DNA from: an uncultured Rhodospirillaceae bacterium | Lineage (GTDB): Bacteria; Pseudomonadota; Alphaproteobacteria; UBA9219 | Direction: 5' to 3' | Length of the DNA: 64,000 nucleotides | Assembly (NCBI GenBank): GCA_964453225.1 | Contig: CAYVNS010000004.1 | Span: 63,640 to 127,639 of the forward strand | Shown: piece after piece, positions 1 through 64,000 of the stretch | Position numbering within the stretch: position 1 is the first letter of the stretch | Layout of the letters: each line of letters starts with the position of its first letter | Program-made: the position numbers and the translations under genes | Notes under the pieces: model-generated | Databases searched by the model: none | What the model was told of the DNA's origin: nothing | The model's input: only the letters and a program-made list of their open reading frames with translations

Positions 1-2
1 AG

Positions 3-464
3 AACGGCGGCATTACGCAGGATGAATTCGACGCTTTTCTGTTAACTTTGGAAACCTTGCCCAACGCCGCGCGCTACGATGGCGCCCACTATGAAAGGCT
101 TTTTGCCGCATCGGATGCAATGATAACGGACGGCGTCGGATTCCTTGCTGAATATCAGATTCTTGAAAAGCCGATTCTATATATGGACAGCCAGAGACAC
201 GCCGGGTTTAACGACGCGGGAAATCTCGTCCTTGAATCCGCTAATCGGGTAACGAACGTCGCCGAGGCGCGCGCGCTGTGTGAGCGCCTTCAAAAGGGCG
301 AACCCGATCCGATGCGCCAAAAGCAAAAAGAGGTGCTTGCGAAGATATTCCCCTACCCTGGCCGAAGCGCCGAAAGGATTTTAAGCGCCCTTCGCGCCGG
401 CCTTGCCGAAGAACGCGGCGAAAGGGTTAAGGACAAAAGCCTGCTGCCCTCGTTTCGCGGATAA
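3..464 (+). CDS. CDP-glycerol glycerophosphotransferase (TagB/TagF)-family protein, C-terminal part; the 5' end lies outside the window
   Basis: The frame is open from the window edge, and the listed ORF 48..464 starts at an internal TTG. The C-terminal pattern SDAMITDGVGFLAEYQILEKPILYMD resembles the conserved C-terminal motif of TagF-type enzymes. A tagD-like gene lies nearby. Confidence 0.5.
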   Translation, partial: NGGITQDEFDAFLLTLETLPNAARYDGAHYERLFAASDAMITDGVGFLAEYQILEKPILYMDSQRHAGFNDAGNLVLESANRVTNVAEARALCERLQKGEPDPMRQKQKEVLAKIFPYPGRSAERILSALRAGLAEERGERVKDKSLLPSFRG

Positions 465-474
465 GGAATGCGCG

Positions 475-2019
475 ATGTGCGGTCTTTTCTTTGCATGCAA
501 CGCGAAACTCGGCCTATCGAAGCTTCGCGCGATCAACAGCCTTATGCATCACAGGGGCCCGGATTCATGCGATGACTATTACAAGCCGCCCTATTACATG
601 GGATTCAACCGGCTTTCGATCCTTGATCTTAGCGCAAGAGCCAATCAGCCTTTCGTCTCGCGTTCCGGAAAGCATGTAATCGCCTTTAACGGCGAGATTT
701 ATAATTACCGCGAGCTCGTGCAAAAACATGGGCTTCGCATGCGCACCTCCGGCGACACCGAACTGCTTGTCGAACTGTATGAAAAACTGGGCGCGCCGTT
801 TCTTAATGAACTCAACGGCATGTTCGCCTTCGTTATTCTTAATCCTGAAACAGGCGATGTCTTCGCGGCGCGGGATCGCCTGGGCGTTAAACCTTTGTAT
901 TTTTTCAGCGAAAATGAAACGCTCGCGTTTGCCTCCGAACTCGCCCCTCTTCTGGACACATGCGAAAACACGGAAGTGGATGACATCGGGTTAAGGCAAT
1001 ACACGCTCATGCGAACCTTTTTCAACGGTCACACGCTTTATAAAAAAATCCGTTCCTTCCCGGCAGGGCACTATTATCTCAATGGCCGTTTGGTGCGCTA
1101 TTGGAGTCTTCCCGAACCAAAAGAAGCGCCTCCAGACGACGATGCCTTGCGCGCGCTTATCGAATCCTCCATCGCCTACCGGCAAATAGCCGATGTTCCG
1201 ATCGCGGCTTTCCTAAGCGGCGGCCTTGACAGCACGCTTATAGCCCTCCTCGGCAAACCGGACAGCACATGGAGCATCGGCTTCGCGCAAAGCAATGAAT
1301 TCGAATGGGCGGAAAGGGCGGCCCTGGCGGCGGGAACGCGACATCGCAATATTATCGTTACCGAATCCGAATTTATCGAAACAGCGCGCGCCATGATCCT
1401 TTCGAGGCGCGAACCATTGTCGGTGCCTAACGAAGTTCTTCTTTACCTGATGGCCAGGGAAATCAAGAAAGAAACAAAAGTCGTCCTTTGCGGCGAAGGC
1501 GCCGATGAATTATTCTTCGGCTACGACCGAATTTTCCGCTGGGCGGCCCAGCAGGAACGCATTGATCCGCTCGCCTTCGAGAAAATATACGCCTATGGCA
1601 CCCGCAGCGATCCCGAAATCATAAACTATGCGCTGGAACCTTTCATCAAAACATATCGTACGCCGCTCAATATCGTTTCGGCCTTCTTCCTGACCAGCCA
1701 CTTGCAAGGCCTTTTGCGGCGGCTGGATAACGGCACCATGCATGCGAGCGTCGAAGCGCGCGAACCCTTTGTGGACTTTCGTCTCGTCGAGGCTCTGTTC
1801 GGCATCGGCCTTGATTACAAAATGCATGACGGCGTTGTGAAGGCGCCCCTCAAGCGCATCTTCCGCTCGATCCTGCCCAAGGAAATCAGTGAAAGGCCGA
1901 AAGTCGGCTTCCCCGTGCCTTTGGAAAAAATCTTCCAGTGCGAAAACCGCGATTTGGGTTTCGATGCATGGTTCAACTTCAACCTCCGCACGCTGGGCCT
2001 TAAGGAGGGCTCTGGATAA
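475..2019 (+). CDS. Asparagine synthase (glutamine-hydrolysing)-family amidotransferase
   Basis: The true start is MCGLFF (N-terminal Cys nucleophile after Met), chosen over the listed upstream start at 403. It has GFNRLSILD and the SGGLDS PP-loop motif typical of AsnB-like enzymes. Confidence 0.85.
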   Translation: MCGLFFACNAKLGLSKLRAINSLMHHRGPDSCDDYYKPPYYMGFNRLSILDLSARANQPFVSRSGKHVIAFNGEIYNYRELVQKHGLRMRTSGDTELLVELYEKLGAPFLNELNGMFAFVILNPETGDVFAARDRLGVKPLYFFSENETLAFASELAPLLDTCENTEVDDIGLRQYTLMRTFFNGHTLYKKIRSFPAGHYYLNGRLVRYWSLPEPKEAPPDDDALRALIESSIAYRQIADVPIAAFLSGGLDSTLIALLGKPDSTWSIGFAQSNEFEWAERAALAAGTRHRNIIVTESEFIETARAMILSRREPLSVPNEVLLYLMAREIKKETKVVLCGEGADELFFGYDRIFRWAAQQERIDPLAFEKIYAYGTRSDPEIINYALEPFIKTYRTPLNIVSAFFLTSHLQGLLRRLDNGTMHASVEAREPFVDFRLVEALFGIGLDYKMHDGVVKAPLKRIFRSILPKEISERPKVGFPVPLEKIFQCENRDLGFDAWFNFNLRTLGLKEGSG

Positions 2020-2101
2020 TCGGGGCATCCCCCTTTGTTTTCGCGGGTGAGAGATGCTATCTTGCAGACGCCTTCCTCCTCCTTCCCTTAAGGTTCGATC
2101 C

Positions 2102-2524
2102 ATGATCATCGGCTACACTTCGGGAGTCTACGATCTTTTCCACATCGGGCATTTGAACCTGTTGCGAAATGCAAAAGCGTTGTGCGACCACTTGGTCGTC
2201 GGCGTGACGACGGACGATCTTATGCTTCCTTACAAGGGCAAGCGCGCCGTCATCCCATTTACCGAGCGCATGGAGATCGTGCGCGCCATTCAATACGTCG
2301 ATGCCGTTGTGCCGCAAAACGACTTGAACAAGTTCGAGACGTGGGAAAAACTGAAATTCGACGTTCTTTTCGTGGGCGACGATTGGTATCGCACGGAAAA
2401 ATGGGACGAGATTGAGAAAAAATTTAAAGAAGTCGGCGTCCGCGTCGTTTACTTCCCCTATACGACAGGCACGTCCTCCACGCTTGTCAACGAAACGCTT
2501 CTCAAGCTGCGCGAAAACAAATGA
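2102..2524 (+). CDS. tagD: Glycerol-3-phosphate cytidylyltransferase (TagD-like)
   Basis: MIIGYTSGVYDLFHIGHLNLLRNAK carries the cytidylyltransferase HxGH motif. At ~140 aa it matches TagD size. The internal ATG at 2102 is preferred over 2054. Confidence 0.8.
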   Translation: MIIGYTSGVYDLFHIGHLNLLRNAKALCDHLVVGVTTDDLMLPYKGKRAVIPFTERMEIVRAIQYVDAVVPQNDLNKFETWEKLKFDVLFVGDDWYRTEKWDEIEKKFKEVGVRVVYFPYTTGTSSTLVNETLLKLRENK

Positions 2525-3393
2525 CCGAAGCCCTCATCGACCGAGTTAAAGAATATTGGCGCGGCAAGAACATTCCGCAACGCTGGTATTCCAACAAAAC
2601 GCCTCTGAGCCTTCCGTGGTTCAACGAAATCGCGCGAAAAAGGTACGCGGACTATTATGCCTATCTTAAGGACGATGCGGAGTTTGACGCTCACGCCGGT
2701 GAAAAAGTGCTCGAAGTGGGCGTTGGCCTCGGCACGGACCTTGCCGAATATGCAAAGGGAGGGGCGCGTGTCTATGGCGTCGATCTCGGCGAAGACCAGA
2801 TCAACCTCACAAAACTCAACTTCGAACTGCGCGGGCTGAAATACGAAGAGCTTTCAACGCAAGATGCCTGCGCGCTTCGCTATCCGGACGGTTGTTTCGA
2901 TCTGGTTTATTCTTTTGGCGTTCTGCACCATGTACCCGACACACAAAAAGCCATCGACGAAATTCGCCGCGTCCTTAGGGACGATGGACAAGCCATCGTC
3001 ATGCTTTATGCGCGCGGATGGAAGCACTACCTCAAACGCTGCTTTGTGCATGGACTGCTTTTTGGCAAGCGCTTCAGATACGGATCATGGCAAGCTGTTT
3101 ACAACGATATCTCGGAAGTCAACGGCGGCTCGCCCAAAACGGCGGTGTTCACCAAGCGCGAGGTTAAGGCGCTGTTTCGGGCTTTTCCCCATGTCGAAAT
3201 CAAAAAGAAGCGCCTTGGCGAATTTTTCGACTACAAACCCTATGGCACGGTCATGTTTCCGCGGTTCGTCAGCCATTTCCTTTATGCGCTGAGCGCGGAA
3301 CATTTTTTGGGGGAAAACTATCTGATCAAAGCCTTCAAAGCCCCTCCGCCGCCGAAAACAAAGCTGAGCGACGTTTTTTTCAAGCATTACTAG
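2521..3393 (+). CDS. Class I SAM-dependent methyltransferase
   Basis: Motif I is VLEVGVGLGTDL, followed by DLVYSFGVLHHV. Its start overlaps the tagD stop (ATGA), which suggests an operon. Confidence 0.75.
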   Translation: MTEALIDRVKEYWRGKNIPQRWYSNKTPLSLPWFNEIARKRYADYYAYLKDDAEFDAHAGEKVLEVGVGLGTDLAEYAKGGARVYGVDLGEDQINLTKLNFELRGLKYEELSTQDACALRYPDGCFDLVYSFGVLHHVPDTQKAIDEIRRVLRDDGQAIVMLYARGWKHYLKRCFVHGLLFGKRFRYGSWQAVYNDISEVNGGSPKTAVFTKREVKALFRAFPHVEIKKKRLGEFFDYKPYGTVMFPRFVSHFLYALSAEHFLGENYLIKAFKAPPPPKTKLSDVFFKHY

Positions 3394-3585
3394 TTTGTAG
3401 TGGGGAACAAGGCGGTCGAATCAAACCACCGACGCGTAATTGCCTTTGGGACGCATGATCCCTCCCGCCCCAACCAACCGTGCATTCGCCTTTACGCATC
3501 CCTTAACCAAACCTCCCGCTCCCCCTACTGAATTTTTATGACCGCGCTGGCACTGTCGTTCTTCATTCAAAAAAGGGAGGCGCGC

Positions 3586-4638
3586 ATGCAGCCATACTTT
3601 TCGCGGCGACAAGTGATCGGCGGCATTGGCGCCGGATTGACGACTATGGCCGCCCTGCCCACTCTGGCGCAATCCGTTTCCTCGGGCTTGCCTTCGGGAA
3701 CAACATCTTTCGGCGGGCTGTCGTCGGGAACGGCAGCGCCGGGCGCACCGCCGACGCCGCCTCTTGTCAATCCTGTTTCAAAATACCCGCATCCGCCGTT
3801 TAAAAAACAGCAGCAGCCTTGGCCGGGCCTTGCAAGCAAAATGGAGCCGCGCCCTGACCATGGCGAGCAAAGCTATCGCGGCGCCAACAGGCTTGCGGGG
3901 CGAAAGGCGCTGATCACCGGCGGGGATTCAGGCATGGGACGCGCGGCGGCCATTGCCTATGCGCGCGAAGGCGCCGACGTCGTGATCAATTACCTTCCGG
4001 CCGAGGAGCAAGACGCGCTTGAAGTAATAGATTTGATCAAAGCGGCGGGGCGCAAGGGCGTCGCGCTTCCCGGCGATATTCGCGATGAGGCCTTCTGCAA
4101 AAAACTGGTGGCCGATGCGGTGCAGGGCCTTGGCGGACTGGATATTCTTGTTTGCAATGCGGGCCGCCAACAAGCGCGGCAATCCATTCTCGACATTTCC
4201 ACGGAAGATTTCGACGCCACGATGAAAACCAATATCTATGCGCCTTTCTGGATTATCAAGGCGGCCCTGCCCCATTTGAAGCCCGGCTCCGTCATTATCG
4301 GAACGGCATCGGTTCAGGCTTACGATCCGTCGCCCGATCTTTACGACTATGCGCAAACCAAGGCGGCGACGATGAATTATGTGAAGTCGCTGGCGAAGCA
4401 GCTCGGCCCTAAAGGCATCCGCGTCAACGGAGTCGCTCCCGGCCCGGTTTGGACTCCCTTACAGATAAGCGGCGGCGCGACGCAAGAGCATGTGGAAAAA
4501 TTCGGGGCCAAGACACCCTTCGGCAGACCGGGACAGCCGGCGGAATTGGCGTCGATTTATGTTCAGCTTGCACGCGATGATGCCAGTTTCGCGAACGGCC
4601 AGATTTACGGCGCGGCGGGCGGTTCGGGCCAGCCTTAA
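3586..4638 (+). CDS. SDR-family oxidoreductase (YghA/YhxC-like) with a predicted N-terminal twin-arginine (Tat) signal peptide
   Basis: The SD sequence aaaagggagg precedes the ATG at 3586. The N-terminus is MQPYFSRRQVIGGIGAGLTTMAALPTLAQS, followed by a Gly/Ser/Pro linker. The SDR core has ALITGGDSGMGRA (TGxxxGxG), NAG and YxxxK (YAQTKAA). Confidence 0.8.
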   Translation: MQPYFSRRQVIGGIGAGLTTMAALPTLAQSVSSGLPSGTTSFGGLSSGTAAPGAPPTPPLVNPVSKYPHPPFKKQQQPWPGLASKMEPRPDHGEQSYRGANRLAGRKALITGGDSGMGRAAAIAYAREGADVVINYLPAEEQDALEVIDLIKAAGRKGVALPGDIRDEAFCKKLVADAVQGLGGLDILVCNAGRQQARQSILDISTEDFDATMKTNIYAPFWIIKAALPHLKPGSVIIGTASVQAYDPSPDLYDYAQTKAATMNYVKSLAKQLGPKGIRVNGVAPGPVWTPLQISGGATQEHVEKFGAKTPFGRPGQPAELASIYVQLARDDASFANGQIYGAAGGSGQP

Positions 4639-4659
4639 CAGGAAACAGGTGGTCATACT

Positions 4660-5136
4660 ATGGCAGCGCGTCCTTATTGGAGAGGCCATATACGAATCTC
4701 TCTTGTCTCGTTCCCCGTCGCGCTCATCAGCGCCTTGCGGCGGAGCAGCCAGATCAAGCTTCATGAAATCGACCGCGCGACCGGCGAGCGCATTCATCAT
4801 CGCAACGTCAATGAGGAAGGCAAGGAAGTCGATCGCGAAGAGATTATCAAAGCCTATGACACGGGCGATGGCATAGTGGAGCTTGAGCCGCAGGAGATCG
4901 CGGACATCAAACTGCCTTCCAGCGACATGCTGGCGCTGGATACGTTCGTGAAGATCGACGACATTCCCATTGCCCTTTACGAGCGCCCCTATTTCGTATT
5001 CAGGCGCATATCCAAAACGGCATCGTTCGATTGCTCACGCGCCATAATAAGGACTGGACGGAAAAATATCCCAACATCGCAAGCCAACTTGCCCGGCTGG
5101 GCGTGGACAATGCCCTTCTGGACGGCGAGATCGTAA
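4660..5136 (+). pseudogene. ku: Ku (NHEJ DNA-end-binding protein) remnant; only about the first 113 codons are Ku-like, then the reading runs out of frame into ligD sequence
   Basis: MAARPYWRGHIRISLVSFPV...LYERPYFV is a typical bacterial Ku N-terminus. Full-length Ku is ~260-300 aa. After about nt 4998 the translation (FRRISKTASFD...) has no Ku character. Confidence 0.7.
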
Positions 5137-6740
5137 GCGTTGCGGACGATGGCACCATGTCGTTTCACGGCATGCAAAATCCGCTTGGCAAAGGAAGGCA
5201 GGAGCGGCTGCATTATTATCTTTTTGATGCGTTGTTTCTTAATGGCGAACCTTTGACCGGGTTGCCGCTGTCCGAGCGGAAAGAAAAACTGCAAACCCTT
5301 CTGCGCAAGCCGTTGGACTGGATACACTACAGCGAGCATTTCGAGGGGCCCGGCGACAAGATGCTGGCCAAGCTTTGCTCTATGGCGATGGAGGGCGTGG
5401 TCTCGAAGCGGCTCGGCAAGCCTTACTATTCAGGGCGCAACGAATATTGGCTGAAATCGAAATGCGTCAAGGAGCAGGAGCTGGTTATCGGCGGATTTAC
5501 GACGCAACCCAAACATCCCGCCATGCTCGCGGCTTTACTGATGGGCTATTACAAGGGCGGCGATTTACTTTTTGCCGGAAAGGTCGGCACCGGCTTTTCC
5601 CAAAGCGAGGGGGTGGCGCTCCTCAAACGCTTGCGCAAGATTGAGCGCAAAACGCCGTCCTTCAAAAACATATCCACCGCCGCCAAACGCGGCGCAACAT
5701 GGGTTCAGCCGGAACTGGTTGCGCAAGTCCACTTTTTCGAATGGACGCCTGACGGCTCGATGCGCCATCCTTCCTTTCAGGGCTTGCGCGAAGACAAACC
5801 GGCCAAGGAAGTCGTGATGGAAAAGCCGAAACCCGCAGAGACCGTCGACCCGACCGATCCCCCTCTTGCAAGATCGGGGGGCAAGCGCGAGACGATGGCC
5901 GGCGTTTCGGTTTCCCACCCCGACAAAATGCTTTATCCCGGCGCGACGATTACGAAACGCGAATTGATAGCCTATTACGAAAAGGTTGCGCCGTTGATGC
6001 TGCCGCATATTGTGGGAAGGCCGATCAGCCTTGTGCGTTGCCCGCAAGGCGAAGGAAAGCCGTGCTTTTTCCAGCGGCACGGCATCGATATGTTCACGCC
6101 CAAGGTCAAGCCCGTCTTTGTCGGCGCGGAAAAAGAAGCCTATCTGATGATCGAGGATCTGGCGGGCCTGATATCGCTTGTACAGATGAACGCGCTTGAA
6201 ATTCATACGTGGAACGCGACGGCAGACGCTATCGACAAGCCGGATCAGTTTGTTTTAGACCTCGACCCCGGGCCGGACGTGCCTTTCGAGGCCGTTAAAA
6301 AAGCCGCTTCGGACATTCGCGACAATTTAAAAAAAGCGAAGCTCACCTCATTCCTGAAAACAACCGGCGGCAAAGGTCTTCACGTCGTTGTGCCCATCGA
6401 TCGAGGACCAAGCTGGGACGAGGTCAAGAATTTCACGCGGCTGTTTGCGCAAACCATGGTCGACTTCTCGCCCGACAGGTTCACGTCCAACAGTCGCAAG
6501 AACAAGCGCACGGGAAAAATATATATCGACTATCTACGCAACGGGAAGGGCGCAAGCGCCATCGCCCCCTACTCGACCCGCGCCAAACCCGGCGCGCCCG
6601 TCGCCATGCCCTTGGCGTGGCGCGATATGGCCTCGTTAAAAACCGCGCAGGATTTTACCATTGAACACGCGTCGAGACTTCGCCGTTCAGACCCATGGAA
6701 GGAGATGAAGAAAATTAAACAGACATTACCAAGTGTTTAA
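4992..6740 (+). pseudogene. ligD: ATP-dependent DNA ligase LigD, 5'-truncated: ligase domain without its adenylation-lysine motif, plus an intact-looking primase/polymerase domain
   Basis: The frame reads FRIQAHIQNGIVRLLTRHNKDWTEKYP...LDGEIV. This is the segment that follows the KxDGYR adenylation motif in LigD ligase domains. The C-terminal half (SHPDKMLYP...LVRCPQGEGKPCFFQRH...) is the LigD polymerase domain. There is no upstream KxDG and no phosphoesterase domain. Confidence 0.7.
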
Positions 6741-6833
6741 TAACCGCGCGTTTCTTTTCATAAAACGGTTAGCATAAGGAACTTATTAATAAAATATGCC
6801 GATACTTTTCCCTTCACGATAAAAGGGGAAGTT

Positions 6834-8291
6834 ATGATCGGCCTCGCTGGCATTTTCTTGGCTTTGTGCCTGATGATCTACTTGGCTTACCGCGGCATTT
6901 CGGTTCTTGTTCTGGCGCCGGCCTTGGCCCTGCTTGCCGCTTTGTTCGCCGGGGAAAGCACGCTTCTCGCCATTTATACGCAAATTTTTATGAAGGCGAC
7001 CGGCGCTTTTATCATTTCGTTTTTTCCCTTGTTCCTTGCCGGCGCGATTTTCGGCAAATTGATGGACGACAGCGGCGCGGCGCAGACCATCGCCATGTGG
7101 GTCGTCACAAAATTGGGGAAAAAACATGCGATGCTCGCGATTGTCCTTGCTTCCGCCTTACTGACTTATGGCGGCGTTTCTCTTTTCGTTGTCGCCTTTG
7201 CGGTCTATCCGATCGCCACCCATGTCTTTCATCTAAGCAAGATACCGAAACGCCTTTTGCCGGCCACCATTGCGCTTGGGGCCTTCACGTTCACGATGAC
7301 GGCCATGCCCGGCAGCCCCGCCATTCAGAACACCATCCCCACCCCCTATTTTGGAACAACGCCTTTTGCGGCTCCCGTCCTCGGCCTTATCGCCTCGGCG
7401 ATCATGCTGTTGACGGGCTATATCTGGATTCAATCCCAAGCCTTGAAAGCGAAAAAAGCCGGCCAAGGCTACGGACACTGTCACGGCGACAAGATTCATG
7501 ACGTGAATTGGGAAGCGCGCGAACACGCAGAGGCCGAAGGCTTTGATATTATGGAGCTTGATGTCGCCGCCGAAGGGCATCACCGCCGAATATCCCTCGC
7601 GTCGGCTCTCTTGCCGATTATCGTCGTTATCATCGCCAACTTCGCTTTCAGCCAACATATATTGCCTTCGCTTGATTTGAGCTATTTAACCCGACCGGAA
7701 TTCGGCGGCGTAAAGTTATCCGCCGTGTTGGGCGTTTGGTCCACGCTGTCGGCTTTGTTTTTTGGCATCGGCACTCTTGTTGCCCTGAACCGCAACCATT
7801 TTAAGTCCATTCGCCGCAGCATTGACGGCGGTTCGAACGCCTCGGTCCTTCCGGTGTTCAACACGGCGAGCATGGTTGGCTTTGGCGCGGTGATCGCCGG
7901 CCTGCCCGCTTTCGAAATTTTGCGCGATTTCGTTTTGAATATCGGCAACGGAAACGTGCTTGTTTCTTTGGGCGTCGCGGTCAACGTTCTTGCGGGCATT
8001 ACCGGCTCGGCATCCGGCGGCGTTAGCGTTGCCCTGCAGACTTTGGGCAGTCACTACATAGAGGCCGCGAAAGTGGCCGGCATCGATCCGCAACTTCTGC
8101 ACCGCGTAACGAGCATTGCCACCGGCGGGCTGGATACGCTGCCTCATAACGGCGCGGTGATTACGCTGCTGAATATCGCCAATATGACGCATAAAGAAGC
8201 CTACAAAGACATCTTTTTCGCCATCGTGCCCGGCCCCCTTTTCGCGCTGGTCGCGGTTATCGCGCTGGGAACGGCTTTTGGTTCGTTTTAA
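6834..8291 (+). CDS. GntP-family (gluconate/hydroxy-acid:H+ symporter-like) permease
   Basis: A 485-aa polytopic membrane protein. The N-terminus MIGLAGIFLALCLMIYLAYRG and the overall pattern resemble GntP/citrate-transporter superfamily permeases. Confidence 0.65.
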   Translation: MIGLAGIFLALCLMIYLAYRGISVLVLAPALALLAALFAGESTLLAIYTQIFMKATGAFIISFFPLFLAGAIFGKLMDDSGAAQTIAMWVVTKLGKKHAMLAIVLASALLTYGGVSLFVVAFAVYPIATHVFHLSKIPKRLLPATIALGAFTFTMTAMPGSPAIQNTIPTPYFGTTPFAAPVLGLIASAIMLLTGYIWIQSQALKAKKAGQGYGHCHGDKIHDVNWEAREHAEAEGFDIMELDVAAEGHHRRISLASALLPIIVVIIANFAFSQHILPSLDLSYLTRPEFGGVKLSAVLGVWSTLSALFFGIGTLVALNRNHFKSIRRSIDGGSNASVLPVFNTASMVGFGAVIAGLPAFEILRDFVLNIGNGNVLVSLGVAVNVLAGITGSASGGVSVALQTLGSHYIEAAKVAGIDPQLLHRVTSIATGGLDTLPHNGAVITLLNIANMTHKEAYKDIFFAIVPGPLFALVAVIALGTAFGSF

Positions 8292-8362
8292 TTGCGCACG
8301 TTAAACTGGGCGAGATCGGCGTAGCCGAGAGCTTCTTCAATCGCGCAGAATTATTGTGATGG

Positions 8363-9235
8363 CTAACCGTTTAACTCGGTTTTTTTAACTTGAGCCGCGA
8401 TGAGCACGCCGGAGGCAATAATAACGATAGCCCCGACAATAAAATTTAAAGATGGGACTTCATTCCAAAGCAGATATCCGAAAACCGCTCCAAAAACAAT
8501 CTGAGTGTAATGAAGCTGAGCAATATTCGTCGAAGCCGTGTTTTGGAGCGCCCGGAAATAGAGGATACTGCCAATAGCGGAAAAAAGGCCGCTGGCGAAA
8601 AAAATGGGGAGCGCTTTTACGTCGACGATTCCTGCCCCTGGATGCAAAAGAACCCCAATTATCCCGGCAATGGCGATGAAAATATTGCAGAGGAGAAGCG
8701 TGCTTTCCGCGGCAACGGTTTTTGCCATTTGACGAATGGAAATAGCCCGCAAAGAAAAACACATCACGCCAAAGAATATGGCGATATAACCGACGGTGCT
8801 GCCGTACCCACTCGGCATGCCAATAGCTAGAACTGTTCCAAAGAATCCCGCAACCAGGCACATAATCTTTAGGGGCGACAAAGTCTCATGTTTTAAAAAA
8901 GCTGAAAGAATGGCAATGATTAAAGGCGATGTAAAAAAGACGACATAGAAAAGCGTTAATGGGACATGTTTAAGAGCGATCATATTTGCAAGGCTCGTTC
9001 CGGTCGCGAAAATCGCAGTGAACGATTGTTCACGCAAGCGCGTAGGGCGAAGGCGAGCCGTTGTATTGGTTAAGAATGAAAAAGCCGTGATACAGGCAGC
9101 GCTTACAGAACCCACGATAACCATTATAAGATACGGCGAAACAGGAGCTTGCTGACCCAATTTTATTGTGGTGTCGTACACGACCCAAAGGAAATAGGCA
9201 GCAACGGCCACAAGCATTGCTTTCGATTGGGTCAT
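8363..9235 (-). CDS. DMT-superfamily (EamA-like) transporter
   Basis: A 290-aa protein with about 10 hydrophobic helices arranged as two EamA-like halves. Confidence 0.7.
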   Translation of the reverse strand: MTQSKAMLVAVAAYFLWVVYDTTIKLGQQAPVSPYLIMVIVGSVSAACITAFSFLTNTTARLRPTRLREQSFTAIFATGTSLANMIALKHVPLTLFYVVFFTSPLIIAILSAFLKHETLSPLKIMCLVAGFFGTVLAIGMPSGYGSTVGYIAIFFGVMCFSLRAISIRQMAKTVAAESTLLLCNIFIAIAGIIGVLLHPGAGIVDVKALPIFFASGLFSAIGSILYFRALQNTASTNIAQLHYTQIVFGAVFGYLLWNEVPSLNFIVGAIVIIASGVLIAAQVKKTELNG

Positions 9236-9344
9236 TTCTTCGTTCCTAAAACTTCGTGCTCCCTGTAGATTAAAAACTCTTAGTAAGTCCTTATCGGCTA
9301 CAAGTAATTATCCCACTTACAGAAATTTCTAACAATGGGCAACC

Positions 9345-10830
9345 ATGCTTCGACTCTCATCAAAAGCATTAAAATCATTCACAGCACCCAACGGCCTTTC
9401 AGTTGACGTTCCGAATTACGACCGAAGCAAGCTTAAGCCGGGCCATCTGCATATCGGCTATGGGAACTTTTTCCCAGCCTTAACAGCGTTGAAAACACAT
9501 CAACTTTTGCAGGCGGGGGATGAAAGCGCTTTTGATTACGGCATCGTCCTCATCAATATCCATCGCTCCGACCGTTCCGCGCTTATCAATCCGCAAGACG
9601 GCCTTTATAGCCGGCGCGATCATGTCGTTCATGTTTGGCCCGTCCGATCCTCAAGCGGTGATTGAACGCATTGCCGCAGAAGAAACGCGCATCGTAAGCC
9701 TGACCATCACGCCGCAGACGCAGCACTCCCTGCGCAACGCCGAAGGCGGCCTGAACCTTGAAAACGCGGATATCCAGAACGATTTGAACCCGAAGGCATC
9801 GCCCAAAACAATTTTGGGCTATCTGCTGCATGGCCTTCGCCTGCGCGAGCGGAAAAGCTTGCCCGGCTTTGCGGTGATGAACCTCGACAATATCGAACAT
9901 AACGGCGATCTTTTGAAAACCACTTTCCGCCAGTTCGTCGAAAAAGCCGATCCGGCGCTTTTGCCCGCTTTGGATTCCAAGCTGACTTTTCCCAACAGCA
10001 TGGTTGACCGTATTGTGCCGAAAACGACGCCGGATTTTTTGTCGCTTGTGGAAAAGCGGCTCGGCCTGCAAGATTTGGCCGCCGTTCCCGCAGAGCCTAT
10101 GCCAAGCATTTCGTGGGCTTTGGAAGGGCACAAGTTTCCCAATGGACGCCCGGCATGGGAAAAGCTGGGTCTTGTAAAAATTGCCGAAGACGTTGCGCCG
10201 TTCGAAATGATGAAACTGCGCCTGCTTAATGCCAGCCGCTTTGGCGTCGGCCACTTATCCGACTTAAAAGGCTATAAAATTTTTGACGACGCCATGCAGG
10301 TTCCCCTTTTCCGGGAATTCATGGCCACGATCATGACAAATGAAGCGCAGCCGACGCTGAAACCGCTTCCGACCGTCGATCTTGAGGCTTACAAGAAAGA
10401 GCTTATCGATCGCTGCGCCAATACGTCCTTAAAAGACGTAGTTGCGCGGACAACAAAGGAAGGGCCGATTAAAAATGTTCTGAATACGGCGCGCGATCAA
10501 TTACAGCTTGGCCTGCCGATTGATTTGCGCGCTTTGAGCGTTGCCGCATGGATGCGCCGCTGCCGCGCCGAAACAAATGAAAAAGGCGAAGCGGTTTTTT
10601 TCGATCACCCCATGGCGGAGATTCTTCAAAAGAAGGCGCGCGAAGGCGGCAATGATCCCTCATCTCTTTTCGGCGTTGCCGAAATTTTTGGCGATATAGG
10701 CCAAAACAAGCTTTTTGCCGCCGTCGTCGGCAAGTACCTTGCGCTATTGGATCGCCCTAATGGAGTTGAAACCGCCATTCGCGAAGCCGTTAAAAACTCC
10801 AACGAAGCGATTTACAGAAGCGGCGCCTAG
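9345..10830 (+). pseudogene. Mannitol dehydrogenase-family oxidoreductase (UxuB/MtlK-like), frameshifted near 9605-9620
   Basis: The N-terminal part is in frame 9345..9665 (HLHIGYGNFFPA..., LINPQDGLY). The rest is in frame 9520..10830 (RIVSLTITPQ..., FAVMNLDNIEHNG...). Conserved motifs are degenerate: GNFHRAH becomes GNFFPAL, and TEKGY becomes TPQTQ. Confidence 0.55.
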
Positions 10831-10921
10831 TAACGATATTGCCGAATCAAAAGCGAAAGCGCATTATTTGGGCCTCGCTTTGGGCTTTCATGCCTGTTCT
10901 TTCTTAAAAAGGATTCCAGCC

Positions 10922-11812
10922 ATGCGTGCTTTCCGCCTCTTTCTTCTGTCTTTCGCTCTTTTTGGCTTCGCTTCATGCGCGACGACGGAAGACGTTTCCG
11001 CTCCCATCTATCGATCGGCGACTCTGAAAAACGCAAAAATACACTACATTGACGAAGGCAAGGGCAATGTTCCTATCGTCTTTGTGCACGGCTGGGGAGG
11101 CCGGATTGATTTCTGGCGCAACGAAATCCGCGATTTGAAGGACGACTATCGGGTCATTGCACTCGACCTGCCGAGCCATGGCACAAGCAGTTCTCCTAAA
11201 GGACATCATTCGCAAATCAATATGGCCAAATCCGTTTTGGCGGTTCTGGATCATGCCGGCGTCGGGCGCGCCGTTTTGGTCGGGCATAGCATGGGCGCAA
11301 ATGTCGTCCGCCACGTCGCTTTGATGGCGCCGGAAAGAGTGGCCGGCATCGTTTTGGCCGACGGGGCTTTCCTCTTTCCGCCGCGCGATGCCAAAGGCAA
11401 GGCTCAGTGGGCCAAGGAAACGAGAACCTTTGTGCGGAAATTTCACGGCCCCAAAGGCGAACAGTACACGCGCCAGTTTATCGACAACATGCATGGGCGC
11501 CTGACTCCCGAATGGGCGAAGGATGAAGTTCAGTCGACCATACTGCACACCCCCCGCAAAGCTCGTAATTCCTCCATGGCGCACTTCGTTGAATATAAAT
11601 CGTGGCCGGAAAAGCAAGTTTTGGCGCCGACGCTGGCCGTTTACGCGCAATCGAAAGACACCCAGCCCGATACTGAAGAAAAGCTGCGCTCGCTTTTCCC
11701 CAATATGGATTTCGTGCTTTGGGAAGGCCCGGGGCATTTCTACATCCTTTATCAGCATAAATGGCTGGATGCGGAAATTCGCGCCTTCATGCAGGAGCAT
11801 GAATTCGAATAA
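10922..11812 (+). CDS. Alpha/beta-fold hydrolase, probable lipoprotein
   Basis: The internal start MRAFRLFLLSFALFGFASC carries a signal peptide and lipobox. HGWGG and the nucleophile elbow GHSMGA are present. The listed start at 10715 would overlap the upstream gene. Confidence 0.75.
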   Translation: MRAFRLFLLSFALFGFASCATTEDVSAPIYRSATLKNAKIHYIDEGKGNVPIVFVHGWGGRIDFWRNEIRDLKDDYRVIALDLPSHGTSSSPKGHHSQINMAKSVLAVLDHAGVGRAVLVGHSMGANVVRHVALMAPERVAGIVLADGAFLFPPRDAKGKAQWAKETRTFVRKFHGPKGEQYTRQFIDNMHGRLTPEWAKDEVQSTILHTPRKARNSSMAHFVEYKSWPEKQVLAPTLAVYAQSKDTQPDTEEKLRSLFPNMDFVLWEGPGHFYILYQHKWLDAEIRAFMQEHEFE

Positions 11813-11950
11813 GCCAAGCAGGTAACATTGTTGTAATTGCCGCTTAACGGGCGAGGGGCAATGCCTTTTCCTGAAAAGCGGAATTCAAAAGCATGTGGTT
11901 TCCTCTCTTTAAAGAATGAGCTTTTAAGAGAAACAACAACAGCCCCTGCC

Positions 11951-12631
11951 CTATTCCAATTCTTCACCCGCCTGTTCAAAAATACGCTTTGTTTCCCCGT
12001 TGCAGGAATTCGCGATGCGCTTTTTTTCCTCCGGTGTGTCGACCGTGTTCGTCAAAAATTCATTGCCCAGGTTTTTAAGATAATTGTTGAGATTCTCGTC
12101 GTTAATAGCGATGATTTTTCGCGCCTCTTCTTCGCTATGGGCATACACGACGCCAAGCTGCCGGAAGTATTCCTTTAATTGCTTTGACGCTTTTTCGGCA
12201 TAGCGAGGAAGAAAGGCCTTCGCCGCGTCGACATGCTTCATTTCATGTTCGAGAACGGCATCATAGCTGCACGACGAAGCCGAAAATTCCCGCGCAACAT
12301 AGACCGTGACTTCCGGAATCTCGATGTTGAAATCGTATTGCGCAAACTGCGCGCAAACCGTCCGGTCGGGCAAGAGCGCGAAGTTAATGACGCCTTTTCC
12401 GGTAATATGGGGCTGCATCCTTGTCAGGCCTCCGATGCGCGCCTGGGGCGAGTCTTTTCCTTTCCTGAGGGCTTTAAGCTGGTCCAGCGAAAGGTTATTG
12501 AAATACTGTGGCTCCGCCATAAATTTTGTAACGGCAATTTGAGGCTCGGTATAAGAAGGGCATTGTTTCGCAATGGCGGGACACGCCCAGCCAATAAAAC
12601 CCAATGCGAAAAGAATAACTGTTTTAACCAT
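11951..12631 (-). CDS. Secreted protein with an HExxH motif (putative Zn-metallopeptidase, DUF922/COG5661-like)
   Basis: Signal peptide MVKTVILFALGFIGWACPAIA and the motif LEHEMKHVD. The family assignment is from memory only. Confidence 0.45.
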   Translation of the reverse strand: MVKTVILFALGFIGWACPAIAKQCPSYTEPQIAVTKFMAEPQYFNNLSLDQLKALRKGKDSPQARIGGLTRMQPHITGKGVINFALLPDRTVCAQFAQYDFNIEIPEVTVYVAREFSASSCSYDAVLEHEMKHVDAAKAFLPRYAEKASKQLKEYFRQLGVVYAHSEEEARKIIAINDENLNNYLKNLGNEFLTNTVDTPEEKKRIANSCNGETKRIFEQAGEELE

Positions 12632-13126
12632 ACATCCCCAACTGCATCCAGTCCGGCGGCAAGAATCCATCTTTTCAAGAAGCAAAGCAGGGGTTGCCCT
12701 TATTAACAAGTTATTTCGCGTTAAGCATGAATTGGCAAAACTTCGGCTATTAGAAAATTGACGGCTATAGGAAATTCCCGTAAGAATCTTGCGTCGCTTG
12801 CTCTGTTCTTTTCCTAATAAGCCTGAAGGGAATTTTTCATGACGAATTTAACGATGGCCCATCTGGATCCAACCTATATTCGTTGGAGCACACAAACGCA
12901 GCTTCAGAGACTTTTTCAAGCCGGTTTGGGAACAATTATTACTTTCAAATAAGGCTATTCTTGATGTTTCCCTTGACGGACCAAGGCACAGTTTAAATGT
13001 TAGCCCCCGCAGAGGGGAAAGACCTTCGGTTGTAAAAGAAGTCATAAAAAAATTCCCGAATTCAATGGAAATTCCGAAGCCTTTATTCCCGGAGCTAAAA
13101 TAGAAAACATCTTTAATCAGGGATGC

Positions 13127-13855
13127 GTGCTTAAGTTTTCCGTTCCCTCGGATCGCTTCGGAGCCGTGGCTGAGCGTTTGGGCGCGCGTGAAAAATATGA
13201 CGAGACGATGGCCGAATATAATACGCGGCGCGTCCTTGCGGAAAAAGGCTTGGCCACACTCAGCCTTATGATGGGGAGTTCTTTTCCCGACGTTTCGGAA
13301 ATAACATCTCACAGCTATATGCTAAAACAAAATCCGGCCATCGATGAATGCGCCACTCTTTATTTTTCGTCCTCCCTGGCTGTAAGAGAGAATAATAAAC
13401 CCTTTGAGCTACGTTCGAGCGGCGCGGAGAAAATGAGAACGCCGATTACCGAAATTGAGCAGCATGCCGCAAAGACTTTGGGCGTTCCTTTCAATGCGGT
13501 TACCGCCGTTTGTTTTGGATATGCGGCGCACAAAGGAAATAATTCTTCTTTCCTGAAGGGCGAGCTTGACGGATGGCAACCCATCAACCGCACGCGCATT
13601 TCCGGCAAGAGAAGAGCGATTGGCGCTTTCCCTTGTTTTAATGAGAGTTGTCTTGGATCCGACTATGCTCCGCTAAAGCTTCCCTGCAACGTCGGCATCA
13701 TGGGGCTTTCTCTTTGGGGAAGCAAAGCCGAGAAGTTGCTTTGCGCCGGAATTGAAAAGGCAATGGAAACCGAAAATATCCAGCCGCCTCCGCGCAGTCA
13801 AATTGCAGCCGGAAATGCCCCTATCGAAGGACGTTCGCTTACGTACGCGCGATAG
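13127..13855 (+). CDS. Hypothetical protein
   Basis: An open frame of 242 codons with a GTG start. No motif was recognised and the start is uncertain. Confidence 0.3.
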   Translation: MLKFSVPSDRFGAVAERLGAREKYDETMAEYNTRRVLAEKGLATLSLMMGSSFPDVSEITSHSYMLKQNPAIDECATLYFSSSLAVRENNKPFELRSSGAEKMRTPITEIEQHAAKTLGVPFNAVTAVCFGYAAHKGNNSSFLKGELDGWQPINRTRISGKRRAIGAFPCFNESCLGSDYAPLKLPCNVGIMGLSLWGSKAEKLLCAGIEKAMETENIQPPPRSQIAAGNAPIEGRSLTYAR

Positions 13856-13965
13856 AGGGTTTCACGACCCCCGAAGGGGGCGCTTCAGGAATGCGAAACG
13901 ATGTTGGATTGACGCAAGCTCAACCATGCGGATAATGTCGGTAGGCGCTCTTCGCGGCCTTTCCT

Positions 13966-15237
13966 ATGCGAAACGGGGGGAATATGACCGACCTCGACCC
14001 GATTATTTTTAATCTTGCCACAGCCCTTGGCATCGGCCTTTTGATAGGCGGCGAACGGGAACGCCGCAAGGGCGAGGGAACCTTACGCACGGCGGCTGGC
14101 ATTCGCACCTTTACGATGGCTTCCCTTGCCGGCGCCGTCAGCGTCATCGTCGGCGGCGAACTGGCTCTTGCCGTCACCATGCTTGGCGTCATCGTCTTAA
14201 CGGCGCTTGCCTATTGGCGCACGAACGAAGACGACCCCGGCCTGACGACAGAAGTTTCCCTGATTCTTATCGTTCTGCTGGGCGGCCTTTCCATGCGGCA
14301 GCCGGCTTTGGCGGCGGGAATTGCGGTCGCTGCCGCCATTCTGCTGGTATCGCGCACGATCCTTCATCATTTTGTGCATAAAGTGCTGACGGATGGAGAA
14401 ATCAACGACGCTTTGGTATTCGCCAGCGCGACGCTTGTCGTTCTTCCGCTTCTTCCCAACGAGCCGATGGGGCCGTACGGCGCCTTCAACCCTTACAAAA
14501 TATGGCTTGTTGTCATTCTTGTCATGGCCATTAGCGCCGCGGGCTATATCGCGGTGCGCACGCTTGGGCCGCGCTTCGGGCTCCCGATCGCAGGCCTTGC
14601 CTCCGGCTTTATCTCAAGCACCGCGACCATCGGCGCGATGGGCGCGCGCGCTGCGCAGACGCCGGGCATTCTTTCCAGCGCGGTCGCGGGCGCCGTGCTC
14701 TCCACCGTGGCGACGATCATTCAAATGGCGGCCGTCGTGGGCATGACGAGCCTGCCCGCGCTTAAGGCCTTGACCCCATCCCTTCTGTTCGCAGGAATCG
14801 CCGCTGTTGCCTATGGGGCCGTTTTCACGATCATCGCCATAAGGCAAAAAACGCAGAGCGAACCCCAACCCGGCGACGCCTTTAAATTCTCAACGGCTGT
14901 GATCTTTGCGGCCATACTTGCGGGCATTATGCTTGCCTCTGCGGCGCTGCGCGAATGGTTCGGAGAAACCGGCGTCATCGTCGCCGCAGCCGTCGCAGGC
15001 ATCGTCGATACGCACGCCGCCGCCATTTCCGTCGCTTCGCTGGTCGCTTCGGGCAAGATGAGCGCCGCGGACGCGGTTATTCCAATCCTCGCAGGCCTTT
15101 CGACCAACACCGTCAGCAAGCTCATTTTCGCGCGCACAAACGGCGGAAATTCCTTCGCGCTTCGGGTCGTGCCGGGGCTGATACTGGTCGCGCTCGCGGC
15201 ATGGGCCGGATCGCTGGTTGCTATCGTCAAATATTAA
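13966..15237 (+). CDS. MgtC/SapB-family membrane protein with a DUF4010-type C-terminal extension
   Basis: LGIGLLIGGERERRKG...AGIRTF is the MgtC-family N-terminal signature. The protein is 423 aa and polytopic. Confidence 0.7.
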   Translation: MRNGGNMTDLDPIIFNLATALGIGLLIGGERERRKGEGTLRTAAGIRTFTMASLAGAVSVIVGGELALAVTMLGVIVLTALAYWRTNEDDPGLTTEVSLILIVLLGGLSMRQPALAAGIAVAAAILLVSRTILHHFVHKVLTDGEINDALVFASATLVVLPLLPNEPMGPYGAFNPYKIWLVVILVMAISAAGYIAVRTLGPRFGLPIAGLASGFISSTATIGAMGARAAQTPGILSSAVAGAVLSTVATIIQMAAVVGMTSLPALKALTPSLLFAGIAAVAYGAVFTIIAIRQKTQSEPQPGDAFKFSTAVIFAAILAGIMLASAALREWFGETGVIVAAAVAGIVDTHAAAISVASLVASGKMSAADAVIPILAGLSTNTVSKLIFARTNGGNSFALRVVPGLILVALAAWAGSLVAIVKY

Positions 15238-15341
15238 GCGCCTGCGAGTAGTGATTGCTGCAATGATATAAACATCTGGAGCAACACTCGTTTCTCGCAC
15301 CAGTCAGAACCGGCAGCGTTTAAAAACTTGCAAGCTTACTC

Positions 15342-16076
15342 TCACCTACGTGGCCCGCGCGAAGGGGACTTAGTTTTTCCCCTGAAGTCCGGACGGAAGC
15401 ATAAATCTTCCGGAAAGGCTCTCGCATAGTCTGCGTTAACGCGCGCCTCGCCATACATCCCATACCATCTTTCCAGGCGCTCGGCTCGCAGGGTTGCGTC
15501 GTTTAACAAAGCGCATGCCGTGCTATACGCCTCGGGGTGAAGCCGCTGTAGCAATGCCCCATTATTCGGTTTTCCATCTTGGTGATTCATGACAGCTCTA
15601 TAGACATAATCTTCATCGTCTCCCGGAATAAATCGGGGTCTGTCAGGATGCGTATGCAAAATCAGAACGCCTTTATCTATCCTTTCCTGAAGAATGCTTT
15701 GCATATTGTCGAGGTACACTTCTTTGCGCGGCACAACGGCAACTGGAGAAACGACTTCTTCAGGCCACGGCGTTTGTTTTTCCAAAAAAGTCGCGCTGTT
15801 TAGAATATATAATTTTCCTGAAGCCCCTCCGTAGGCTTGTTGAAAAGCACCGGCATGCCTTTCACAAAGAAACACCTGTCCGCCCGAATACGGATCGCGG
15901 CCGAAAGTTAACGTGAAATCGCCGAAAAATTTAGACCGATTGGTAACAAACAACAGAGCAATGAGCGGATCTATAGCGGCATATACATAGGGCTTACCAT
16001 GATCCCTTTGGTTAGGCAGTATTCGGCGAAGGTCCATTCTCGTCGAGCCGTGATAAACTTTCCTGTTCATAGGCAT
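15342..16076 (-). CDS. Hypothetical protein (orphan; weak H-Y-E ADP-ribosyltransferase-like motifs)
   Basis: A 244-aa soluble protein. It has VYHGSTRMDLRRIL followed by KPYVYAAIDP. See findings; the resemblance is at motif level only. Confidence 0.45.
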   Translation of the reverse strand: MPMNRKVYHGSTRMDLRRILPNQRDHGKPYVYAAIDPLIALLFVTNRSKFFGDFTLTFGRDPYSGGQVFLCERHAGAFQQAYGGASGKLYILNSATFLEKQTPWPEEVVSPVAVVPRKEVYLDNMQSILQERIDKGVLILHTHPDRPRFIPGDDEDYVYRAVMNHQDGKPNNGALLQRLHPEAYSTACALLNDATLRAERLERWYGMYGEARVNADYARAFPEDLCFRPDFRGKTKSPSRGPRR

Positions 16077-16287
16077 CCGAAATATGGATTAATAAATGCG
16101 ACCAGTATATCACTCGGAAATAGTTTCATGAAGGCATTAAGGCTTTCTGCCTATGAATTACGATGTAATACAGCATGTTATGTGGGTTAGTTTGAAAGTA
16201 ATATTCTCAAAAACGCACCGGGAAATGCTGTTATAATAGCGATAACGCGAACTCATATTGTCTTTGCATATTAGGCTTATCACAAGC

Positions 16288-17340
16288 ATGGCGGCGGAAA
16301 ATATCCTTCCTGCGATAAATAAAAGCATACGCAGCATTAATCGTAACGCCGCCCTGCTTGGCGCCGGCTTGTTCGCCGTGTCCGCCCTTTTCGGCGAAAA
16401 TCCTGTCGGCAGTCTCTCTTCATTAAGCAGCATCGGCTTGTTCGGAGCCTCCCAGATCGTTGGTTTCGCAGGCATGGTCATAGGATTAAACGCGCTGACT
16501 CAGAAAAGCGTGCGCGCGCAGCTTATGCAGTTCAGCGCCTATCCCGCGTTAAGCGCGGTTCAATTCGGCCTGCTAGCCATGGCCGGCATTCATGCCGCAT
16601 TGGGCGGCATCGTCTCCATGTCCATGGCCACCGTTCGCGGACTGTATTTTGCCTCGAAAACGAATCCCGTTACCGGCGAGCCGACAATGACTCACGCGCA
16701 ACGAGGCGTTCGCGCCCTTGGTTTCGCCGCCGCCACCGTTGCGTTCGTGTTTTCGGGCTTTGGCGTTATGGATCCTTTGATCAATATGGGACAGCTTCTA
16801 AGCGGCGATCCGGCCTCCATCGGCATGGCGCTTCCCATCGCCGCCTCGGTTTGCGGCTCTCTGGGAGACGCGATGCCGCGCCTGCGCTACATGCGCCCCA
16901 TAAAAATGACAGGCGCAGCCATCAATTGCATTTACAACGCCTTTTTCTCCGGCGGCATCAATCATCTGATTTCGGAGTCCGGCACCCTGCTGGTTCAGTC
17001 GCACCAAATTATCAGAGACGACATGCCGCCCGCCAATTTCGAAGGCAAGAAGCTGACCCGGCGTGAACGCGTGTCGAGGTATCTTGATCTGATGATGCAA
17101 CCCGACCTTCCCGAAAAAAACTATGTGGCTCGTCAAAAATTATACGAACGCGCACAAGAAGAAAGTTTACAGAAAGCCTTGGGCGAACGCAGAACCCAAG
17201 AAGAAACGCACCAAAGGGCCCGCCCGATTTCGCCAGTGTCGCGCCGGGCGGCAATCCCCGCTTCGCAACCACGGACGGCAAACGACGCGCGCGAAAGAAT
17301 ACTCTTATCGCGAAAAAACGGCCGTGAGCTCCAGCCGTGA
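16288..17340 (+). CDS. Hypothetical polytopic membrane protein with a charged C-terminal tail
   Basis: The ATG at 16288 (MAAENILPAINK) is preferred over the TTG at 16258. Several Gly/Ala-rich hydrophobic helices are followed by a hydrophilic Arg/Glu/Gln-rich tail. Confidence 0.5.
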   Translation: MAAENILPAINKSIRSINRNAALLGAGLFAVSALFGENPVGSLSSLSSIGLFGASQIVGFAGMVIGLNALTQKSVRAQLMQFSAYPALSAVQFGLLAMAGIHAALGGIVSMSMATVRGLYFASKTNPVTGEPTMTHAQRGVRALGFAAATVAFVFSGFGVMDPLINMGQLLSGDPASIGMALPIAASVCGSLGDAMPRLRYMRPIKMTGAAINCIYNAFFSGGINHLISESGTLLVQSHQIIRDDMPPANFEGKKLTRRERVSRYLDLMMQPDLPEKNYVARQKLYERAQEESLQKALGERRTQEETHQRARPISPVSRRAAIPASQPRTANDARERILLSRKNGRELQP

Positions 17341-17347
17341 GACAAAC

Positions 17348-18400
17348 TTATTGGTTCGAGCCGAGGCCGAGGCCCTGAACGGGCGCCGCAAAACAGCTAA
17401 GCGGCGGCCTATGGTTTCTTAGCTCGCTTAAACCCTTTTCAATGATCGGGAAGAGAGGCGAAACCCGGAATCTTCCGATTGAGAATTTACCGTTGGCGAT
17501 ACAAAAGACTCTGGCCTGCGACTCCAGATCAAGCCCCGAAACTTTTTCGGTGAATTTTTGAACGACGGCTTCCTCCAAATTCTGGCGCTGCCTTTCAAGA
17601 CGATAAAAGTCCTGCAAATGGCTTTCCTTGTGTTCGCTTTTGGGGAGGGAGGCATACCAGGCATGCGTTTTGTTATCGTCTGCGGATACCAGCGTCTTTG
17701 CTATTTCGGCTAAAAAAACCGGGTTGTGGAAGGCGCTTGAAGCGCGCTCGTCTTCCACGCCCGACAAAATGCCCTCTGCCGCCTCATTGATCGTTTTTTT
17801 GGCGTTGAGGTTTTGTCGCATGCTTGTCGTTTGCCATGGCTGGTCATTGATATAAAGAGAATAACTTTGCGCGAATTCAGCCGCTTCAACATACTCGTCC
17901 ATGCGGTCGTAAATATTCGGTTCCTCGGAAAGATGCTTTACTTTGGCCAGCACCAATTCCACGGCCATATCCCTATCAAGATCCTCTTTCCAATAAAATC
18001 CTTTGCTGTCGATTTTTTCGATTGTCCGCAGGGCGAGAAGGCACTCTGGATCGGCTTCTTCCGTTTGATTTGCGCGAATGACAATCTCCCGCGCCGTCAG
18101 GCGGATTAAAGGATCGCTTTTACTCCTATCAAGCAAAGACGGCGTGCGCGTGGTCTCCTCCCTTTTTTTGTACCGAAGAAAATCGACGATATAAGTAAGG
18201 CCCGGAAGCCCGTTCTTGCCTTCCGGTATGTTTTTCAGATAATTGTCGAATAAAGTTTGAGCAGCCGCATCGCACTTCACCTGGGGCATATCTTTGAAAT
18301 ATATTTCATTTAGAAGCCGATCGGTCTTCTCCCGCAAATCGCCAAAAAAGGGGCGAAATTCCTTTGCATACCAATCCCTGTCATTGTAAACGGCTGCCAT
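17348..18400 (-). CDS. Hypothetical protein (orphan, soluble)
   Basis: A 350-codon ORF with protein-like composition. No motif was recognised. Confidence 0.45.
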   Translation of the reverse strand: MAAVYNDRDWYAKEFRPFFGDLREKTDRLLNEIYFKDMPQVKCDAAAQTLFDNYLKNIPEGKNGLPGLTYIVDFLRYKKREETTRTPSLLDRSKSDPLIRLTAREIVIRANQTEEADPECLLALRTIEKIDSKGFYWKEDLDRDMAVELVLAKVKHLSEEPNIYDRMDEYVEAAEFAQSYSLYINDQPWQTTSMRQNLNAKKTINEAAEGILSGVEDERASSAFHNPVFLAEIAKTLVSADDNKTHAWYASLPKSEHKESHLQDFYRLERQRQNLEEAVVQKFTEKVSGLDLESQARVFCIANGKFSIGRFRVSPLFPIIEKGLSELRNHRPPLSCFAAPVQGLGLGSNQ

Positions 18401-18789
18401 AATTCTCTCCTCGTTGTTGGGACTATTACGACGATAAATCCTGTCGTCAAAGTTCCACGATTAAATCACCTCGTGCCTTAGCAAGTACTTTCGCTGGCTT
18501 TGTCATATTTTTAAAACATAAACTCCATACGACATCACGTCAAAATTAAATGACCTCTTACCCCTGGACTTTTTCTTAAGGTTAATTCTCCCCTTGTGGT
18601 TGCGCTCCCCTGCGTTTGTTGGGCATTGCGTCAACATGCTGTTTCTGACTGCGGGGACTTCAATGATGCTGTTACGAGCATAAGCTGATGTGCTTTCCGG
18701 GGCGCTCCAATCAACCAAGGAATGCCTGAATATAAAGCTTCATTTCATTGGCTTGTTGGTATAATGCAAAATCCATTCTATAATCGCTT

Positions 18790-19140
18790 ATGGCTTTTTT
18801 CTCTCAAGAACGCTTTTCCGCAGGGAACGACGATGGCTCTTCATCGCCGAAAGGCGACGTGGCGGTTAAAACGCGCCCTGCGACGAAAAAGCCGTCGATG
18901 TATAAAGTCCTGCTTATGAACGACGATTACACGCCGATGGATTTCGTCATCCAGGTGCTGGAAGTGTTTTTCAATAAGCCGCATGAGGAAGCGATGAAAA
19001 TCATGCTGCAGGTTCACAACAGCGGCAGCGGGCTTTGCGGCGTTTACACCTATGAGGTCGCGGAAACAAAAGTCATGCAGGTCATGTCTTCGGCGCGACA
19101 GGCTCAACACCCCCTCCAATGCACAATGGAGAAGGAATAA
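18790..19140 (+). CDS. clpS: ATP-dependent Clp protease adaptor ClpS
   Basis: [24 protein letters not shown]...[26 protein letters not shown] is the canonical ClpS core. Confidence 0.9.
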
Positions 19141-19231
19141 GGGATAGAGAGATTAGCATCGCATTTTATTGATATGTATATAAGAATTTTCTTATATATT
19201 TATTCATATATTATATGATATATCTTATATT

Positions 19232-19684
19232 ATGAAAGCTGCCATTCGCCACCTTGATAATCGCTTCAAGACCTTGACGCCGCTCATATCGGCCTCGCGG
19301 CCGCCTAATGGGTGGTTACGCGCCATTCGCGATGCTCTTGGCATGACGGCCAAGCAACTGGCCGATAGGATTGGTGTGGCACAACCACGCATTACGGAAA
19401 TGGAAAAAGCCGAACTCACAGGGAATATAACTCTCCATTCTCTTCAGCGAGCGGCAGAAGCCCTTGGGTGCCAAGTCGTCTATGCCCTTGTCCCCGAACA
19501 GCCGCTAGCCAAAAGGGTTAGGCAACGCGCCGAATATGTTGCCTCAAAAAAGTTGGCTGCCGTTCAGCAAACGATGTTCCTAGAGGATCAATCCGTGCGC
19601 GACTCTAAAACGCAGAAAGAGATGCGCGACAAAATGATTCAAGAACTTTTGAATAAGCCTTCACGGTTATGGAATGATAAATGA
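19232..19684 (+). CDS. Mobile mystery protein A (XRE-type HTH protein, putative antitoxin/regulator)
   Basis: PNGWLRAIRDALGMTAKQLADRIGVAQPRITEMEKAE is an HTH. Its stop overlaps the start of the Fic gene (ATGA). The pairing matches the TIGR 'mobile mystery protein A/B' families as I recall them. Confidence 0.75.
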   Translation: MKAAIRHLDNRFKTLTPLISASRPPNGWLRAIRDALGMTAKQLADRIGVAQPRITEMEKAELTGNITLHSLQRAAEALGCQVVYALVPEQPLAKRVRQRAEYVASKKLAAVQQTMFLEDQSVRDSKTQKEMRDKMIQELLNKPSRLWNDK

Positions 19685-20265
19685 AAGATTTAAGCGGCAG
19701 AGATGATAGCGCGACACCTTTGACTCCCGACGAACGGAACGGGATAATCCCCACCCACATTACATTACGTCAGGAACTTAATGAACTTGAGCAGAAAAAT
19801 ATTTTCCAAGCCGATCAGTGGGTATTTCAGCGCAAACGTAATGCGCTGGACGAAGGATTTCTATGCCGCCTGCATAAGCGCATGTTCGGCCATGTCTGGG
19901 CTTGGGCGGGAGAATATCGCACAACAGCACGGAATCTGGGCGTGGAAGTCTGGCGCATTCAACCGGATATGCGCCAGTTAGTTAACGATGCTCGTTATTG
20001 GATAGACAATGAAACGTATACTCCCGATGAAATCGCCGTTCGTTTTCATCATAGGCTAGTTGTCATACACCCCTTCCCTAATGGAAATGGGCGTTGGTCC
20101 AGGCTGGCTGCGGACGTCCTTGTCGTAAGACTTGAACAATCCAGATTCACATGGGGAAGGATTAATCTCCAAAACGTCGGCGACGTAAGGCGTCAATACA
20201 TAGATGCCTTGCGCGCAGCGGATAGCCACGACCTTGATCCCTTGATTAAGTTTGCGAGACAGTAA
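19681..20265 (+). CDS. Mobile mystery protein B (Fic/Doc-family protein)
   Basis: The Fic active-site motif is HPFPNGNGRWSR (HxFx[D/E/N]GNGRxxR). Confidence 0.85.
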   Translation: MKDLSGRDDSATPLTPDERNGIIPTHITLRQELNELEQKNIFQADQWVFQRKRNALDEGFLCRLHKRMFGHVWAWAGEYRTTARNLGVEVWRIQPDMRQLVNDARYWIDNETYTPDEIAVRFHHRLVVIHPFPNGNGRWSRLAADVLVVRLEQSRFTWGRINLQNVGDVRRQYIDALRAADSHDLDPLIKFARQ

Positions 20266-20278
20266 GTTTCACCCTCAC

Positions 20279-20860
20279 CTACCCCACCTTCTTCAAAAAC
20301 AGTGCGTGGATGCTGTCGGCGGCGGAGAGTTCGGGGTGGAAGGTGGCGGCCATGTGCATCCCCTGCTCGACCAGCACAGGATTCCCTTTGTAGCGCGCAA
20401 GGACTTTCACGTCCTTGCCGGTGCGGCGAATAATGGGCGCGCGGATAAAAACGGCTTCCAGCTTGTCGGCAATCGTGCGCTTGAAATTTTCGTCTTCCGG
20501 CTCAATCGTCACAATGCAGCTATCGTTCTGCCGGCCATAGGCGTTGCGTTGCACGTCGATATCCATCGCGCCAAGGCTTTGCTGCGACGGGTTCGAAACT
20601 TCCTTCGCCATGAGAATGGCTCCCGCGCAGGTGCCGAAAATGGGCTTTTCCTTCGCGAATTTTTCCAAAGCCTCCATCATGTTGTCATAACGCATAAGCT
20701 TCAGCATCGTGCTGCTTTCGCCGCCGGGAATGACAAGGGCGTCTATGCGATCAAGAACCCTCGCCTCGCGAATCAGAAGCGGCGTGGCCCCCGCGCGGGA
20801 AACGGCGATCTCATGAGCCGTAAAACCGCCCTGAAGAGCCAGAATACCAACCTTTTTCAT
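20279..20860 (-). CDS. pdxT: Pyridoxal 5'-phosphate synthase glutaminase subunit PdxT
   Basis: MKKVGILALQGG...LVIPGGESST...FGTCAG...FHPE is a class I glutamine amidotransferase of PdxT type. It lies downstream of pdxS. Confidence 0.9.
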   Translation of the reverse strand: MKKVGILALQGGFTAHEIAVSRAGATPLLIREARVLDRIDALVIPGGESSTMLKLMRYDNMMEALEKFAKEKPIFGTCAGAILMAKEVSNPSQQSLGAMDIDVQRNAYGRQNDSCIVTIEPEDENFKRTIADKLEAVFIRAPIIRRTGKDVKVLARYKGNPVLVEQGMHMAATFHPELSAADSIHALFLKKVG

Positions 20861-20883
20861 GATTCAGCGCACCGTTTGAAGCC

Positions 20884-21786
20884 TTACCACCCGCGTTTTT
20901 GCAGCATCTCCGATTCGGGGATTTTCGCAATATCGAGTCCGGGCATAGCATCGCCTAATGCGCGACTAACTTCAAGCAGTTTCGCGGGTTGGTTGTAATT
21001 CTTGGCCGCCTGCACGATGGCCGTCGCGCGCGCGACAGGGTCGGCCGACTTAAATATCCCCGAGCCGACAAACACCGACTGCGCGCCCAGTTGCATGACA
21101 AGCGCGGCATCGGCGGGCGTCGCAATGCCTCCGGCCGAAAAATTCGGCACGGGCAGCTGCCCGTTTTCCGCCACCCATTCCACAAGCTCCAAAGGCGATT
21201 GAAGCTCTTTGGCTTCGTGCGCCAATTCTTCCTTGCCGAGCATGGTAAGGCGTTTCATCTCCTTCATGATCGTGCGCATGTGGCGAACGGCCTCGACGAT
21301 ATTTCCCGATCCCGCCTCGCCCTTGGTGCGGATCATGGCCGCGCCTTCGCCGATGCGGCGCAAAGCTTCGCCCAAATTACGGGCGCCGCAGACAAACGGC
21401 GTTTTAAAAGCGGTTTTATTGATATGATGCTCTTCGTCGGCGGGCGTCAAAACCTCGCTTTCATCGATATAATCGACTCCCAAAGCTTCCAGAATTCGCG
21501 CTTCCATGAAATGCCCGATGCGCGCCTTGGCCATGACGGGAATGGAAACGGCTTCCATGATTTTTTCAATCACGCCGATGTTGGCCATGCGCGCAACGCC
21601 GCCTTCCTTGCGGATGTCCGCGGGCACGCGCTCCAAAGCCATAACGGCGACAGCGCCTGCGTCTTCGGCGATCTTGGCTTGCTCGGCGTTGGTCACGTCC
21701 ATAATGACGCCGCCTTTAAGCATCTCGGCAAGGCCGGTTTTCAAACGAAAATCTTCACTCGTCAGATGAAACATTTTTCCCCTCAT
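20884..21786 (-). CDS. pdxS: Pyridoxal 5'-phosphate synthase lyase subunit PdxS
   Basis: [13 protein letters not shown]...[20 protein letters not shown]...[10 protein letters not shown] is the canonical PdxS sequence. The start could be the second Met. Confidence 0.9.
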
Positions 21787-21996
21787 TCTCTCGAAAAGCC
21801 GCTATATGCCTTGCGAATACCACCTCGGGCCACGAAAACCAACATAAACTGTATAATACCAACGCTCGTTTGGCATAAGGCCCTAAAACTCATTTCCCAA
21901 GTTAGGAAATCCCGCTAAAGTATCGGCCTCATTGCTTTTCCTTCTTTTTGTTAACGGGGAAGGCGAGCCGGTTTTTTAGTTAATAGGATTACCAGA

Positions 21997-23088
21997 ATGA
22001 CAGAACAGGAAACGCCTGAAAATCTCTCGTACGGCACGTTTGCCGCCTCGGTCCAGCGAAGCAAGGCTCTTGAAACAGACCTTCAGAACAACCCGGGCCG
22101 CCACCGCGTCTTGACTGGCGACAGACCGACGGGCGATCTTCACATCGGCCATTTGTTCGGCTCCCTTCTGAACCGCGTCCGGCTTTCCCAAATGGGGGTC
22201 GAGACGTTTATCGTCATTGCCGACTATCAGGTTTTGACCGACCACGAGGTGTTCGACCGCATTGCCGAATGCACGCTTAACCTCGCGCTCGACTACATCG
22301 CCGCGGGCCTCGATCCCGACAGCGGCAAGGTTTTTATTTTCCCGCATTCGTGCGTGCCGGAGCTTAACCAGCTTCTCCTGCCCTTTTTGAACCTTGTCAG
22401 CATTTCCGAGCTGGAACGCAACCCGACGGTGAAAGACGAAATCGACGCCGCCAAATTGACAAGCATAAACGCGGGGATGTTTACCTATCCGGTGCATCAG
22501 GCCGCCGACATTCTCTTTTGCAAAAGCACGGCGGTGCCGGTCGGCAAGGATCAACTGCCGCATATCGAATTGACGCGCACCATCGCCCGCCGTTTCAACG
22601 CGCGCTACGCGGGAAAAAGGCCCGTCTTCACCGAGCCGCAAGGCCTTCTAAGCCAGGCTCCGACGATCCTCGGCCTCGACGGCAAAAAGATGAGCAAAAG
22701 CCGCAACAACTCCATTCCTTTAAAAGCGACGGAATCGGAGACGGCAAAAATGATCAAAGGCGCCGTGACGGATTCCGAGCGCCTGATCACCTACGATCCG
22801 GCGAACAGGCCGCAGGTCGCGAACTTGCTGGAAGTCGCCTCCTACGCGAGCGGCGTGCCGCCCGAACTCATCGCCGAGCAAATCGGCAATGGCGGCGCGG
22901 GCAAGCTGAAAGAATACCTGACCGAAAGCCTCAACGCTTTCCTGCGCCCTCTTCGCACCCGTCGCGCGGAATTGGAAAAAGACCTGGGCTACGTTCGCGC
23001 CTCGCTCGACAAGGGCATCGCCAAGGCTCGGGACGTCGGCGCGCAAACGCTGGCCGAAGTGCGCGAAGCTATGAATATGTATAGGTAG
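21997..23088 (+). CDS. trpS: Tryptophan--tRNA ligase
   Basis: GDRPTGDLHIGHLFG (HIGH) and KMSKS motifs, with TrpS-like length and pattern. Confidence 0.85.
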   Translation: MTEQETPENLSYGTFAASVQRSKALETDLQNNPGRHRVLTGDRPTGDLHIGHLFGSLLNRVRLSQMGVETFIVIADYQVLTDHEVFDRIAECTLNLALDYIAAGLDPDSGKVFIFPHSCVPELNQLLLPFLNLVSISELERNPTVKDEIDAAKLTSINAGMFTYPVHQAADILFCKSTAVPVGKDQLPHIELTRTIARRFNARYAGKRPVFTEPQGLLSQAPTILGLDGKKMSKSRNNSIPLKATESETAKMIKGAVTDSERLITYDPANRPQVANLLEVASYASGVPPELIAEQIGNGGAGKLKEYLTESLNAFLRPLRTRRAELEKDLGYVRASLDKGIAKARDVGAQTLAEVREAMNMYR

Positions 23089-23175
23089 GGGCTTGGGGCT
23101 TGGGGGTGCGGATCAGGGGGGAATAACGCGAAAAATATGTCGACTTGTAACCCCTAGCCCCCCTAACCCCTGATC
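23086..23175. repeat. G-rich GGGGCT(A/T)G repeat / inverted-repeat element between convergent trpS and degP
   Basis: gtaggggcttggggcttggggg...gatcagggg // cccctagcccccctaacccctgatc. Confidence 0.7.
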
Positions 23176-24654
23176 TTACTTCTTCTTCGCCAGCGTTATC
23201 GCAATAAACTGCAATTCGTCCTTGCGGTTGACGAGAAGAAGCAGCGGCTTGTTATCCTTCTTGGCCTGCCTGGCGCGTTCGATCAAATCCTTGGCGGATT
23301 TAACCTCCTGCTGAGCCGCTTCGCTGATCACATCGCCGACAAGCACGCCCTGATCCCCCGCCACGCTGTCGGGCGTCATGGCCGTGACGAGTACGCCGTT
23401 CACGCCTTTTTTGACATCGAGGCGCTTGCGCAAAACGTCGGTAATAGGCGAGACGGTCAGGCCAAGCTCCTCAACCTTTTCGCCGGCGGGCGGCGCAGGG
23501 CTTTTGCTGTCCGCCTTTTCTTCCTCCTCATCGGCGCTTTCTTTCGCGGAAAGCTCGCCGACTTTCACCTTCAGCTTCACCGTCTGCCCCTTGCGGAAAA
23601 CGCCGACATCGACGGATTTATCAATATCCGTCTCCGCCACCATAAGCGGCAAGCGATGCATGTCGGATACGTCCTTCCCGTCAAAAGTGACGATAACGTC
23701 GCCGGCTTGAATGCCCGCTTTCGCCGCAGGGCCATCGGGCGACACGCTGGAAATCAAGGCCCCTTTGGCCTGCCCCATGCCGAGGCTGTCCGCAATTTCC
23801 TGAGTCACGGACTGAATGCGCACGCCCAGCCATCCGCGCCGGATATGCCCGTGCGATTTTAGCTGCTCGACAATATTCTTCGCCAACGTAGACGGAATGG
23901 CGAAAGCCAGCCCTATCGAACCGCCGGAGGGCGATATAATGGCCGTATTGATGCCGACGACGTTACCGTCCATGTCGAACATCGGCCCGCCGGAGTTGCC
24001 GCGGTTGATGGGCGCGTCGGTCTGCAAATATTCGTCGTATGGGCCGGAATTAATATTCCTGGCGCGGGCGGAAATGATTCCGGCGGTTACCGAGCCGCCA
24101 AACCCATAAGGATTCCCGATCGCCAGAATCCAGTCGCCGACGCGGATCTTGTCGCTGTCGCCCCATGAAATGGCCGTCAAAGGCGCTTTGGGCTTGACCT
24201 TCAGCAACGCAAGATCGGTTTTTTTGTCCGAACCGACGACGGTAGCGGTCAAATTCGTATCGTCTTGCAAAATAATCGTAATTTCATCCGCGCCGTCGAT
24301 CACATGAAAATTCGTGACGATATAGCCCGAAGGATCGACGATGAATCCCGACCCCAGCGCGGTCGCCTTGCGCTTGCGCAAAAGCTCCTTGCCCTGCTGC
24401 TTTTGCAAAAGGTCCTTAAAAAACTCCTCGAAAGGCGAGCCTGGAGGAAACTGAAGCTCCGGCAAGCCTTCCAATCCCTCGCGTGGAGAAACGGTCTGCG
24501 TCGTCGATATATTCACAACGGAAGGAATCAGCTTTTCGGCCAAATCCGCGAATCCCGGCGGGCCGCTGCGTGCAAAAGCCGGCGCGGAAAGCGTCACGGC
24601 GAAAACGCAAAAAACGGCAATGAACCTGCCACAGAAAGAGGAAAGCATTTTCAT
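23176..24654 (-). CDS. Periplasmic serine endoprotease DegP/HtrA (Do family) with two PDZ domains
   Basis: The internal start MKMLSSFCGRFIAVF... carries a signal peptide. The catalytic motifs are TNFHVI, DLALLK and GNSGGP. Confidence 0.9.
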   Translation of the reverse strand: MKMLSSFCGRFIAVFCVFAVTLSAPAFARSGPPGFADLAEKLIPSVVNISTTQTVSPREGLEGLPELQFPPGSPFEEFFKDLLQKQQGKELLRKRKATALGSGFIVDPSGYIVTNFHVIDGADEITIILQDDTNLTATVVGSDKKTDLALLKVKPKAPLTAISWGDSDKIRVGDWILAIGNPYGFGGSVTAGIISARARNINSGPYDEYLQTDAPINRGNSGGPMFDMDGNVVGINTAIISPSGGSIGLAFAIPSTLAKNIVEQLKSHGHIRRGWLGVRIQSVTQEIADSLGMGQAKGALISSVSPDGPAAKAGIQAGDVIVTFDGKDVSDMHRLPLMVAETDIDKSVDVGVFRKGQTVKLKVKVGELSAKESADEEEEKADSKSPAPPAGEKVEELGLTVSPITDVLRKRLDVKKGVNGVLVTAMTPDSVAGDQGVLVGDVISEAAQQEVKSAKDLIERARQAKKDNKPLLLLVNRKDELQFIAITLAKKK

Positions 24655-24938
24655 GTTTGAACCTAGATAGAGATGGGACAGAAATCGAACAGTCGAACGA
24701 GCCCCGGGCTTCCGGCCCGGAACGCCTGACTCTACCTGAAATGTGTTCTTTTTACAGTAATATTCAAGAGGGGGGCTAAAAATAGAGTGCCCTCTTTCTC
24801 TTATCTGCGCAGCGGAATGTTTCAAATCAACCGGGAAGGCTGATATATACCCAATGGGCCGTCTTCTTCAAATTGACGGCGCGCGCACCGGAAGCTAAGG
24901 TGTTCCGCGTTTACTGGCCCCCACCTGAAGTTATCCGT

Positions 24939-25637
24939 ATGAATCTCGAACCGCTCGACGTTCTCCAAATCAACGCTTATCAAAGCGAATACGGCTGGTG
25001 GAAAGAGTTCATGGGCGGCCCCGGCGCGGCTACATTGACCCGCCAGGCCGATCCGAATCTGGAAGTTCAAGACTACATCGCGAAATATATCAAAAGCAGT
25101 GACGATGTTATTCTCGATGTCGGCGCAGGCCCGTTGACGCAAGTCGGCTACAAGTGGAAAGGCAAACCAATCAAGGTCGTCGCCGTCGATCCGCTGGCGG
25201 AAGCCTATAATTCCATCCCTCTGCCGGTCGAAAGACCCGTCACGACGCAGTTCGGCTTCGGAGAAAGCCTTTCAGACCTGTTTCCCAAAAACACCTTCGA
25301 TATTACGCATGCGCGCAACAGCCTCGACCACAGCATCGACCCTTTGAAATGCATTTACGAAATGATCGAGGTCACAAAGCCCGGCGGGCACATCATCCTT
25401 CATCATTGCCAGGGGGAAGGAAACCGCACGAATTACGAGGGACTCCACCAATGGGATTTCCTGACGAAAGACGGCTTCTTCTACATCTCCGGCGCAAAGC
25501 AAGACACGCTTGTTAATGTCACGCGGCATCTTGGCTACCTTGCGGTTCAGGTGGATTTAAGCACCCCGCTTATCCACTCGCCATGGCTTCAAAGAGACGT
25601 TGCCTGGGTGGATATGGTTCTACAGAAAAGAGCTTAA
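24939..25637 (+). CDS. Class I SAM-dependent methyltransferase
   Basis: Motif I is ILDVGAGPL, and HARNSLDH is also present. The start MNLEPLD at 24939 is preferred. Confidence 0.6.
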   Translation: MNLEPLDVLQINAYQSEYGWWKEFMGGPGAATLTRQADPNLEVQDYIAKYIKSSDDVILDVGAGPLTQVGYKWKGKPIKVVAVDPLAEAYNSIPLPVERPVTTQFGFGESLSDLFPKNTFDITHARNSLDHSIDPLKCIYEMIEVTKPGGHIILHHCQGEGNRTNYEGLHQWDFLTKDGFFYISGAKQDTLVNVTRHLGYLAVQVDLSTPLIHSPWLQRDVAWVDMVLQKRA

Positions 25638-25714
25638 GCCCCCTCTTGCCCGCGCCGCCAATATGAGTATGGTAGGGTCTCTGCCTTTTCCCTTGCCCCA
25701 ACACTTTTTCGTCG

Positions 25715-27295
25715 ATGCCTCTCGTAAATGTCGCCGTCTGCGGCACGGTTCGCAGTTCTCTCGAAGCCCATTTGGTTTTCAACGAAATCATGGCGGGCAA
25801 AGAAGCCGGCATCATTGGCCGCGCCCTTTTTGTCGACTGGGAAGAAGATCTTGAGCAAAAGCACCCAAAGCTAAAGCCCTATCTGCTTGAGCACGGCATC
25901 GACGTTCTTCCCATCCCTCCCAGGCCGGGCATGACGAGCAACGATGTTCAAATGTCGCAGCTTCATGCCGCGCTTTCCTTGTTCGACGACGACGATCTTG
26001 TTTTGCGCACGCGCGTCGATAAAGCCTTTCCGCTGCTGCGCACGTTTTTGACGAACGCGCACGCCCTTGTCGAACGATGCCTTTGCGCGCCGGACTCCCT
26101 TCTTTTCGACCACACGATCCTGACGGCAGCCGTGTGCGTGAGCCGTCCTTTCTGCCACGCCGATTTGCAGCTTCTGGGGCAGGCGCGGGATTTTCGCCGC
26201 ATCATCAATATGGATCATTATTTCGACGTCTTCTGCGATCAGGCGCACGAGGCGCAATGGTTCGCGCTGCCTTTTATTCAGGCTTACCCGGACATTCGAA
26301 CGCTTTTTGAAACCGTGAGCCTCCGCGATTTTGTGAAAGCGCTTCGGTTTTGGGCGAAAACGGACTTTCCCATGCCCGACGCGCTTGTCCGCACGCTGGC
26401 CCATTATTATGATTTATGCAGGCGGCACTTCTCGCTTATGAGCGACGCGCCCTTGCCCGAGGGCCTCACTTTGCGACAGGCCATCGACGGCGGCGATCCG
26501 ACAGGATGGGATTGGGGAACATCGACCTTTATCGGTTCCAACGAATGGATGGGTTTTCTGCGCACCGGCGAGCGCTGCGACCCGTTTTGCGAAGAGCTGC
26601 GACATTTTGCGACCGGCGACAGGCACCCTTCCCTCTCCGCCTCGGATGTCGGGGCCATTCGCGGATTCGTTGGACACATGCTTGGCGTAGACGAAAAAAC
26701 CTTATGGTGCGGAAATGCGTACAAGCCGGGCCGGCTGGCAAAATCTTCGGGCTCTGCGCCCGCGCCCGGCCTTGAAGAAATTGTCCGCACCATCGCCCAT
26801 CAAATCAGCCCCGGCTTTGATACGGCTATCGCCTCGCGTTCACTAAGCGCGATAAGCCACATTTGCCAGAATTATCCCCCGAATGCCTTCAACGAATTCG
26901 GCATCTTTCTGGAAAAAGCCGCGACAAGCATTTGCGCGGAAATAGCCGCAACGGGCAAGGACAAGCCCTTATCGAACGAGGCCCTTTTGCTTCCGGCCAT
27001 TTTCCACAGCGCGGCGGTGGCTTTTTCGAACAACCCGGGATCGGCCTCGTGGCTTGGGCAGGCTCTTCTGGAAGGAAAGCTGGCCGAGCCTTTCGATTCC
27101 TTTGCGCGATGGGGGTTATCGGCGCGCATATGGGCGCAACCGCCTTACGTCGTTTTCCTTCTGGGGTTATTGCTCTTCAAGGGCATCGGCGGCCCGGCGG
27201 ATAAAACCGAAGGACTGCGCCTGATCACAGCAGCCGCCGAATCCGGCGATGAAAGCGCAAAGGCTTTTTTGAAGGGATTAGGGGCTAGGAGCTAG
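25715..27295 (+). CDS. Hypothetical protein with a C-terminal Sel1-like (SLR) repeat
   Basis: The C-terminus LLFKGIGGPADKTEGLRLITAAAESGDESAKAFL resembles Sel1 repeats. The N-terminal ~430 aa were not recognised. Confidence 0.45.
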   Translation: MPLVNVAVCGTVRSSLEAHLVFNEIMAGKEAGIIGRALFVDWEEDLEQKHPKLKPYLLEHGIDVLPIPPRPGMTSNDVQMSQLHAALSLFDDDDLVLRTRVDKAFPLLRTFLTNAHALVERCLCAPDSLLFDHTILTAAVCVSRPFCHADLQLLGQARDFRRIINMDHYFDVFCDQAHEAQWFALPFIQAYPDIRTLFETVSLRDFVKALRFWAKTDFPMPDALVRTLAHYYDLCRRHFSLMSDAPLPEGLTLRQAIDGGDPTGWDWGTSTFIGSNEWMGFLRTGERCDPFCEELRHFATGDRHPSLSASDVGAIRGFVGHMLGVDEKTLWCGNAYKPGRLAKSSGSAPAPGLEEIVRTIAHQISPGFDTAIASRSLSAISHICQNYPPNAFNEFGIFLEKAATSICAEIAATGKDKPLSNEALLLPAIFHSAAVAFSNNPGSASWLGQALLEGKLAEPFDSFARWGLSARIWAQPPYVVFLLGLLLFKGIGGPADKTEGLRLITAAAESGDESAKAFLKGLGARS

Positions 27296-27320
27296 GGGCT
27301 AAGCGCTTGGGGCTTGGGCG
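27276..27320. repeat. G-rich GGGGCT(A/T)G repeat element at convergent gene ends
   Basis: gattaggggctaggagctaggggctaagcgcttggggcttggg. Confidence 0.65.
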
Positions 27321-27331
27321 CAATGACGCGT

Positions 27332-28342
<1,011 letters not shown>

Positions 28343-28354
28343 CTAATACGGGGT

Positions 28355-28428
28355 CGTCATTCCCGCGCAAGCGGGAATCCATCTTCTTTTATCCCCAAAC
28401 ATGGATCCCCGCCTTCGCGGGGATGACG
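28355..28428. repeat. Paired GC-hairpin repeat element (two inverted ~26-nt units)
   Basis: cgtcattcccgcgcaagcgggaatcc ... ggatccccgccttcgcggggatgacg. The layout is the same as at 59506..59584. Confidence 0.8.
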
Positions 28429-28462
28429 CATGAATCTATATTACTAATCGACAAGTAATACG

Positions 28463-28497
28463 AAACAAAATGCGCCCAAGGCGGAGCCAAGGGCGCA
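28463..28497 (-). terminator. Rho-independent terminator downstream of rpmA
   Basis: On the minus strand the GC stem gcgccc...gggcgc is followed by attttgtttcg. Confidence 0.55.
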
Positions 28498-28521
28498 TCG
28501 CATTCACATACGAAAGCCTGC

Positions 28522-28779
28522 TTACTTAGCTTGGTCCACAACCGAAACATAAGTCCGGCCGCTTTTCTCGCGGAATTTCACAAGCCCCGCGATCTTGGCG
28601 AAAAGCGTATGGTCCTTGCCCATGGCGACATTATCGCCGGCGAAGAACTTGGTGCCGCGCTGGCGCACAATGATATTGCCGCCGATAACTTTCTGGTCGC
28701 CGTACATCTTGACGCCCAAGCGGCGTCCCTTGCTGTCGCGACCGTTGCGGGACGACCCGCCTGCTTTTTTATGAGCCAT
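28522..28779 (-). CDS. rpmA: 50S ribosomal protein L27
   Basis: [16 protein letters not shown] is the canonical L27 N-terminus. Confidence 0.95.
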
Positions 28780-28801
28780 TCTATTCTCCCAACTTTCCCG
28801 A

Positions 28802-29113
28802 TTACGCCTTGATGCCCGTAATCTTCAAAACCGTAAAATCCTGCCGATGATTGTTCCGGCGGCGATAATTCTGGCGGCGCTTTTTCTTGAAGATGATCAG
28901 CTTTGCCGTGCGCTTCTGCTCGACGATCTCGGCAGCGACGGAAGCGCCTTTAACGAACGGCGCGCCGACGGAAACCTTGGCTCCGTCGCAAATCATCAGG
29001 ACTTCCGCCAATTCCACTTTGGCTTGCGCTTCGCCGGGAAGCTTCTCGACCCGGACGATATCGCCTTCAGCAACCTTGTATTGCTTGCCGCCGGTTTTGA
29101 CCACTGCGAACAT
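28802..29113 (-). CDS. rplU: 50S ribosomal protein L21
   Basis: [14 protein letters not shown] is the canonical L21 N-terminus. The gene is upstream of rpmA. Confidence 0.95.
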
Positions 29114-29195
29114 GAGTTAATTCCTTAATAAGATTTTTAAAAAGCAGACCGGCGAAATCCGAACTTTATGCTGAACTTCACTCGCTCTGCGCCTC

Positions 29196-29268
29196 GCCTG
29201 TCGCTTGCCGGGCTGAACCTTTGTTACAAAACAGTATTCAATCCGGCGAGCGACAGGCTCCTCGCAAC
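29196..29268 (-). promoter_or_regulatory. Long stem-loop in the rplU-rpmA 5' leader
   Basis: gcctgtcgcttgccggg (29196-29212) pairs with ccggcgagcgacaggc (29253-29268). It lies ~85-155 nt upstream of the rplU start. Confidence 0.25.
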
Positions 29269-29454
29269 CACTCGTGACCCCATCGGAGTCTCTCTTCAAA
29301 CGACGCCGATGATGACAACGCCTGATACAGATTCTACGAAGGGCGCATTAATGGAGGAAGAGGCGATAATTGTCAAGGAAAAGAGGCCTTAATTTTTGCA
29401 ACGCGTTCAAAAGCTTATGCAAAATCCGTTAACCACGGGATATTCGCTAAGACC

Positions 29455-30201
29455 TTATTCTTCTTCCCCCCGCAAAGGCTTCGGCGTGTGACGGATCAGC
29501 CAAATAACGCCGATAAGATCATAAGCGCCGCGTACGGCTCTGCCCACAAAATCGGACTTCGACGTGCCGCAAACCCGCGGGCGGTCGTTGACAGGCGTGA
29601 AAAGGCATTCATGCCCATAAAGCTTCAAAAGCGCGGGCATAAAGCGATGAAGCCCATTGAAAAACGGAAGCTCAAGATAGGAATCCCTTGGAAAAACTTT
29701 CAAGCTGCATCCCGTATCGGGGCAATTATCATTGAGCAGCGCTTTGCGTATTTTATTCGCAAAACGGCTCGCAAGGCGTTTTGCAAGCGTATCGCGCCGG
29801 TTGACCCGAATGCCCGCGACCAGAATCTTGCGATCCATGTCCTTCATCCACGCAAGGTCGAGCAGTCTTGGCGCATCGGCAGGATCGTTCTGGCGATCCC
29901 CGTCTATGGTTAAAATCCATGGCGCGCGGGCGCGGCGAATGCCGTTACGCAACGCCGCGCTCATGCCCAAGCGCTCAGGATGCCGGATCAACCGCACGCG
30001 CGCATTTTTCTCCCGCGCCTGCCGGATTTCCGAGGCGGTATCGTCCGAGCTTCCATCGTCCACGCAGATAATCTCAAAAGCCTCGCCGGTGCGCGCATGG
30101 GCGCCCAGCGCGGCCGAAATCTCGTCGATAAGGGGCAGAACATTCCCGGCTTCGTTCAGAAGAGGAATAACGACGGAAACAAGCGGTAAGTCGGAGGACA
30201 C
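29455..30201 (-). CDS. Family-2 glycosyltransferase (polyprenyl-phosphate sugar synthase-like, ArnC/DPM1-type)
   Basis: VSVVIPLLNE...VDDGSSD...IDGDRQNDP are the GT2 DxD-type motifs. Confidence 0.85.
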   Translation of the reverse strand: MSSDLPLVSVVIPLLNEAGNVLPLIDEISAALGAHARTGEAFEIICVDDGSSDDTASEIRQAREKNARVRLIRHPERLGMSAALRNGIRRARAPWILTIDGDRQNDPADAPRLLDLAWMKDMDRKILVAGIRVNRRDTLAKRLASRFANKIRKALLNDNCPDTGCSLKVFPRDSYLELPFFNGLHRFMPALLKLYGHECLFTPVNDRPRVCGTSKSDFVGRAVRGAYDLIGVIWLIRHTPKPLRGEEE

Positions 30202-30408
30202 GGCGTTTAACCTTATAAATAAGAGGTTTTCCCGAAAGCTTAAGAGAGAGGCTCCCTATTTTGTGCCTTAAAGCTTTCGAAAAAACCAGCCCGAACGCGC
30301 GCCGGCATAAAGTTTTTGCTTTTTCAGCGTTTTTTGGTTAGTTTGCGCCTCCTTAAAGGTTTTGGCGCTTCTAACGCTCCAAACGCCCAAAAGCAGAATT
30401 TTTGATAT

Positions 30409-30485
30409 GCGCCCGTAGCTCAACTGGATAGAGCATCTGACTACGAATCAGAAGGCTAGGAGTTCGAATCTCTTCGGGCGCGCCA
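30409..30485 (+). tRNA. tRNA-Arg (anticodon ACG)
   Basis: The cloverleaf folds by hand: acceptor GCGCCCG/CGGGCGC, anticodon stem TCTGA/TCAGA with loop CTACGAA, T-arm AGGAG-TTCGAAT-CTCTT, and encoded CCA. Confidence 0.9.
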
Positions 30486-30579
30486 TAAACAAAAACCCCC
30501 ACTTGGGGGTTTTTGTTTATGTAGTGTCTGAAGCTGTGAAGTGCTCCTCGAGTTCGACCAAACAGTCCGGGGGACTGTT
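30466..30579 (+). repeat. Direct repeat copy A: last 20 nt of tRNA-Arg plus 94 nt of 3' flank
   Basis: Nearly identical to 30889..31002, with a few mismatches seen by eye. Confidence 0.85.
30487..30518 (+). terminator. Perfect hairpin/terminator immediately after tRNA-Arg
   Basis: aaacaaaaaccccca-ctt-gggggtttttgttt, with a T-run after the stem. Confidence 0.6.
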
Positions 30580-30658
30580 AGGCGCGAGGCGAAGCCGAGG
30601 TCTGACCCGGACACTTGTCCGGGGAAGACCAAAAACGCGCAGAGGAGCGCGTTTTTGC

Positions 30659-30677
30659 AATCTCTTCGGGCGCGCCA
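30659..30677 (+). repeat. Direct repeat copy B: 19-nt copy of the tRNA-Arg 3' end (aatctcttcgggcgcgcca), followed by its own hairpin at 30677-30718
   Basis: An exact match to tRNA positions 30467-30485. Confidence 0.8.
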
Positions 30678-30888
30678 TTCAACTAAAAAAGCCCCTATTG
30701 GGGCTTTTTTAGTTGAATATCGTCCCTGAGCTTCGAACTCCGGTAAGGAGTTCGAAGACGAGCCATTCAAAAAACGCGCGGCGCACGTGTACACCGCGCC
30801 TCATCAAAAAGCATGGCGAAGGCAGGGCGAGCGGCGCGACTTGTCTTCCAAAGCTACGAAGTAGCGAAGGAAGAAGCGCCGAGAAGCC

Positions 30889-31002
30889 AATCTCTTCGGG
30901 CGCGCCACAAACAAAAACCCCCACTTGGGGGTTTTTGTTTGTGTAGTGTCTGAAGCTGTGAATTGCTCCTCGAGTTCGACCAAACAGTCCGGGGGACTGT
31001 TT
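30889..31002 (+). repeat. Direct repeat copy C: tRNA-Arg 3' end plus flank
   Basis: aatctcttcgggcgcgcca-caaacaaaaacccccacttgggggtttttgtttgtgtagtgtctgaagctgtgaa.tgctcctcgagttcgaccaaacagtccgggggactgtt matches copy A. Confidence 0.85.
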
Positions 31003-31275
31003 GGGGGGCGCTTTCGAAAAATTATGTCGATTCTTTTCCATTTTTTGTCTTTGGAGACAAGACGGCCTTGCGCACGCTCAAACCTGAGTGCCCCCCCTGG
31101 ATATTGGTTATCCAATCCCGCCTGGTCGTTGACCTTTTCCGCCATCAATTCGACTCTATGTGGGAGAAAGCGACGCCGCTAAATTCCCTTCCAAGAACAG
31201 CCCCTAAAACAACGCAATAGGGCATAAAAAAACCCCCGCTCTCACAGGGGTTTCTTTAAGAAAAGAAGTTGAAAG

Positions 31276-33096
31276 TTAAGCCGAGATCAAAGCCGGCCCC
31301 GTCAACCCGGGCCCGCCGACTTGCGCGTTAAACGGCAGAAGGATCGACTTTGCGGCTTCCTTCGCATCGTCCGAAACCGAAGCAACCTTCGCCTCGGGCG
31401 CTTTCTGAACCTCGGAGGCCTTCATGTAATAGGGCCTATCCGTCTTGGCTTGCGTGGTTCCCTTCGATGCGCTGGCGAAATCGGACTTCAGCGAATCCGA
31501 AGGCCGAAGTACGGCATTGGTCGCCTCTCCGCTCGCATTGAAGTTGACTTGCATGACGCAATCCGCCGTCTTGCAAGGTCCCTTGATGTTCGGCAATTCC
31601 AGATTCGACATCTGTTGCGGCATCATAACGGGATTCTGCATGTACTGGTTCTGCATCGGAACGATGGGAACGGAATGCGTCGGGCCCATTTGATAGGGCT
31701 GCGTCGGCATCTGGTACGACGGCATTTGCTGCTGCGGAACCAGCTGTATAGGCTGCTGCGCAGGAGCGTACGCGGGAGCGGGCTGCTGGTAAGCGGGTGC
31801 CTGCTGCATATAAGCAGGAGCCGAATATGCAGGAGGAGCCTGCGTCGCGGGTGCAGCGGCAGGCGCATAGTGCACAGGGGCCATCGGAGCCGCCGCCGGA
31901 GCAAACTGCACGGGCGTTCCCTGCGGAACAATCTGCGTCGGCGCCACGATCGTCGGCGCGCCGCCGTAAGGAAAATCGCACGCTTCCATTGCGCAGGGGC
32001 TTTGATACACCTGATACGTAACTTGGGGCGGCGGAGGCGGCGCCGGCATATAGACCGGCTTCTCCACAATCACCTGCTTTTCCACGATCACCGGCTTCGC
32101 TTTCACGACCGTTTTCTTGCGATGAACAACCTTGCGCGGTTTCGGCGCATTGCACGACGTGCGCGCCCGAACTTTTTTGCGCACCTGCTTGACAGGTTCT
32201 TTCACGGGTTCCACCACAACCGGCGCCTTCGGCTCCGCTACGGGAACGGTGCGAACAGGCTGTACCTGAACGGGCACAATGATATTGGCGCATTCAGCGC
32301 CGCACACATAAGAAGCCGACGGCGGAACATACATGACGCCGTCGGTCTGCGTAATCGGCGCGGCAATAGAAACGTCAGCGCCAACAATATCGTAAGAAAC
32401 GCCGCCTAAAAGGCCGCCGACCGCGCCGAAGGCAATGCCCTGCAAAGCCAGTCTCCAGCCATATCCCCTCTTGTGGCCTTGCGCCTTGATGCCTTTCGAC
32501 GCGGCGTTCAACACGCCGATCGCGCCGCCGGCAACGGCGCCGATGACAAAGGTGCTGGCATCCATAAGCATGGCGCCGACGTTCGCAATGCCGCCGCCGA
32601 CGATGCCGCAAAGCAAGCCGGTAAGGGCCATCTCGGCCAAAACTTTTGTAAAGAATTGTTTCCTGGCGTAAGGATGAAGCGCGTTGTGGTACCGCATGCG
32701 CACCCAGTGGACCAGCATGCCCGCCAAAAGACCCGCCGAAGCGCAAGCAAGCACGCCAAGAGCCGCCGCATGCAGTCTTTGCGAAGGATCGATCGCCGAA
32801 GCAATCGTTCCCTTGGTCGCAAGCCGGACAACGATCCCAAAAGTGCCGGCCAGCCAGAATTCGGCGGAATGCATATACTCTTCCGCGCGCACAATAGCCT
32901 TGGCGACTTTTTTGTTAGCCGTCTTTGCCGCCGGAGCTTTTTTAGCAAAAAGGCTTTGCTTAAGCTTCAGCACGAAGGCCGGGAAGAAAGAAGGCAAAAG
33001 CATATCCTCATCGCGCACGTCTTCCAAACGAAGATACCCCTCATCCGTTTTCTTGCGCGCCGAGCCGCGGTTCAGCTTAAAATTGGCCGATGACAT
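31276..33096 (-). CDS. Hypothetical membrane protein with Gly-zipper helices, a Lys/Val/Pro-rich segment and a long Pro/Gln/Ala/Tyr-rich low-complexity region
   Basis: A 606-aa ORF. The TM cluster runs roughly aa 85-240. KPV/VEK repeats are followed by APAY/QQP-type repeats. The antisense ORFs here are composition artefacts. Confidence 0.55.
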   Translation of the reverse strand: MSSANFKLNRGSARKKTDEGYLRLEDVRDEDMLLPSFFPAFVLKLKQSLFAKKAPAAKTANKKVAKAIVRAEEYMHSAEFWLAGTFGIVVRLATKGTIASAIDPSQRLHAAALGVLACASAGLLAGMLVHWVRMRYHNALHPYARKQFFTKVLAEMALTGLLCGIVGGGIANVGAMLMDASTFVIGAVAGGAIGVLNAASKGIKAQGHKRGYGWRLALQGIAFGAVGGLLGGVSYDIVGADVSIAAPITQTDGVMYVPPSASYVCGAECANIIVPVQVQPVRTVPVAEPKAPVVVEPVKEPVKQVRKKVRARTSCNAPKPRKVVHRKKTVVKAKPVIVEKQVIVEKPVYMPAPPPPPQVTYQVYQSPCAMEACDFPYGGAPTIVAPTQIVPQGTPVQFAPAAAPMAPVHYAPAAAPATQAPPAYSAPAYMQQAPAYQQPAPAYAPAQQPIQLVPQQQMPSYQMPTQPYQMGPTHSVPIVPMQNQYMQNPVMMPQQMSNLELPNIKGPCKTADCVMQVNFNASGEATNAVLRPSDSLKSDFASASKGTTQAKTDRPYYMKASEVQKAPEAKVASVSDDAKEAAKSILLPFNAQVGGPGLTGPALISA

Positions 33097-33168
33097 CTGG
33101 CCCCCTTTCTAAATTTCCGGAAAGATCCGGCATCAAATTAAAACCCAAGCGATACGTGAGACCAAAAC

Positions 33169-33705
33169 TCAATGATGATGAGGCTTATAATAGTTCATGT
33201 TACCGCCCTGCCCGCCGTAGCCTGCGGCATTGCTTGCCGCCGCCGCAGAAGCAGCCGCAGACGCGCCCGCAGAAGCTTGGCTTGAGGACGAACTGTCGTT
33301 CGAAACATTCGTCGAAACGTTCGATCTCAGCTTCCCGTCATGCGCCGCATCGCCGTAGTCCATGGCGCCAATGCCGCCCATGACCGTGCCCGCGCCGACA
33401 GCGCCGGTTCCGATAAAGCCCGTCGCCTGGCGGAACGTGCTGGGTTCGGATACGACAGCGCCGACACGCGCGCAGGTCGCGCACTTCGGCGATCTGGCGC
33501 TTTCATAAATGGCTGTCGCGTTGGCGTGCATCGCCGAACCATAAGTCTGGAATCCGGCCATAACCGGTTCGCCTCTCATGTTCGTGACCGCCGACCCATC
33601 GGGATATTCGAGCGGAAGCATCACAGCGCGAGGCTCTCCGCATCCGGCCAGCGTTCCCAAAAAGATCGTGAGCGCCAGTATTTTTCCTAAAGAATTACTT
33701 TTCAT
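33169..33705 (-). CDS. Lipoprotein with a Gly-zipper segment and an Ala/Ser-rich tail
   Basis: The signal peptide and lipobox are ILALTIFLGTLAGC. GTGAVGAGTVMGGIGA is a Gly-zipper. The C-terminus is HHH. Confidence 0.6.
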   Translation of the reverse strand: MKSNSLGKILALTIFLGTLAGCGEPRAVMLPLEYPDGSAVTNMRGEPVMAGFQTYGSAMHANATAIYESARSPKCATCARVGAVVSEPSTFRQATGFIGTGAVGAGTVMGGIGAMDYGDAAHDGKLRSNVSTNVSNDSSSSSQASAGASAAASAAAASNAAGYGGQGGNMNYYKPHHH

Positions 33706-34022
33706 GAATCTCCCCTTTCACAAATCACAAAATCAATTTCGGCCCCGCAAGCCGCAACTAATTTAGAAAATTATAACATCGCATTTCGCAGTGACAAGAA
33801 AATCGAAGTCGATTCTTGCTCTTCAGAAACGCCTACCAAAGCAACCCACTCTCTCATGTTGTGCGAGGTTGTATTCCTCGCAAAAAATCAGCGAGTTTTT
33901 TTCAAACAACAATTCGATCGCTTTTTGTAATTAGGTGCATAAATAGAATGTTGAACACAACGTGTCAACATGAACATTGCTCTCATAACGCGAAAAGTGC
34001 CGTTTTTATTATGGTTAACGCG

Positions 34023-35801
34023 TCACGATGAGCGCTTTACGTCGTCCAGGAAAGTCTGAACTTCGTCACGCAGACGGGCCGCCTGCTTCGATAATTCCTC
34101 GGAAGCTTGCAGCACTTTATCGGCGCCTTTGTGGGATTCCGACGCCGCGCTCGTGACTTTAACGATATTGCTGGACACCTCGTTCGTCCCCACCGTGGCC
34201 TGCTGCACGTTGTTCGAAATTTCGCGCGTCGCCTCGGTCTGCTGCTGAATGGCCTTCGCAATCGTTTCAGAAATTTCGCTGATATGCCCGATAATATCCC
34301 CAATGGAGCGAATGGCATTCGCCGCCTCAAGCGACACGCTTTGCACCGTGCTTATCTTCTTCGAAATCTCCTCGGTCGCCCGCCCGGTCTGGTTCGCCAG
34401 ATTCTTCACTTCGCTCGCCACCACGGCAAAGCCCTTGCCTGCCTCCCCGGCGCGCGCCGCTTCAATCGTGGCGTTCAAGGCGAGCAAATTCGTTTGCGCC
34501 GCAATGTCCTGAATCAGCTTCACGACGTCGCCAATCTGCGCCGCCGCCTCCGACAAGACAGAGACTGTCGTGTTCGTCCGCTTCACTTCGTCCACGGCGT
34601 TCATCGCCACTTGCGCCGACTCTTCGACCTGCCGATTGATCTCGCCGATGGAGGCCGACAATTCCTCGGCCGCCGACGCGACCGTCTGCACGCTGACGGA
34701 TGCCTGCTCGGTCGCGGCCGCCACGGCCGACGACTGACGGCTCGTCTGGTCCGCCATGTCCGATAAATTTTGCGCGCTTGTCTGCAACTCTGTCGCTTCG
34801 GAAGCCAGAACGCTGACGATGCCGCCGACGCTGTTATTGAAGTTATCGGCCAGCCTGCCCAATTCCCTCTGTTTCTTTTCCGCCGCCTGCTTTTTCTTTT
34901 CTTCCTCTTCGGCGGCCTTGTTCAACTGGATGGAAATGGTCTTGAAGCAATCCAGAAGCCGCGCGATCTTGCCGTACGAATCCGGCTGATCGAGATAAGG
35001 AACGACGGTATCCAGATCGTCCGCCGCCACGTGCGACATGGTTTCCAGAATAACCCTTAAACGCCTTGACTTGGATTCCAGCGAAACGGCGAGCCAGGCC
35101 GTTATGCCGAAACCTACCACCGACACAATCGCCAGAGCCGTGGATCCCGCGCCCATCCATGGGCCGACGACGCCGATTAAAAAAAACGCAATCAACGCCG
35201 CAATCAGCGTTCGGGATAGTATTTCGAAAGAAACCGTAAACTTGGCGTGGCGATCATGCGCCATAACGGGGTTCTTGCCCATGACCCCAATGACGCGACG
35301 CGCAAGCGTGAGAGACTCCGCCGATGTTTTCGGCCCGGGGATAATCTTGACGTCCAAAGCCGTCAGCGGCGGATAGGCGAAAACCATGCCCATGAATTTA
35401 TCGGGCGCCTTGATGTTTTTTGAAAGCGTTGAAATGGAAAGATTAACGGTGTTCGACGCAATGACAATTTCCGAGCCGCAAGCCGCGCGAATCTTCGAAT
35501 GAATAACGGCTTTGACCTCGGCATTTTCAAACACGACCTCGATGCAAAAACGGCATGTGCGCAGAAGGCCGAAATCAACGCCCGTTGTCATGCGCGATAG
35601 AATCAAATCGCGGCCCTCGGCCGTCAAATTCCCCTTCGCGACTTTCTGATCCAGATTTTCCGAGATGAACTGGCGCGCGACGACCAACGATTTTAACCTC
35701 ACGTCCACAAGAACGACGTTAAGGCCCGCTTCAATAGCGACCTGAGCCATGCCGCTGCCCATTCGGCCCGCACCGACAATGCCTATTGTTTCCCCGGACA
35801 T
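34023..35801 (-). CDS. Methyl-accepting chemotaxis protein (paralogue A) with an N-terminal 3-hydroxyacyl-CoA dehydrogenase-like NAD(H)-binding domain, a 2-TM hairpin and HAMP
   Basis: The N-terminus IGIVGAGRMGSGMAQ...VVLVDV...ASNTVNLSIS...FMGMVFAYPP...DVKIIPG aligns by eye with Hbd/HADH N-domains. Hydrophobic helices lie at about aa 195-245. A HAMP-like stretch is MSHVAADDLDTVVPYLDQPDSYGKIARLL. The MCP hairpin tip is QTNLLALNATIEAARAGEAGKGFAVVASEVKNLA. Confidence 0.85.
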   Translation of the reverse strand: MSGETIGIVGAGRMGSGMAQVAIEAGLNVVLVDVRLKSLVVARQFISENLDQKVAKGNLTAEGRDLILSRMTTGVDFGLLRTCRFCIEVVFENAEVKAVIHSKIRAACGSEIVIASNTVNLSISTLSKNIKAPDKFMGMVFAYPPLTALDVKIIPGPKTSAESLTLARRVIGVMGKNPVMAHDRHAKFTVSFEILSRTLIAALIAFFLIGVVGPWMGAGSTALAIVSVVGFGITAWLAVSLESKSRRLRVILETMSHVAADDLDTVVPYLDQPDSYGKIARLLDCFKTISIQLNKAAEEEEKKKQAAEKKQRELGRLADNFNNSVGGIVSVLASEATELQTSAQNLSDMADQTSRQSSAVAAATEQASVSVQTVASAAEELSASIGEINRQVEESAQVAMNAVDEVKRTNTTVSVLSEAAAQIGDVVKLIQDIAAQTNLLALNATIEAARAGEAGKGFAVVASEVKNLANQTGRATEEISKKISTVQSVSLEAANAIRSIGDIIGHISEISETIAKAIQQQTEATREISNNVQQATVGTNEVSSNIVKVTSAASESHKGADKVLQASEELSKQAARLRDEVQTFLDDVKRSS

Positions 35802-36068
35802 CCCGCGAACCCCCTTATTGAGGTAGAATCGGAAAAGCAGTTAAGGAACATACTATTGGGTGATAACTATTTAATTAATGATTAATGATAAGTTATAAAT
35901 TGCTTAATAATAACAAGGATTGGAATAATATTATCATACATGCTTCGGTGTCAAAGCAAGATGCTTCCAATATGGACGGATCGCGGTCTAAAGCGGAATT
36001 TCGTGACATTGAATTCGAACTAGCCGCACCCGATCATGCCGAACCAAGCCATTTTTTAGAATGAAGCC

Positions 36069-37838
36069 TTAGGTTCTGACCTCGTCAAGGAAAGCCTGAA
36101 CCTCGGCGCGCAGGCGTTCGGCCTGTTTCGACAAGTCGTTCGACGCATGCAACACGGTTTCGGCGCCTTTATGGGATTCCGACGCCGCGCTCGTGACCTT
36201 AACGATATTGCTGGACACCTCGTTCGTCCCCACCGTGGCCTGCTGCACATTGTTCGAAATTTCGCGCGTCGCCTCGGTCTGCTGCTGAATGGCGCGCGCA
36301 ATCGTTTCGGATATTTCGCTTATGCGTTCAATGATGTTTCCGATTGAGCGAATGGCATTCGCCGCCTCAAGCGACACGCTTTGCACCGTGCTTATCTTCT
36401 TCGAAATCTCCTCGGTCGCCCGCCCGGTCTGGTTCGCCAGATTCTTCACTTCGCTCGCCACCACGGCAAAGCCCTTGCCTGCCTCCCCGGCGCGCGCCGC
36501 TTCAATCGTGGCGTTCAAGGCGAGCAAATTCGTTTGCGCCGCAATGTCCTGAATCAGCTTCACGACGTCGCCAATCTGCGCCGCCGCCTCCGACAAGACA
36601 GAGACTGTCGTGTTCGTCCGCTTCACTTCGTCCACGGCGTTCATCGCCACTTGCGCCGACTCTTCGACCTGCCGATTGATCTCGCCGATGGAGGCCGACA
36701 ATTCCTCGGCCGCCGACGCGACCGTCTGCACGCTGACGGATGCCTGCTCGGTCGCGGCCGCCACGGCCGACGACTGACGGCTCGTCTGGTCCGCCATGTC
36801 CGATAAATTTTGCGCGCTTGTCTGCAACTCTGTCGCTTCGGAAGCCAGAACGCTGACGATGCCGCCGACGCTGTTATTGAAGTTATCGGCCAGCCTGCCC
36901 AATTCCCTCTGTTTCTTTTCCGCCGCCTGCTTTTTCTTTTCTTCCTCTTCGGCGGCCTTGTTCAACTGGATGGAAATGGTCTTGAAGCAATCCAGAAGCC
37001 GCGCGATCTTGCCGTACGAATCCGGCTGATCGAGATAAGGAACGACGGTATCCAGATCGTCCGCCGCCACGTGCCCCATCGCGATAAGCAAGTTCGACAT
37101 GCGTCTCGTTCTCTTTTCCATAAGGATGGCGAGGGTGGCCGCAAATCCCATCCCCAAAAGGGAAAGCGTTTGCGCAAGCTTGCCCAGATTCATCTCGTCG
37201 GCGGCAAAATTAAAGCCGAGAAGCAAAAACATAACGGCGAAAATGGAGCGCGAAACGACTTCGAACGGCATATGAAATTGCGCTTTGCGGTCGGGAGCCA
37301 ACACGGGGTTCTTGCCCATGGCGCGCACCGCCTTCTTGGCGAGGGTCGCCGCGTCGGCGGACGTTTTCGGCCCGGGGATAAGCTTGACGTCCAAAGCCGT
37401 CAGCGGCGGATAGGCGAAAACTATGCCCATGAAACGATCCGGCGATCTGATGTTTTTCGATAGCGTTGAAATGGGAAGATTAACGGTGTTCGACGCAATG
37501 ACAATTTCCGAGCCGCAAGCCTCGCGAATTTTCGAATGAATAACGCCTTTGACTTCGGCGTTTTCAAGCACGACCTCGATGCAGAAGCTGCAACGGCGCA
37601 GGAGGTTGAAATCCGTGCCCGTCGTAATGCGGGAGAGGATGGCATTCCGCTCGTCGGGCGATAGGTCTCCCCCGGCCACCCGTTGATCCAGATTTTCGAC
37701 AATCATCTGCTGCGCAAACGCCAGCGATTTAAGCCTGACATCCACAAGTACGACCTGAGCGCCCGCTTCGGCCCCGGCTTGGGCCATGCCGCTGCCCATT
37801 CTTCCGGCCCCAACGATACCGATAATTTCATCTGACAT
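36069..37838 (-). CDS. Methyl-accepting chemotaxis protein (paralogue B) with the same dehydrogenase-like N-domain / TM hairpin / HAMP / MCP architecture
   Basis: The motifs match paralogue A: IGIVGAGRMGSGMAQ, FMGIVFAYPP and DVKLIPG. The TM region is diverged. The central 243 codons are nucleotide-identical to paralogue A. Confidence 0.85.
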   Translation of the reverse strand: MSDEIIGIVGAGRMGSGMAQAGAEAGAQVVLVDVRLKSLAFAQQMIVENLDQRVAGGDLSPDERNAILSRITTGTDFNLLRRCSFCIEVVLENAEVKGVIHSKIREACGSEIVIASNTVNLPISTLSKNIRSPDRFMGIVFAYPPLTALDVKLIPGPKTSADAATLAKKAVRAMGKNPVLAPDRKAQFHMPFEVVSRSIFAVMFLLLGFNFAADEMNLGKLAQTLSLLGMGFAATLAILMEKRTRRMSNLLIAMGHVAADDLDTVVPYLDQPDSYGKIARLLDCFKTISIQLNKAAEEEEKKKQAAEKKQRELGRLADNFNNSVGGIVSVLASEATELQTSAQNLSDMADQTSRQSSAVAAATEQASVSVQTVASAAEELSASIGEINRQVEESAQVAMNAVDEVKRTNTTVSVLSEAAAQIGDVVKLIQDIAAQTNLLALNATIEAARAGEAGKGFAVVASEVKNLANQTGRATEEISKKISTVQSVSLEAANAIRSIGNIIERISEISETIARAIQQQTEATREISNNVQQATVGTNEVSSNIVKVTSAASESHKGAETVLHASNDLSKQAERLRAEVQAFLDEVRT

Positions 37839-38115
37839 TAGTGCCTCTTGCTATTTCACATTAAAGCTACTTCGCGAACAATACGCAGGCGAATCCGAAA
37901 GATAGTGCATATGGAATAAAGCCTTAAATGGTTAATACTCGGTAAAATTGGCGGGTAATAAAATGCTTCTTAGGGAAAGGCAGGAGCGCCCCTGTCCGCG
38001 ACCGCGTGCATATAATAATGCTCAAGCGCGAGGGTTCACATTTTCGACATGCGTATGCCCCCTCTCGCCGCCGAGCGGAGCGCACATTCGCTAAAAAAAA
38101 GGGGGGGGGCGATCT

Positions 38116-38430
38116 TTATATAGATCCGGCTGCAAGCCGCACTTTCAACCCATCCAGATCTTTTGTGAAGACAATCTGGCAGGCAAGGCGCGAATCCGGC
38201 GTTACGTCGAACGCGCTGTCCAGCATCGCGATCTCCTCTTCGGTTGGCTCCGGCACCTTGGCTTTCCACGCGGGATCAAGATAGACATGACAGGTCGCGC
38301 ACGCGCACGAGCCGCCGCATTGCGCGAGAATGGGAACCCCGCCTTCACGGATAATTTCCATCAGCGTCCACTCTTCGGTCGCCTCGAGTTCGTGGTCTTT
38401 GCCGTCCATGTCGGTCATAATGATCTTCAT
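38116..38430 (-). CDS. [2Fe-2S] ferredoxin, adrenodoxin/putidaredoxin type
   Basis: The cluster ligands fit CGGSCACATCHV plus a downstream Cys (RLACQ). At 104 aa the size is right. Confidence 0.85.
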   Translation of the reverse strand: MKIIMTDMDGKDHELEATEEWTLMEIIREGGVPILAQCGGSCACATCHVYLDPAWKAKVPEPTEEEIAMLDSAFDVTPDSRLACQIVFTKDLDGLKVRLAAGSI

Positions 38431-38456
38431 ATATCTCTCTCTTTTTATAGTTAGGC

Positions 38457-39659
<1,203 letters not shown>

Positions 39660-39676
39660 CTAAGAGAAACAAATCG

Positions 39677-39714
39677 CATTCAAACAAGCTTGTGGCGAAA
39701 GCCCAAGATCAATG
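39677..39714. repeat. Minimal copy (ends only) of the long-palindrome MITE-like element
   Basis: cattcaaacaagcttgtggcgaaa-gcccaagatcaatg matches the two termini of the element at 39754..39877 with the interior missing. Confidence 0.6.
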
Positions 39715-39753
39715 ACGTGCTTTTTAACTGAAGCGAAAACCTATAAGTTATCG

Positions 39754-39877
39754 CATTCAAACAAGCTTGAGGCGAAAAACGTCTCTTTTTTCAAAATTTT
39801 GAGCGCAGCGTACTCAAACGTACGTGAGCATCAAAATTTTGAAAAAGAGCGTTTTGCAGCCCAAGATTGTTTGAATG
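39754..39877. repeat. 124-bp long-palindrome MITE-like element abutting the 3' end of the enoyl-CoA hydratase gene
   Basis: The termini cattcaaacaagcttgaggcgaaaaacg and cgttttgcagcccaagattgtttgaatg are inverted repeats. The interior is also self-complementary (ttttcaaaattttgagcgcagcgtac / gtacgtgagcatcaaaattttgaaaa). Confidence 0.75.
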
Positions 39878-39878
39878 T

Positions 39879-40664
39879 CTAGGCGCCGGTGAATTTGGGC
39901 TCCCGCTTGGATATATAAGCCTTCATCGCTTCCTTGAAATCAAAGGTTTTCGACCCGATGGTCGTCCATGTGGTTGCTTCCTGCGACAAATGGCTGGACA
40001 AATCTTGCTCGAAAGCCCGGCCTATTAATCTCTTTGTTGCGCCGAGAATGCGCGTCGCGCCGGTGGCGAGTTTTTCCGCGAAAGCCATCCCTTCGTCATG
40101 CAAAGCGCCGGCTTCGACAATTTTATTCACAAGCCCCCATTTTTCCGCAAGCTCCGCCGGCATATCCTCGTTGAGCATCAGAATTTCATTCGCTTTGGCC
40201 GCGCCGACCTTGCGCGGAAGAAAGAAAGTCGCGCCGCCGTCGGGAATCATGCCGTAAGAGGTGAACCCGGGATTGAAAACCGTTCCTTTTGCGGCGACGA
40301 TAAAATCGCTGGCGAGAGCAAGGCTATACCCCGATCCCGAAACGAATCCTTCCGCCAGGGAAATCACGGGGCGCTCCATAAGCTGCAACTCGCGAACGAC
40401 CGCATAAAAGAATTGCACGCGCATGAAGATTTGTTCCTGAACGGCGTTGGCGTCGCCCGTAAAGCCGTTCATATCCTGGCCCTGCATGAAAACGCCGCCA
40501 GCGCCTTTCATCACAAGGGCGCGCAAGCTTCGGTCTTCGCTTATGTCCTTCAGTTTCTCGCTGAACGTTTTCGCCATCGAGGTCGTCAGCGCATTTCCTT
40601 TTTCGGGACAATTAAATGTCACGATAAAAACGCCGTTCTTCGCTTCAAACGATATGTCCGCCAT
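39879..40664 (-). CDS. Enoyl-CoA hydratase/isomerase (crotonase) family protein
   Basis: MADISFEAKNGVFIVTFNCPEKGNAL...GAGGVFMQGQDM...GFVSGSGYSLALASD is the crotonase-fold pattern. Confidence 0.85.
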   Translation of the reverse strand: MADISFEAKNGVFIVTFNCPEKGNALTTSMAKTFSEKLKDISEDRSLRALVMKGAGGVFMQGQDMNGFTGDANAVQEQIFMRVQFFYAVVRELQLMERPVISLAEGFVSGSGYSLALASDFIVAAKGTVFNPGFTSYGMIPDGGATFFLPRKVGAAKANEILMLNEDMPAELAEKWGLVNKIVEAGALHDEGMAFAEKLATGATRILGATKRLIGRAFEQDLSSHLSQEATTWTTIGSKTFDFKEAMKAYISKREPKFTGA

Positions 40665-40761
40665 AGCTGTGCTCCTCAAAAAACGATACGCGGCATCATA
40701 GGGAAGACAAAGAAAATTGCAAAGCCCTTCCCTTTCCGGCGCGAGAGGCTAGAATCGAGGA

Positions 40762-40947
40762 ATGCCTTCCAAAGACATCCTGATAGAAATCAAGCGCATT
40801 GGCGGAATCTTGCGCGTCGCCGCCATCGATACGGCCAGCGGGACGGAGGTCGTTTTTCAAGCGCCCGGGTCGATGAAAGAAATCTCTCTAAAAAGACTGG
40901 CCGCCGCCAAGCTCGCCTATGTATTGAAGAAAAAATGCCACGAATAA
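40762..40947 (+). CDS. Small conserved hypothetical protein (61 aa)
   Basis: The pattern EIKRIGGILRVAAIDTASGTEVVFQAPG...LAAAKLAYVLKK resembles a small protein I recall as widespread in Alphaproteobacteria. This was not verified. Confidence 0.4.
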   Translation: MPSKDILIEIKRIGGILRVAAIDTASGTEVVFQAPGSMKEISLKRLAAAKLAYVLKKKCHE

Positions 40948-40972
40948 ATGTGTTTCGTGTCTAAAATGCGGT

Positions 40973-41130
40973 CTCAATTAAACAAGCCTGTGGCGAAAAC
41001 GGCGGGTTTAGTAAATAAGTCCGCCGAAGCTTTAGCGTAGGCGGAGAACAGGAGCGCAGCGTACGTTAAAGTACGTGAGCACCGGAAGCGCAGAAAAACG
41101 CTGTTTGCAGCCCAAGATCGTTTAATTGAG
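40973..41130. repeat. 158-bp second copy of the long-palindrome MITE-like element
   Basis: The termini ctcaattaaacaagcctgtggcgaaaacg and cgctgtttgcagcccaagatcgtttaattgag are inverted. It shares the core gagcgcagcgtac-N6-gtacgtgagca with the copy at 39754. Confidence 0.75.
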
Positions 41131-41142
41131 GACGTCCTCAGC

Positions 41143-41943
41143 TCACTGCACCGGAAACGCGACCCTTGTCCCGGTCGGCAAGGAAGGCGGAGTCGTATCG
41201 CCCATGGCAAGGCACCTTCTCTGGTGCGAGATGCGCCCCTTCAGATCCTCCACATCCCGGATGACATTCATCGCGTTGTACTCCCGCTGAAGCAAGGCTT
41301 GGCGAAATCTTTCCAGCCGTTTGTCGAGCTCTCTAAGCTTCGTGCTGGCCGACGGCTTTTTGTAGTCGATATGATAAAAGTCATCGGCGATCCTGTTCAG
41401 TTGCCGGTAATCGGCTTCGCGAGCGCTGAGCGGCCCCGGTTGAGCGGCAACGACCGGCGCGGGCGCGGCCTGAGTGATGACAATCGGCGTCGCCGTCTGC
41501 GTAACGAGTTTCTGCCAACCAACCTGGCAGTATGGAACATAGGGATAGTAGCCCGCGGGATTCGAACAGTAGTAATAAACGGGCGCATCCGTAACGACGG
41601 CAAAGCCCGCCGGCGTGAAGGGATCGGGATACGGATGAACGGGGGATGAATAGAAGTACCAATTATCGCCGACGACCCACCACCATCCTGTGCGCCCCCT
41701 GTAATGACCGTGATTCCATTGGCCCGAACGCCACCGATGAAAATCGCGGTCGCGAAACTGATGAATATCCCCGTGCCATGAATGAACTGCGCTTGGGGCT
41801 GGGGCGGCCTTTGGGGGCCGTGCGGCCTGCGCATGCCGGGCCGGACGACCGTTTTTTCGATGCCCCTCCTCCCGCGCCAGCGCGGGCGACGCCCAAGCAA
41901 AAACGAAAAGACTTCCTAAAACAAGCATCGACTGTTTACGCAT
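41143..41943 (-). CDS. Secreted hypothetical protein, Trp/Tyr/Pro-rich
   Basis: Signal peptide MRKQSMLVLGSLFVFAWASPALA. The motifs GWWWVVGDNWYFYSSPVHPYPDP and YYYCSNPAGYYPYVPYC recur in proteobacterial periplasmic proteins as I recall. Confidence 0.55.
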   Translation of the reverse strand: MRKQSMLVLGSLFVFAWASPALAREEGHRKNGRPARHAQAARPPKAAPAPSAVHSWHGDIHQFRDRDFHRWRSGQWNHGHYRGRTGWWWVVGDNWYFYSSPVHPYPDPFTPAGFAVVTDAPVYYYCSNPAGYYPYVPYCQVGWQKLVTQTATPIVITQAAPAPVVAAQPGPLSAREADYRQLNRIADDFYHIDYKKPSASTKLRELDKRLERFRQALLQREYNAMNVIRDVEDLKGRISHQRRCLAMGDTTPPSLPTGTRVAFPVQ

Positions 41944-42234
41944 AAAGACACTCCGTGGTTGAAAGCCTTGGAAAGCTATAGCACATTTTAGATGCCTTTC
42001 TATTTCACTAATTCGTCGAGTATGGCAAAAAAGCGAATTTTCTTCATTGCCTGAACAAGCGAATTAGCCTAGTTTCCCCCCGCTCGGCTGAAAGAGTAAG
42101 TTTTTTGTGGAAAGTTAAGGGGTTAAGGCGCGGCTTTCATTCAGTGAATCATTTGCTGTCAAAAGCGCGCTTAATCCATTAAGTAAACGTAAAAGAGTTG
42201 CCTTAGAGCGGGAATGAAAGTCGCCGAAGACTAT

Positions 42235-42320
42235 GCGGGCGTGGCGGAACTGGTAGACGCGCTGGATTTAGGTTCCAGTGACCAAAAGTCGTAGGGGTTC
42301 AAGTCCCTTCGCCCGCACCA
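42235..42320 (+). tRNA. tRNA-Leu (anticodon TAG)
   Basis: Acceptor GCGGGCG/CGCCCGC, anticodon stem CTGGA/TCCAG with loop TTTAGGT, a long variable arm, T-arm AGGGG-TTCAAGT-CCCTT, and encoded CCA. Confidence 0.9.
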
Positions 42321-42410
42321 AGCCTTCGTCGAAACGAAGCCGGGCCGGTAAAGAAATAGGTTAGGTAAAGCGTAACAATTACGTATGCAACGAGTGGGGA
42401 AACACACATC

Positions 42411-43739
42411 ATGGCTAAGGTTAAGGTACTGAAGGAAAAGGGCTTGCTGCAAGAATTCGCGGTCGTTGTGCCGAAGGCGGCGCTGGGCGAGCAGATACAA
42501 AAGCGCTTGGCGGACATAGCCAAGACCGCCAAGATGCACGGGTTCCGTCCGGGCAAAGTGCCTATGAAAGTCGTGGAACAAATGCATGGGCAGGAAGCGC
42601 GCGCCGATGCCATCGAAAAGGCCGTATCGACCGCCGTCAGCGAGGTTCTTGCCGAGCGCAAGCTGCGCCCGGCCCTTCAGCCCAAAATCGAATTGACGAC
42701 GACCGCCGAGGACAAGGATCTCGAATTCAAAATGGAAGTCGAGGTTTTGCCGCAGGTGGAAGTGAAGGACTTCGGCGCGATCGCTTTGGAGCGCCCCGTC
42801 GCCGACGTCGAGGAAGCCAAAATCGATCAAACGATCTCCTCTTTTGCGAAAAGGCTTAAAAAACCCGAGGCCGTGACCGAAAGCCGCGGCGCGAAAATGG
42901 GCGACATTGCCGTTATCGACTTCGACGGCAAAGTCGACGGCAAGGCGCTTCCGGGCATGAAAGGTGAAAATCACCCGCTTGAACTGGGCTCCCATTCCTT
43001 TGTCGACACCTTCGAGGATCAACTGGTCGGCAGCAAGCCCGGCGACAAGAAGGCCATCGAAGTGACGTTCCCTCAGCAGTATCACGCGGCGGAACTCGCG
43101 GGCAAAAAAGCCGTTTTCGATGTCGAGGTGAAAGAGCTTCGCCAGCACCAACCAATCGAATTGAACGATGCGCTGGCCAAGGAAATGGGCTTTCCGGGCA
43201 TCGATAAGCTGCGCGAGCGCGTGCGCGACGATATTGGCGCGGATTACACGCGCATCGGCCGCTCGGTCATCAAGCGCGAGCTGATGGACAAACTGGACAA
43301 GGAATACGACTTCGACGTTCCCCCCGGCCTTGTGGACGCCGAGTTCGGCGGAATCTGGAAGCAGGTCGAGGAAGCGAAAGCCAAAGGCTCGCTTCCCGAC
43401 GACGACAAAAAGAAAAGCGACAAGGCTCTGCGCGAGGAATACCGCACCATCGCCATCCGCCGCATTCGCCTTGGCCTTTTGCTTGCGGAAGTGGCGCAGC
43501 AGAACAAGGTCGAAGTGACGAACGACGAGTTGCGCAACGCCCTTATGGCGGAAGCGCGCCGTTTTCCGGGACAGGAAAAGGCGGTGTTCGATTACTACAC
43601 CAAGACGCAAGGCGCGCTCGAACGCCTGCGCGCGCCTCTTCTCGAAGAAAAAGTGGTCGATTTCGTCCTCGGCAAGGTGAAAGTCACGGATAAAAAAATG
43701 CCCGCCGAAGAACTGTTAAAACTGCCCGAAGAGGAATAA
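42411..43739 (+). CDS. tig: Trigger factor
   Basis: MAKVKVLKEKGLLQEF..., GFRPGKVP and the FKBP-type middle domain, in a 442-aa protein. Confidence 0.95.
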   Translation: MAKVKVLKEKGLLQEFAVVVPKAALGEQIQKRLADIAKTAKMHGFRPGKVPMKVVEQMHGQEARADAIEKAVSTAVSEVLAERKLRPALQPKIELTTTAEDKDLEFKMEVEVLPQVEVKDFGAIALERPVADVEEAKIDQTISSFAKRLKKPEAVTESRGAKMGDIAVIDFDGKVDGKALPGMKGENHPLELGSHSFVDTFEDQLVGSKPGDKKAIEVTFPQQYHAAELAGKKAVFDVEVKELRQHQPIELNDALAKEMGFPGIDKLRERVRDDIGADYTRIGRSVIKRELMDKLDKEYDFDVPPGLVDAEFGGIWKQVEEAKAKGSLPDDDKKKSDKALREEYRTIAIRRIRLGLLLAEVAQQNKVEVTNDELRNALMAEARRFPGQEKAVFDYYTKTQGALERLRAPLLEEKVVDFVLGKVKVTDKKMPAEELLKLPEEE

Positions 43740-43766
43740 TACCAACGGGCAATGAAATGATAGGCC

Positions 43767-43819
43767 TAGAGCCTTTTCCGAATTCATGGAATCAATTCTG
43801 CGGATCGGAAAAGGCTCTA
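43767..43819 (+). terminator. 15-bp perfect inverted repeat downstream of tig (possible terminator)
   Basis: tagagccttttccga ... tcggaaaaggctcta with a 23-nt loop. There is no clear T-run. Confidence 0.3.
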
Positions 43820-44001
43820 TCTATCTGTAAGACCGGCGCTTCACCGTCCAGCGACAAGCGAGGCTTAACCAAGCCTCAGGCGCCTTTTTAGGCCTTTCCC
43901 CGCCCTGCGCCGGCATATCCAGCAAAACTTGCCGAACGGATTGTTTCCCAAAAGGCAATAATTGCCAAAAGCGCTCGTCATCCGAGTAATTATAAAGGAA
44001 C

Positions 44002-44030
44002 CGTCATCCCTGCTCATGCCGGGATCCATC
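44002..44030. repeat. Degenerate single GC-hairpin repeat unit
   Basis: cgtcatccctgctcatgccgggatccatc. Confidence 0.55.
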
Positions 44031-44097
44031 TTTTTTTCCAATAAGATCACTATCGTTTGATCGGTTCGGCCGTGCCGGAATCAATTCGTCATCCCCT

Positions 44098-44112
44098 TGG
44101 CACATCCCTTGC
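44098..44112 (+). promoter_or_regulatory. Sigma54 (RpoN) -24/-12 promoter upstream of flgE
   Basis: TGGCAC-atccc-TTGC is an exact match to the TGGCAC-N5-TTGC consensus. It lies 65 nt upstream of the flgE ATG. Confidence 0.6.
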
Positions 44113-44176
44113 TTAGATACCCGTGAATTAAATTTTTCCGTTCCTTTTTTCGGAAACGACTCGCGGGGTATAAAAA

Positions 44177-45562
44177 ATGTCATCACTTTTCGCAGCTTTA
44201 GGCGTTGCCGTGTCGGGTCTTGGCGCGCAATCGGCGTCCATCGGCAACATTTCCGACAATCTGGCCAACGCCGAAACGACCGGCTACAAAAGCATCTCCA
44301 CCAGCTTTCAAACGCTCGTCACATCGTCCAATGCCGAAAGCAACAGCCCCGGCGGCGTCAAGGCGAAGCCCTGTTACCAAAACGACGTTCAGGGCAATAT
44401 CGAGACCACAGCCACGACCACAAACATCGCCATTTCCGGCCAAGGCTTCTTCCAGGTCACAAGCGCAACGCAGGACACGGCGGGCGACACGGTTTTTACG
44501 GGAAACAAATATTACACGCGCAACGGCGACTTCACGCTGAACAAAGACGGCTATATGGTCAACAGCGCGGGCTATTATCTGGAAGGCTACCCCATCACGA
44601 ACGACGCGGTCGACAGCTCGGAAGCCGTCCCGATGCAAATTTCCTCCCAGCTCGACAAGCCGCAAGCGTCGACCACCATATCCTATATCGCCAATCTTCC
44701 GGCAGGCGTCACGGGCTACACCTCCACGGCGTCGACGGTCGACATCTACGACGCGGTCGGCAAAACGCATACGGCAAGCATTGTTTGGGAGAAGACCTCC
44801 ACCGTCAACGTCTGGCGCGGCACGGTTACGGTCGCGGAAGCAGGCGGCAGCACGGACGCGATCTACGAGGCTGTTTTCGATGTCACGTTTAACGGCACGT
44901 CGAACATCGGAACGATCGACAGCATCGCGGGCGTCAGTTCGCGATACGTCAATGCGTCGACCGGGGTCATAACGAGCCTTGGCGCGCCGGTTATTCCGAG
45001 CGGAACCACGGCGGCCGTGACCTTGGGCCGATCCGTCGATCCGGCTCACACGGGGAACCTGCTTGATTTCAGCGCCACGGGCGGCGGCGCGCAGTCCATT
45101 AGCCTGGATTTCGGCACCTACGATACGGCCGACGGCCTCACTCAATACGCCAACACGTCGTCGACGGTTTCCGTGTCGTCCATTTCGCAAGACGGTTTCG
45201 CGACCGGTTCGTTCAGCAGCATAAGCATCGATAACGGCGGCATCGTCGCGATCAACTATACGAACGGCAGCACAAAGCGCATTTACCAGGTTCCGCTCGC
45301 CTCGTTCAACTCGCCCAACAACTTGCAGCGCAACACGGGCGGCGTCTATTCATCCACGCTGGGCTCGGGAAGCGCCAATTTGCACACGGCGGGAACGTAC
45401 GGCGTCGGCACGATGACCAGCAGCTCTCTCGAAGCGTCGGACGTCGATATCGCCAATGAATTTACGACGATGATCGTCGCGCAGCAGATCTATTCGGCGA
45501 ACGCCAAAGTCGTGACGAGCGTCAACAGCATGCTGAATACGATTATTCAGGCGGTTCAATAA
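44177..45562 (+). CDS. flgE: Flagellar hook protein FlgE
   Basis: The N-terminus SGLGAQSASIGNISDNLANAETTGYK and C-terminus DIANEFTTMIVAQQIYSANAKV are conserved rod/hook termini. Confidence 0.9.
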   Translation: MSSLFAALGVAVSGLGAQSASIGNISDNLANAETTGYKSISTSFQTLVTSSNAESNSPGGVKAKPCYQNDVQGNIETTATTTNIAISGQGFFQVTSATQDTAGDTVFTGNKYYTRNGDFTLNKDGYMVNSAGYYLEGYPITNDAVDSSEAVPMQISSQLDKPQASTTISYIANLPAGVTGYTSTASTVDIYDAVGKTHTASIVWEKTSTVNVWRGTVTVAEAGGSTDAIYEAVFDVTFNGTSNIGTIDSIAGVSSRYVNASTGVITSLGAPVIPSGTTAAVTLGRSVDPAHTGNLLDFSATGGGAQSISLDFGTYDTADGLTQYANTSSTVSVSSISQDGFATGSFSSISIDNGGIVAINYTNGSTKRIYQVPLASFNSPNNLQRNTGGVYSSTLGSGSANLHTAGTYGVGTMTSSSLEASDVDIANEFTTMIVAQQIYSANAKVVTSVNSMLNTIIQAVQ

Positions 45563-45619
45563 TCATCGGCTGCCTGCCGGGGATGATCTCCGGCGCGGCG
45601 GCAGATTTGGGAGCAGTTC

Positions 45620-47077
45620 ATGTCGCTATCCACGGCTCTTAATGTGGCTCTGTCGGGCCTTCAAACCAGCACGGCCGTGGCTCAGGTGGTGGCGGGCAAT
45701 ATTGCGAATGCGCAAACGGAAGGCTTTACGGCGAAAAGCGTCAGCCTTTCCCAAGTGTCGGCGGGCGCGAACACGGGCGGCGTCGAAATTGCGAACTACA
45801 TACGCGCGACGAACGACGTTCTAACGGCGACCGCCAACACGGCCACGACGACCGCCGCCTATTATGAAACCCAGAACAGCTATATGACGCAGATCCAGGC
45901 GACGCTCGACTCGACTGGAAATCCGCCGGCCCTTTCCGAAAAGCTCAGCGCTTTTCAGGCGGCATGGACGGAGTTCGACGCGAATCCCAGCAGCCCGACG
46001 CAGGCGCAAATGATCGTGAGCGCGGGCGTGAGCCTTGCCAACCTCGTTCGAACCGTTGCGCTGCAAACGGCGACGATGGAAACGAACGTGAAGGCGGATC
46101 TGGCCACCGCCGTTTCGGAATTGAATACCGCGCTTGGCAAAATCGTGACGCTTAACCAGGAAATCGCCATCGCGCGCGCCAACAAACAGCCGATTGTGAA
46201 TTTGCAGGACGAACGCGACGCCGCCGTGAGCGTCGTCGCAAAGTATACGAACGCCACGGTTATGGAGCGGGATAACGAACAAATCGCTCTTTATACCAGA
46301 AACGGCACATGCCTTTTGGACGCGCAGGCGCAAACCTTTAGCGTCGACACCGACGGAGTCACGATCCTCAGCACATCGGGGCAGGACGTAACGTCAAGCC
46401 TCTCCGACGGCAAGCTGCAAGCGCAGACGGACTTTCTGGCCGAAACGGCGACGTCCGCAAACGGGGTCGGCGTCATCACAAAGCTGAAATCCCAGTTGCA
46501 GAATTTCGCCAACCTGTTTCTGGCGACGACGCCGGGCGGCGGAAGCTTCGCCGACGCCTATAACAGCGCCACGACCGACACGGGCGAGCAAGCGAACAAC
46601 TTTTTCACGGCGACCATCACCGCATCGACGGGCATGCCGCAGCTCGATACCTTTCAGGTCAACGCAAACCTCGTCAACGGAACCGCAACGGTAAAAAAAG
46701 CCTCCGCAGAGCCGATCAGCAACGCGTTCGCCGCCACGAACGCCGCCATCCGGGTTGTCAGCGTCTCGCCGCCGGTTTACGCGACCACCAGCACCTTCAC
46801 CGCGTCCGGCATAACGCTGCAAAACCTAACCTTTTCGGGCATCGCCACGGGAATCCTGTCGGGATTCCAGCAAGCCGCAAATACGATCAAGGATCAAACC
46901 AATACCGCCACGACGCAAAGGGATTACTACAAAAATTCCCTGTCCAACGAAACGGGCGTCAACACGGACGAAGAGCTGATCAACCTGTCGAATTGGGAGA
47001 ACAGCTATGCGGCATCGGCGCATGTCATTTCCACGATCCAGCAGATGATGGATGTCCTGCAACAAATGGTGAGCTGA
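45620..47077 (+). CDS. flgK: Flagellar hook-associated protein 1 FlgK
   Basis: MSLSTALNVALSGLQTS...GNIANAQTEGF and the C-terminus EELINLSNWENSYAASA. Its position between flgE and flgL agrees. Confidence 0.85.
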   Translation: MSLSTALNVALSGLQTSTAVAQVVAGNIANAQTEGFTAKSVSLSQVSAGANTGGVEIANYIRATNDVLTATANTATTTAAYYETQNSYMTQIQATLDSTGNPPALSEKLSAFQAAWTEFDANPSSPTQAQMIVSAGVSLANLVRTVALQTATMETNVKADLATAVSELNTALGKIVTLNQEIAIARANKQPIVNLQDERDAAVSVVAKYTNATVMERDNEQIALYTRNGTCLLDAQAQTFSVDTDGVTILSTSGQDVTSSLSDGKLQAQTDFLAETATSANGVGVITKLKSQLQNFANLFLATTPGGGSFADAYNSATTDTGEQANNFFTATITASTGMPQLDTFQVNANLVNGTATVKKASAEPISNAFAATNAAIRVVSVSPPVYATTSTFTASGITLQNLTFSGIATGILSGFQQAANTIKDQTNTATTQRDYYKNSLSNETGVNTDEELINLSNWENSYAASAHVISTIQQMMDVLQQMVS

Positions 47078-47078
47078 C

Positions 47079-48278
47079 ATGAAAGTTTCCATTAGCAATA
47101 TCGGCCGCACCGCCAGCATGGTCTCCGCGCTTCAGGCCGAGCAGTCGACCCTGACCAAGCTGTCGGAGCAGCTTGCCTCGCAGAAAAGAAATACTGATCT
47201 GACCGATTACACGGCCAGCGAAGCCATGAGCCTTGTGAATTTACAGGCTTCCGCGACGCAGAAGGAAGCGTACCTGAACATCATCTCCTCGGTAAGCAAC
47301 AATCTGTCGATTTACGATACGACGTTGACGGATCTTGAAAACATCGCCACGCAGGCGCAAAGCCTCGCCAACGGCAATCCCAACTACTCGGCCGACATCG
47401 CCCTGAACGTCAGCGTTCAGGCGACGAATTATTTAAAGTCCGTGTCCGTCGATCTGAACCAGAACATCAACAACCGGTACCTTTTCTCCGGCGCCCGCTA
47501 TACGACGCAGCCCGTGCAGGATTTATCGCAACTGCCCGCCGCCACGCTGTCGTCAACCCTTGTCACGGCCCCGACCGTGCCGGTCTACGATGTGGCTGCA
47601 TCGCTCTACTTCTCCGTCGCGGGGCAAGCGATCACCATGAACGGAGCGGTGGGCACAGGCCAAACGGCTTCGATGACCGTCAACGGCGCGACGTATACGC
47701 ACGCCGTGTTGCCTGCGGATACACCGGCGACGATTATGGCGGACTTCAGCGCGCAACTCACGGCGGCGGGAGTCGCCCATACGCTGGCAGGCCCCACCAT
47801 CACGGTAGGCGCCGGCAGCACGATCAACGCCTGGGGCGTGCCGACAACGAACGCCGCCTCTTATGTGGAAGATCACGCCAAGGTGGATACCGGCTACACC
47901 GTCGACTACGGCATTACGAGCAACGAGTCGTCCTTTCAGGAACTGATCGCAGGATTGCGCTATCTTCAAGCGGCAGGAAATGCGACCGACGCCGCGACCT
48001 ATCAGGCCAATATGAGTCAAGCGGCCTCGCTGTTAACCTCCGCCCTCAGCCATATGCAAACCCTGCACACCACGATTGCGAACAATATCAGCATCATGGA
48101 CACGCAAAAAAAGGCGCAGGCGAACTCGCTCAATAGCCTTGCCGATCAGGTCTACGACATCCAGCAAGTCGACATTACGCAGGTCAGCGCGGAAATCACG
48201 GCTCTGGAAGCGCTCCTGCAAGCCTCCTATTCCGCGACCGGCGGAATCCTGAAGTTGTCTATCATAAGTTATCTCTAG
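47079..48278 (+). CDS. flgL: Flagellar hook-associated protein 3 FlgL (flagellin-like)
   Basis: The start overlaps the flgK stop. It has flagellin-like N- and C-terminal heptad regions (LQAEQSTLTKLSEQLAS..., ITALEALLQASYSA). Confidence 0.7.
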   Translation: MKVSISNIGRTASMVSALQAEQSTLTKLSEQLASQKRNTDLTDYTASEAMSLVNLQASATQKEAYLNIISSVSNNLSIYDTTLTDLENIATQAQSLANGNPNYSADIALNVSVQATNYLKSVSVDLNQNINNRYLFSGARYTTQPVQDLSQLPAATLSSTLVTAPTVPVYDVAASLYFSVAGQAITMNGAVGTGQTASMTVNGATYTHAVLPADTPATIMADFSAQLTAAGVAHTLAGPTITVGAGSTINAWGVPTTNAASYVEDHAKVDTGYTVDYGITSNESSFQELIAGLRYLQAAGNATDAATYQANMSQAASLLTSALSHMQTLHTTIANNISIMDTQKKAQANSLNSLADQVYDIQQVDITQVSAEITALEALLQASYSATGGILKLSIISYL

Positions 48279-48302
48279 CCGAACATTTACAAGGAGTCTA
48301 AA

Positions 48303-49838
48303 ATGAACCACATCTGCCTCACGAATCCCCTGCGGAGTATCGATATGAAAGCCCTTTCTTCCTTCAGCCCCATCTCCTTGCGCTATATCGCGGCGCTGCG
48401 CGGCAACAAGCCGCAGAAAACGGGCCGCGAATTCACATACGCCGATATCCGCTGCGGGAATCCCGACTTGCTGACCTGCCTTGCGGCCAGCAACCCCGAA
48501 GGCCGTTTTTACGGCATGGTCGACACCGACACGGCGCGCAGCCGCGCGGAAGAGCAAGCCGCGCAACGCGGGACTTTTAACGTCATTTTCCTGACGGGAA
48601 CGCCTTCCGACGTTTTGGCGCGCATCGCCGAGGGTTCCGCCCTGCCCCCGATGCTTGATTACCTTGTGTGCGATGAAACCGCGGCGCCTCTTTCGGACGC
48701 CGACCGCAAAGCCCTTTATGACCTGGCTGAAACGCGCCTGAACCCGTCGGGGCTGTTCGTCACGCGCTACCGCGCCTATGACCGCGACGACGGCGCTTTG
48801 CGCTTCCTCGTTCAGGAATTGGCGCCGGAAATGAACGACTCCCAAAAACTGGAATTCCTGAAGGAGATCAAACAACTCGGCTCTTCCTTCCTGTCGAAGC
48901 ATCCCGATCTTTCCGGCAAGCTCGATGCCGCCATTGTCAAAAACGCGCCGCAGGAATTCTTTTCCCTGTTTGACGGCGCGCCGGCAGAATCGGGAACCTT
49001 TGACACCCTCGTCAAGGCGTCCTCAAAGGGCCTTGGCTATGCGGGCGACGCCTCGCTGGAATCGAACTTTGTTGAGCTTTCCATTCCGCAGCAGGCGCAG
49101 GACCTGATCGTGTCCTGCCGCACAAGCCCGTTTTACGAGGCGATCAAGGATTTCGCCCTCAACCGCACGGTGCGTTCCGATATCTGGATTCACCAGCCCT
49201 TCGACCTGTCCTCGAACCCGGCGGAGCTTTTTGGCGGTTTTGCGTACGGAACCGTCCTGTCGCGCGAAGATATTCCTTCCGTTTACATGACGAACGGCAA
49301 GACCATCGACTTGTCGGGGCCCACGTATGAAAAGGTCATCGACGTCATGACGGTCTTGCCGGTGGGCGTGGGCGATATCCTGGCCCATCCCGACAGTTGC
49401 GACGAGAGTCCCGAAAAAATCCTCGAAGCCTTGCAAATCCTCGTCGCGTGCGGCTTTGCGATGCCCATGCGCGGCATGATCGACGCCATCAACAGCGAAA
49501 GCATCGCGCAACCGCGCCTCGTCGGCAGTTTCAACCGCTTTCTCGACAAATCCGATCTTGCCGAGGACGAAGTTCTGTTCGCGTCGCAAGTCGCCGGTTT
49601 CGGCGTCATGCTTCCGGCGCGCGAGGCTTTCGTGATGCAGGCGCTTAATCGCGCCGGCTTGGCCAACTCCGTATCGGCCCTGATGCCGGAACTGCGCCGC
49701 ATCGCCAATACGCCCGCGTCGATGACCGTCATTAACGCCGATGAACCGACGGACGAGATCGCCTACACCATGGTTCTCGATGTCGTCGGCAAATCGCTGC
49801 CCAAGTGGTACGCCTATGCCCTGTTGGAGGCCGCCTGA
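48303..49838 (+). CDS. Hypothetical protein resembling the class-I-methyltransferase plus 'methyltransferase regulatory domain' family, with a degenerate SAM motif I
   Basis: REFTYADIRCGNPDLLTCLAASNPEGRFYGMVDTD occupies the place of the usual LELGCGxGxN...P...GiD pattern. The family assignment is from memory. Confidence 0.4.
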   Translation: MNHICLTNPLRSIDMKALSSFSPISLRYIAALRGNKPQKTGREFTYADIRCGNPDLLTCLAASNPEGRFYGMVDTDTARSRAEEQAAQRGTFNVIFLTGTPSDVLARIAEGSALPPMLDYLVCDETAAPLSDADRKALYDLAETRLNPSGLFVTRYRAYDRDDGALRFLVQELAPEMNDSQKLEFLKEIKQLGSSFLSKHPDLSGKLDAAIVKNAPQEFFSLFDGAPAESGTFDTLVKASSKGLGYAGDASLESNFVELSIPQQAQDLIVSCRTSPFYEAIKDFALNRTVRSDIWIHQPFDLSSNPAELFGGFAYGTVLSREDIPSVYMTNGKTIDLSGPTYEKVIDVMTVLPVGVGDILAHPDSCDESPEKILEALQILVACGFAMPMRGMIDAINSESIAQPRLVGSFNRFLDKSDLAEDEVLFASQVAGFGVMLPAREAFVMQALNRAGLANSVSALMPELRRIANTPASMTVINADEPTDEIAYTMVLDVVGKSLPKWYAYALLEAA

Positions 49839-51421
49839 ATCAGGACCTGACGGTTCGGCTTGAGGAGGCCGCGCATTGCCACGCGCAGGGCAGGCTCGAT
49901 GTGGCTGCCGCGATGTATCACGAGATCATCGCCCAGTGGCCCTACGAGCCGCAAGCCCTGCACATGCTGGGCGTCATCGCCCAGCAGCAGGGAAATACGC
50001 AGCTTGCCCTCAGCTGGATCGACGCCGCCTTAACGGTCAAGCCCGATTTCGTCGAAGCCCGTTATAACCGCAGCGTTATTCTGCGCGCCCTTGGGCGGAA
50101 CGACGAAGCGCTTCAGTCCGCCTACAAGGCGCTTGATCTGTCGCCCGATTTTGCGCCCGCGTGGGACATGGCGGGCCAGGTTCTTTCCGATCAGGGGCAT
50201 TACGAGCACGCGCGCAAAGCCTACATGATCGCCATCGAGCTGTCGCCCGACAACGCGCAGTTTCACGGCAATTACGCGCTGCTGTTGCTGACGCTGGACG
50301 ACTGGCGCGACGCCTACCGTGAAGCGAGAAAGGCCTGCGATCTCGACCCCCAATACCCGCCGATGGTTCTTGGCAATATTTTATGGAGCGTGGGCTATCC
50401 TGAAAAAGCGGCCCCGTATTTTGCCAAAGCGCGTCCTCTTATGCCCCATCCGTCGGAAGCCTATGCCAGCGAAGCGATGGCGCATCTGCAAATGGGCGAC
50501 ATGGAGGAAGGACTGGCGCTTTATGAAAATCGCCCCGATCTTTCGCCCGAACTTAGAACCATCCCTTTCTGGCACGGCCCCAGAGCCGAAAGCCTCCTGC
50601 TTTACGAGGATCAGGGCATGGGCGACGCCCTTCAGTTTCTGCGCTATCTTCCGCTCCTCAAGGGGCGCATCGGCGAAACCACGCTTCGCCTGCGCACGCC
50701 TTTGGTCGAGCTTGCCGCCGCCAACTTCCCCAATGTCCGCGTGCTATCCGAAAAAGAGCCCCTGCCGCCGGTCGAAGCGCGGTGCCGCCTTTCAAGCCTG
50801 CCTTTCCATTTCGCCACGCGCCTGAACAATATTCCTGCGGCCCCTTACCTCAAGCCTCCCGAAAACGAGGGCGCGCGCGGCTTTCCCTTGAAAGATGCGA
50901 AACAACCGCGCATCGGCCTCGTTTGGGCCGGCAACGCCAAATTCCACAACGACGGCGTGCGCTCCATCCCCTTCGACGCCTTGGGCCCCCTGCTCAATTG
51001 CGGCGCGCCGCATTTTGTCTCGCTTCAAAAAGACCACTCCGAAAATCTTGTGCGCGCGGGCGTTCTCGATGCCGCCCCGAAATTAAACACCTTCGCCGAA
51101 ACGGCGGCGCTCATGGCCGAGCTCGACCTTATCGTATCCGTCGATACGGCGGCGGCGCATCTGGCGGGCGCGATGGGCAAGCCTGTTTTTATCCTGCTGG
51201 CCTTCAATGCCGACTGGCGCTGGATGATCGGGCGCGAAGATACCCCGTGGTATCCACAGGCGCGCCTCTTCCGGCAAAAAAGCCCGGGCGACTGGGACGG
51301 CGTGATCGCCGAAGTCGCCGCTGAGGTTCACAAATTCCTGGCCGGGGATGCAAGCGTCCTCGCGCCCCGCCCATGGACAGACCCGCCCTTGCGCCAAAAC
51401 CCACATGCTTTGGAACTGTAA
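49805..51421 (+). CDS. TPR-repeat protein fused to a GT9-like (heptosyltransferase-fold) glycosyltransferase domain
   Basis: The N-terminal TPR units include AAAMYHEIIAQWPYEPQALHMLGVIAQQQGN. The C-terminus has YEDQGMGDALQFLRYLP and VSVDTAAAHLAGAMGKPVFILL, typical of the GT9 family. The start is uncertain (GTG at 49805 overlaps the upstream gene). Confidence 0.65.
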   Translation: MVRLCPVGGRLNQDLTVRLEEAAHCHAQGRLDVAAAMYHEIIAQWPYEPQALHMLGVIAQQQGNTQLALSWIDAALTVKPDFVEARYNRSVILRALGRNDEALQSAYKALDLSPDFAPAWDMAGQVLSDQGHYEHARKAYMIAIELSPDNAQFHGNYALLLLTLDDWRDAYREARKACDLDPQYPPMVLGNILWSVGYPEKAAPYFAKARPLMPHPSEAYASEAMAHLQMGDMEEGLALYENRPDLSPELRTIPFWHGPRAESLLLYEDQGMGDALQFLRYLPLLKGRIGETTLRLRTPLVELAAANFPNVRVLSEKEPLPPVEARCRLSSLPFHFATRLNNIPAAPYLKPPENEGARGFPLKDAKQPRIGLVWAGNAKFHNDGVRSIPFDALGPLLNCGAPHFVSLQKDHSENLVRAGVLDAAPKLNTFAETAALMAELDLIVSVDTAAAHLAGAMGKPVFILLAFNADWRWMIGREDTPWYPQARLFRQKSPGDWDGVIAEVAAEVHKFLAGDASVLAPRPWTDPPLRQNPHALEL

Positions 51422-51456
51422 GAATTCTTTAAAATCAAATTATCAAATTAAAACTT

Positions 51457-51483
51457 CGTCATGCCCGCAACGGCGGGCATCCC
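51457..51483. repeat. Single GC-hairpin repeat unit
   Basis: cgtcatgcccgcaacggcgggcatccc, preceded by AT-rich ttatcaaatta as at 59490. Confidence 0.75.
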
Positions 51484-51548
51484 ATGTGTTTTTCTTTCGT
51501 TCACAAAACTGTATTTTGAATATCCCGAAACAAGGGTAATATGCCCCC

Positions 51549-52658
51549 ATGCCCCACCGCATAAAAAACCTCTTCATCGATCTTTTATCCTTTTTCTCCC
51601 CCTCGCCGCTACGCGCGCTTGTGGAGCAAACGATCCGCGTCGAAGGCCCCATCACGATCGAACGCTATATGCAGACCGTCCTTCAGCATCCGAAGCACGG
51701 CTATTACAGAACGGGCGACCCCATCGGCCATGCGCGCGATTTCTGCACCGCGCCCGAAGCGAGCCAGGTGTTCGGCGAGATGATCGGCGTCTGGTGCGTC
51801 GACGCGTGGCAAAAAATGGGAAAGCCCGATCCCTTCGTCCTTCTGGAACTCGGCCCCGGGCGCGGCACGCTGATGCGCGATTTGCTGCGCTTTACGGAAT
51901 CCGTCGACGGCTTTCAACGGGCGATGACGCTTTCCTTTTTTGAGAGCAACGAAACCTTGCGCGACATTCAAAAACAAAGGCTCGCGCGTTATAACCCCTC
52001 TTATATCGATGACCTGACGCAGCTTCCCCCGCATCCCTTGTTGTTCATCGCGAACGAATTTTTCGATAATCTTCCGATCCGGCAATTCATAAAAACCGAA
52101 GACGGATGGCAGGAGACGCTGGTGGGGCTGGAGCGCGGCAAGCTGGCTCTGGTCAAAGGCGCAAGCGCGGCTTTTCTGCCGAGCCCCATGGCCGCGTCGC
52201 ACATCCGGTCTCCCAAAGCGGGCAATGTGTATGAAATTTCCGAATTGGCGCAAACCATAGTCGCGCGGCTCGCCTCGCACGCGACGCGCTATAGCGGCGC
52301 GGGCTTGATCGTCGATTACGGCTACACCTCGCCTCCCGGCATGGGAACGCTGGACGCGTGGCATCGTTCAACCGCGACCAGCATCCTCGCCAAGCCCGGC
52401 AAAACGGATGTCACGGCGGATGTCGATTTCATCGCCCTTGCGCATGCCGCCAAGCAGCAAGCGGCGCAAACGATTTTGATGACGCAGGGCGAATTTCTTA
52501 TAAACCTCGGCACGAACTCGCGCGTACAGGCGCTGAAAAACGGCCAGCCGCCGCGCATCCAGAAACGCATCGACGACGCTTTTGACCAGCTGGTTTCCAT
52601 CTATAAAATGGGCGAGAAATGGAAAGCGCTGATTGTGAACGGCCGCGTGCGGAATTAG
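51549..52658 (+). CDS. SAM-dependent methyltransferase of the MidA/NDUFAF7 (DUF185) family
   Basis: IERYMQTVLQHPKHGYYRTGDPIG..DFCTAPEASQVFGEMIGVW and ELGPGRGTLM match the NDUFAF7-like pattern. Confidence 0.8.
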   Translation: MPHRIKNLFIDLLSFFSPSPLRALVEQTIRVEGPITIERYMQTVLQHPKHGYYRTGDPIGHARDFCTAPEASQVFGEMIGVWCVDAWQKMGKPDPFVLLELGPGRGTLMRDLLRFTESVDGFQRAMTLSFFESNETLRDIQKQRLARYNPSYIDDLTQLPPHPLLFIANEFFDNLPIRQFIKTEDGWQETLVGLERGKLALVKGASAAFLPSPMAASHIRSPKAGNVYEISELAQTIVARLASHATRYSGAGLIVDYGYTSPPGMGTLDAWHRSTATSILAKPGKTDVTADVDFIALAHAAKQQAAQTILMTQGEFLINLGTNSRVQALKNGQPPRIQKRIDDAFDQLVSIYKMGEKWKALIVNGRVRN

Positions 52659-52828
52659 CGAAAGCCTGATCGAACCCGCAACATAAAACCATTGTCCTGC
52701 AAGCTTTTTCGGATCGATATGCTTAACGAGCTTTTTCTGTTTTGCGTGCGTCCTGCGCATTACTTTCATGCCTGCATCAGCGGCAGACTCCGGCGAAGCC
52801 TCCCATCTGTATATTTCTATAAGGAACT

Positions 52829-52872
52829 TGGAGCGGGTGAAGGGAATCGAACCCACGTGACCAGCTTGGAAG
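52829..52872 (-). pseudogene. tRNA-Gly 3'-half fragment (44 nt, 1 mismatch), duplicated with ~18 nt of 3' flank
   Basis: tggagcgggtgaagggaatcgaacccacgtgaccagcttggaag matches 52959-53002 of the intact gene. No 5' acceptor strand is present. Confidence 0.8.
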
Positions 52873-52904
52873 ATTTTGGCTTGCGCTGCCATTAGAACAA
52901 ACCC

Positions 52905-52933
52905 CGTCATCCTCCGCGAAGGCGGAGGATCCC
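52905..52933. repeat. Single GC-hairpin repeat unit between the tRNA-Gly fragment and tRNA-Gly
   Basis: cgtcatcctccgcgaaggcggaggatccc. Confidence 0.7.
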
Positions 52934-52958
52934 ATTTTGTTAATTTCTATAGGGAAAT

Positions 52959-53032
52959 TGGAGCGGGTGATGGGAATCGAACCCACGTGACCAGCTTGGA
53001 AGGCTGGGGCTCTACCATTGAGCTACACCCGC
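52959..53032 (-). tRNA. tRNA-Gly (anticodon TCC)
   Basis: The reverse complement is GCGGGTG-TA-GCTC-AATGGTA-GAGC-C-CCAGC-CTTCCAA-GCTGG-TCAC-GTGGG-TTCGATT-CCCAT-CACCCGC-TCCA. Confidence 0.9.
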
Positions 53033-53173
53033 ATCTAAAAAAACACTAACGAGCCTCTCGCCTCAATTCAAGTATGCTCGCCTTCGCTCGCGGGCATTGA
53101 GCTACACCCGCATCTAAAAAAACACTAACGAGCCTCTCGCCGCGATTCAAGTTTGTTCGCTGGAGCCTGCCCC
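53016..53173. repeat. Tandem duplication (period 79 bp) of the tRNA-Gly 5' end (17 nt) plus its upstream flank
   Basis: cattgagctacacccgcatctaaaaaaacactaacgagcctctcgcc occurs at 53016 and again at 53095. Confidence 0.8.
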
Positions 53174-53288
53174 GTGCTACGACACGGGGCGAGCGGGTTT
53201 CTGGCAGACCCGCTTCCGGGACGCCTTTATATCAACCGCCTCGCCTTATGCGAAGCAAATTTTTCATCGATAAACAAGAACTTTAGAA

Positions 53289-53311
53289 CCCCTAGCCCCA
53301 AATCCCTAGCC
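53289..53311. repeat. Complement-orientation copy of the G-rich repeat at the recN 3' end
   Basis: cccctagccccaaatccctagcc. Confidence 0.55.
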
Positions 53312-54988
53312 TCTGCCTCTCCGGCTCCCCTTCTCCCCCATCAAGCTTTCCGCCGCTTTGCGCGCAGCGTCGGTTACTTCCGCGCCTGCCAGCATGCGGG
53401 CGATTTCCTCGCGCCGTGCGGCTTTATCCAGAATATCGACTTCCGTCACCGTTTTCTTGCCGTCGGCGCGCTTATTCACGCGCAAATGGTTCGTAGCGCG
53501 CGCCGCGACTTGCGGGCTATGCGTCACCACAAGCACCTGCACGTCCTCGGCCAGTTGCGCCAGCCGCTCGCCCACAGCCGAGGCCACCGCGCCGCCGATC
53601 CCCGTATCCACTTCGTCGAACACAAGAACCGGCACGGGATCCGCCGCAGCCAGAACGGTTTTTAGCGCCAGCATGAAGCGCGCCAGCTCGCCACCCGAAG
53701 CGATTTTTTGCAAGGGCCCGGGGGCGCTTCCTGTATTCGTCGCTGCGAGAAAGGTCGCCTTGTCCATGCCGTCCGCCGTCCACTGCTCTTCCGCAAGCGC
53801 CGCCACGTCGACCGTGAACGCCGCGCGCTCCAGCTTTAAGGGCGGCAATTCCATGCCTATCGCCTTTTCCAGCTTCAGTGCCGCCGCCTTGCGCTTCGCG
53901 CGTAAATCCTCAGCCAGCTTCGCATAAGCCTGGCGCGCTTTGGCCGCGCTATCCGCCAGCTTCGCGATCTCCCCGCCTTCGTCCTCCAGCAAAGCCAGCC
54001 GCATCGCTAAATCCTTCAACACCTGCGGCAACGCCTCCACATCGACGCCATGCTTCCGCGACGCGGCGCGAAGCGCGAACAAGCGCTCCTCGATCCTCTC
54101 CAAGGCATGGGGCTGCGCGTCCATTTGCGCCGTGAACCGCGCCAACTGCGACGACGCCTCGTTGCTTTCGTTAAGCGCGCGATCAAGCGCCCCCAATACC
54201 TCGGCCAACGCGGGCGCTTTATCGGTCATGCGCGCTATCGCTTTTCCGGCTCCCGCCAATGTCGCAATCGCGCCGCGTTCGCCGTCCAAAGCCGTCTCGG
54301 CGGTTGAAAGGGCGTCCATAATCTTCTCGCGATGCTGAAGCGCCGACCTTTCCGCCGCCAAGGCATCGGCTTCGCCTGTTTTCGGCGCAAGACCCTCAAG
54401 CTCGGTCACGGCGACACGAAGATAATCCTCCTCGGCCCGCGCGCGCGCGCTGTTCGCCCGGGCTTCTTCCAGCGCGGATTCCGCCGTCTTCCATTCAGCG
54501 AAAGCCTTGGCGGTTTTCCCGCGCAAAGGCTCCAATTTCCCGAAAGCGTCCAACAGGCCTCTGTGCGTCGCCGCGTTTAAAAGGCCATGCGTCTCGAACT
54601 GCCCGTGGATTTCCAATAAACTTTCGCCGAATTGCTTCAGAAGGCCTACCCCGATGGGCTGGTCGTTAAAGAACGCGCGCGTTTTGCCGTCCTTGGCGAT
54701 CACGCGGCGCAGAACAACCGGGTTCCCGGCGCAGAGGCCCTGCTCTTTTGCCAAAGCGAAAAGCGCATGATCCTTTTTCAACTGGAATTCAGCGGCCACG
54801 GAAGCCTGCGCCGCCCCGCGCCGCACCAGCGAGGCGTCGCTGCGCTCGCCAAGCGCAAGCCCCAAAGCGTCGAGCAAAATGGACTTCCCCGCGCCGGTCT
54901 CGCCGGTAAAAACATTCAGCCCGCCTTCGAACGGCAGGGCCAGCTTTTCGATCAGCACCACATCGTGAATGACGAGGCGGGAGAGCAT
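53306..54988 (-). CDS. recN: DNA repair protein RecN
   Basis: MLSRLVIHDVVLIEKL...VFTGETGAGKSILLDAL (Walker A) and the C-terminal ASGGELARFMLAL...LVFDEVDTGIGG. Confidence 0.95.
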   Translation of the reverse strand: MLSRLVIHDVVLIEKLALPFEGGLNVFTGETGAGKSILLDALGLALGERSDASLVRRGAAQASVAAEFQLKKDHALFALAKEQGLCAGNPVVLRRVIAKDGKTRAFFNDQPIGVGLLKQFGESLLEIHGQFETHGLLNAATHRGLLDAFGKLEPLRGKTAKAFAEWKTAESALEEARANSARARAEEDYLRVAVTELEGLAPKTGEADALAAERSALQHREKIMDALSTAETALDGERGAIATLAGAGKAIARMTDKAPALAEVLGALDRALNESNEASSQLARFTAQMDAQPHALERIEERLFALRAASRKHGVDVEALPQVLKDLAMRLALLEDEGGEIAKLADSAAKARQAYAKLAEDLRAKRKAAALKLEKAIGMELPPLKLERAAFTVDVAALAEEQWTADGMDKATFLAATNTGSAPGPLQKIASGGELARFMLALKTVLAAADPVPVLVFDEVDTGIGGAVASAVGERLAQLAEDVQVLVVTHSPQVAARATNHLRVNKRADGKKTVTEVDILDKAARREEIARMLAGAEVTDAARKAAESLMGEKGSRRGRG

Positions 54989-54997
54989 ACACAGGCC

Positions 54998-55789
54998 CTA
55001 TTTCGGATTTTCAATACTAACGCCTCTTTCACGCAACAAATTGTACGCGTCCTGATACCATTCGCTGCCCGGAAAATTGTGGCCCAGAACGGCGGCGTTT
55101 TTCTTGGCTTCGTCCAGCATGCCCAGCGCGGCATAGCACTCCACAAGGCGCAGCAAAGCCTCGGGCACATGGCTCGTCGTCTGGAACTTATCCACCACGG
55201 CCCGGAAGCGACCGATGGCCGCAATATAAAGATGCTGCTTGATGTAATAACGGCCCACCTGCATCTCGGCGCCCGCGAGATGATCGTTGATCAGCGCGAT
55301 TTTCAGAACGGCGTCCTTGGCGTAGTCGGAATCGGGGAAGCGGTTCACGACATCCTGCAAGCCTTTTTGCGCATCGCGCGCATAGGCCTGATCGCGCCGC
55401 ACATCCAAAATGCGCTCGTAATGACATAGCGCCCTTAGATAATACGCATAGCCAATATCGCTATGGCCGGGATGAAGCTCGATAAATTGGTCCAAAGCCT
55501 TCACGGCTTCGTCATAGTCCATGTTCTGATAGAAGGCATAAGCCTCCATGATTTCGGCCCGCGCCGCCCACTGCGAATAAGGATGCTGGCGGTCCACTTC
55601 CGCGAAATGCTTTGCGGCATCCTTGTATTCGCCGCTGTTCAGGGAATCGAGCGCCTTGTTGTACAGCTCGTCCACCGGCTCCTCGGGAACCAGTTCCTCT
55701 TTCACGTCGCTTGCGCACGCGAAAAGAAAGCCCAGCAAGGCGAAAACGGTCAGAAATTTAAAGGGGGCGGCAAAGGATGAAAAACGCAT
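54998..55789 (-). CDS. bamD: Outer membrane protein assembly factor BamD
   Basis: The lipobox is LGFLFAC. TPR-like repeats are present, and the DYDEAV...HP...Y pattern is typical of BamD/YfiO. Confidence 0.85.
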   Translation of the reverse strand: MRFSSFAAPFKFLTVFALLGFLFACASDVKEELVPEEPVDELYNKALDSLNSGEYKDAAKHFAEVDRQHPYSQWAARAEIMEAYAFYQNMDYDEAVKALDQFIELHPGHSDIGYAYYLRALCHYERILDVRRDQAYARDAQKGLQDVVNRFPDSDYAKDAVLKIALINDHLAGAEMQVGRYYIKQHLYIAAIGRFRAVVDKFQTTSHVPEALLRLVECYAALGMLDEAKKNAAVLGHNFPGSEWYQDAYNLLRERGVSIENPK

Positions 55790-55932
55790 GGAATCAGACC
55801 TGATGGTTTGGATAGCCGCTTATAGCATGAATTGCCGCCTTTAAAATACACATAGAAAAGCGCTACCGGGCGGCGAAAATCCTCGTGATCCCGCAAAACC
55901 GGGCATCCCTTTTGGTTTTAGATAAGGAAAAC

Positions 55933-56889
55933 CTAAACCGCCGCCGCGGTAAAATCGGCGGCGCATTCCACAACGCGCCACGCCTTCGGCGTGTTGAACA
56001 AAGCGTGCAACAAGCGGTTATTCAGGGCATGGCCGCTGCAATAGCCTTCGAAGTGGCCGCGAATGGGCATACCGGCGAGGGTCAGATCGCCAATGGCGTC
56101 CAGAACCTTGTGACGCACGAATTCATCCCCGTAACGAAGGCCTTCTTCGTTCAGCACGCGCCCGTCCTTGATGATGATGGAATTCTGCAAGGACCCGCCA
56201 AGCGCCAGCCCCATTTTCTGCATCTGATCCACTTCTTCGAAGAAACCGAACGTGCGCGCGCGGCTGATTTCATTCTTGAAATTGTCGTGTGTCACCGTCA
56301 CATCGCAACTTTGTTTCAAAATAGGCGCGCTTTTGAAATCGATCGTCATGCTATAGCGCGCGCCGTCATAAGGCGACAAGCGGACCTTGCGCCCGCTTTG
56401 CTCCACCTCGACGGCGGACAGGATCTCGATCTCCCTTTTGGGCGCGTCCTGCTCGGCCGTGCCCGCAATGTCGATCAGAAGAACGAAGGAATCGGCGCTG
56501 CCGTCCATAACCGGCACTTCGGGCCCGTCGATTTCAATGCGGATATTATCGATGCCGCAAGCGTTGATCGCCGCCATAAGATGCTCGATGGTTCCCACTT
56601 TGCCGCCTTGATCGTTGCCGACGACCGTGCAAAGCTTCGTATCGACAACGGTGTCCCAACGCGCCTTGATCGAGCGCGCGCCGTTCAGCAAATCCGTGCG
56701 AACAAAAACAATGCCGGTATCTTTTTCGGCCGGGCATAGCCGCATGGTAACTTTCTTGCCGGAATGAACGCCGACGCCGTTGCATTCAACCGCCTTGGCG
56801 AGCGTTTTTTGAGCGCGCGACAAAGGCGCCCCCATCGCGGGGGAAAGAAGAATGGCTTTTTCGCCATAAGGAACAGAATGATAAGACAT
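55933..56889 (-). CDS. lpxC: UDP-3-O-acyl-N-acetylglucosamine deacetylase
   Basis: QKTLAKAVECNGVGVHSGKKV...TIEHLMAA...GFFEEV...HKVLDAIGDL are LpxC hallmarks. The start MSYHS at 56889 is preferred. Confidence 0.9.
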   Translation of the reverse strand: MSYHSVPYGEKAILLSPAMGAPLSRAQKTLAKAVECNGVGVHSGKKVTMRLCPAEKDTGIVFVRTDLLNGARSIKARWDTVVDTKLCTVVGNDQGGKVGTIEHLMAAINACGIDNIRIEIDGPEVPVMDGSADSFVLLIDIAGTAEQDAPKREIEILSAVEVEQSGRKVRLSPYDGARYSMTIDFKSAPILKQSCDVTVTHDNFKNEISRARTFGFFEEVDQMQKMGLALGGSLQNSIIIKDGRVLNEEGLRYGDEFVRHKVLDAIGDLTLAGMPIRGHFEGYCSGHALNNRLLHALFNTPKAWRVVECAADFTAAAV

Positions 56890-57188
56890 CAAATAAAACC
56901 TAAAGAGAATCGACACAAATCCATGTTCTTTGTACCCCACCCCCCAAGACAGCTGAAAGACAAGCATTCTTACGGAATGTTACACACTCAAGTGGTTGAA
57001 TCTAAAGAATGTTTCAGGAATCGCTTTTAAAACATCATGGCGGGAATGTGTCGGCACCTAAAAGCTCGGTAAGGACGCGAACCCCTTGTTATGGTTAAGC
57101 TTTAACCTGAAGTTTGCAGACTAACCTGCGGGTTTTACCCTTTTTTTACCTTCGTTGACGCATGATTAACCGCCTCCACCATTAGACC

Positions 57189-57449
57189 ATGAGGAGAATT
57201 CCCTTGAGCACAAAGACCATAGAAAAAACCGTCCTTGTTTTAGGCTTGTTGTCCATGACCGCATGCGCCGATATGAACGCGCGCGAACAACGAATCCTGA
57301 CGGGGGCCGCCGCGGGCACAGCCATCGGCGCGGCCGGAACCGTTCTTACGGGTGGTTGCGTCGCCTGCGGTGCCGCCATCGGCGCGGGCGTCGGCGCAGC
57401 CGGCGGCTTCGTCATGGATCAAATGTATCCTGAACCCGGCCACAGATGA
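57189..57449 (+). CDS. Small Gly-zipper lipoprotein
   Basis: The signal peptide ends LGLLSMTAC. The Gly-zipper is GAAAGTAIGAAGTVLTGG...GAAIGAGVGAAGG. Its stop overlaps the nadQ start (ATGA). Confidence 0.5.
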   Translation: MRRIPLSTKTIEKTVLVLGLLSMTACADMNAREQRILTGAAAGTAIGAAGTVLTGGCVACGAAIGAGVGAAGGFVMDQMYPEPGHR

Positions 57450-58348
57450 GGCGGGAAGTCAAAGCCGTCCTACATATTGAACTCAATGCCGTTATTGTCG
57501 CCGTGGCAAAGGGCGAGCCTTACCTGCTGACGGATAAAGACCACGCGCTGCCTTCGGGGCCTTTCGAAGGGGCGCATCGCACGCTGGAGCAAGGCTTGCG
57601 CGAATGGGCCAAGCGGAAAGGGCATCAGTCGCTGGGCTACGTCGAACAGCTTTATACCTTCGCCGACCGCGGCCGGACGGAAAAAACAGGGCGCGATGTC
57701 TCCATCGGCTATTTGGCGCTGGTTCACGAGCCTTCCGATATTCTAGGCGGCGCGTGGTCGCCTTGGTATGCGCATTTCCCGTGGGAAGATCATCGCAAGG
57801 GCAGGCCCGCGCTCCTTGACGAAAAAATCATTCCCGCGCTGATGACATGGAAAGCGGCCGCGCCGGACGCCAAAACAAAAAAAGCCCGCGCGCAACGCAT
57901 CGGGATCGCCTTTCCGTCCGATCCGAAAGCCTGGAACGAGGAACTCGTTCTTCAGCGCTACGAGCTGTTGTGGGAAGCGGGGCTGGCGGAGGAAACGGGC
58001 AAGAAAACAAAAAGCGCGCTCGGCCTTGCGATGCCTTACGACCACCGCCGCATCGTCGCGACAGCGATTGCGCGGCTGCGCACGAAAATCAAATACCGCC
58101 CCGTTGTTTTCGAGCTTCTGCCCAAATCATTCACCCTCCTCCAGCTTCAGAATACGGTCGAAGCGCTTGCCGGCCTTTGCCTGCATAAACAAAATTTCCG
58201 CCGCCTTGTGGAAGCGCAGGGCCTTGTGGAGGAGACCGGCGCGATAGCCCGCGGAACTTCCGGCAGGCCCGCGAAATTATTCGCCTTTCGCGGCAAAGTG
58301 TTGCAAGAACGCGCCGCCGCCGGGACAAAATTGCCCAGAACGAGCTGA
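57446..58348 (+). CDS. nadQ: NadQ-family (COG4111, Nudix-related) transcriptional regulator of NAD biosynthesis
   Basis: A 300-aa protein directly upstream of nadA-nadB-nadC. It has a Nudix-like N-terminal region with a degenerate Nudix box and a basic C-terminal region. The assignment rests on context and recollection of the family. Confidence 0.55.
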   Translation: MRREVKAVLHIELNAVIVAVAKGEPYLLTDKDHALPSGPFEGAHRTLEQGLREWAKRKGHQSLGYVEQLYTFADRGRTEKTGRDVSIGYLALVHEPSDILGGAWSPWYAHFPWEDHRKGRPALLDEKIIPALMTWKAAAPDAKTKKARAQRIGIAFPSDPKAWNEELVLQRYELLWEAGLAEETGKKTKSALGLAMPYDHRRIVATAIARLRTKIKYRPVVFELLPKSFTLLQLQNTVEALAGLCLHKQNFRRLVEAQGLVEETGAIARGTSGRPAKLFAFRGKVLQERAAAGTKLPRTS

Positions 58349-58442
58349 TACATTTGCTTTTTTTAGAAATAGCTTTTAAATGCGCGTCAGGGTAGAGTAA
58401 AAAGCCTTGGAGCTTTTTCGGCTCTTTTTTTGGATCCACTTA

Positions 58443-58459
58443 ATGCTCAAGTTGAGCAT
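58443..58459. promoter_or_regulatory. Perfect 8-1-8 palindrome ATGCTCAA-g-TTGAGCAT, a candidate NadQ operator in front of nadA
   Basis: It lies 29 nt upstream of the nadA ATG (58488). The half-sites ATGCTCA/TGAGCAT are separated by 3 nt. Confidence 0.5.
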
Positions 58460-58487
58460 AATATCGCGCCGGGGAACGAAGAAAAGA

Positions 58488-59486
58488 ATGAGTGTCATAT
58501 CCGCCGAAACGGCCTGTTCGCTGAAACACACGGCGTCGATTTACGAGCGCGTGAAAAGCGTCATCCCCGAAATGGAATGGGCGGTTTACGCCGGCGATGT
58601 CGAGGCCATTCTGCGCCTGAAGAAAGAGCGCAACGCCGTCATCCTCGCGCACAATTACATGCGGCCCGAAATTTTTCACGGCGTCGCGGATATTCAGGGG
58701 GATTCCCTCGCGCTGGCGCGCCAGGCGGCGGAAGCGAAGGCCGATGTCATCCTTGTGGCGGGCGTGCACTTCATGGCCGAAACCGCCAAGCTTCTCAATC
58801 CCTCGCGCACGGTTCTCATTCCCGATTTGAAAGCCGGGTGTTCGCTCGCGGAATCCATCGGGGCCGAGGACGTCCGCGTCCTGCGCCAAAAGCACCCGGG
58901 CGTTCCCGTCATCACCTATGTCAATACCTCGGCCGCCGTGAAAGCCGAAGCCGACATTTGCTGCACGTCGGGCAACGCGAAGAAGATCGTCGAGTCCTTG
59001 GGCGTTCCAGAAGTCATCATGCTGCCCGACGAGTATCTTGCGCAAAACGTGGCGAAAGACACGAACGTCAAAATCATCTCTTGGAAAGGGCGCTGCGAAG
59101 TGCACGAACGCTTTTCGGGGCGCGATATCGCCCTCTTCCGCCAGCAAACGCCCGGCATTAAGATACTGGCGCATCCCGAATGCGCGCCCGAGGTCGTGGC
59201 CGAAGCCGATTACGCGGGTTCGACGGCGGGCATGATCGACTGGGTGGATGCGCACAAGCCCGCAAGCGCGGTGCTTCTCACGGACGGCTCGATGAGCGAC
59301 AACGTCGCCGTCAGCCGGCCGCAAACGACCTTCGTTCGCCCCTGCCAGCTTTGCCCCCACATGCAGCGCATAACATTGGCGAACATCCGCAGCGCGCTTG
59401 AAAGGATGGAACACAAAGTCCATGTTCCCGCCGCCATCGCGCAAGGCGCGCGCCGCGCTGTCGAGCGCATGATCGCCGTGAGATGA
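58488..59486 (+). CDS. nadA: Quinolinate synthase NadA
   Basis: ILAHNYMRPEI...GDSL...HFMAETAK...YVNTSA..KA..D.CCTS...HPEC are NadA motifs. The internal ATG at 58488 is preferred. Confidence 0.9.
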   Translation: MSVISAETACSLKHTASIYERVKSVIPEMEWAVYAGDVEAILRLKKERNAVILAHNYMRPEIFHGVADIQGDSLALARQAAEAKADVILVAGVHFMAETAKLLNPSRTVLIPDLKAGCSLAESIGAEDVRVLRQKHPGVPVITYVNTSAAVKAEADICCTSGNAKKIVESLGVPEVIMLPDEYLAQNVAKDTNVKIISWKGRCEVHERFSGRDIALFRQQTPGIKILAHPECAPEVVAEADYAGSTAGMIDWVDAHKPASAVLLTDGSMSDNVAVSRPQTTFVRPCQLCPHMQRITLANIRSALERMEHKVHVPAAIAQGARRAVERMIAVR

Positions 59487-59505
59487 TAAAGTTATCAAAT
59501 AATAT

Positions 59506-59584
59506 CGTCATGCCCGCGAAGGCGGGCATCCATCTTTTTCCTGATTTTTATTATAGATGGATCCCCGCTTTCGCGGGGATGACG
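59506..59584. repeat. Paired GC-hairpin repeat element between nadA and nadB
   Basis: cgtcatgcccgcgaaggcgggcatcc ... ggatccccgctttcgcggggatgacg. Confidence 0.8.
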
Positions 59585-59622
59585 CTCATTTCGAAGTGCT
59601 CCTCATTTGAACAGAGGCCGCG

Positions 59623-61116
59623 ATGAAGCCAATCATCATCGGCGCGGGCCTCGCGGGCCTTTCAACGGCGCTGGAGCTATCCCCCCTTCCCGTCACGCTT
59701 GTCTCCCCCTCTCCTCTTGGCGAAGCGTGCAGCAGCGCCTTGGCTCAAGGCGGCATCGCAGCCGCCGTGGCTAAAGACGACAAGCCCGAACTCCACGCCC
59801 GCGACACGCAGCAAGCGGGCCACGGCTTGAACGACGCGAAGATCGTCGGCCAAGTGACCGCGGAAGGCCCCCGCATTATCGAAAAGCTGGAAAAGCTGGG
59901 CGTGGTTTTCGATCGCGATACGAAAGGCGCTTTGAATCTCAGGCTCGAAGCCGCGCACGGCAAGCGCCGGATCGTGCATGTCAAGGACGGAACGGGCAAA
60001 GCGATCATGAAAAGCCTTGTCAAGGCCGTCCGCGCCGCGCCGTCGATAACCATCATCGAAAACGCCGAGGCGCAACACCTCCTAACAAAGGACGGCGCCA
60101 TCGCGGGCGCGGTCTTTCGCAAAAACGGCGCCCCGGTTTCCCTGCACACAAATCATGTCGTCCTCGCCACGGGCGGCTGCGCCGCGCTTTGGCGCGATAC
60201 GACCGTGCCGCTTCAAAACTGGGGCAAGGGATTGGCGCTTGCGGCCCGCGCGGGCGCGACGCTCGGCGATATGGAATTCATGCAATTCCACCCTACGGCC
60301 ATCGATATCGGACGCGACCCCCTGCCTCTCGCCACCGAATCCCTGCGCGGCGAAGGCGCTTTGCTGCTGAACGAAAAAGGCGAACGCTTTGTCAATGAGA
60401 TGCAGCCCCGCGATGTCGTCGCGCGCGCCGTCTTCGATCAAATACGCAAAGGGCAAAATGTCTTTCTCGACGCGCGCGCGGCGGGCGGCAAGAATTTTGC
60501 GAAGCGTTTTCCGACCATCTACGGGCTTTGCCTTGCGGGCGGCATCGATCCGACGCGCGACCTTATCCCCGTTCGCCCGGCGGCGCATTTTCATATGGGC
60601 GGCATTCTGACAAACGAGAACGGGCGCACGGATATCGAAGGCCTCTGGGCCTGCGGGGAGGTTGCCGCCACAGGGCTTCACGGCGCGAACCGCTTGGCCA
60701 GCAATTCCCTGCTGGAGGCTGCGTGCTTCGGCTTCCGCGCCGCGAGGGACATCAAGTCCCTGCTCGGCAAAAAACGAACCGCGTCTAACGTCGCGCCGCC
60801 GCCGCCCCTGCCGGAACTAACCGAGGAAGAGAAAACATCAGTCCGCGCCGTCATGTCCGCCAAGGTCGGCGTGATCCGCGATAAACAAGGCTTATCCGAA
60901 GCTCTTTCAACACTTGCGCCGCTGGCTCGCAAATCGGATATGGCCCTTGTCGGCTTTATGATCGCCATGAACGCGCTGAACCGGAAGGAAAGCCGCGGCG
61001 CGCACTTCCGCAGCGACTACCCGCACACGGAATTGAAGGGCCGGCGCTCGACCTTCCGCCTCGCCGATGCTGCGTCAGGAAATTACAATGACGCAATTCA
61101 AATTAATAAAAACTAA
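59623..61116 (+). CDS. nadB: L-aspartate oxidase NadB
   Basis: IIIGAGLAGLS (FAD), AQGGIAA, HPTA, GLWACGEVAATGLHGANRLASNSLLE and ESRGAHFRSDYP. Confidence 0.9.
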   Translation: MKPIIIGAGLAGLSTALELSPLPVTLVSPSPLGEACSSALAQGGIAAAVAKDDKPELHARDTQQAGHGLNDAKIVGQVTAEGPRIIEKLEKLGVVFDRDTKGALNLRLEAAHGKRRIVHVKDGTGKAIMKSLVKAVRAAPSITIIENAEAQHLLTKDGAIAGAVFRKNGAPVSLHTNHVVLATGGCAALWRDTTVPLQNWGKGLALAARAGATLGDMEFMQFHPTAIDIGRDPLPLATESLRGEGALLLNEKGERFVNEMQPRDVVARAVFDQIRKGQNVFLDARAAGGKNFAKRFPTIYGLCLAGGIDPTRDLIPVRPAAHFHMGGILTNENGRTDIEGLWACGEVAATGLHGANRLASNSLLEAACFGFRAARDIKSLLGKKRTASNVAPPPPLPELTEEEKTSVRAVMSAKVGVIRDKQGLSEALSTLAPLARKSDMALVGFMIAMNALNRKESRGAHFRSDYPHTELKGRRSTFRLADAASGNYNDAIQINKN

Positions 61117-61118
61117 AT

Positions 61119-61208
61119 GGGACCCCCGCCTACGCGGGGGTGACGGTAGATGATTAAAGACGAATTTAATAATATGAATGATCGTCATGCCCGCGAAGGC
61201 GGGCATCC
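61119..61208. repeat. Two GC-hairpin repeat units between nadB and nadC
   Basis: gggacccccgcctacgcgggggtgacgg and cgtcatgcccgcgaaggcgggcatcc. Confidence 0.75.
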
Positions 61209-61262
61209 CATTTCCTTATTTCTCTTTTTCATATCCTTTTTATCCGTCAAAGGAGAATCCCC

Positions 61263-62123
61263 ATGTCCCTGACTCCCCTGCCCGATCTTCTCTTGCGCCC
61301 GCTTGTCGAGGCCGCCCTTCGCGAAGATCACGGCGACGCCGGCGATATAACGACCAGCGCGGTCGTCTCCGAAGGCGCGAAAGGCTGCGCCATGATCAAG
61401 GCGCGTATGGGCGGCATCCTTGCGGGAATGGATTTAGCGCGGCTCGCGTTTCAAACGCTCGATCCCGCCGTTCGCTTCACGCCGCTCAAGCTCGACGGCG
61501 AACCCGTTTTCGAGGAGGATTGCCTCGCCAAGGTCGAAGGCCCGGCGCGGGCGTTGCTATCAGCCGAGCGCGTGGCGCTTAATTACCTGTCGCATCTCAG
61601 CGGGATCGCGACGGAAACGCATAAGCTGGTCGACGCCGTGCGCGACTTTTCAACCCGCATTAGCTGCACGCGCAAAACGACGCCCGGCCTGCGCCTGCTT
61701 GAAAAATACGCCGTGCGATGCGGCGGCGGCATCAATCACCGCTTCGGGCTTTATGACGCCATCCTCATCAAGGACAACCATATCGCGCTCGCGGGCGGCA
61801 TTCGCGCCGCGCTGCAAGGGGCCTCTCAAGCGGCGGGGCATCTCGTGAAGGTCGAGATCGAAATCGATACGTTGGCGCAGCTCGACGAGGCCATCGCGGC
61901 CCATGACGACTTCCCCTTCGATGCCGTTCTGCTCGATAACATGTCGCCGCCCACGCTGAAGCAAGCGGTCGATAAAGCGGCTGGAAAATTCATAACCGAA
62001 GCTTCGGGCGGCGTGACCCTCAAAACAGTGGCGGGCATAGCGGCCTCCGGCGTGAACCTGATCTCGGTCGGCTGGATCACCCACAGCGCCCCGACCCTCG
62101 ATATCGGGCTGGATATGAATTAG
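61263..62123 (+). CDS. nadC: Nicotinate-nucleotide diphosphorylase (carboxylating) NadC
   Basis: EDHGDAGDITT, ERVALNYLSHLSGIAT, TRKTTPGLR, KYAVRCGGGINHRFGLYD and LDNM. Confidence 0.9.
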   Translation: MSLTPLPDLLLRPLVEAALREDHGDAGDITTSAVVSEGAKGCAMIKARMGGILAGMDLARLAFQTLDPAVRFTPLKLDGEPVFEEDCLAKVEGPARALLSAERVALNYLSHLSGIATETHKLVDAVRDFSTRISCTRKTTPGLRLLEKYAVRCGGGINHRFGLYDAILIKDNHIALAGGIRAALQGASQAAGHLVKVEIEIDTLAQLDEAIAAHDDFPFDAVLLDNMSPPTLKQAVDKAAGKFITEASGGVTLKTVAGIAASGVNLISVGWITHSAPTLDIGLDMN

Positions 62124-62180
62124 GGCTAGGGGCTAGGGGCTAGGGGTTCGGAAGATTCATTCCCTGGCCCCTAGCCCCTG
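62122..62180. repeat. Tandem GGGCTAG heptamers (x3) plus the inverted partner downstream of nadC
   Basis: agggctaggggctaggggctaggggttcg ... ggcccctagcccctg can form a hairpin. Confidence 0.75.
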
Positions 62181-62238
62181 ACAAACAGAAAACATTTGTG
62201 TTATCAATCATCCTTCTGGACTCCAGCTTGATTCTCTC

Positions 62239-63087
62239 ATGCGAAAACGTAAATCCCCTCTGCGCGGAAGCATTACGCAAAATGTGGCCACGCGCGTGCG
62301 CGCCGCCCAGCGGGAAGGCATAGGCTTTCTGGCGCGTCTGGGATTCCTGATCGTTTTCGTATCGGCCGTGTTGATCGTCGGAATTGTCGGATGGCACTCC
62401 GGCTGGCCGGCCCGCAAGGCGCAGCAGCTTAAAGAGGCCTCCCTTGAATTGACGCGAATGGCGCATTTCGAAGTCAAGGACATCGTCGTGAAGGGCCGCC
62501 GCCAATCGAGCAAGGAGGAAATATTTGACGCTTTGGGCGCGGGGCCAGGCACGCCGATCTTCGCCGTCGATATGGCCGAAGCGGTGGAACGGCTTGGGCG
62601 CTTGCCGTGGACCTCTTCCGTCATCGTCGAACGCCGGCTTCCCGATACGCTTGTCGTTTTTCTTACCGAGCGCGTGCCGCTGGCGCGCTGGCAGCAGAAC
62701 GACCGCTTTTTCGTCATCGATACGGAAGGCCAAGTGCTCACAACGGCGCGGGCCGAAGATTTTGCCGAGCTTCCGCTTGTCGTCGGCAGCGGCGCGGAGC
62801 GCGACGCGCGTCATCTGCTCGAACTTCTTGCCTTCTATCCCGCCATCAAGGAAAAGGTGACGGCGGCGGTGCGCGTGGGGCAGCGGCGATGGGATTTGCA
62901 CCTTTCCCCGAAAATTGTCGTGCGCCTGCCGGAGGAAAACCCGGGCAAAGCGTTGCGCCGCCTGCTCTCGCTTATGACGGATGAAAAGATTTTGAACCGC
63001 GATATCGTCGCGATCGATTTGCGCATCGAAGGCCGCCTCGCCATCGAACCGGCCCCGGGCGTGAAAGCTGGAGAAGTTAAAAAATGA
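62239..63087 (+). CDS. ftsQ: Cell division protein FtsQ
   Basis: An N-terminal TM anchor is followed by the POTRA region (VKDIVVKGRRQSSKEEI). The pattern RWDL.L...I.VRLPE is present. The gene is upstream of and overlapping ftsA. Confidence 0.85.
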   Translation: MRKRKSPLRGSITQNVATRVRAAQREGIGFLARLGFLIVFVSAVLIVGIVGWHSGWPARKAQQLKEASLELTRMAHFEVKDIVVKGRRQSSKEEIFDALGAGPGTPIFAVDMAEAVERLGRLPWTSSVIVERRLPDTLVVFLTERVPLARWQQNDRFFVIDTEGQVLTTARAEDFAELPLVVGSGAERDARHLLELLAFYPAIKEKVTAAVRVGQRRWDLHLSPKIVVRLPEENPGKALRRLLSLMTDEKILNRDIVAIDLRIEGRLAIEPAPGVKAGEVKK

Positions 63088-64000
63088 AATTCCTAAAGAA
63101 ATGGCTTTTTGCGGAACCTCATGTGTCAAGCGGCGAGATATTCGGCGCCCTTGATATCGGATCGAGCAAAATCGCGTGCCTCATCGCGCGCTCGGAAAAC
63201 GATGGCCCGCCGCGGATCGCGGGCATCGGGCACCAGTTGTCGGAAGGCATGAAGAACGGCAGCGTGTCGAACATGGAGGCCCTTCAATACGCCATCGGCC
63301 AAGCCATCTCGGCGGCCGAGCAAATGGCCGGGGAAACCCTGCAACGCGTGACGGTGAATTTTTCCGGCGCGCAGCTCGTTTCGCAAACCGTGGACATCGA
63401 ATTGCCTCTGAACGGGCGCGAGGTGAACGACAACGATATCGCCCGCATTATGGCGCAGGGCCAGGCCATGGCGCCGGAAGACCAGCACGGCCATCCGCTG
63501 GAGCTTTTGCACGCCATTCCCTTTAGCTATGCGCTCGACGCGCAAAAGGGCATCCGCGATCCCATGGGCATGACGGGCAACGTGCTTTTTGCGCAAATGC
63601 ACCTGATCGCCGCGGGTTTCGGCCCCATCCGCACGCTCGCCACCGCCATCGCGCGCTGCCATTTGGATGTAGAGCAAGTCGTGGCGGCCCCGTACGCCAG
63701 CGGCCTCGCCTGCCTTGTCGAGGATGAAATGGATCTCGGCAGCCTGATCGTCGATATGGGTGCGGGCACGACCAGTTTTGCGGTTTTCGTTGACGGCAAC
63801 ATCGTCTTCGCCAGCGGCATCGCGATGGGCGGCGCGCACGTGACAAGCGATATCGCGCGCGGCCTCACGACTTCGCTAACCCATGCCGAGAGACTGAAAA
63901 CCCTTTACGGCAACGCCATCCAAAGCCCGATGGACGAGCGCGAAAATATCGACGTCCCGCTTGTCGGCGAGGAGGAAGAACCCGAAAACGCCAATCATAT
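63084..64000 (+). CDS. ftsA: Cell division protein FtsA (N-terminal ~305 codons; continues beyond the window)
   Basis: The ATG at 63084 overlaps the ftsQ stop. The translation contains ALDIGSSKIACLIA, GMKNGSV.N, VDMGAGTTSFAVF and GGAHVTSDIA. It is absent from the ORF track because no stop occurs in the window. Confidence 0.9.
   Translation, partial: MKFLKKWLFAEPHVSSGEIFGALDIGSSKIACLIARSENDGPPRIAGIGHQLSEGMKNGSVSNMEALQYAIGQAISAAEQMAGETLQRVTVNFSGAQLVSQTVDIELPLNGREVNDNDIARIMAQGQAMAPEDQHGHPLELLHAIPFSYALDAQKGIRDPMGMTGNVLFAQMHLIAAGFGPIRTLATAIARCHLDVEQVVAAPYASGLACLVEDEMDLGSLIVDMGAGTTSFAVFVDGNIVFASGIAMGGAHVTSDIARGLTTSLTHAERLKTLYGNAIQSPMDERENIDVPLVGEEEEPENANH

Follow-up and report, generated by a model that had tools for sequence, protein, structure and literature searches.

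How bacteria convert the state of respiration into swimming decisions has long been debated. Known energy and aerotaxis sensors rely on FAD-PAS, haem, zinc or the proton-motive force (PMC2886117, PMC13401364), and an NAD(H)-binding receptor is mentioned in neither of these reviews. The question raised by the present locus is what might be read by two chemoreceptors, p1 and p2, that begin with a domain of dehydrogenase type, a receptor design of which no description was found in the literature searched. The DNA came from an uncultured Rhodospirillaceae bacterium (GCA_964453225.1, contig CAYVNS010000004.1); the window is the whole stretch analysed, 64,000 nt in length. The features concerned were as follows:

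34023..35801, minus strand: receptor gene p1, 592 aa, with 3HCDH_N, two TM helices, HAMP and MCPsignal in that order (ORF list and Pfam; RBS AAGGGGG 5' of the ATG)
35253..35789, minus strand: p1 sensor, a degenerate HADH/Hbd N-terminal NAD-binding Rossmann domain, aa 5-183 (Pfam, AF2, Foldseek, residue table)
35073..35225, minus strand: predicted p1 membrane hairpin of TM1, an 8-aa loop and TM2, aa ~193-243 (Kyte-Doolittle scan; AF2 helices 192-215 and 220-259)
34908..35069, minus strand: divergent p1 HAMP, AADDL...DSYG, aa ~245-298 (Pfam 17.5 bits, sub-threshold; homologue P0012; AF2)
34026..34907, minus strand: p1 MCP kinase-control (signalling) domain, hairpin tip Glu453 (Pfam MCPsignal, PDB matches, motif scan)
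36069..37838, minus strand: receptor gene p2, 589 aa, architecture as p1 (ORF list and Pfam; RBS AAGAGG)
37296..37823, minus strand: p2 sensor, degenerate 3HCDH_N, aa 6-181 (Pfam, residue table)
37113..37265, minus strand: predicted p2 membrane hairpin, aa ~192-242 (hydropathy scan; amino acid identity to p1 here only 31%)
36948..37109, minus strand: divergent p2 HAMP, aa ~244-297 (alignment with p1)
36072..36947, minus strand: p2 MCP signalling domain, tip Glu452 (Pfam MCPsignal, motif scan)
34306..35034, minus strand: p1 copy of a 729-nt block, exactly matching the p2 block at 36346-37074 (longest identical run)
36346..37074, minus strand: p2 copy of the 729-nt block (longest identical run)
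35925..35954, minus strand: sigma-70-like promoter match, TTGACA-18-TATTAT, 11/12 (consensus scan only; no evidence of function)

The two paralogues were 81% identical, and the 267-nt region between p2 and p1 contained the promoter match. Both proteins had been given as 590 aa in the original prediction; the ORFs corrected this to 592 aa (p1) and 589 aa (p2).

Domain architecture and membrane topology

Pfam matched 3HCDH_N to residues 5-183 of p1 (E = 1.5e-37, 179/180 model positions) and to residues 6-181 of p2 (E = 1.6e-37, 176/180 model positions), while MCPsignal was matched at E = 2.9e-31 in p1 and 1.3e-33 in p2 (109.1 and 116.7 bits, where the gathering cut-off is 34.6 bits). These E-values exclude a chance match. 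3HCDH_N was the best and the sole strong match of the sensor; TrkA_N and Rex_N/CoA_binding models were absent from the Pfam matches of p1 and p2, no PAS family occurred among their matches at E <= 1, and neither protein gave a Pfam match to the 3HCDH C-terminal domain (PF00725). When the sensor of the AF2 model (mean pLDDT 86; sensor mostly 83-95) was submitted to Foldseek, the top 50 structures were all Hbd, HADH or FadB (best E = 2.7e-19, probability 1.0). The 3HCDH_N-type sensor that had been proposed, with the lack of such a match named as one way to refute it, was thereby upheld. Scores were lower than for the enzymes themselves: the sensor scored ~130 bits in Pfam, against ~200-215 for the single-domain enzymes scanned, and its best NCBIfam score was 125.6 bits against a 408-bit cut-off, far under every Hbd equivalog cut-off.

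In the signalling domain, the tip motif LALNATIEAARAGEAGKGFAVVA aligned to the structures of Tm1143, Tsr and Aer among the PDB matches, and a scan for Glx-Glx-x-x-Ala-Ser/Thr identified methylation-type motifs in p1 at aa 379 (EELSAS) and aa 520 (QQTEAT). The HAMP segment scored 17.5 bits in p1 and 12 bits in p2, under the 25-bit cut-off, and 29.6 bits in the homologue P0012; the AF2 model of p1 had a helix-connector-helix at 245-298, and the motifs A-x-D-D-L and D-x-x-G were present. Of the Pfam matches expected beforehand, 3HCDH_N and MCPsignal were obtained, while HAMP remained sub-threshold in p1 and p2. Every motif quoted in the original prediction was present; its HAMP segment, AADDL...LDCFKTI, was the same in both proteins, while the preceding AS1 helix differed.

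Hydrophobic segments were located in p1 at ~198-214 and ~223-239 by the method of Kyte and Doolittle. They were spaced by 8 residues (13 in p2), the pair bore basic residues on both outer flanks, and TM1 began ~10-15 aa past the last strand of the sensor domain; the hydropathy scan identified no N-terminal hydrophobic segment in p1 or p2. A topology in which sensor and output are both cytoplasmic, linked by a membrane hairpin, is supported as a prediction by hydropathy, the positive-inside pattern and AF2 secondary structure. This agrees with the cytoplasmic N-domain proposed previously, and the lack of a PF00725 match, together with the hydropathy pair, likewise bore out the replacement of the HADH C-terminal domain by two hydrophobic helices.

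Catalytic and NAD-binding residues

The sensors were aligned with M. tuberculosis FadB, human HADH (1f0y sequence verified) and other Hbd enzymes. In HADH numbering, Ser137, His158 and Glu170 corresponded to Val119, Val140 and Lys152 in both p1 and p2, in accordance with the changes originally reported (His to Val, Glu to Lys, and Val for the NTSS serine); in addition, Asn161 was replaced by Tyr. Asn208 belongs to the C-domain that is missing here. The degenerate state of the catalytic set, as originally proposed, was thus borne out. The GxGxxG motif and Asp33 (HADH Asp45) were intact.

Across the 22 family members in the residue table, the catalytic Ser137, His158, Asn161 and Glu170 were kept in none (0/22). 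Conversely, G22, G24, G27, Asp45, Lys115 and Asn135 were invariant (22/22), position 110 was Glu or Asp, and Glu106 was also kept. Lys occupied the Glu170 position in 21 of 22 members, with Arg in the other (95% of sensors, compared with 0% of 123 enzyme domains); Phe160 was replaced by Ala or Gly and Asn161 by Tyr or Phe, while Pro145 and Cys86 were sensor-specific. Positions 137 and 158 varied among Val, Leu, Ile, Ala, Thr, Met and Arg. Judged from this table, catalytic loss is a family-wide trait. The analysis as a whole shows p1 and p2 to be membrane-anchored methyl-accepting chemotaxis proteins, whose sole candidate input is a non-catalytic descendant of 3HCDH_N.

Both the Hbd catalytic motif, HxFxPxxxMxLxE, and lists of the NAD and substrate contacts of Hbd have been published (PMC11476959). 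By the same list, six NAD contacts were kept (GxGxxG loop, Met11, Asp31, Glu90, Lys95, Asn115), while Ser117 and Phe138, both at the nicotinamide end, were lost. All scorable substrate contacts were lost (Ser117, His136, Asn139, Arg143 and, in the C-domain, Asn186), Lys54 and Lys56 being left out of the scoring; Asn139 is listed as a backbone contact in the enzyme, and it is the side chain that is lost in the sensors. A point against NAD(H) sensing is that the isolated Hbd of F. prausnitzii binds NAD+ weakly (Kd 346 uM; PMC11476959). For the sensors, NAD(H) binding is likely on the strength of the conserved contacts, but it is not certain, because the nicotinamide side has been rebuilt with the loss of Ser137 and Phe160.

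Since these two contacts are not conserved, a different ligand with an ADP moiety is conceivable, as is NAD bound permanently as a cofactor. The rebuilt pocket might bind either an ADP-containing nucleotide (ADP-ribose, NADP(H), CoA, ADP), or a small anionic metabolite held by Lys152 beside permanent NAD, and so report that metabolite rather than the NADH/NAD+ ratio. The nicotinamide/substrate half is remodelled systematically, and not just relaxed, at positions 170, 161, 160, Pro145 and Cys86, and the conservation of the residues gained there points to a changed specificity; however, the variation at 137 and 158 resembles pocket filling more than a precise new site, Asp33 speaks against NADP, and no candidate is offered by the genomic context. 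A changed ligand was considered unlikely overall.

The original prediction had also allowed that a beta-oxidation or PHB intermediate (3-hydroxyacyl-CoA, acetoacetyl-CoA) could be sensed in the ancestral substrate cleft. Descent from Hbd/HADH is consistent with this, but the proposal is weakened by the loss of all scorable substrate contacts and of the C-terminal domain, which forms the other wall of the cleft; canonical acyl-CoA sensing is unlikely for these reasons.

Family and selection

The family comprised ~20 sequences (22 in the residue table). All relatives that public collections yielded were MAGs or metagenome contigs of uncultured origin, and most of these bore the label Rhodospirillaceae or Alphaproteobacteria. 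Their sensor domains formed a single clade inside Hbd enzymes (100/100 bootstrap), and dN/dS between orthologues was 0.10-0.11, reflecting purifying selection. On these two grounds the sensor module is judged to be functional, not decaying. Given that degeneracy is kept in 22/22 members and is under purifying selection, 'pseudo-enzyme sensor', as first proposed, is the right description.

One further reading is that a dehydrogenase with residual or altered activity is simply fused to a receptor, or that hbd and mcp were joined in error during assembly or annotation. This reading has nothing in its favour beyond homology itself. It is scarcely credible when the same uninterrupted ~590-aa ORF recurs in about 20 independent assemblies, the catalytic residues and C-domain are missing in every member, and the NCBIfam score falls so far below its cut-off.

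The degenerate domain was not found on other signalling outputs (kinases, cyclases) among the proteins searched, so the usual hallmark of portability in a sensor module is lacking, and a stand-alone degenerate copy, P0015, occurred in two metagenomes. Both observations would fit a domain that binds no signal and acts as a structural or protein-interaction module, with NAD as a structural cofactor only, for instance by tethering the receptor to a partner in respiration or metabolism, to the membrane or to the chemosensory array; for Aer, NADH dehydrogenase I is an interaction partner of long-standing suspicion in the literature (PMC2886117). Yet the invariant residues are exactly those that bind the dinucleotide, which a pure scaffold would not need, and no conserved partner gene lies nearby, making such a role quite improbable.

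Gene conversion in the tandem pair

The identical 729-nt tract spanned from the end of HAMP AS1 and the connector to the hairpin tip. As judged from nucleotide identity, it shows gene conversion confined to the signalling module. The paralogues share one signalling module and differ in their sensor surfaces and TM hairpins; because of the latter differences, the set point or the partners of p1 and p2 may not be the same.

Genomic context

FlgE and FlgK were encoded 6-9 kb from the receptor genes, and the host is, by its gene content, flagellated; no che genes occurred within the 64-kb window. The gene neighbourhood was not conserved beyond the closest relative, with no conserved partner gene nearby and no candidate ligand suggested. 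Arguments about function consequently rest on anatomy. An enoyl-CoA hydratase (ECH) gene was present ~2 kb upstream, both in the window and in L006, which would favour the sensing of acyl-CoA intermediates. However, genes for ferredoxin and FNR stand between it and the receptors, and its synteny is limited to the closest relative, the gene being absent beside all other members; with the loss of the substrate contacts, this left acyl-CoA sensing with a very low probability.

A putative mechanism for redox taxis

The most likely function, with about an even chance of being correct on the sequence evidence, is that of a non-catalytic input module which binds NAD(H) and drives energy or redox taxis with methylation-based adaptation. 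Taxis by NADH/NAD+ is a physiological inference, and was presented as such in the original prediction. The principle that NADH/NAD+ can be read by a Rossmann domain without catalytic activity is established (Rex, KTN/RCK). That p1 and p2 constitute a new class of energy-taxis receptor, reading the cytoplasmic NADH/NAD+ pool directly via a pseudo-dehydrogenase Rossmann domain, with the HAMP/TM bundle replacing the C-domain, is advanced tentatively, at somewhat less than an even chance.

NAD(H) would be held through the intact ADP-ribose half (GxGxxG, Met14, Asp33, Glu92, Lys97, Asn117). The catalytic/substrate half, rebuilt with aliphatic residues at 137 and 158, Ala/Gly at 160, Tyr/Phe at 161 and a conserved Lys at 170, would provide a non-polar, positively charged pocket, which should prefer neutral NADH over cationic NAD+ by structural reasoning that does not draw on coordinates. 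Since TM1 and the HAMP bundle would stand where the enzyme has its cleft-closing C-terminal domain, ligand occupancy or a redox-dependent domain change could be passed to HAMP sideways, or via TM1, the sensor being coupled to the hairpin by a linker of ~10-15 residues. The change in HAMP would modulate CheA, and the flagellated cell would steer along gradients that alter the NADH/NAD+ balance.

If true, this would be the first chemoreceptor input made from an enzyme fold that binds a dinucleotide, and it would tie central redox metabolism directly, at the molecular level, to motility. No metabolic read-out so far would be as direct as a receptor that itself binds NAD(H), p1 and p2 would be a clean case of an enzyme domain recycled as a sensor, and with this rare receptor design the cell may be able to steer according to the NADH/NAD+ balance in its interior. 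Because the N-domain is small, soluble and confidently predicted, the idea is directly testable in vitro; an E. coli chimera is also feasible, although no relative found is from a cultured organism. The sensor domain could additionally serve as an NADH biosensor scaffold.

Comparison with known systems

Like p1 and p2 as predicted here, Aer of E. coli and Aer-like PAS-FAD receptors have a cytoplasmic N-terminal sensor, a hairpin without a periplasmic domain, HAMP (divergent in p1 and p2) and an MCP output, and the presumed job is the same, to read the internal redox or energy state. The sensors are not homologous, however, being a Rossmann-type pseudo-dehydrogenase in p1 and p2 and PAS-FAD in Aer. 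The F1 segment of Aer is long, and the sensor-to-TM1 linker of p1 and p2 (~10-15 aa) is much shorter. In addition, p1 and p2 carry consensus methylation motifs, whereas E. coli Aer is described as lacking adaptive methylation. The Aer-like topology first suggested was retained for the hairpin, the cytoplasmic sensor and the MCP output; the methylation motifs and the shorter linker are corrections to the comparison. In Aer, the signal passes laterally from sensor to HAMP (PMC13232288), and a similar route would be geometrically plausible in p1 and p2.

True homologues of the p1 and p2 sensor, along the whole length of the N-domain, are found in HADH, Hbd, PaaH and the FadB middle domain (Pfam 3HCDH_N plus 3HCDH). 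Unlike these enzymes, p1 and p2 lack the C-terminal dimerisation/substrate domain and Ser137, His158, Glu170, Asn161 and Asn208, and are fused to TM helices and MCP; their sensors fall in a separate clade.

NmrA/HSCARG and CtBP are pseudo-dehydrogenase regulators used in signalling, in which dinucleotide binding is kept and catalysis is lost or secondary; they belong to other Rossmann branches (SDR-like and D-2-hydroxyacid dehydrogenase) and are soluble eukaryotic regulators, not chemoreceptors. The regulatory input of Rex repressors and of KTN/RCK (TrkA_N) is a Rossmann fold that binds a dinucleotide but does not catalyse, and in KTN/RCK it is attached to a membrane protein. Without a detectable sequence relationship to either, p1 and p2 follow the same logic, a non-catalytic Rossmann domain with an intact dinucleotide motif (GxGxxG, Asp33), with its predicted output being the control of CheA rather than DNA binding or channel gating.

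Domain architecture and predicted topology

Each receptor gene was a single long ORF:

34023–35801, minus strand: receptor p1, 592 aa
36069–37838, minus strand: receptor p2, 589 aa

Both had good Shine-Dalgarno sequences and AT-rich stretches upstream, and a consensus scan found a sigma-70-like match (11/12) within the 267-nt spacer upstream of p1. An Rfam scan of the window returned three tRNAs only, with no leader RNA near either gene.

The two proteins, which were 81% identical, contained two significant Pfam domains each. The first was 3HCDH_N (PF02737), covering residues 5–183 of p1 (E = 1.5e-37, 179 of 180 model positions) and 6–181 of p2 (E = 1.6e-37, 176 of 180); the second was MCPsignal (E = 2.9e-31 and 1.3e-33, respectively). 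HAMP scored 17.5 bits in p1 and 12 bits in p2, both below the Pfam cut-off of 25, and neither the HADH C-terminal domain (PF00725) nor a PAS domain was matched in either protein. Many NCBIfam models of Hbd, PaaH and FadB were matched, always within their first ~180 positions and with scores far under every curated cut-off (e.g., 125.6 vs 408 bits). An AF2 model of p1 residues 1–299, built from a six-sequence family alignment (mean pLDDT 86), placed a beta-alpha-beta core at residues 5–180, a putative TM1 at helix 192–215, a helix at 220–259 read as TM2 continuing into HAMP AS1 and, after a connector, a predicted AS2 at helix 275–298. The 50 best Foldseek matches listed for this model in the PDB were Hbd, HADH or FadB throughout; the best was 6aa8 (E = 2.7e-19, probability 1.0). 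Its TM-score of 0.59 uses all 299 residues of the query for normalisation, and the sensor domain accounts for ~62% of that length.

Hydropathy analysis identified two TM segments, flanked on both outer sides by Lys/Arg clusters, and no N-terminal hydrophobic segment; the gap between the two was 8 residues long in p1 and 13 residues long in p2. A TM hairpin with a loop of 6–16 residues was present in all 13 scorable family members. From the two segments, their basic outer flanks and the missing N-terminal segment, sensor and output are both predicted to be cytoplasmic, in an Aer-type arrangement. The signalling domain carried consensus methylation motifs (EELSAS and QQTEAT). Its C-arm, counted from the hairpin tip (Glu453), was 137–139 residues long in nearly all complete members scored and 142 in one; a C-terminal pentapeptide was absent. 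Alignment with Tsr gave a rough estimate of seven additional residues on the C-arm and eleven on the N-arm, which suggests heptad class 38H, with about one extra heptad per arm, as a rough rather than a formal classification.

The original prediction had described, from the sequence, two Aer-like receptors in which a 3HCDH_N-type domain without the HADH C-terminal domain is followed by two hydrophobic helices and an MCP signalling domain. This architecture was borne out by the Pfam and Foldseek matches, the hydropathy profile and the modelled helices; all the motifs it had cited were found in p1 and p2, and the membrane-tethered cytoplasmic layout stands as a prediction from hydropathy and Lys/Arg flanks.

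Catalytic and cofactor-binding residues

The human HADH sequence was checked against PDB 1f0y to allow classical numbering, and sensors and enzymes were then aligned. The titles of PDB entries for HADH mutants (S137C, N208S, E170Q and E110Q) confirmed which positions have been studied mechanistically.

Table. Human HADH residues and their counterparts in p1 and p2
HADH residue; counterpart; state
Ser137; Val119; lost
His158; Val140; lost
Phe160; Ala142; lost
Asn161; Tyr143; lost
Glu170; Lys152; lost
Asn208; none (first helix of the missing C-domain); lost
Gly22/24/27; Gly10/12/15; kept
Asp45; Asp33; kept
Glu106; Glu88; kept
Glu110; Glu92; kept
Lys115; Lys97; kept
Asn135; Asn117; kept

Alignment with M. 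tuberculosis FadB paired GIHFFSP with GMVFAYP, LVEII with DVKII, and SNTS with SNTV. The substitutions proposed originally, of Val for the catalytic His, Lys for its partner Glu and Val for a serine of the NTSS motif (NTVN), were therefore recovered in both paralogues, and the catalytic set is not intact.

In the F. prausnitzii Hbd, NAD+ is contacted by the GxGxxG loop, Met11, Asp31, Glu90, Lys95, Asn115, Ser117 and Phe138, and acetoacetyl-CoA by Ser117, His136, Asn186 of the C-domain, the Asn139 backbone, Lys54/Lys56 and Arg143 (PMC11476959). When mapped by motif, six of the eight NAD contacts were retained in the sensors, the missing two belonging to the nicotinamide end, while all scorable substrate contacts were gone (Lys54 and Lys56 were not mappable). 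This division indicates, at the level of aligned motifs, that the site is preserved in its ADP-ribose half and rebuilt in its nicotinamide/substrate half. Acyl-CoA sensing would draw on the fold's kinship with enzymes that bind such a substrate; set against the lost contacts, it was considered decidedly unlikely. A rebuilt pocket could instead hold a different ligand, and this reading was considered unlikely.

The receptor family

Residues 1–293 of p1 were searched exhaustively with HMMER against 1.84 billion representative proteins. This gave 11,890 matches at E <= 1e-3, of which only seven fell below 1e-30. The matched proteins P0010, P0011 and P0012 (595–598 aa) combined 3HCDH_N with MCPsignal, and P0001 was the same receptor gene broken by a frameshift. 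A GTDB scan, with one genome per species, found 16 loci in which the sensor, TM and HAMP regions were all matched; the remaining matches were ordinary hbd genes aligned over residues ~4–183 only. All 16 were MAGs, labelled (uncultured) Rhodospirillaceae (10), Alphaproteobacteria (4) and Bdellovibrionales (2). The last two loci, L010 and L018, were the only members not labelled Rhodospirillaceae or Alphaproteobacteria, and their labels may reflect mislabelling or binning error, or horizontal transfer. The family is small and, outside the window, known solely from MAGs and metagenome contigs. Its rarity rests on the HMMER search and the GTDB scan; protein word-index searches overlooked known members, and absence from their results is weak evidence.

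No degenerate sensor was found on other output domains: a 22-sequence profile search added only a truncated MCP (P0163) and a stand-alone domain (P0015). The latter is a degenerate domain of 200 aa from two independent metagenomes (L060 880–1482 and L061 839–1441), with the motifs GMIFDFPP, NVTIV and NSLT, its own stop codon and neither TM nor MCP part; an unrelated small gene begins 5 nt downstream. Matches of ~590 aa, considered as candidates for other outputs, were rejected as tandem-duplicated genuine Hbd enzymes. Many such proteins of ~550–650 aa exist, with two complete Hbd units (3HCDH_N + 3HCDH, twice; P0013, P0014, P0016, P0018, P0042, P0046, P0053, P0065 and P0083); they resemble the receptors by length in match lists and are ordinary enzymes.

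Among 22 sequences from extracted full-length ORFs, none retained Ser137, His158, Asn161 or Glu170; at the last position 21 sequences had Lys and one had Arg. The positions that bind the dinucleotide were invariant, save that Glu110 was Glu or Asp. Comparison with 123 enzyme domains singled out Lys152, Pro145, Cys86, Lys37 and Phe77 as the clearest switches specific to the sensors. Arg13 of the GxGRxG loop, found in 1% of enzymes, was dropped from this list; it is probably ancestral because P0002 and P0004, the nearest true enzymes, also have it. A neighbour-joining tree united the sensors in one clade (100/100 bootstrap), and dN/dS between orthologues was 0.10–0.11 for the sensor and ~0.065 for the signalling domain, approximate values since dS > 1. 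A single clade and low dN/dS argue that the pseudo-enzyme domain is a maintained functional module of single origin. A residual enzyme or an artefact was judged very improbable, given the uniform catalytic loss. The analysis showed, as judged from these alignments, that the sensor's dinucleotide-binding residues have been kept under selection. Whether the sensor might be a ligand-free interaction module was weighed here also; with the binding positions invariant, it was considered quite unlikely.

Gene conversion in the tandem pair

A block of 729 nt was exactly identical between p1 (34306–35034) and p2 (36346–37074); it extends from the tail of HAMP AS1, with the connector, past the hairpin tip. 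Outside it, nucleotide identity was 68–82% for the sensors and 47% for the TM hairpins (31% in protein). The orthologous tandem pair at L006, the closest relative's locus (4016–5785 and 6001–7779), had its own identical block of 876 nt, and between the two genomes the identical block was only 81–85% identical. By residues 1–60 and by the TM region, L006_6001 was the partner of p1 and L006_4016 that of p2; the remaining sensor sequence was non-discriminating. This pairing and the separate identical blocks indicate that the duplication is older than the species split and that gene conversion has homogenised the signalling module independently in each lineage, while the sensor and TM parts escape conversion and stay distinct. 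Such concerted evolution is consistent with a pair of inputs that feed a common output design, and p1-p2 heterodimers may be speculated upon.

Genomic context

Other features of the window were as follows:

5031–6740, plus strand: LigD-type protein, ATP-dependent DNA ligase with primase-polymerase (non-homologous end-joining repair)
31276–33096, minus strand: 606-aa ORF, no Pfam match; N-terminal half glycine/alanine-rich and hydrophobic, C-terminal half very Pro/Ala/Gln-rich
38085–38100, minus strand: C8-T8 homopolymer pair (cccccccctttttttt) upstream of p2, immediately past the ferredoxin stop, with no evident stem-loop
38116–39647 and 39879–40679, minus strand: 2Fe-2S ferredoxin, FNR/thioredoxin-reductase-like flavoprotein and enoyl-CoA hydratase, upstream of p2
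44177–48278, plus strand: flagellar hook/junction cluster, 6–10 kb from the receptors

The flagellar cluster encoded FlgE, FlgK and a probable FlgL (without Pfam match), and the organism is therefore flagellated and motile; no che genes occurred within the 64-kb window. A lipoprotein-like ORF and the Pro/Ala/Gln-rich 606-aa ORF lay downstream of p1; the 606-aa ORF adjoined receptors elsewhere in L006 only (~50% identity). When nine window neighbours were compared with 21 loci by tblastn, synteny was limited to L006, and P0010, P0011 and P0012 lay among unrelated housekeeping genes. The enoyl-CoA hydratase, ferredoxin and FNR neighbours were rejected as a functional clue for this reason, and genomic context is uninformative on the signal. 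In the P0010 genome (L002 6441–7820), a dCache-type MCP immediately precedes the receptor on the same strand, which makes a further tandem of receptors, but with an unrelated sensor.

Proposed mechanism and comparison with known systems

The analysis showed p1 and p2 to be MCPs whose sole candidate input is the non-catalytic HADH N-domain, predicted to be cytoplasmic. Its putative ligand is NAD(H). With aliphatic residues at positions 137 and 158, an aromatic one at 161 and Lys in place of Glu170, which reverses the charge, the nicotinamide pocket would be non-polar and positive, and such a pocket would disfavour the cationic NAD+ relative to NADH. Discrimination between NADH and NAD+ by the pocket is the principle seen in Rex. 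In Hbd, the C-terminal domain shuts over the cleft upon substrate binding (PMC11476959). TM1 and HAMP would take the place of this closing domain in the receptors, so that ligand-dependent movement could pass straight to HAMP; such coupling could resemble the way in which Aer signals laterally from PAS to HAMP (PMC13232288). NAD(H)-dependent energy or redox taxis was given about an even chance of being the function.

No description of 3HCDH_N chemoreceptors was found in the literature searched. The words NAD, Rossmann and dehydrogenase were absent from a 2026 aerotaxis review (PMC13401364), a 2010 energy-taxis review names only PAS-FAD, haem and PMF sensors (PMC2886117), and one large census of the sensor domains of chemoreceptors contains zero 3HCDH_N and one NAD_binding_3 (PMC8547431). 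Cluster members looked up in public sources were nameless; the fragment P0163 is named 'methyl-accepting chemotaxis protein' by JGI.

The receptors share their layout with Aer and their proposed sensing principle with Rex/KTN, and belong to none of these families. Unlike Aer, they have a short linker between sensor and TM1, and they carry consensus methylation motifs, whereas Aer is without adaptive methylation (PMC13232288). They are homologous to the HADH/Hbd enzymes without being functional members of that family. The anatomy is solid and would surprise a chemotaxis specialist, with NAD(H) as the presumptive ligand; p1 and p2 belong to the MCP superfamily and are chemoreceptors of a known kind whose input domain represents a new class.
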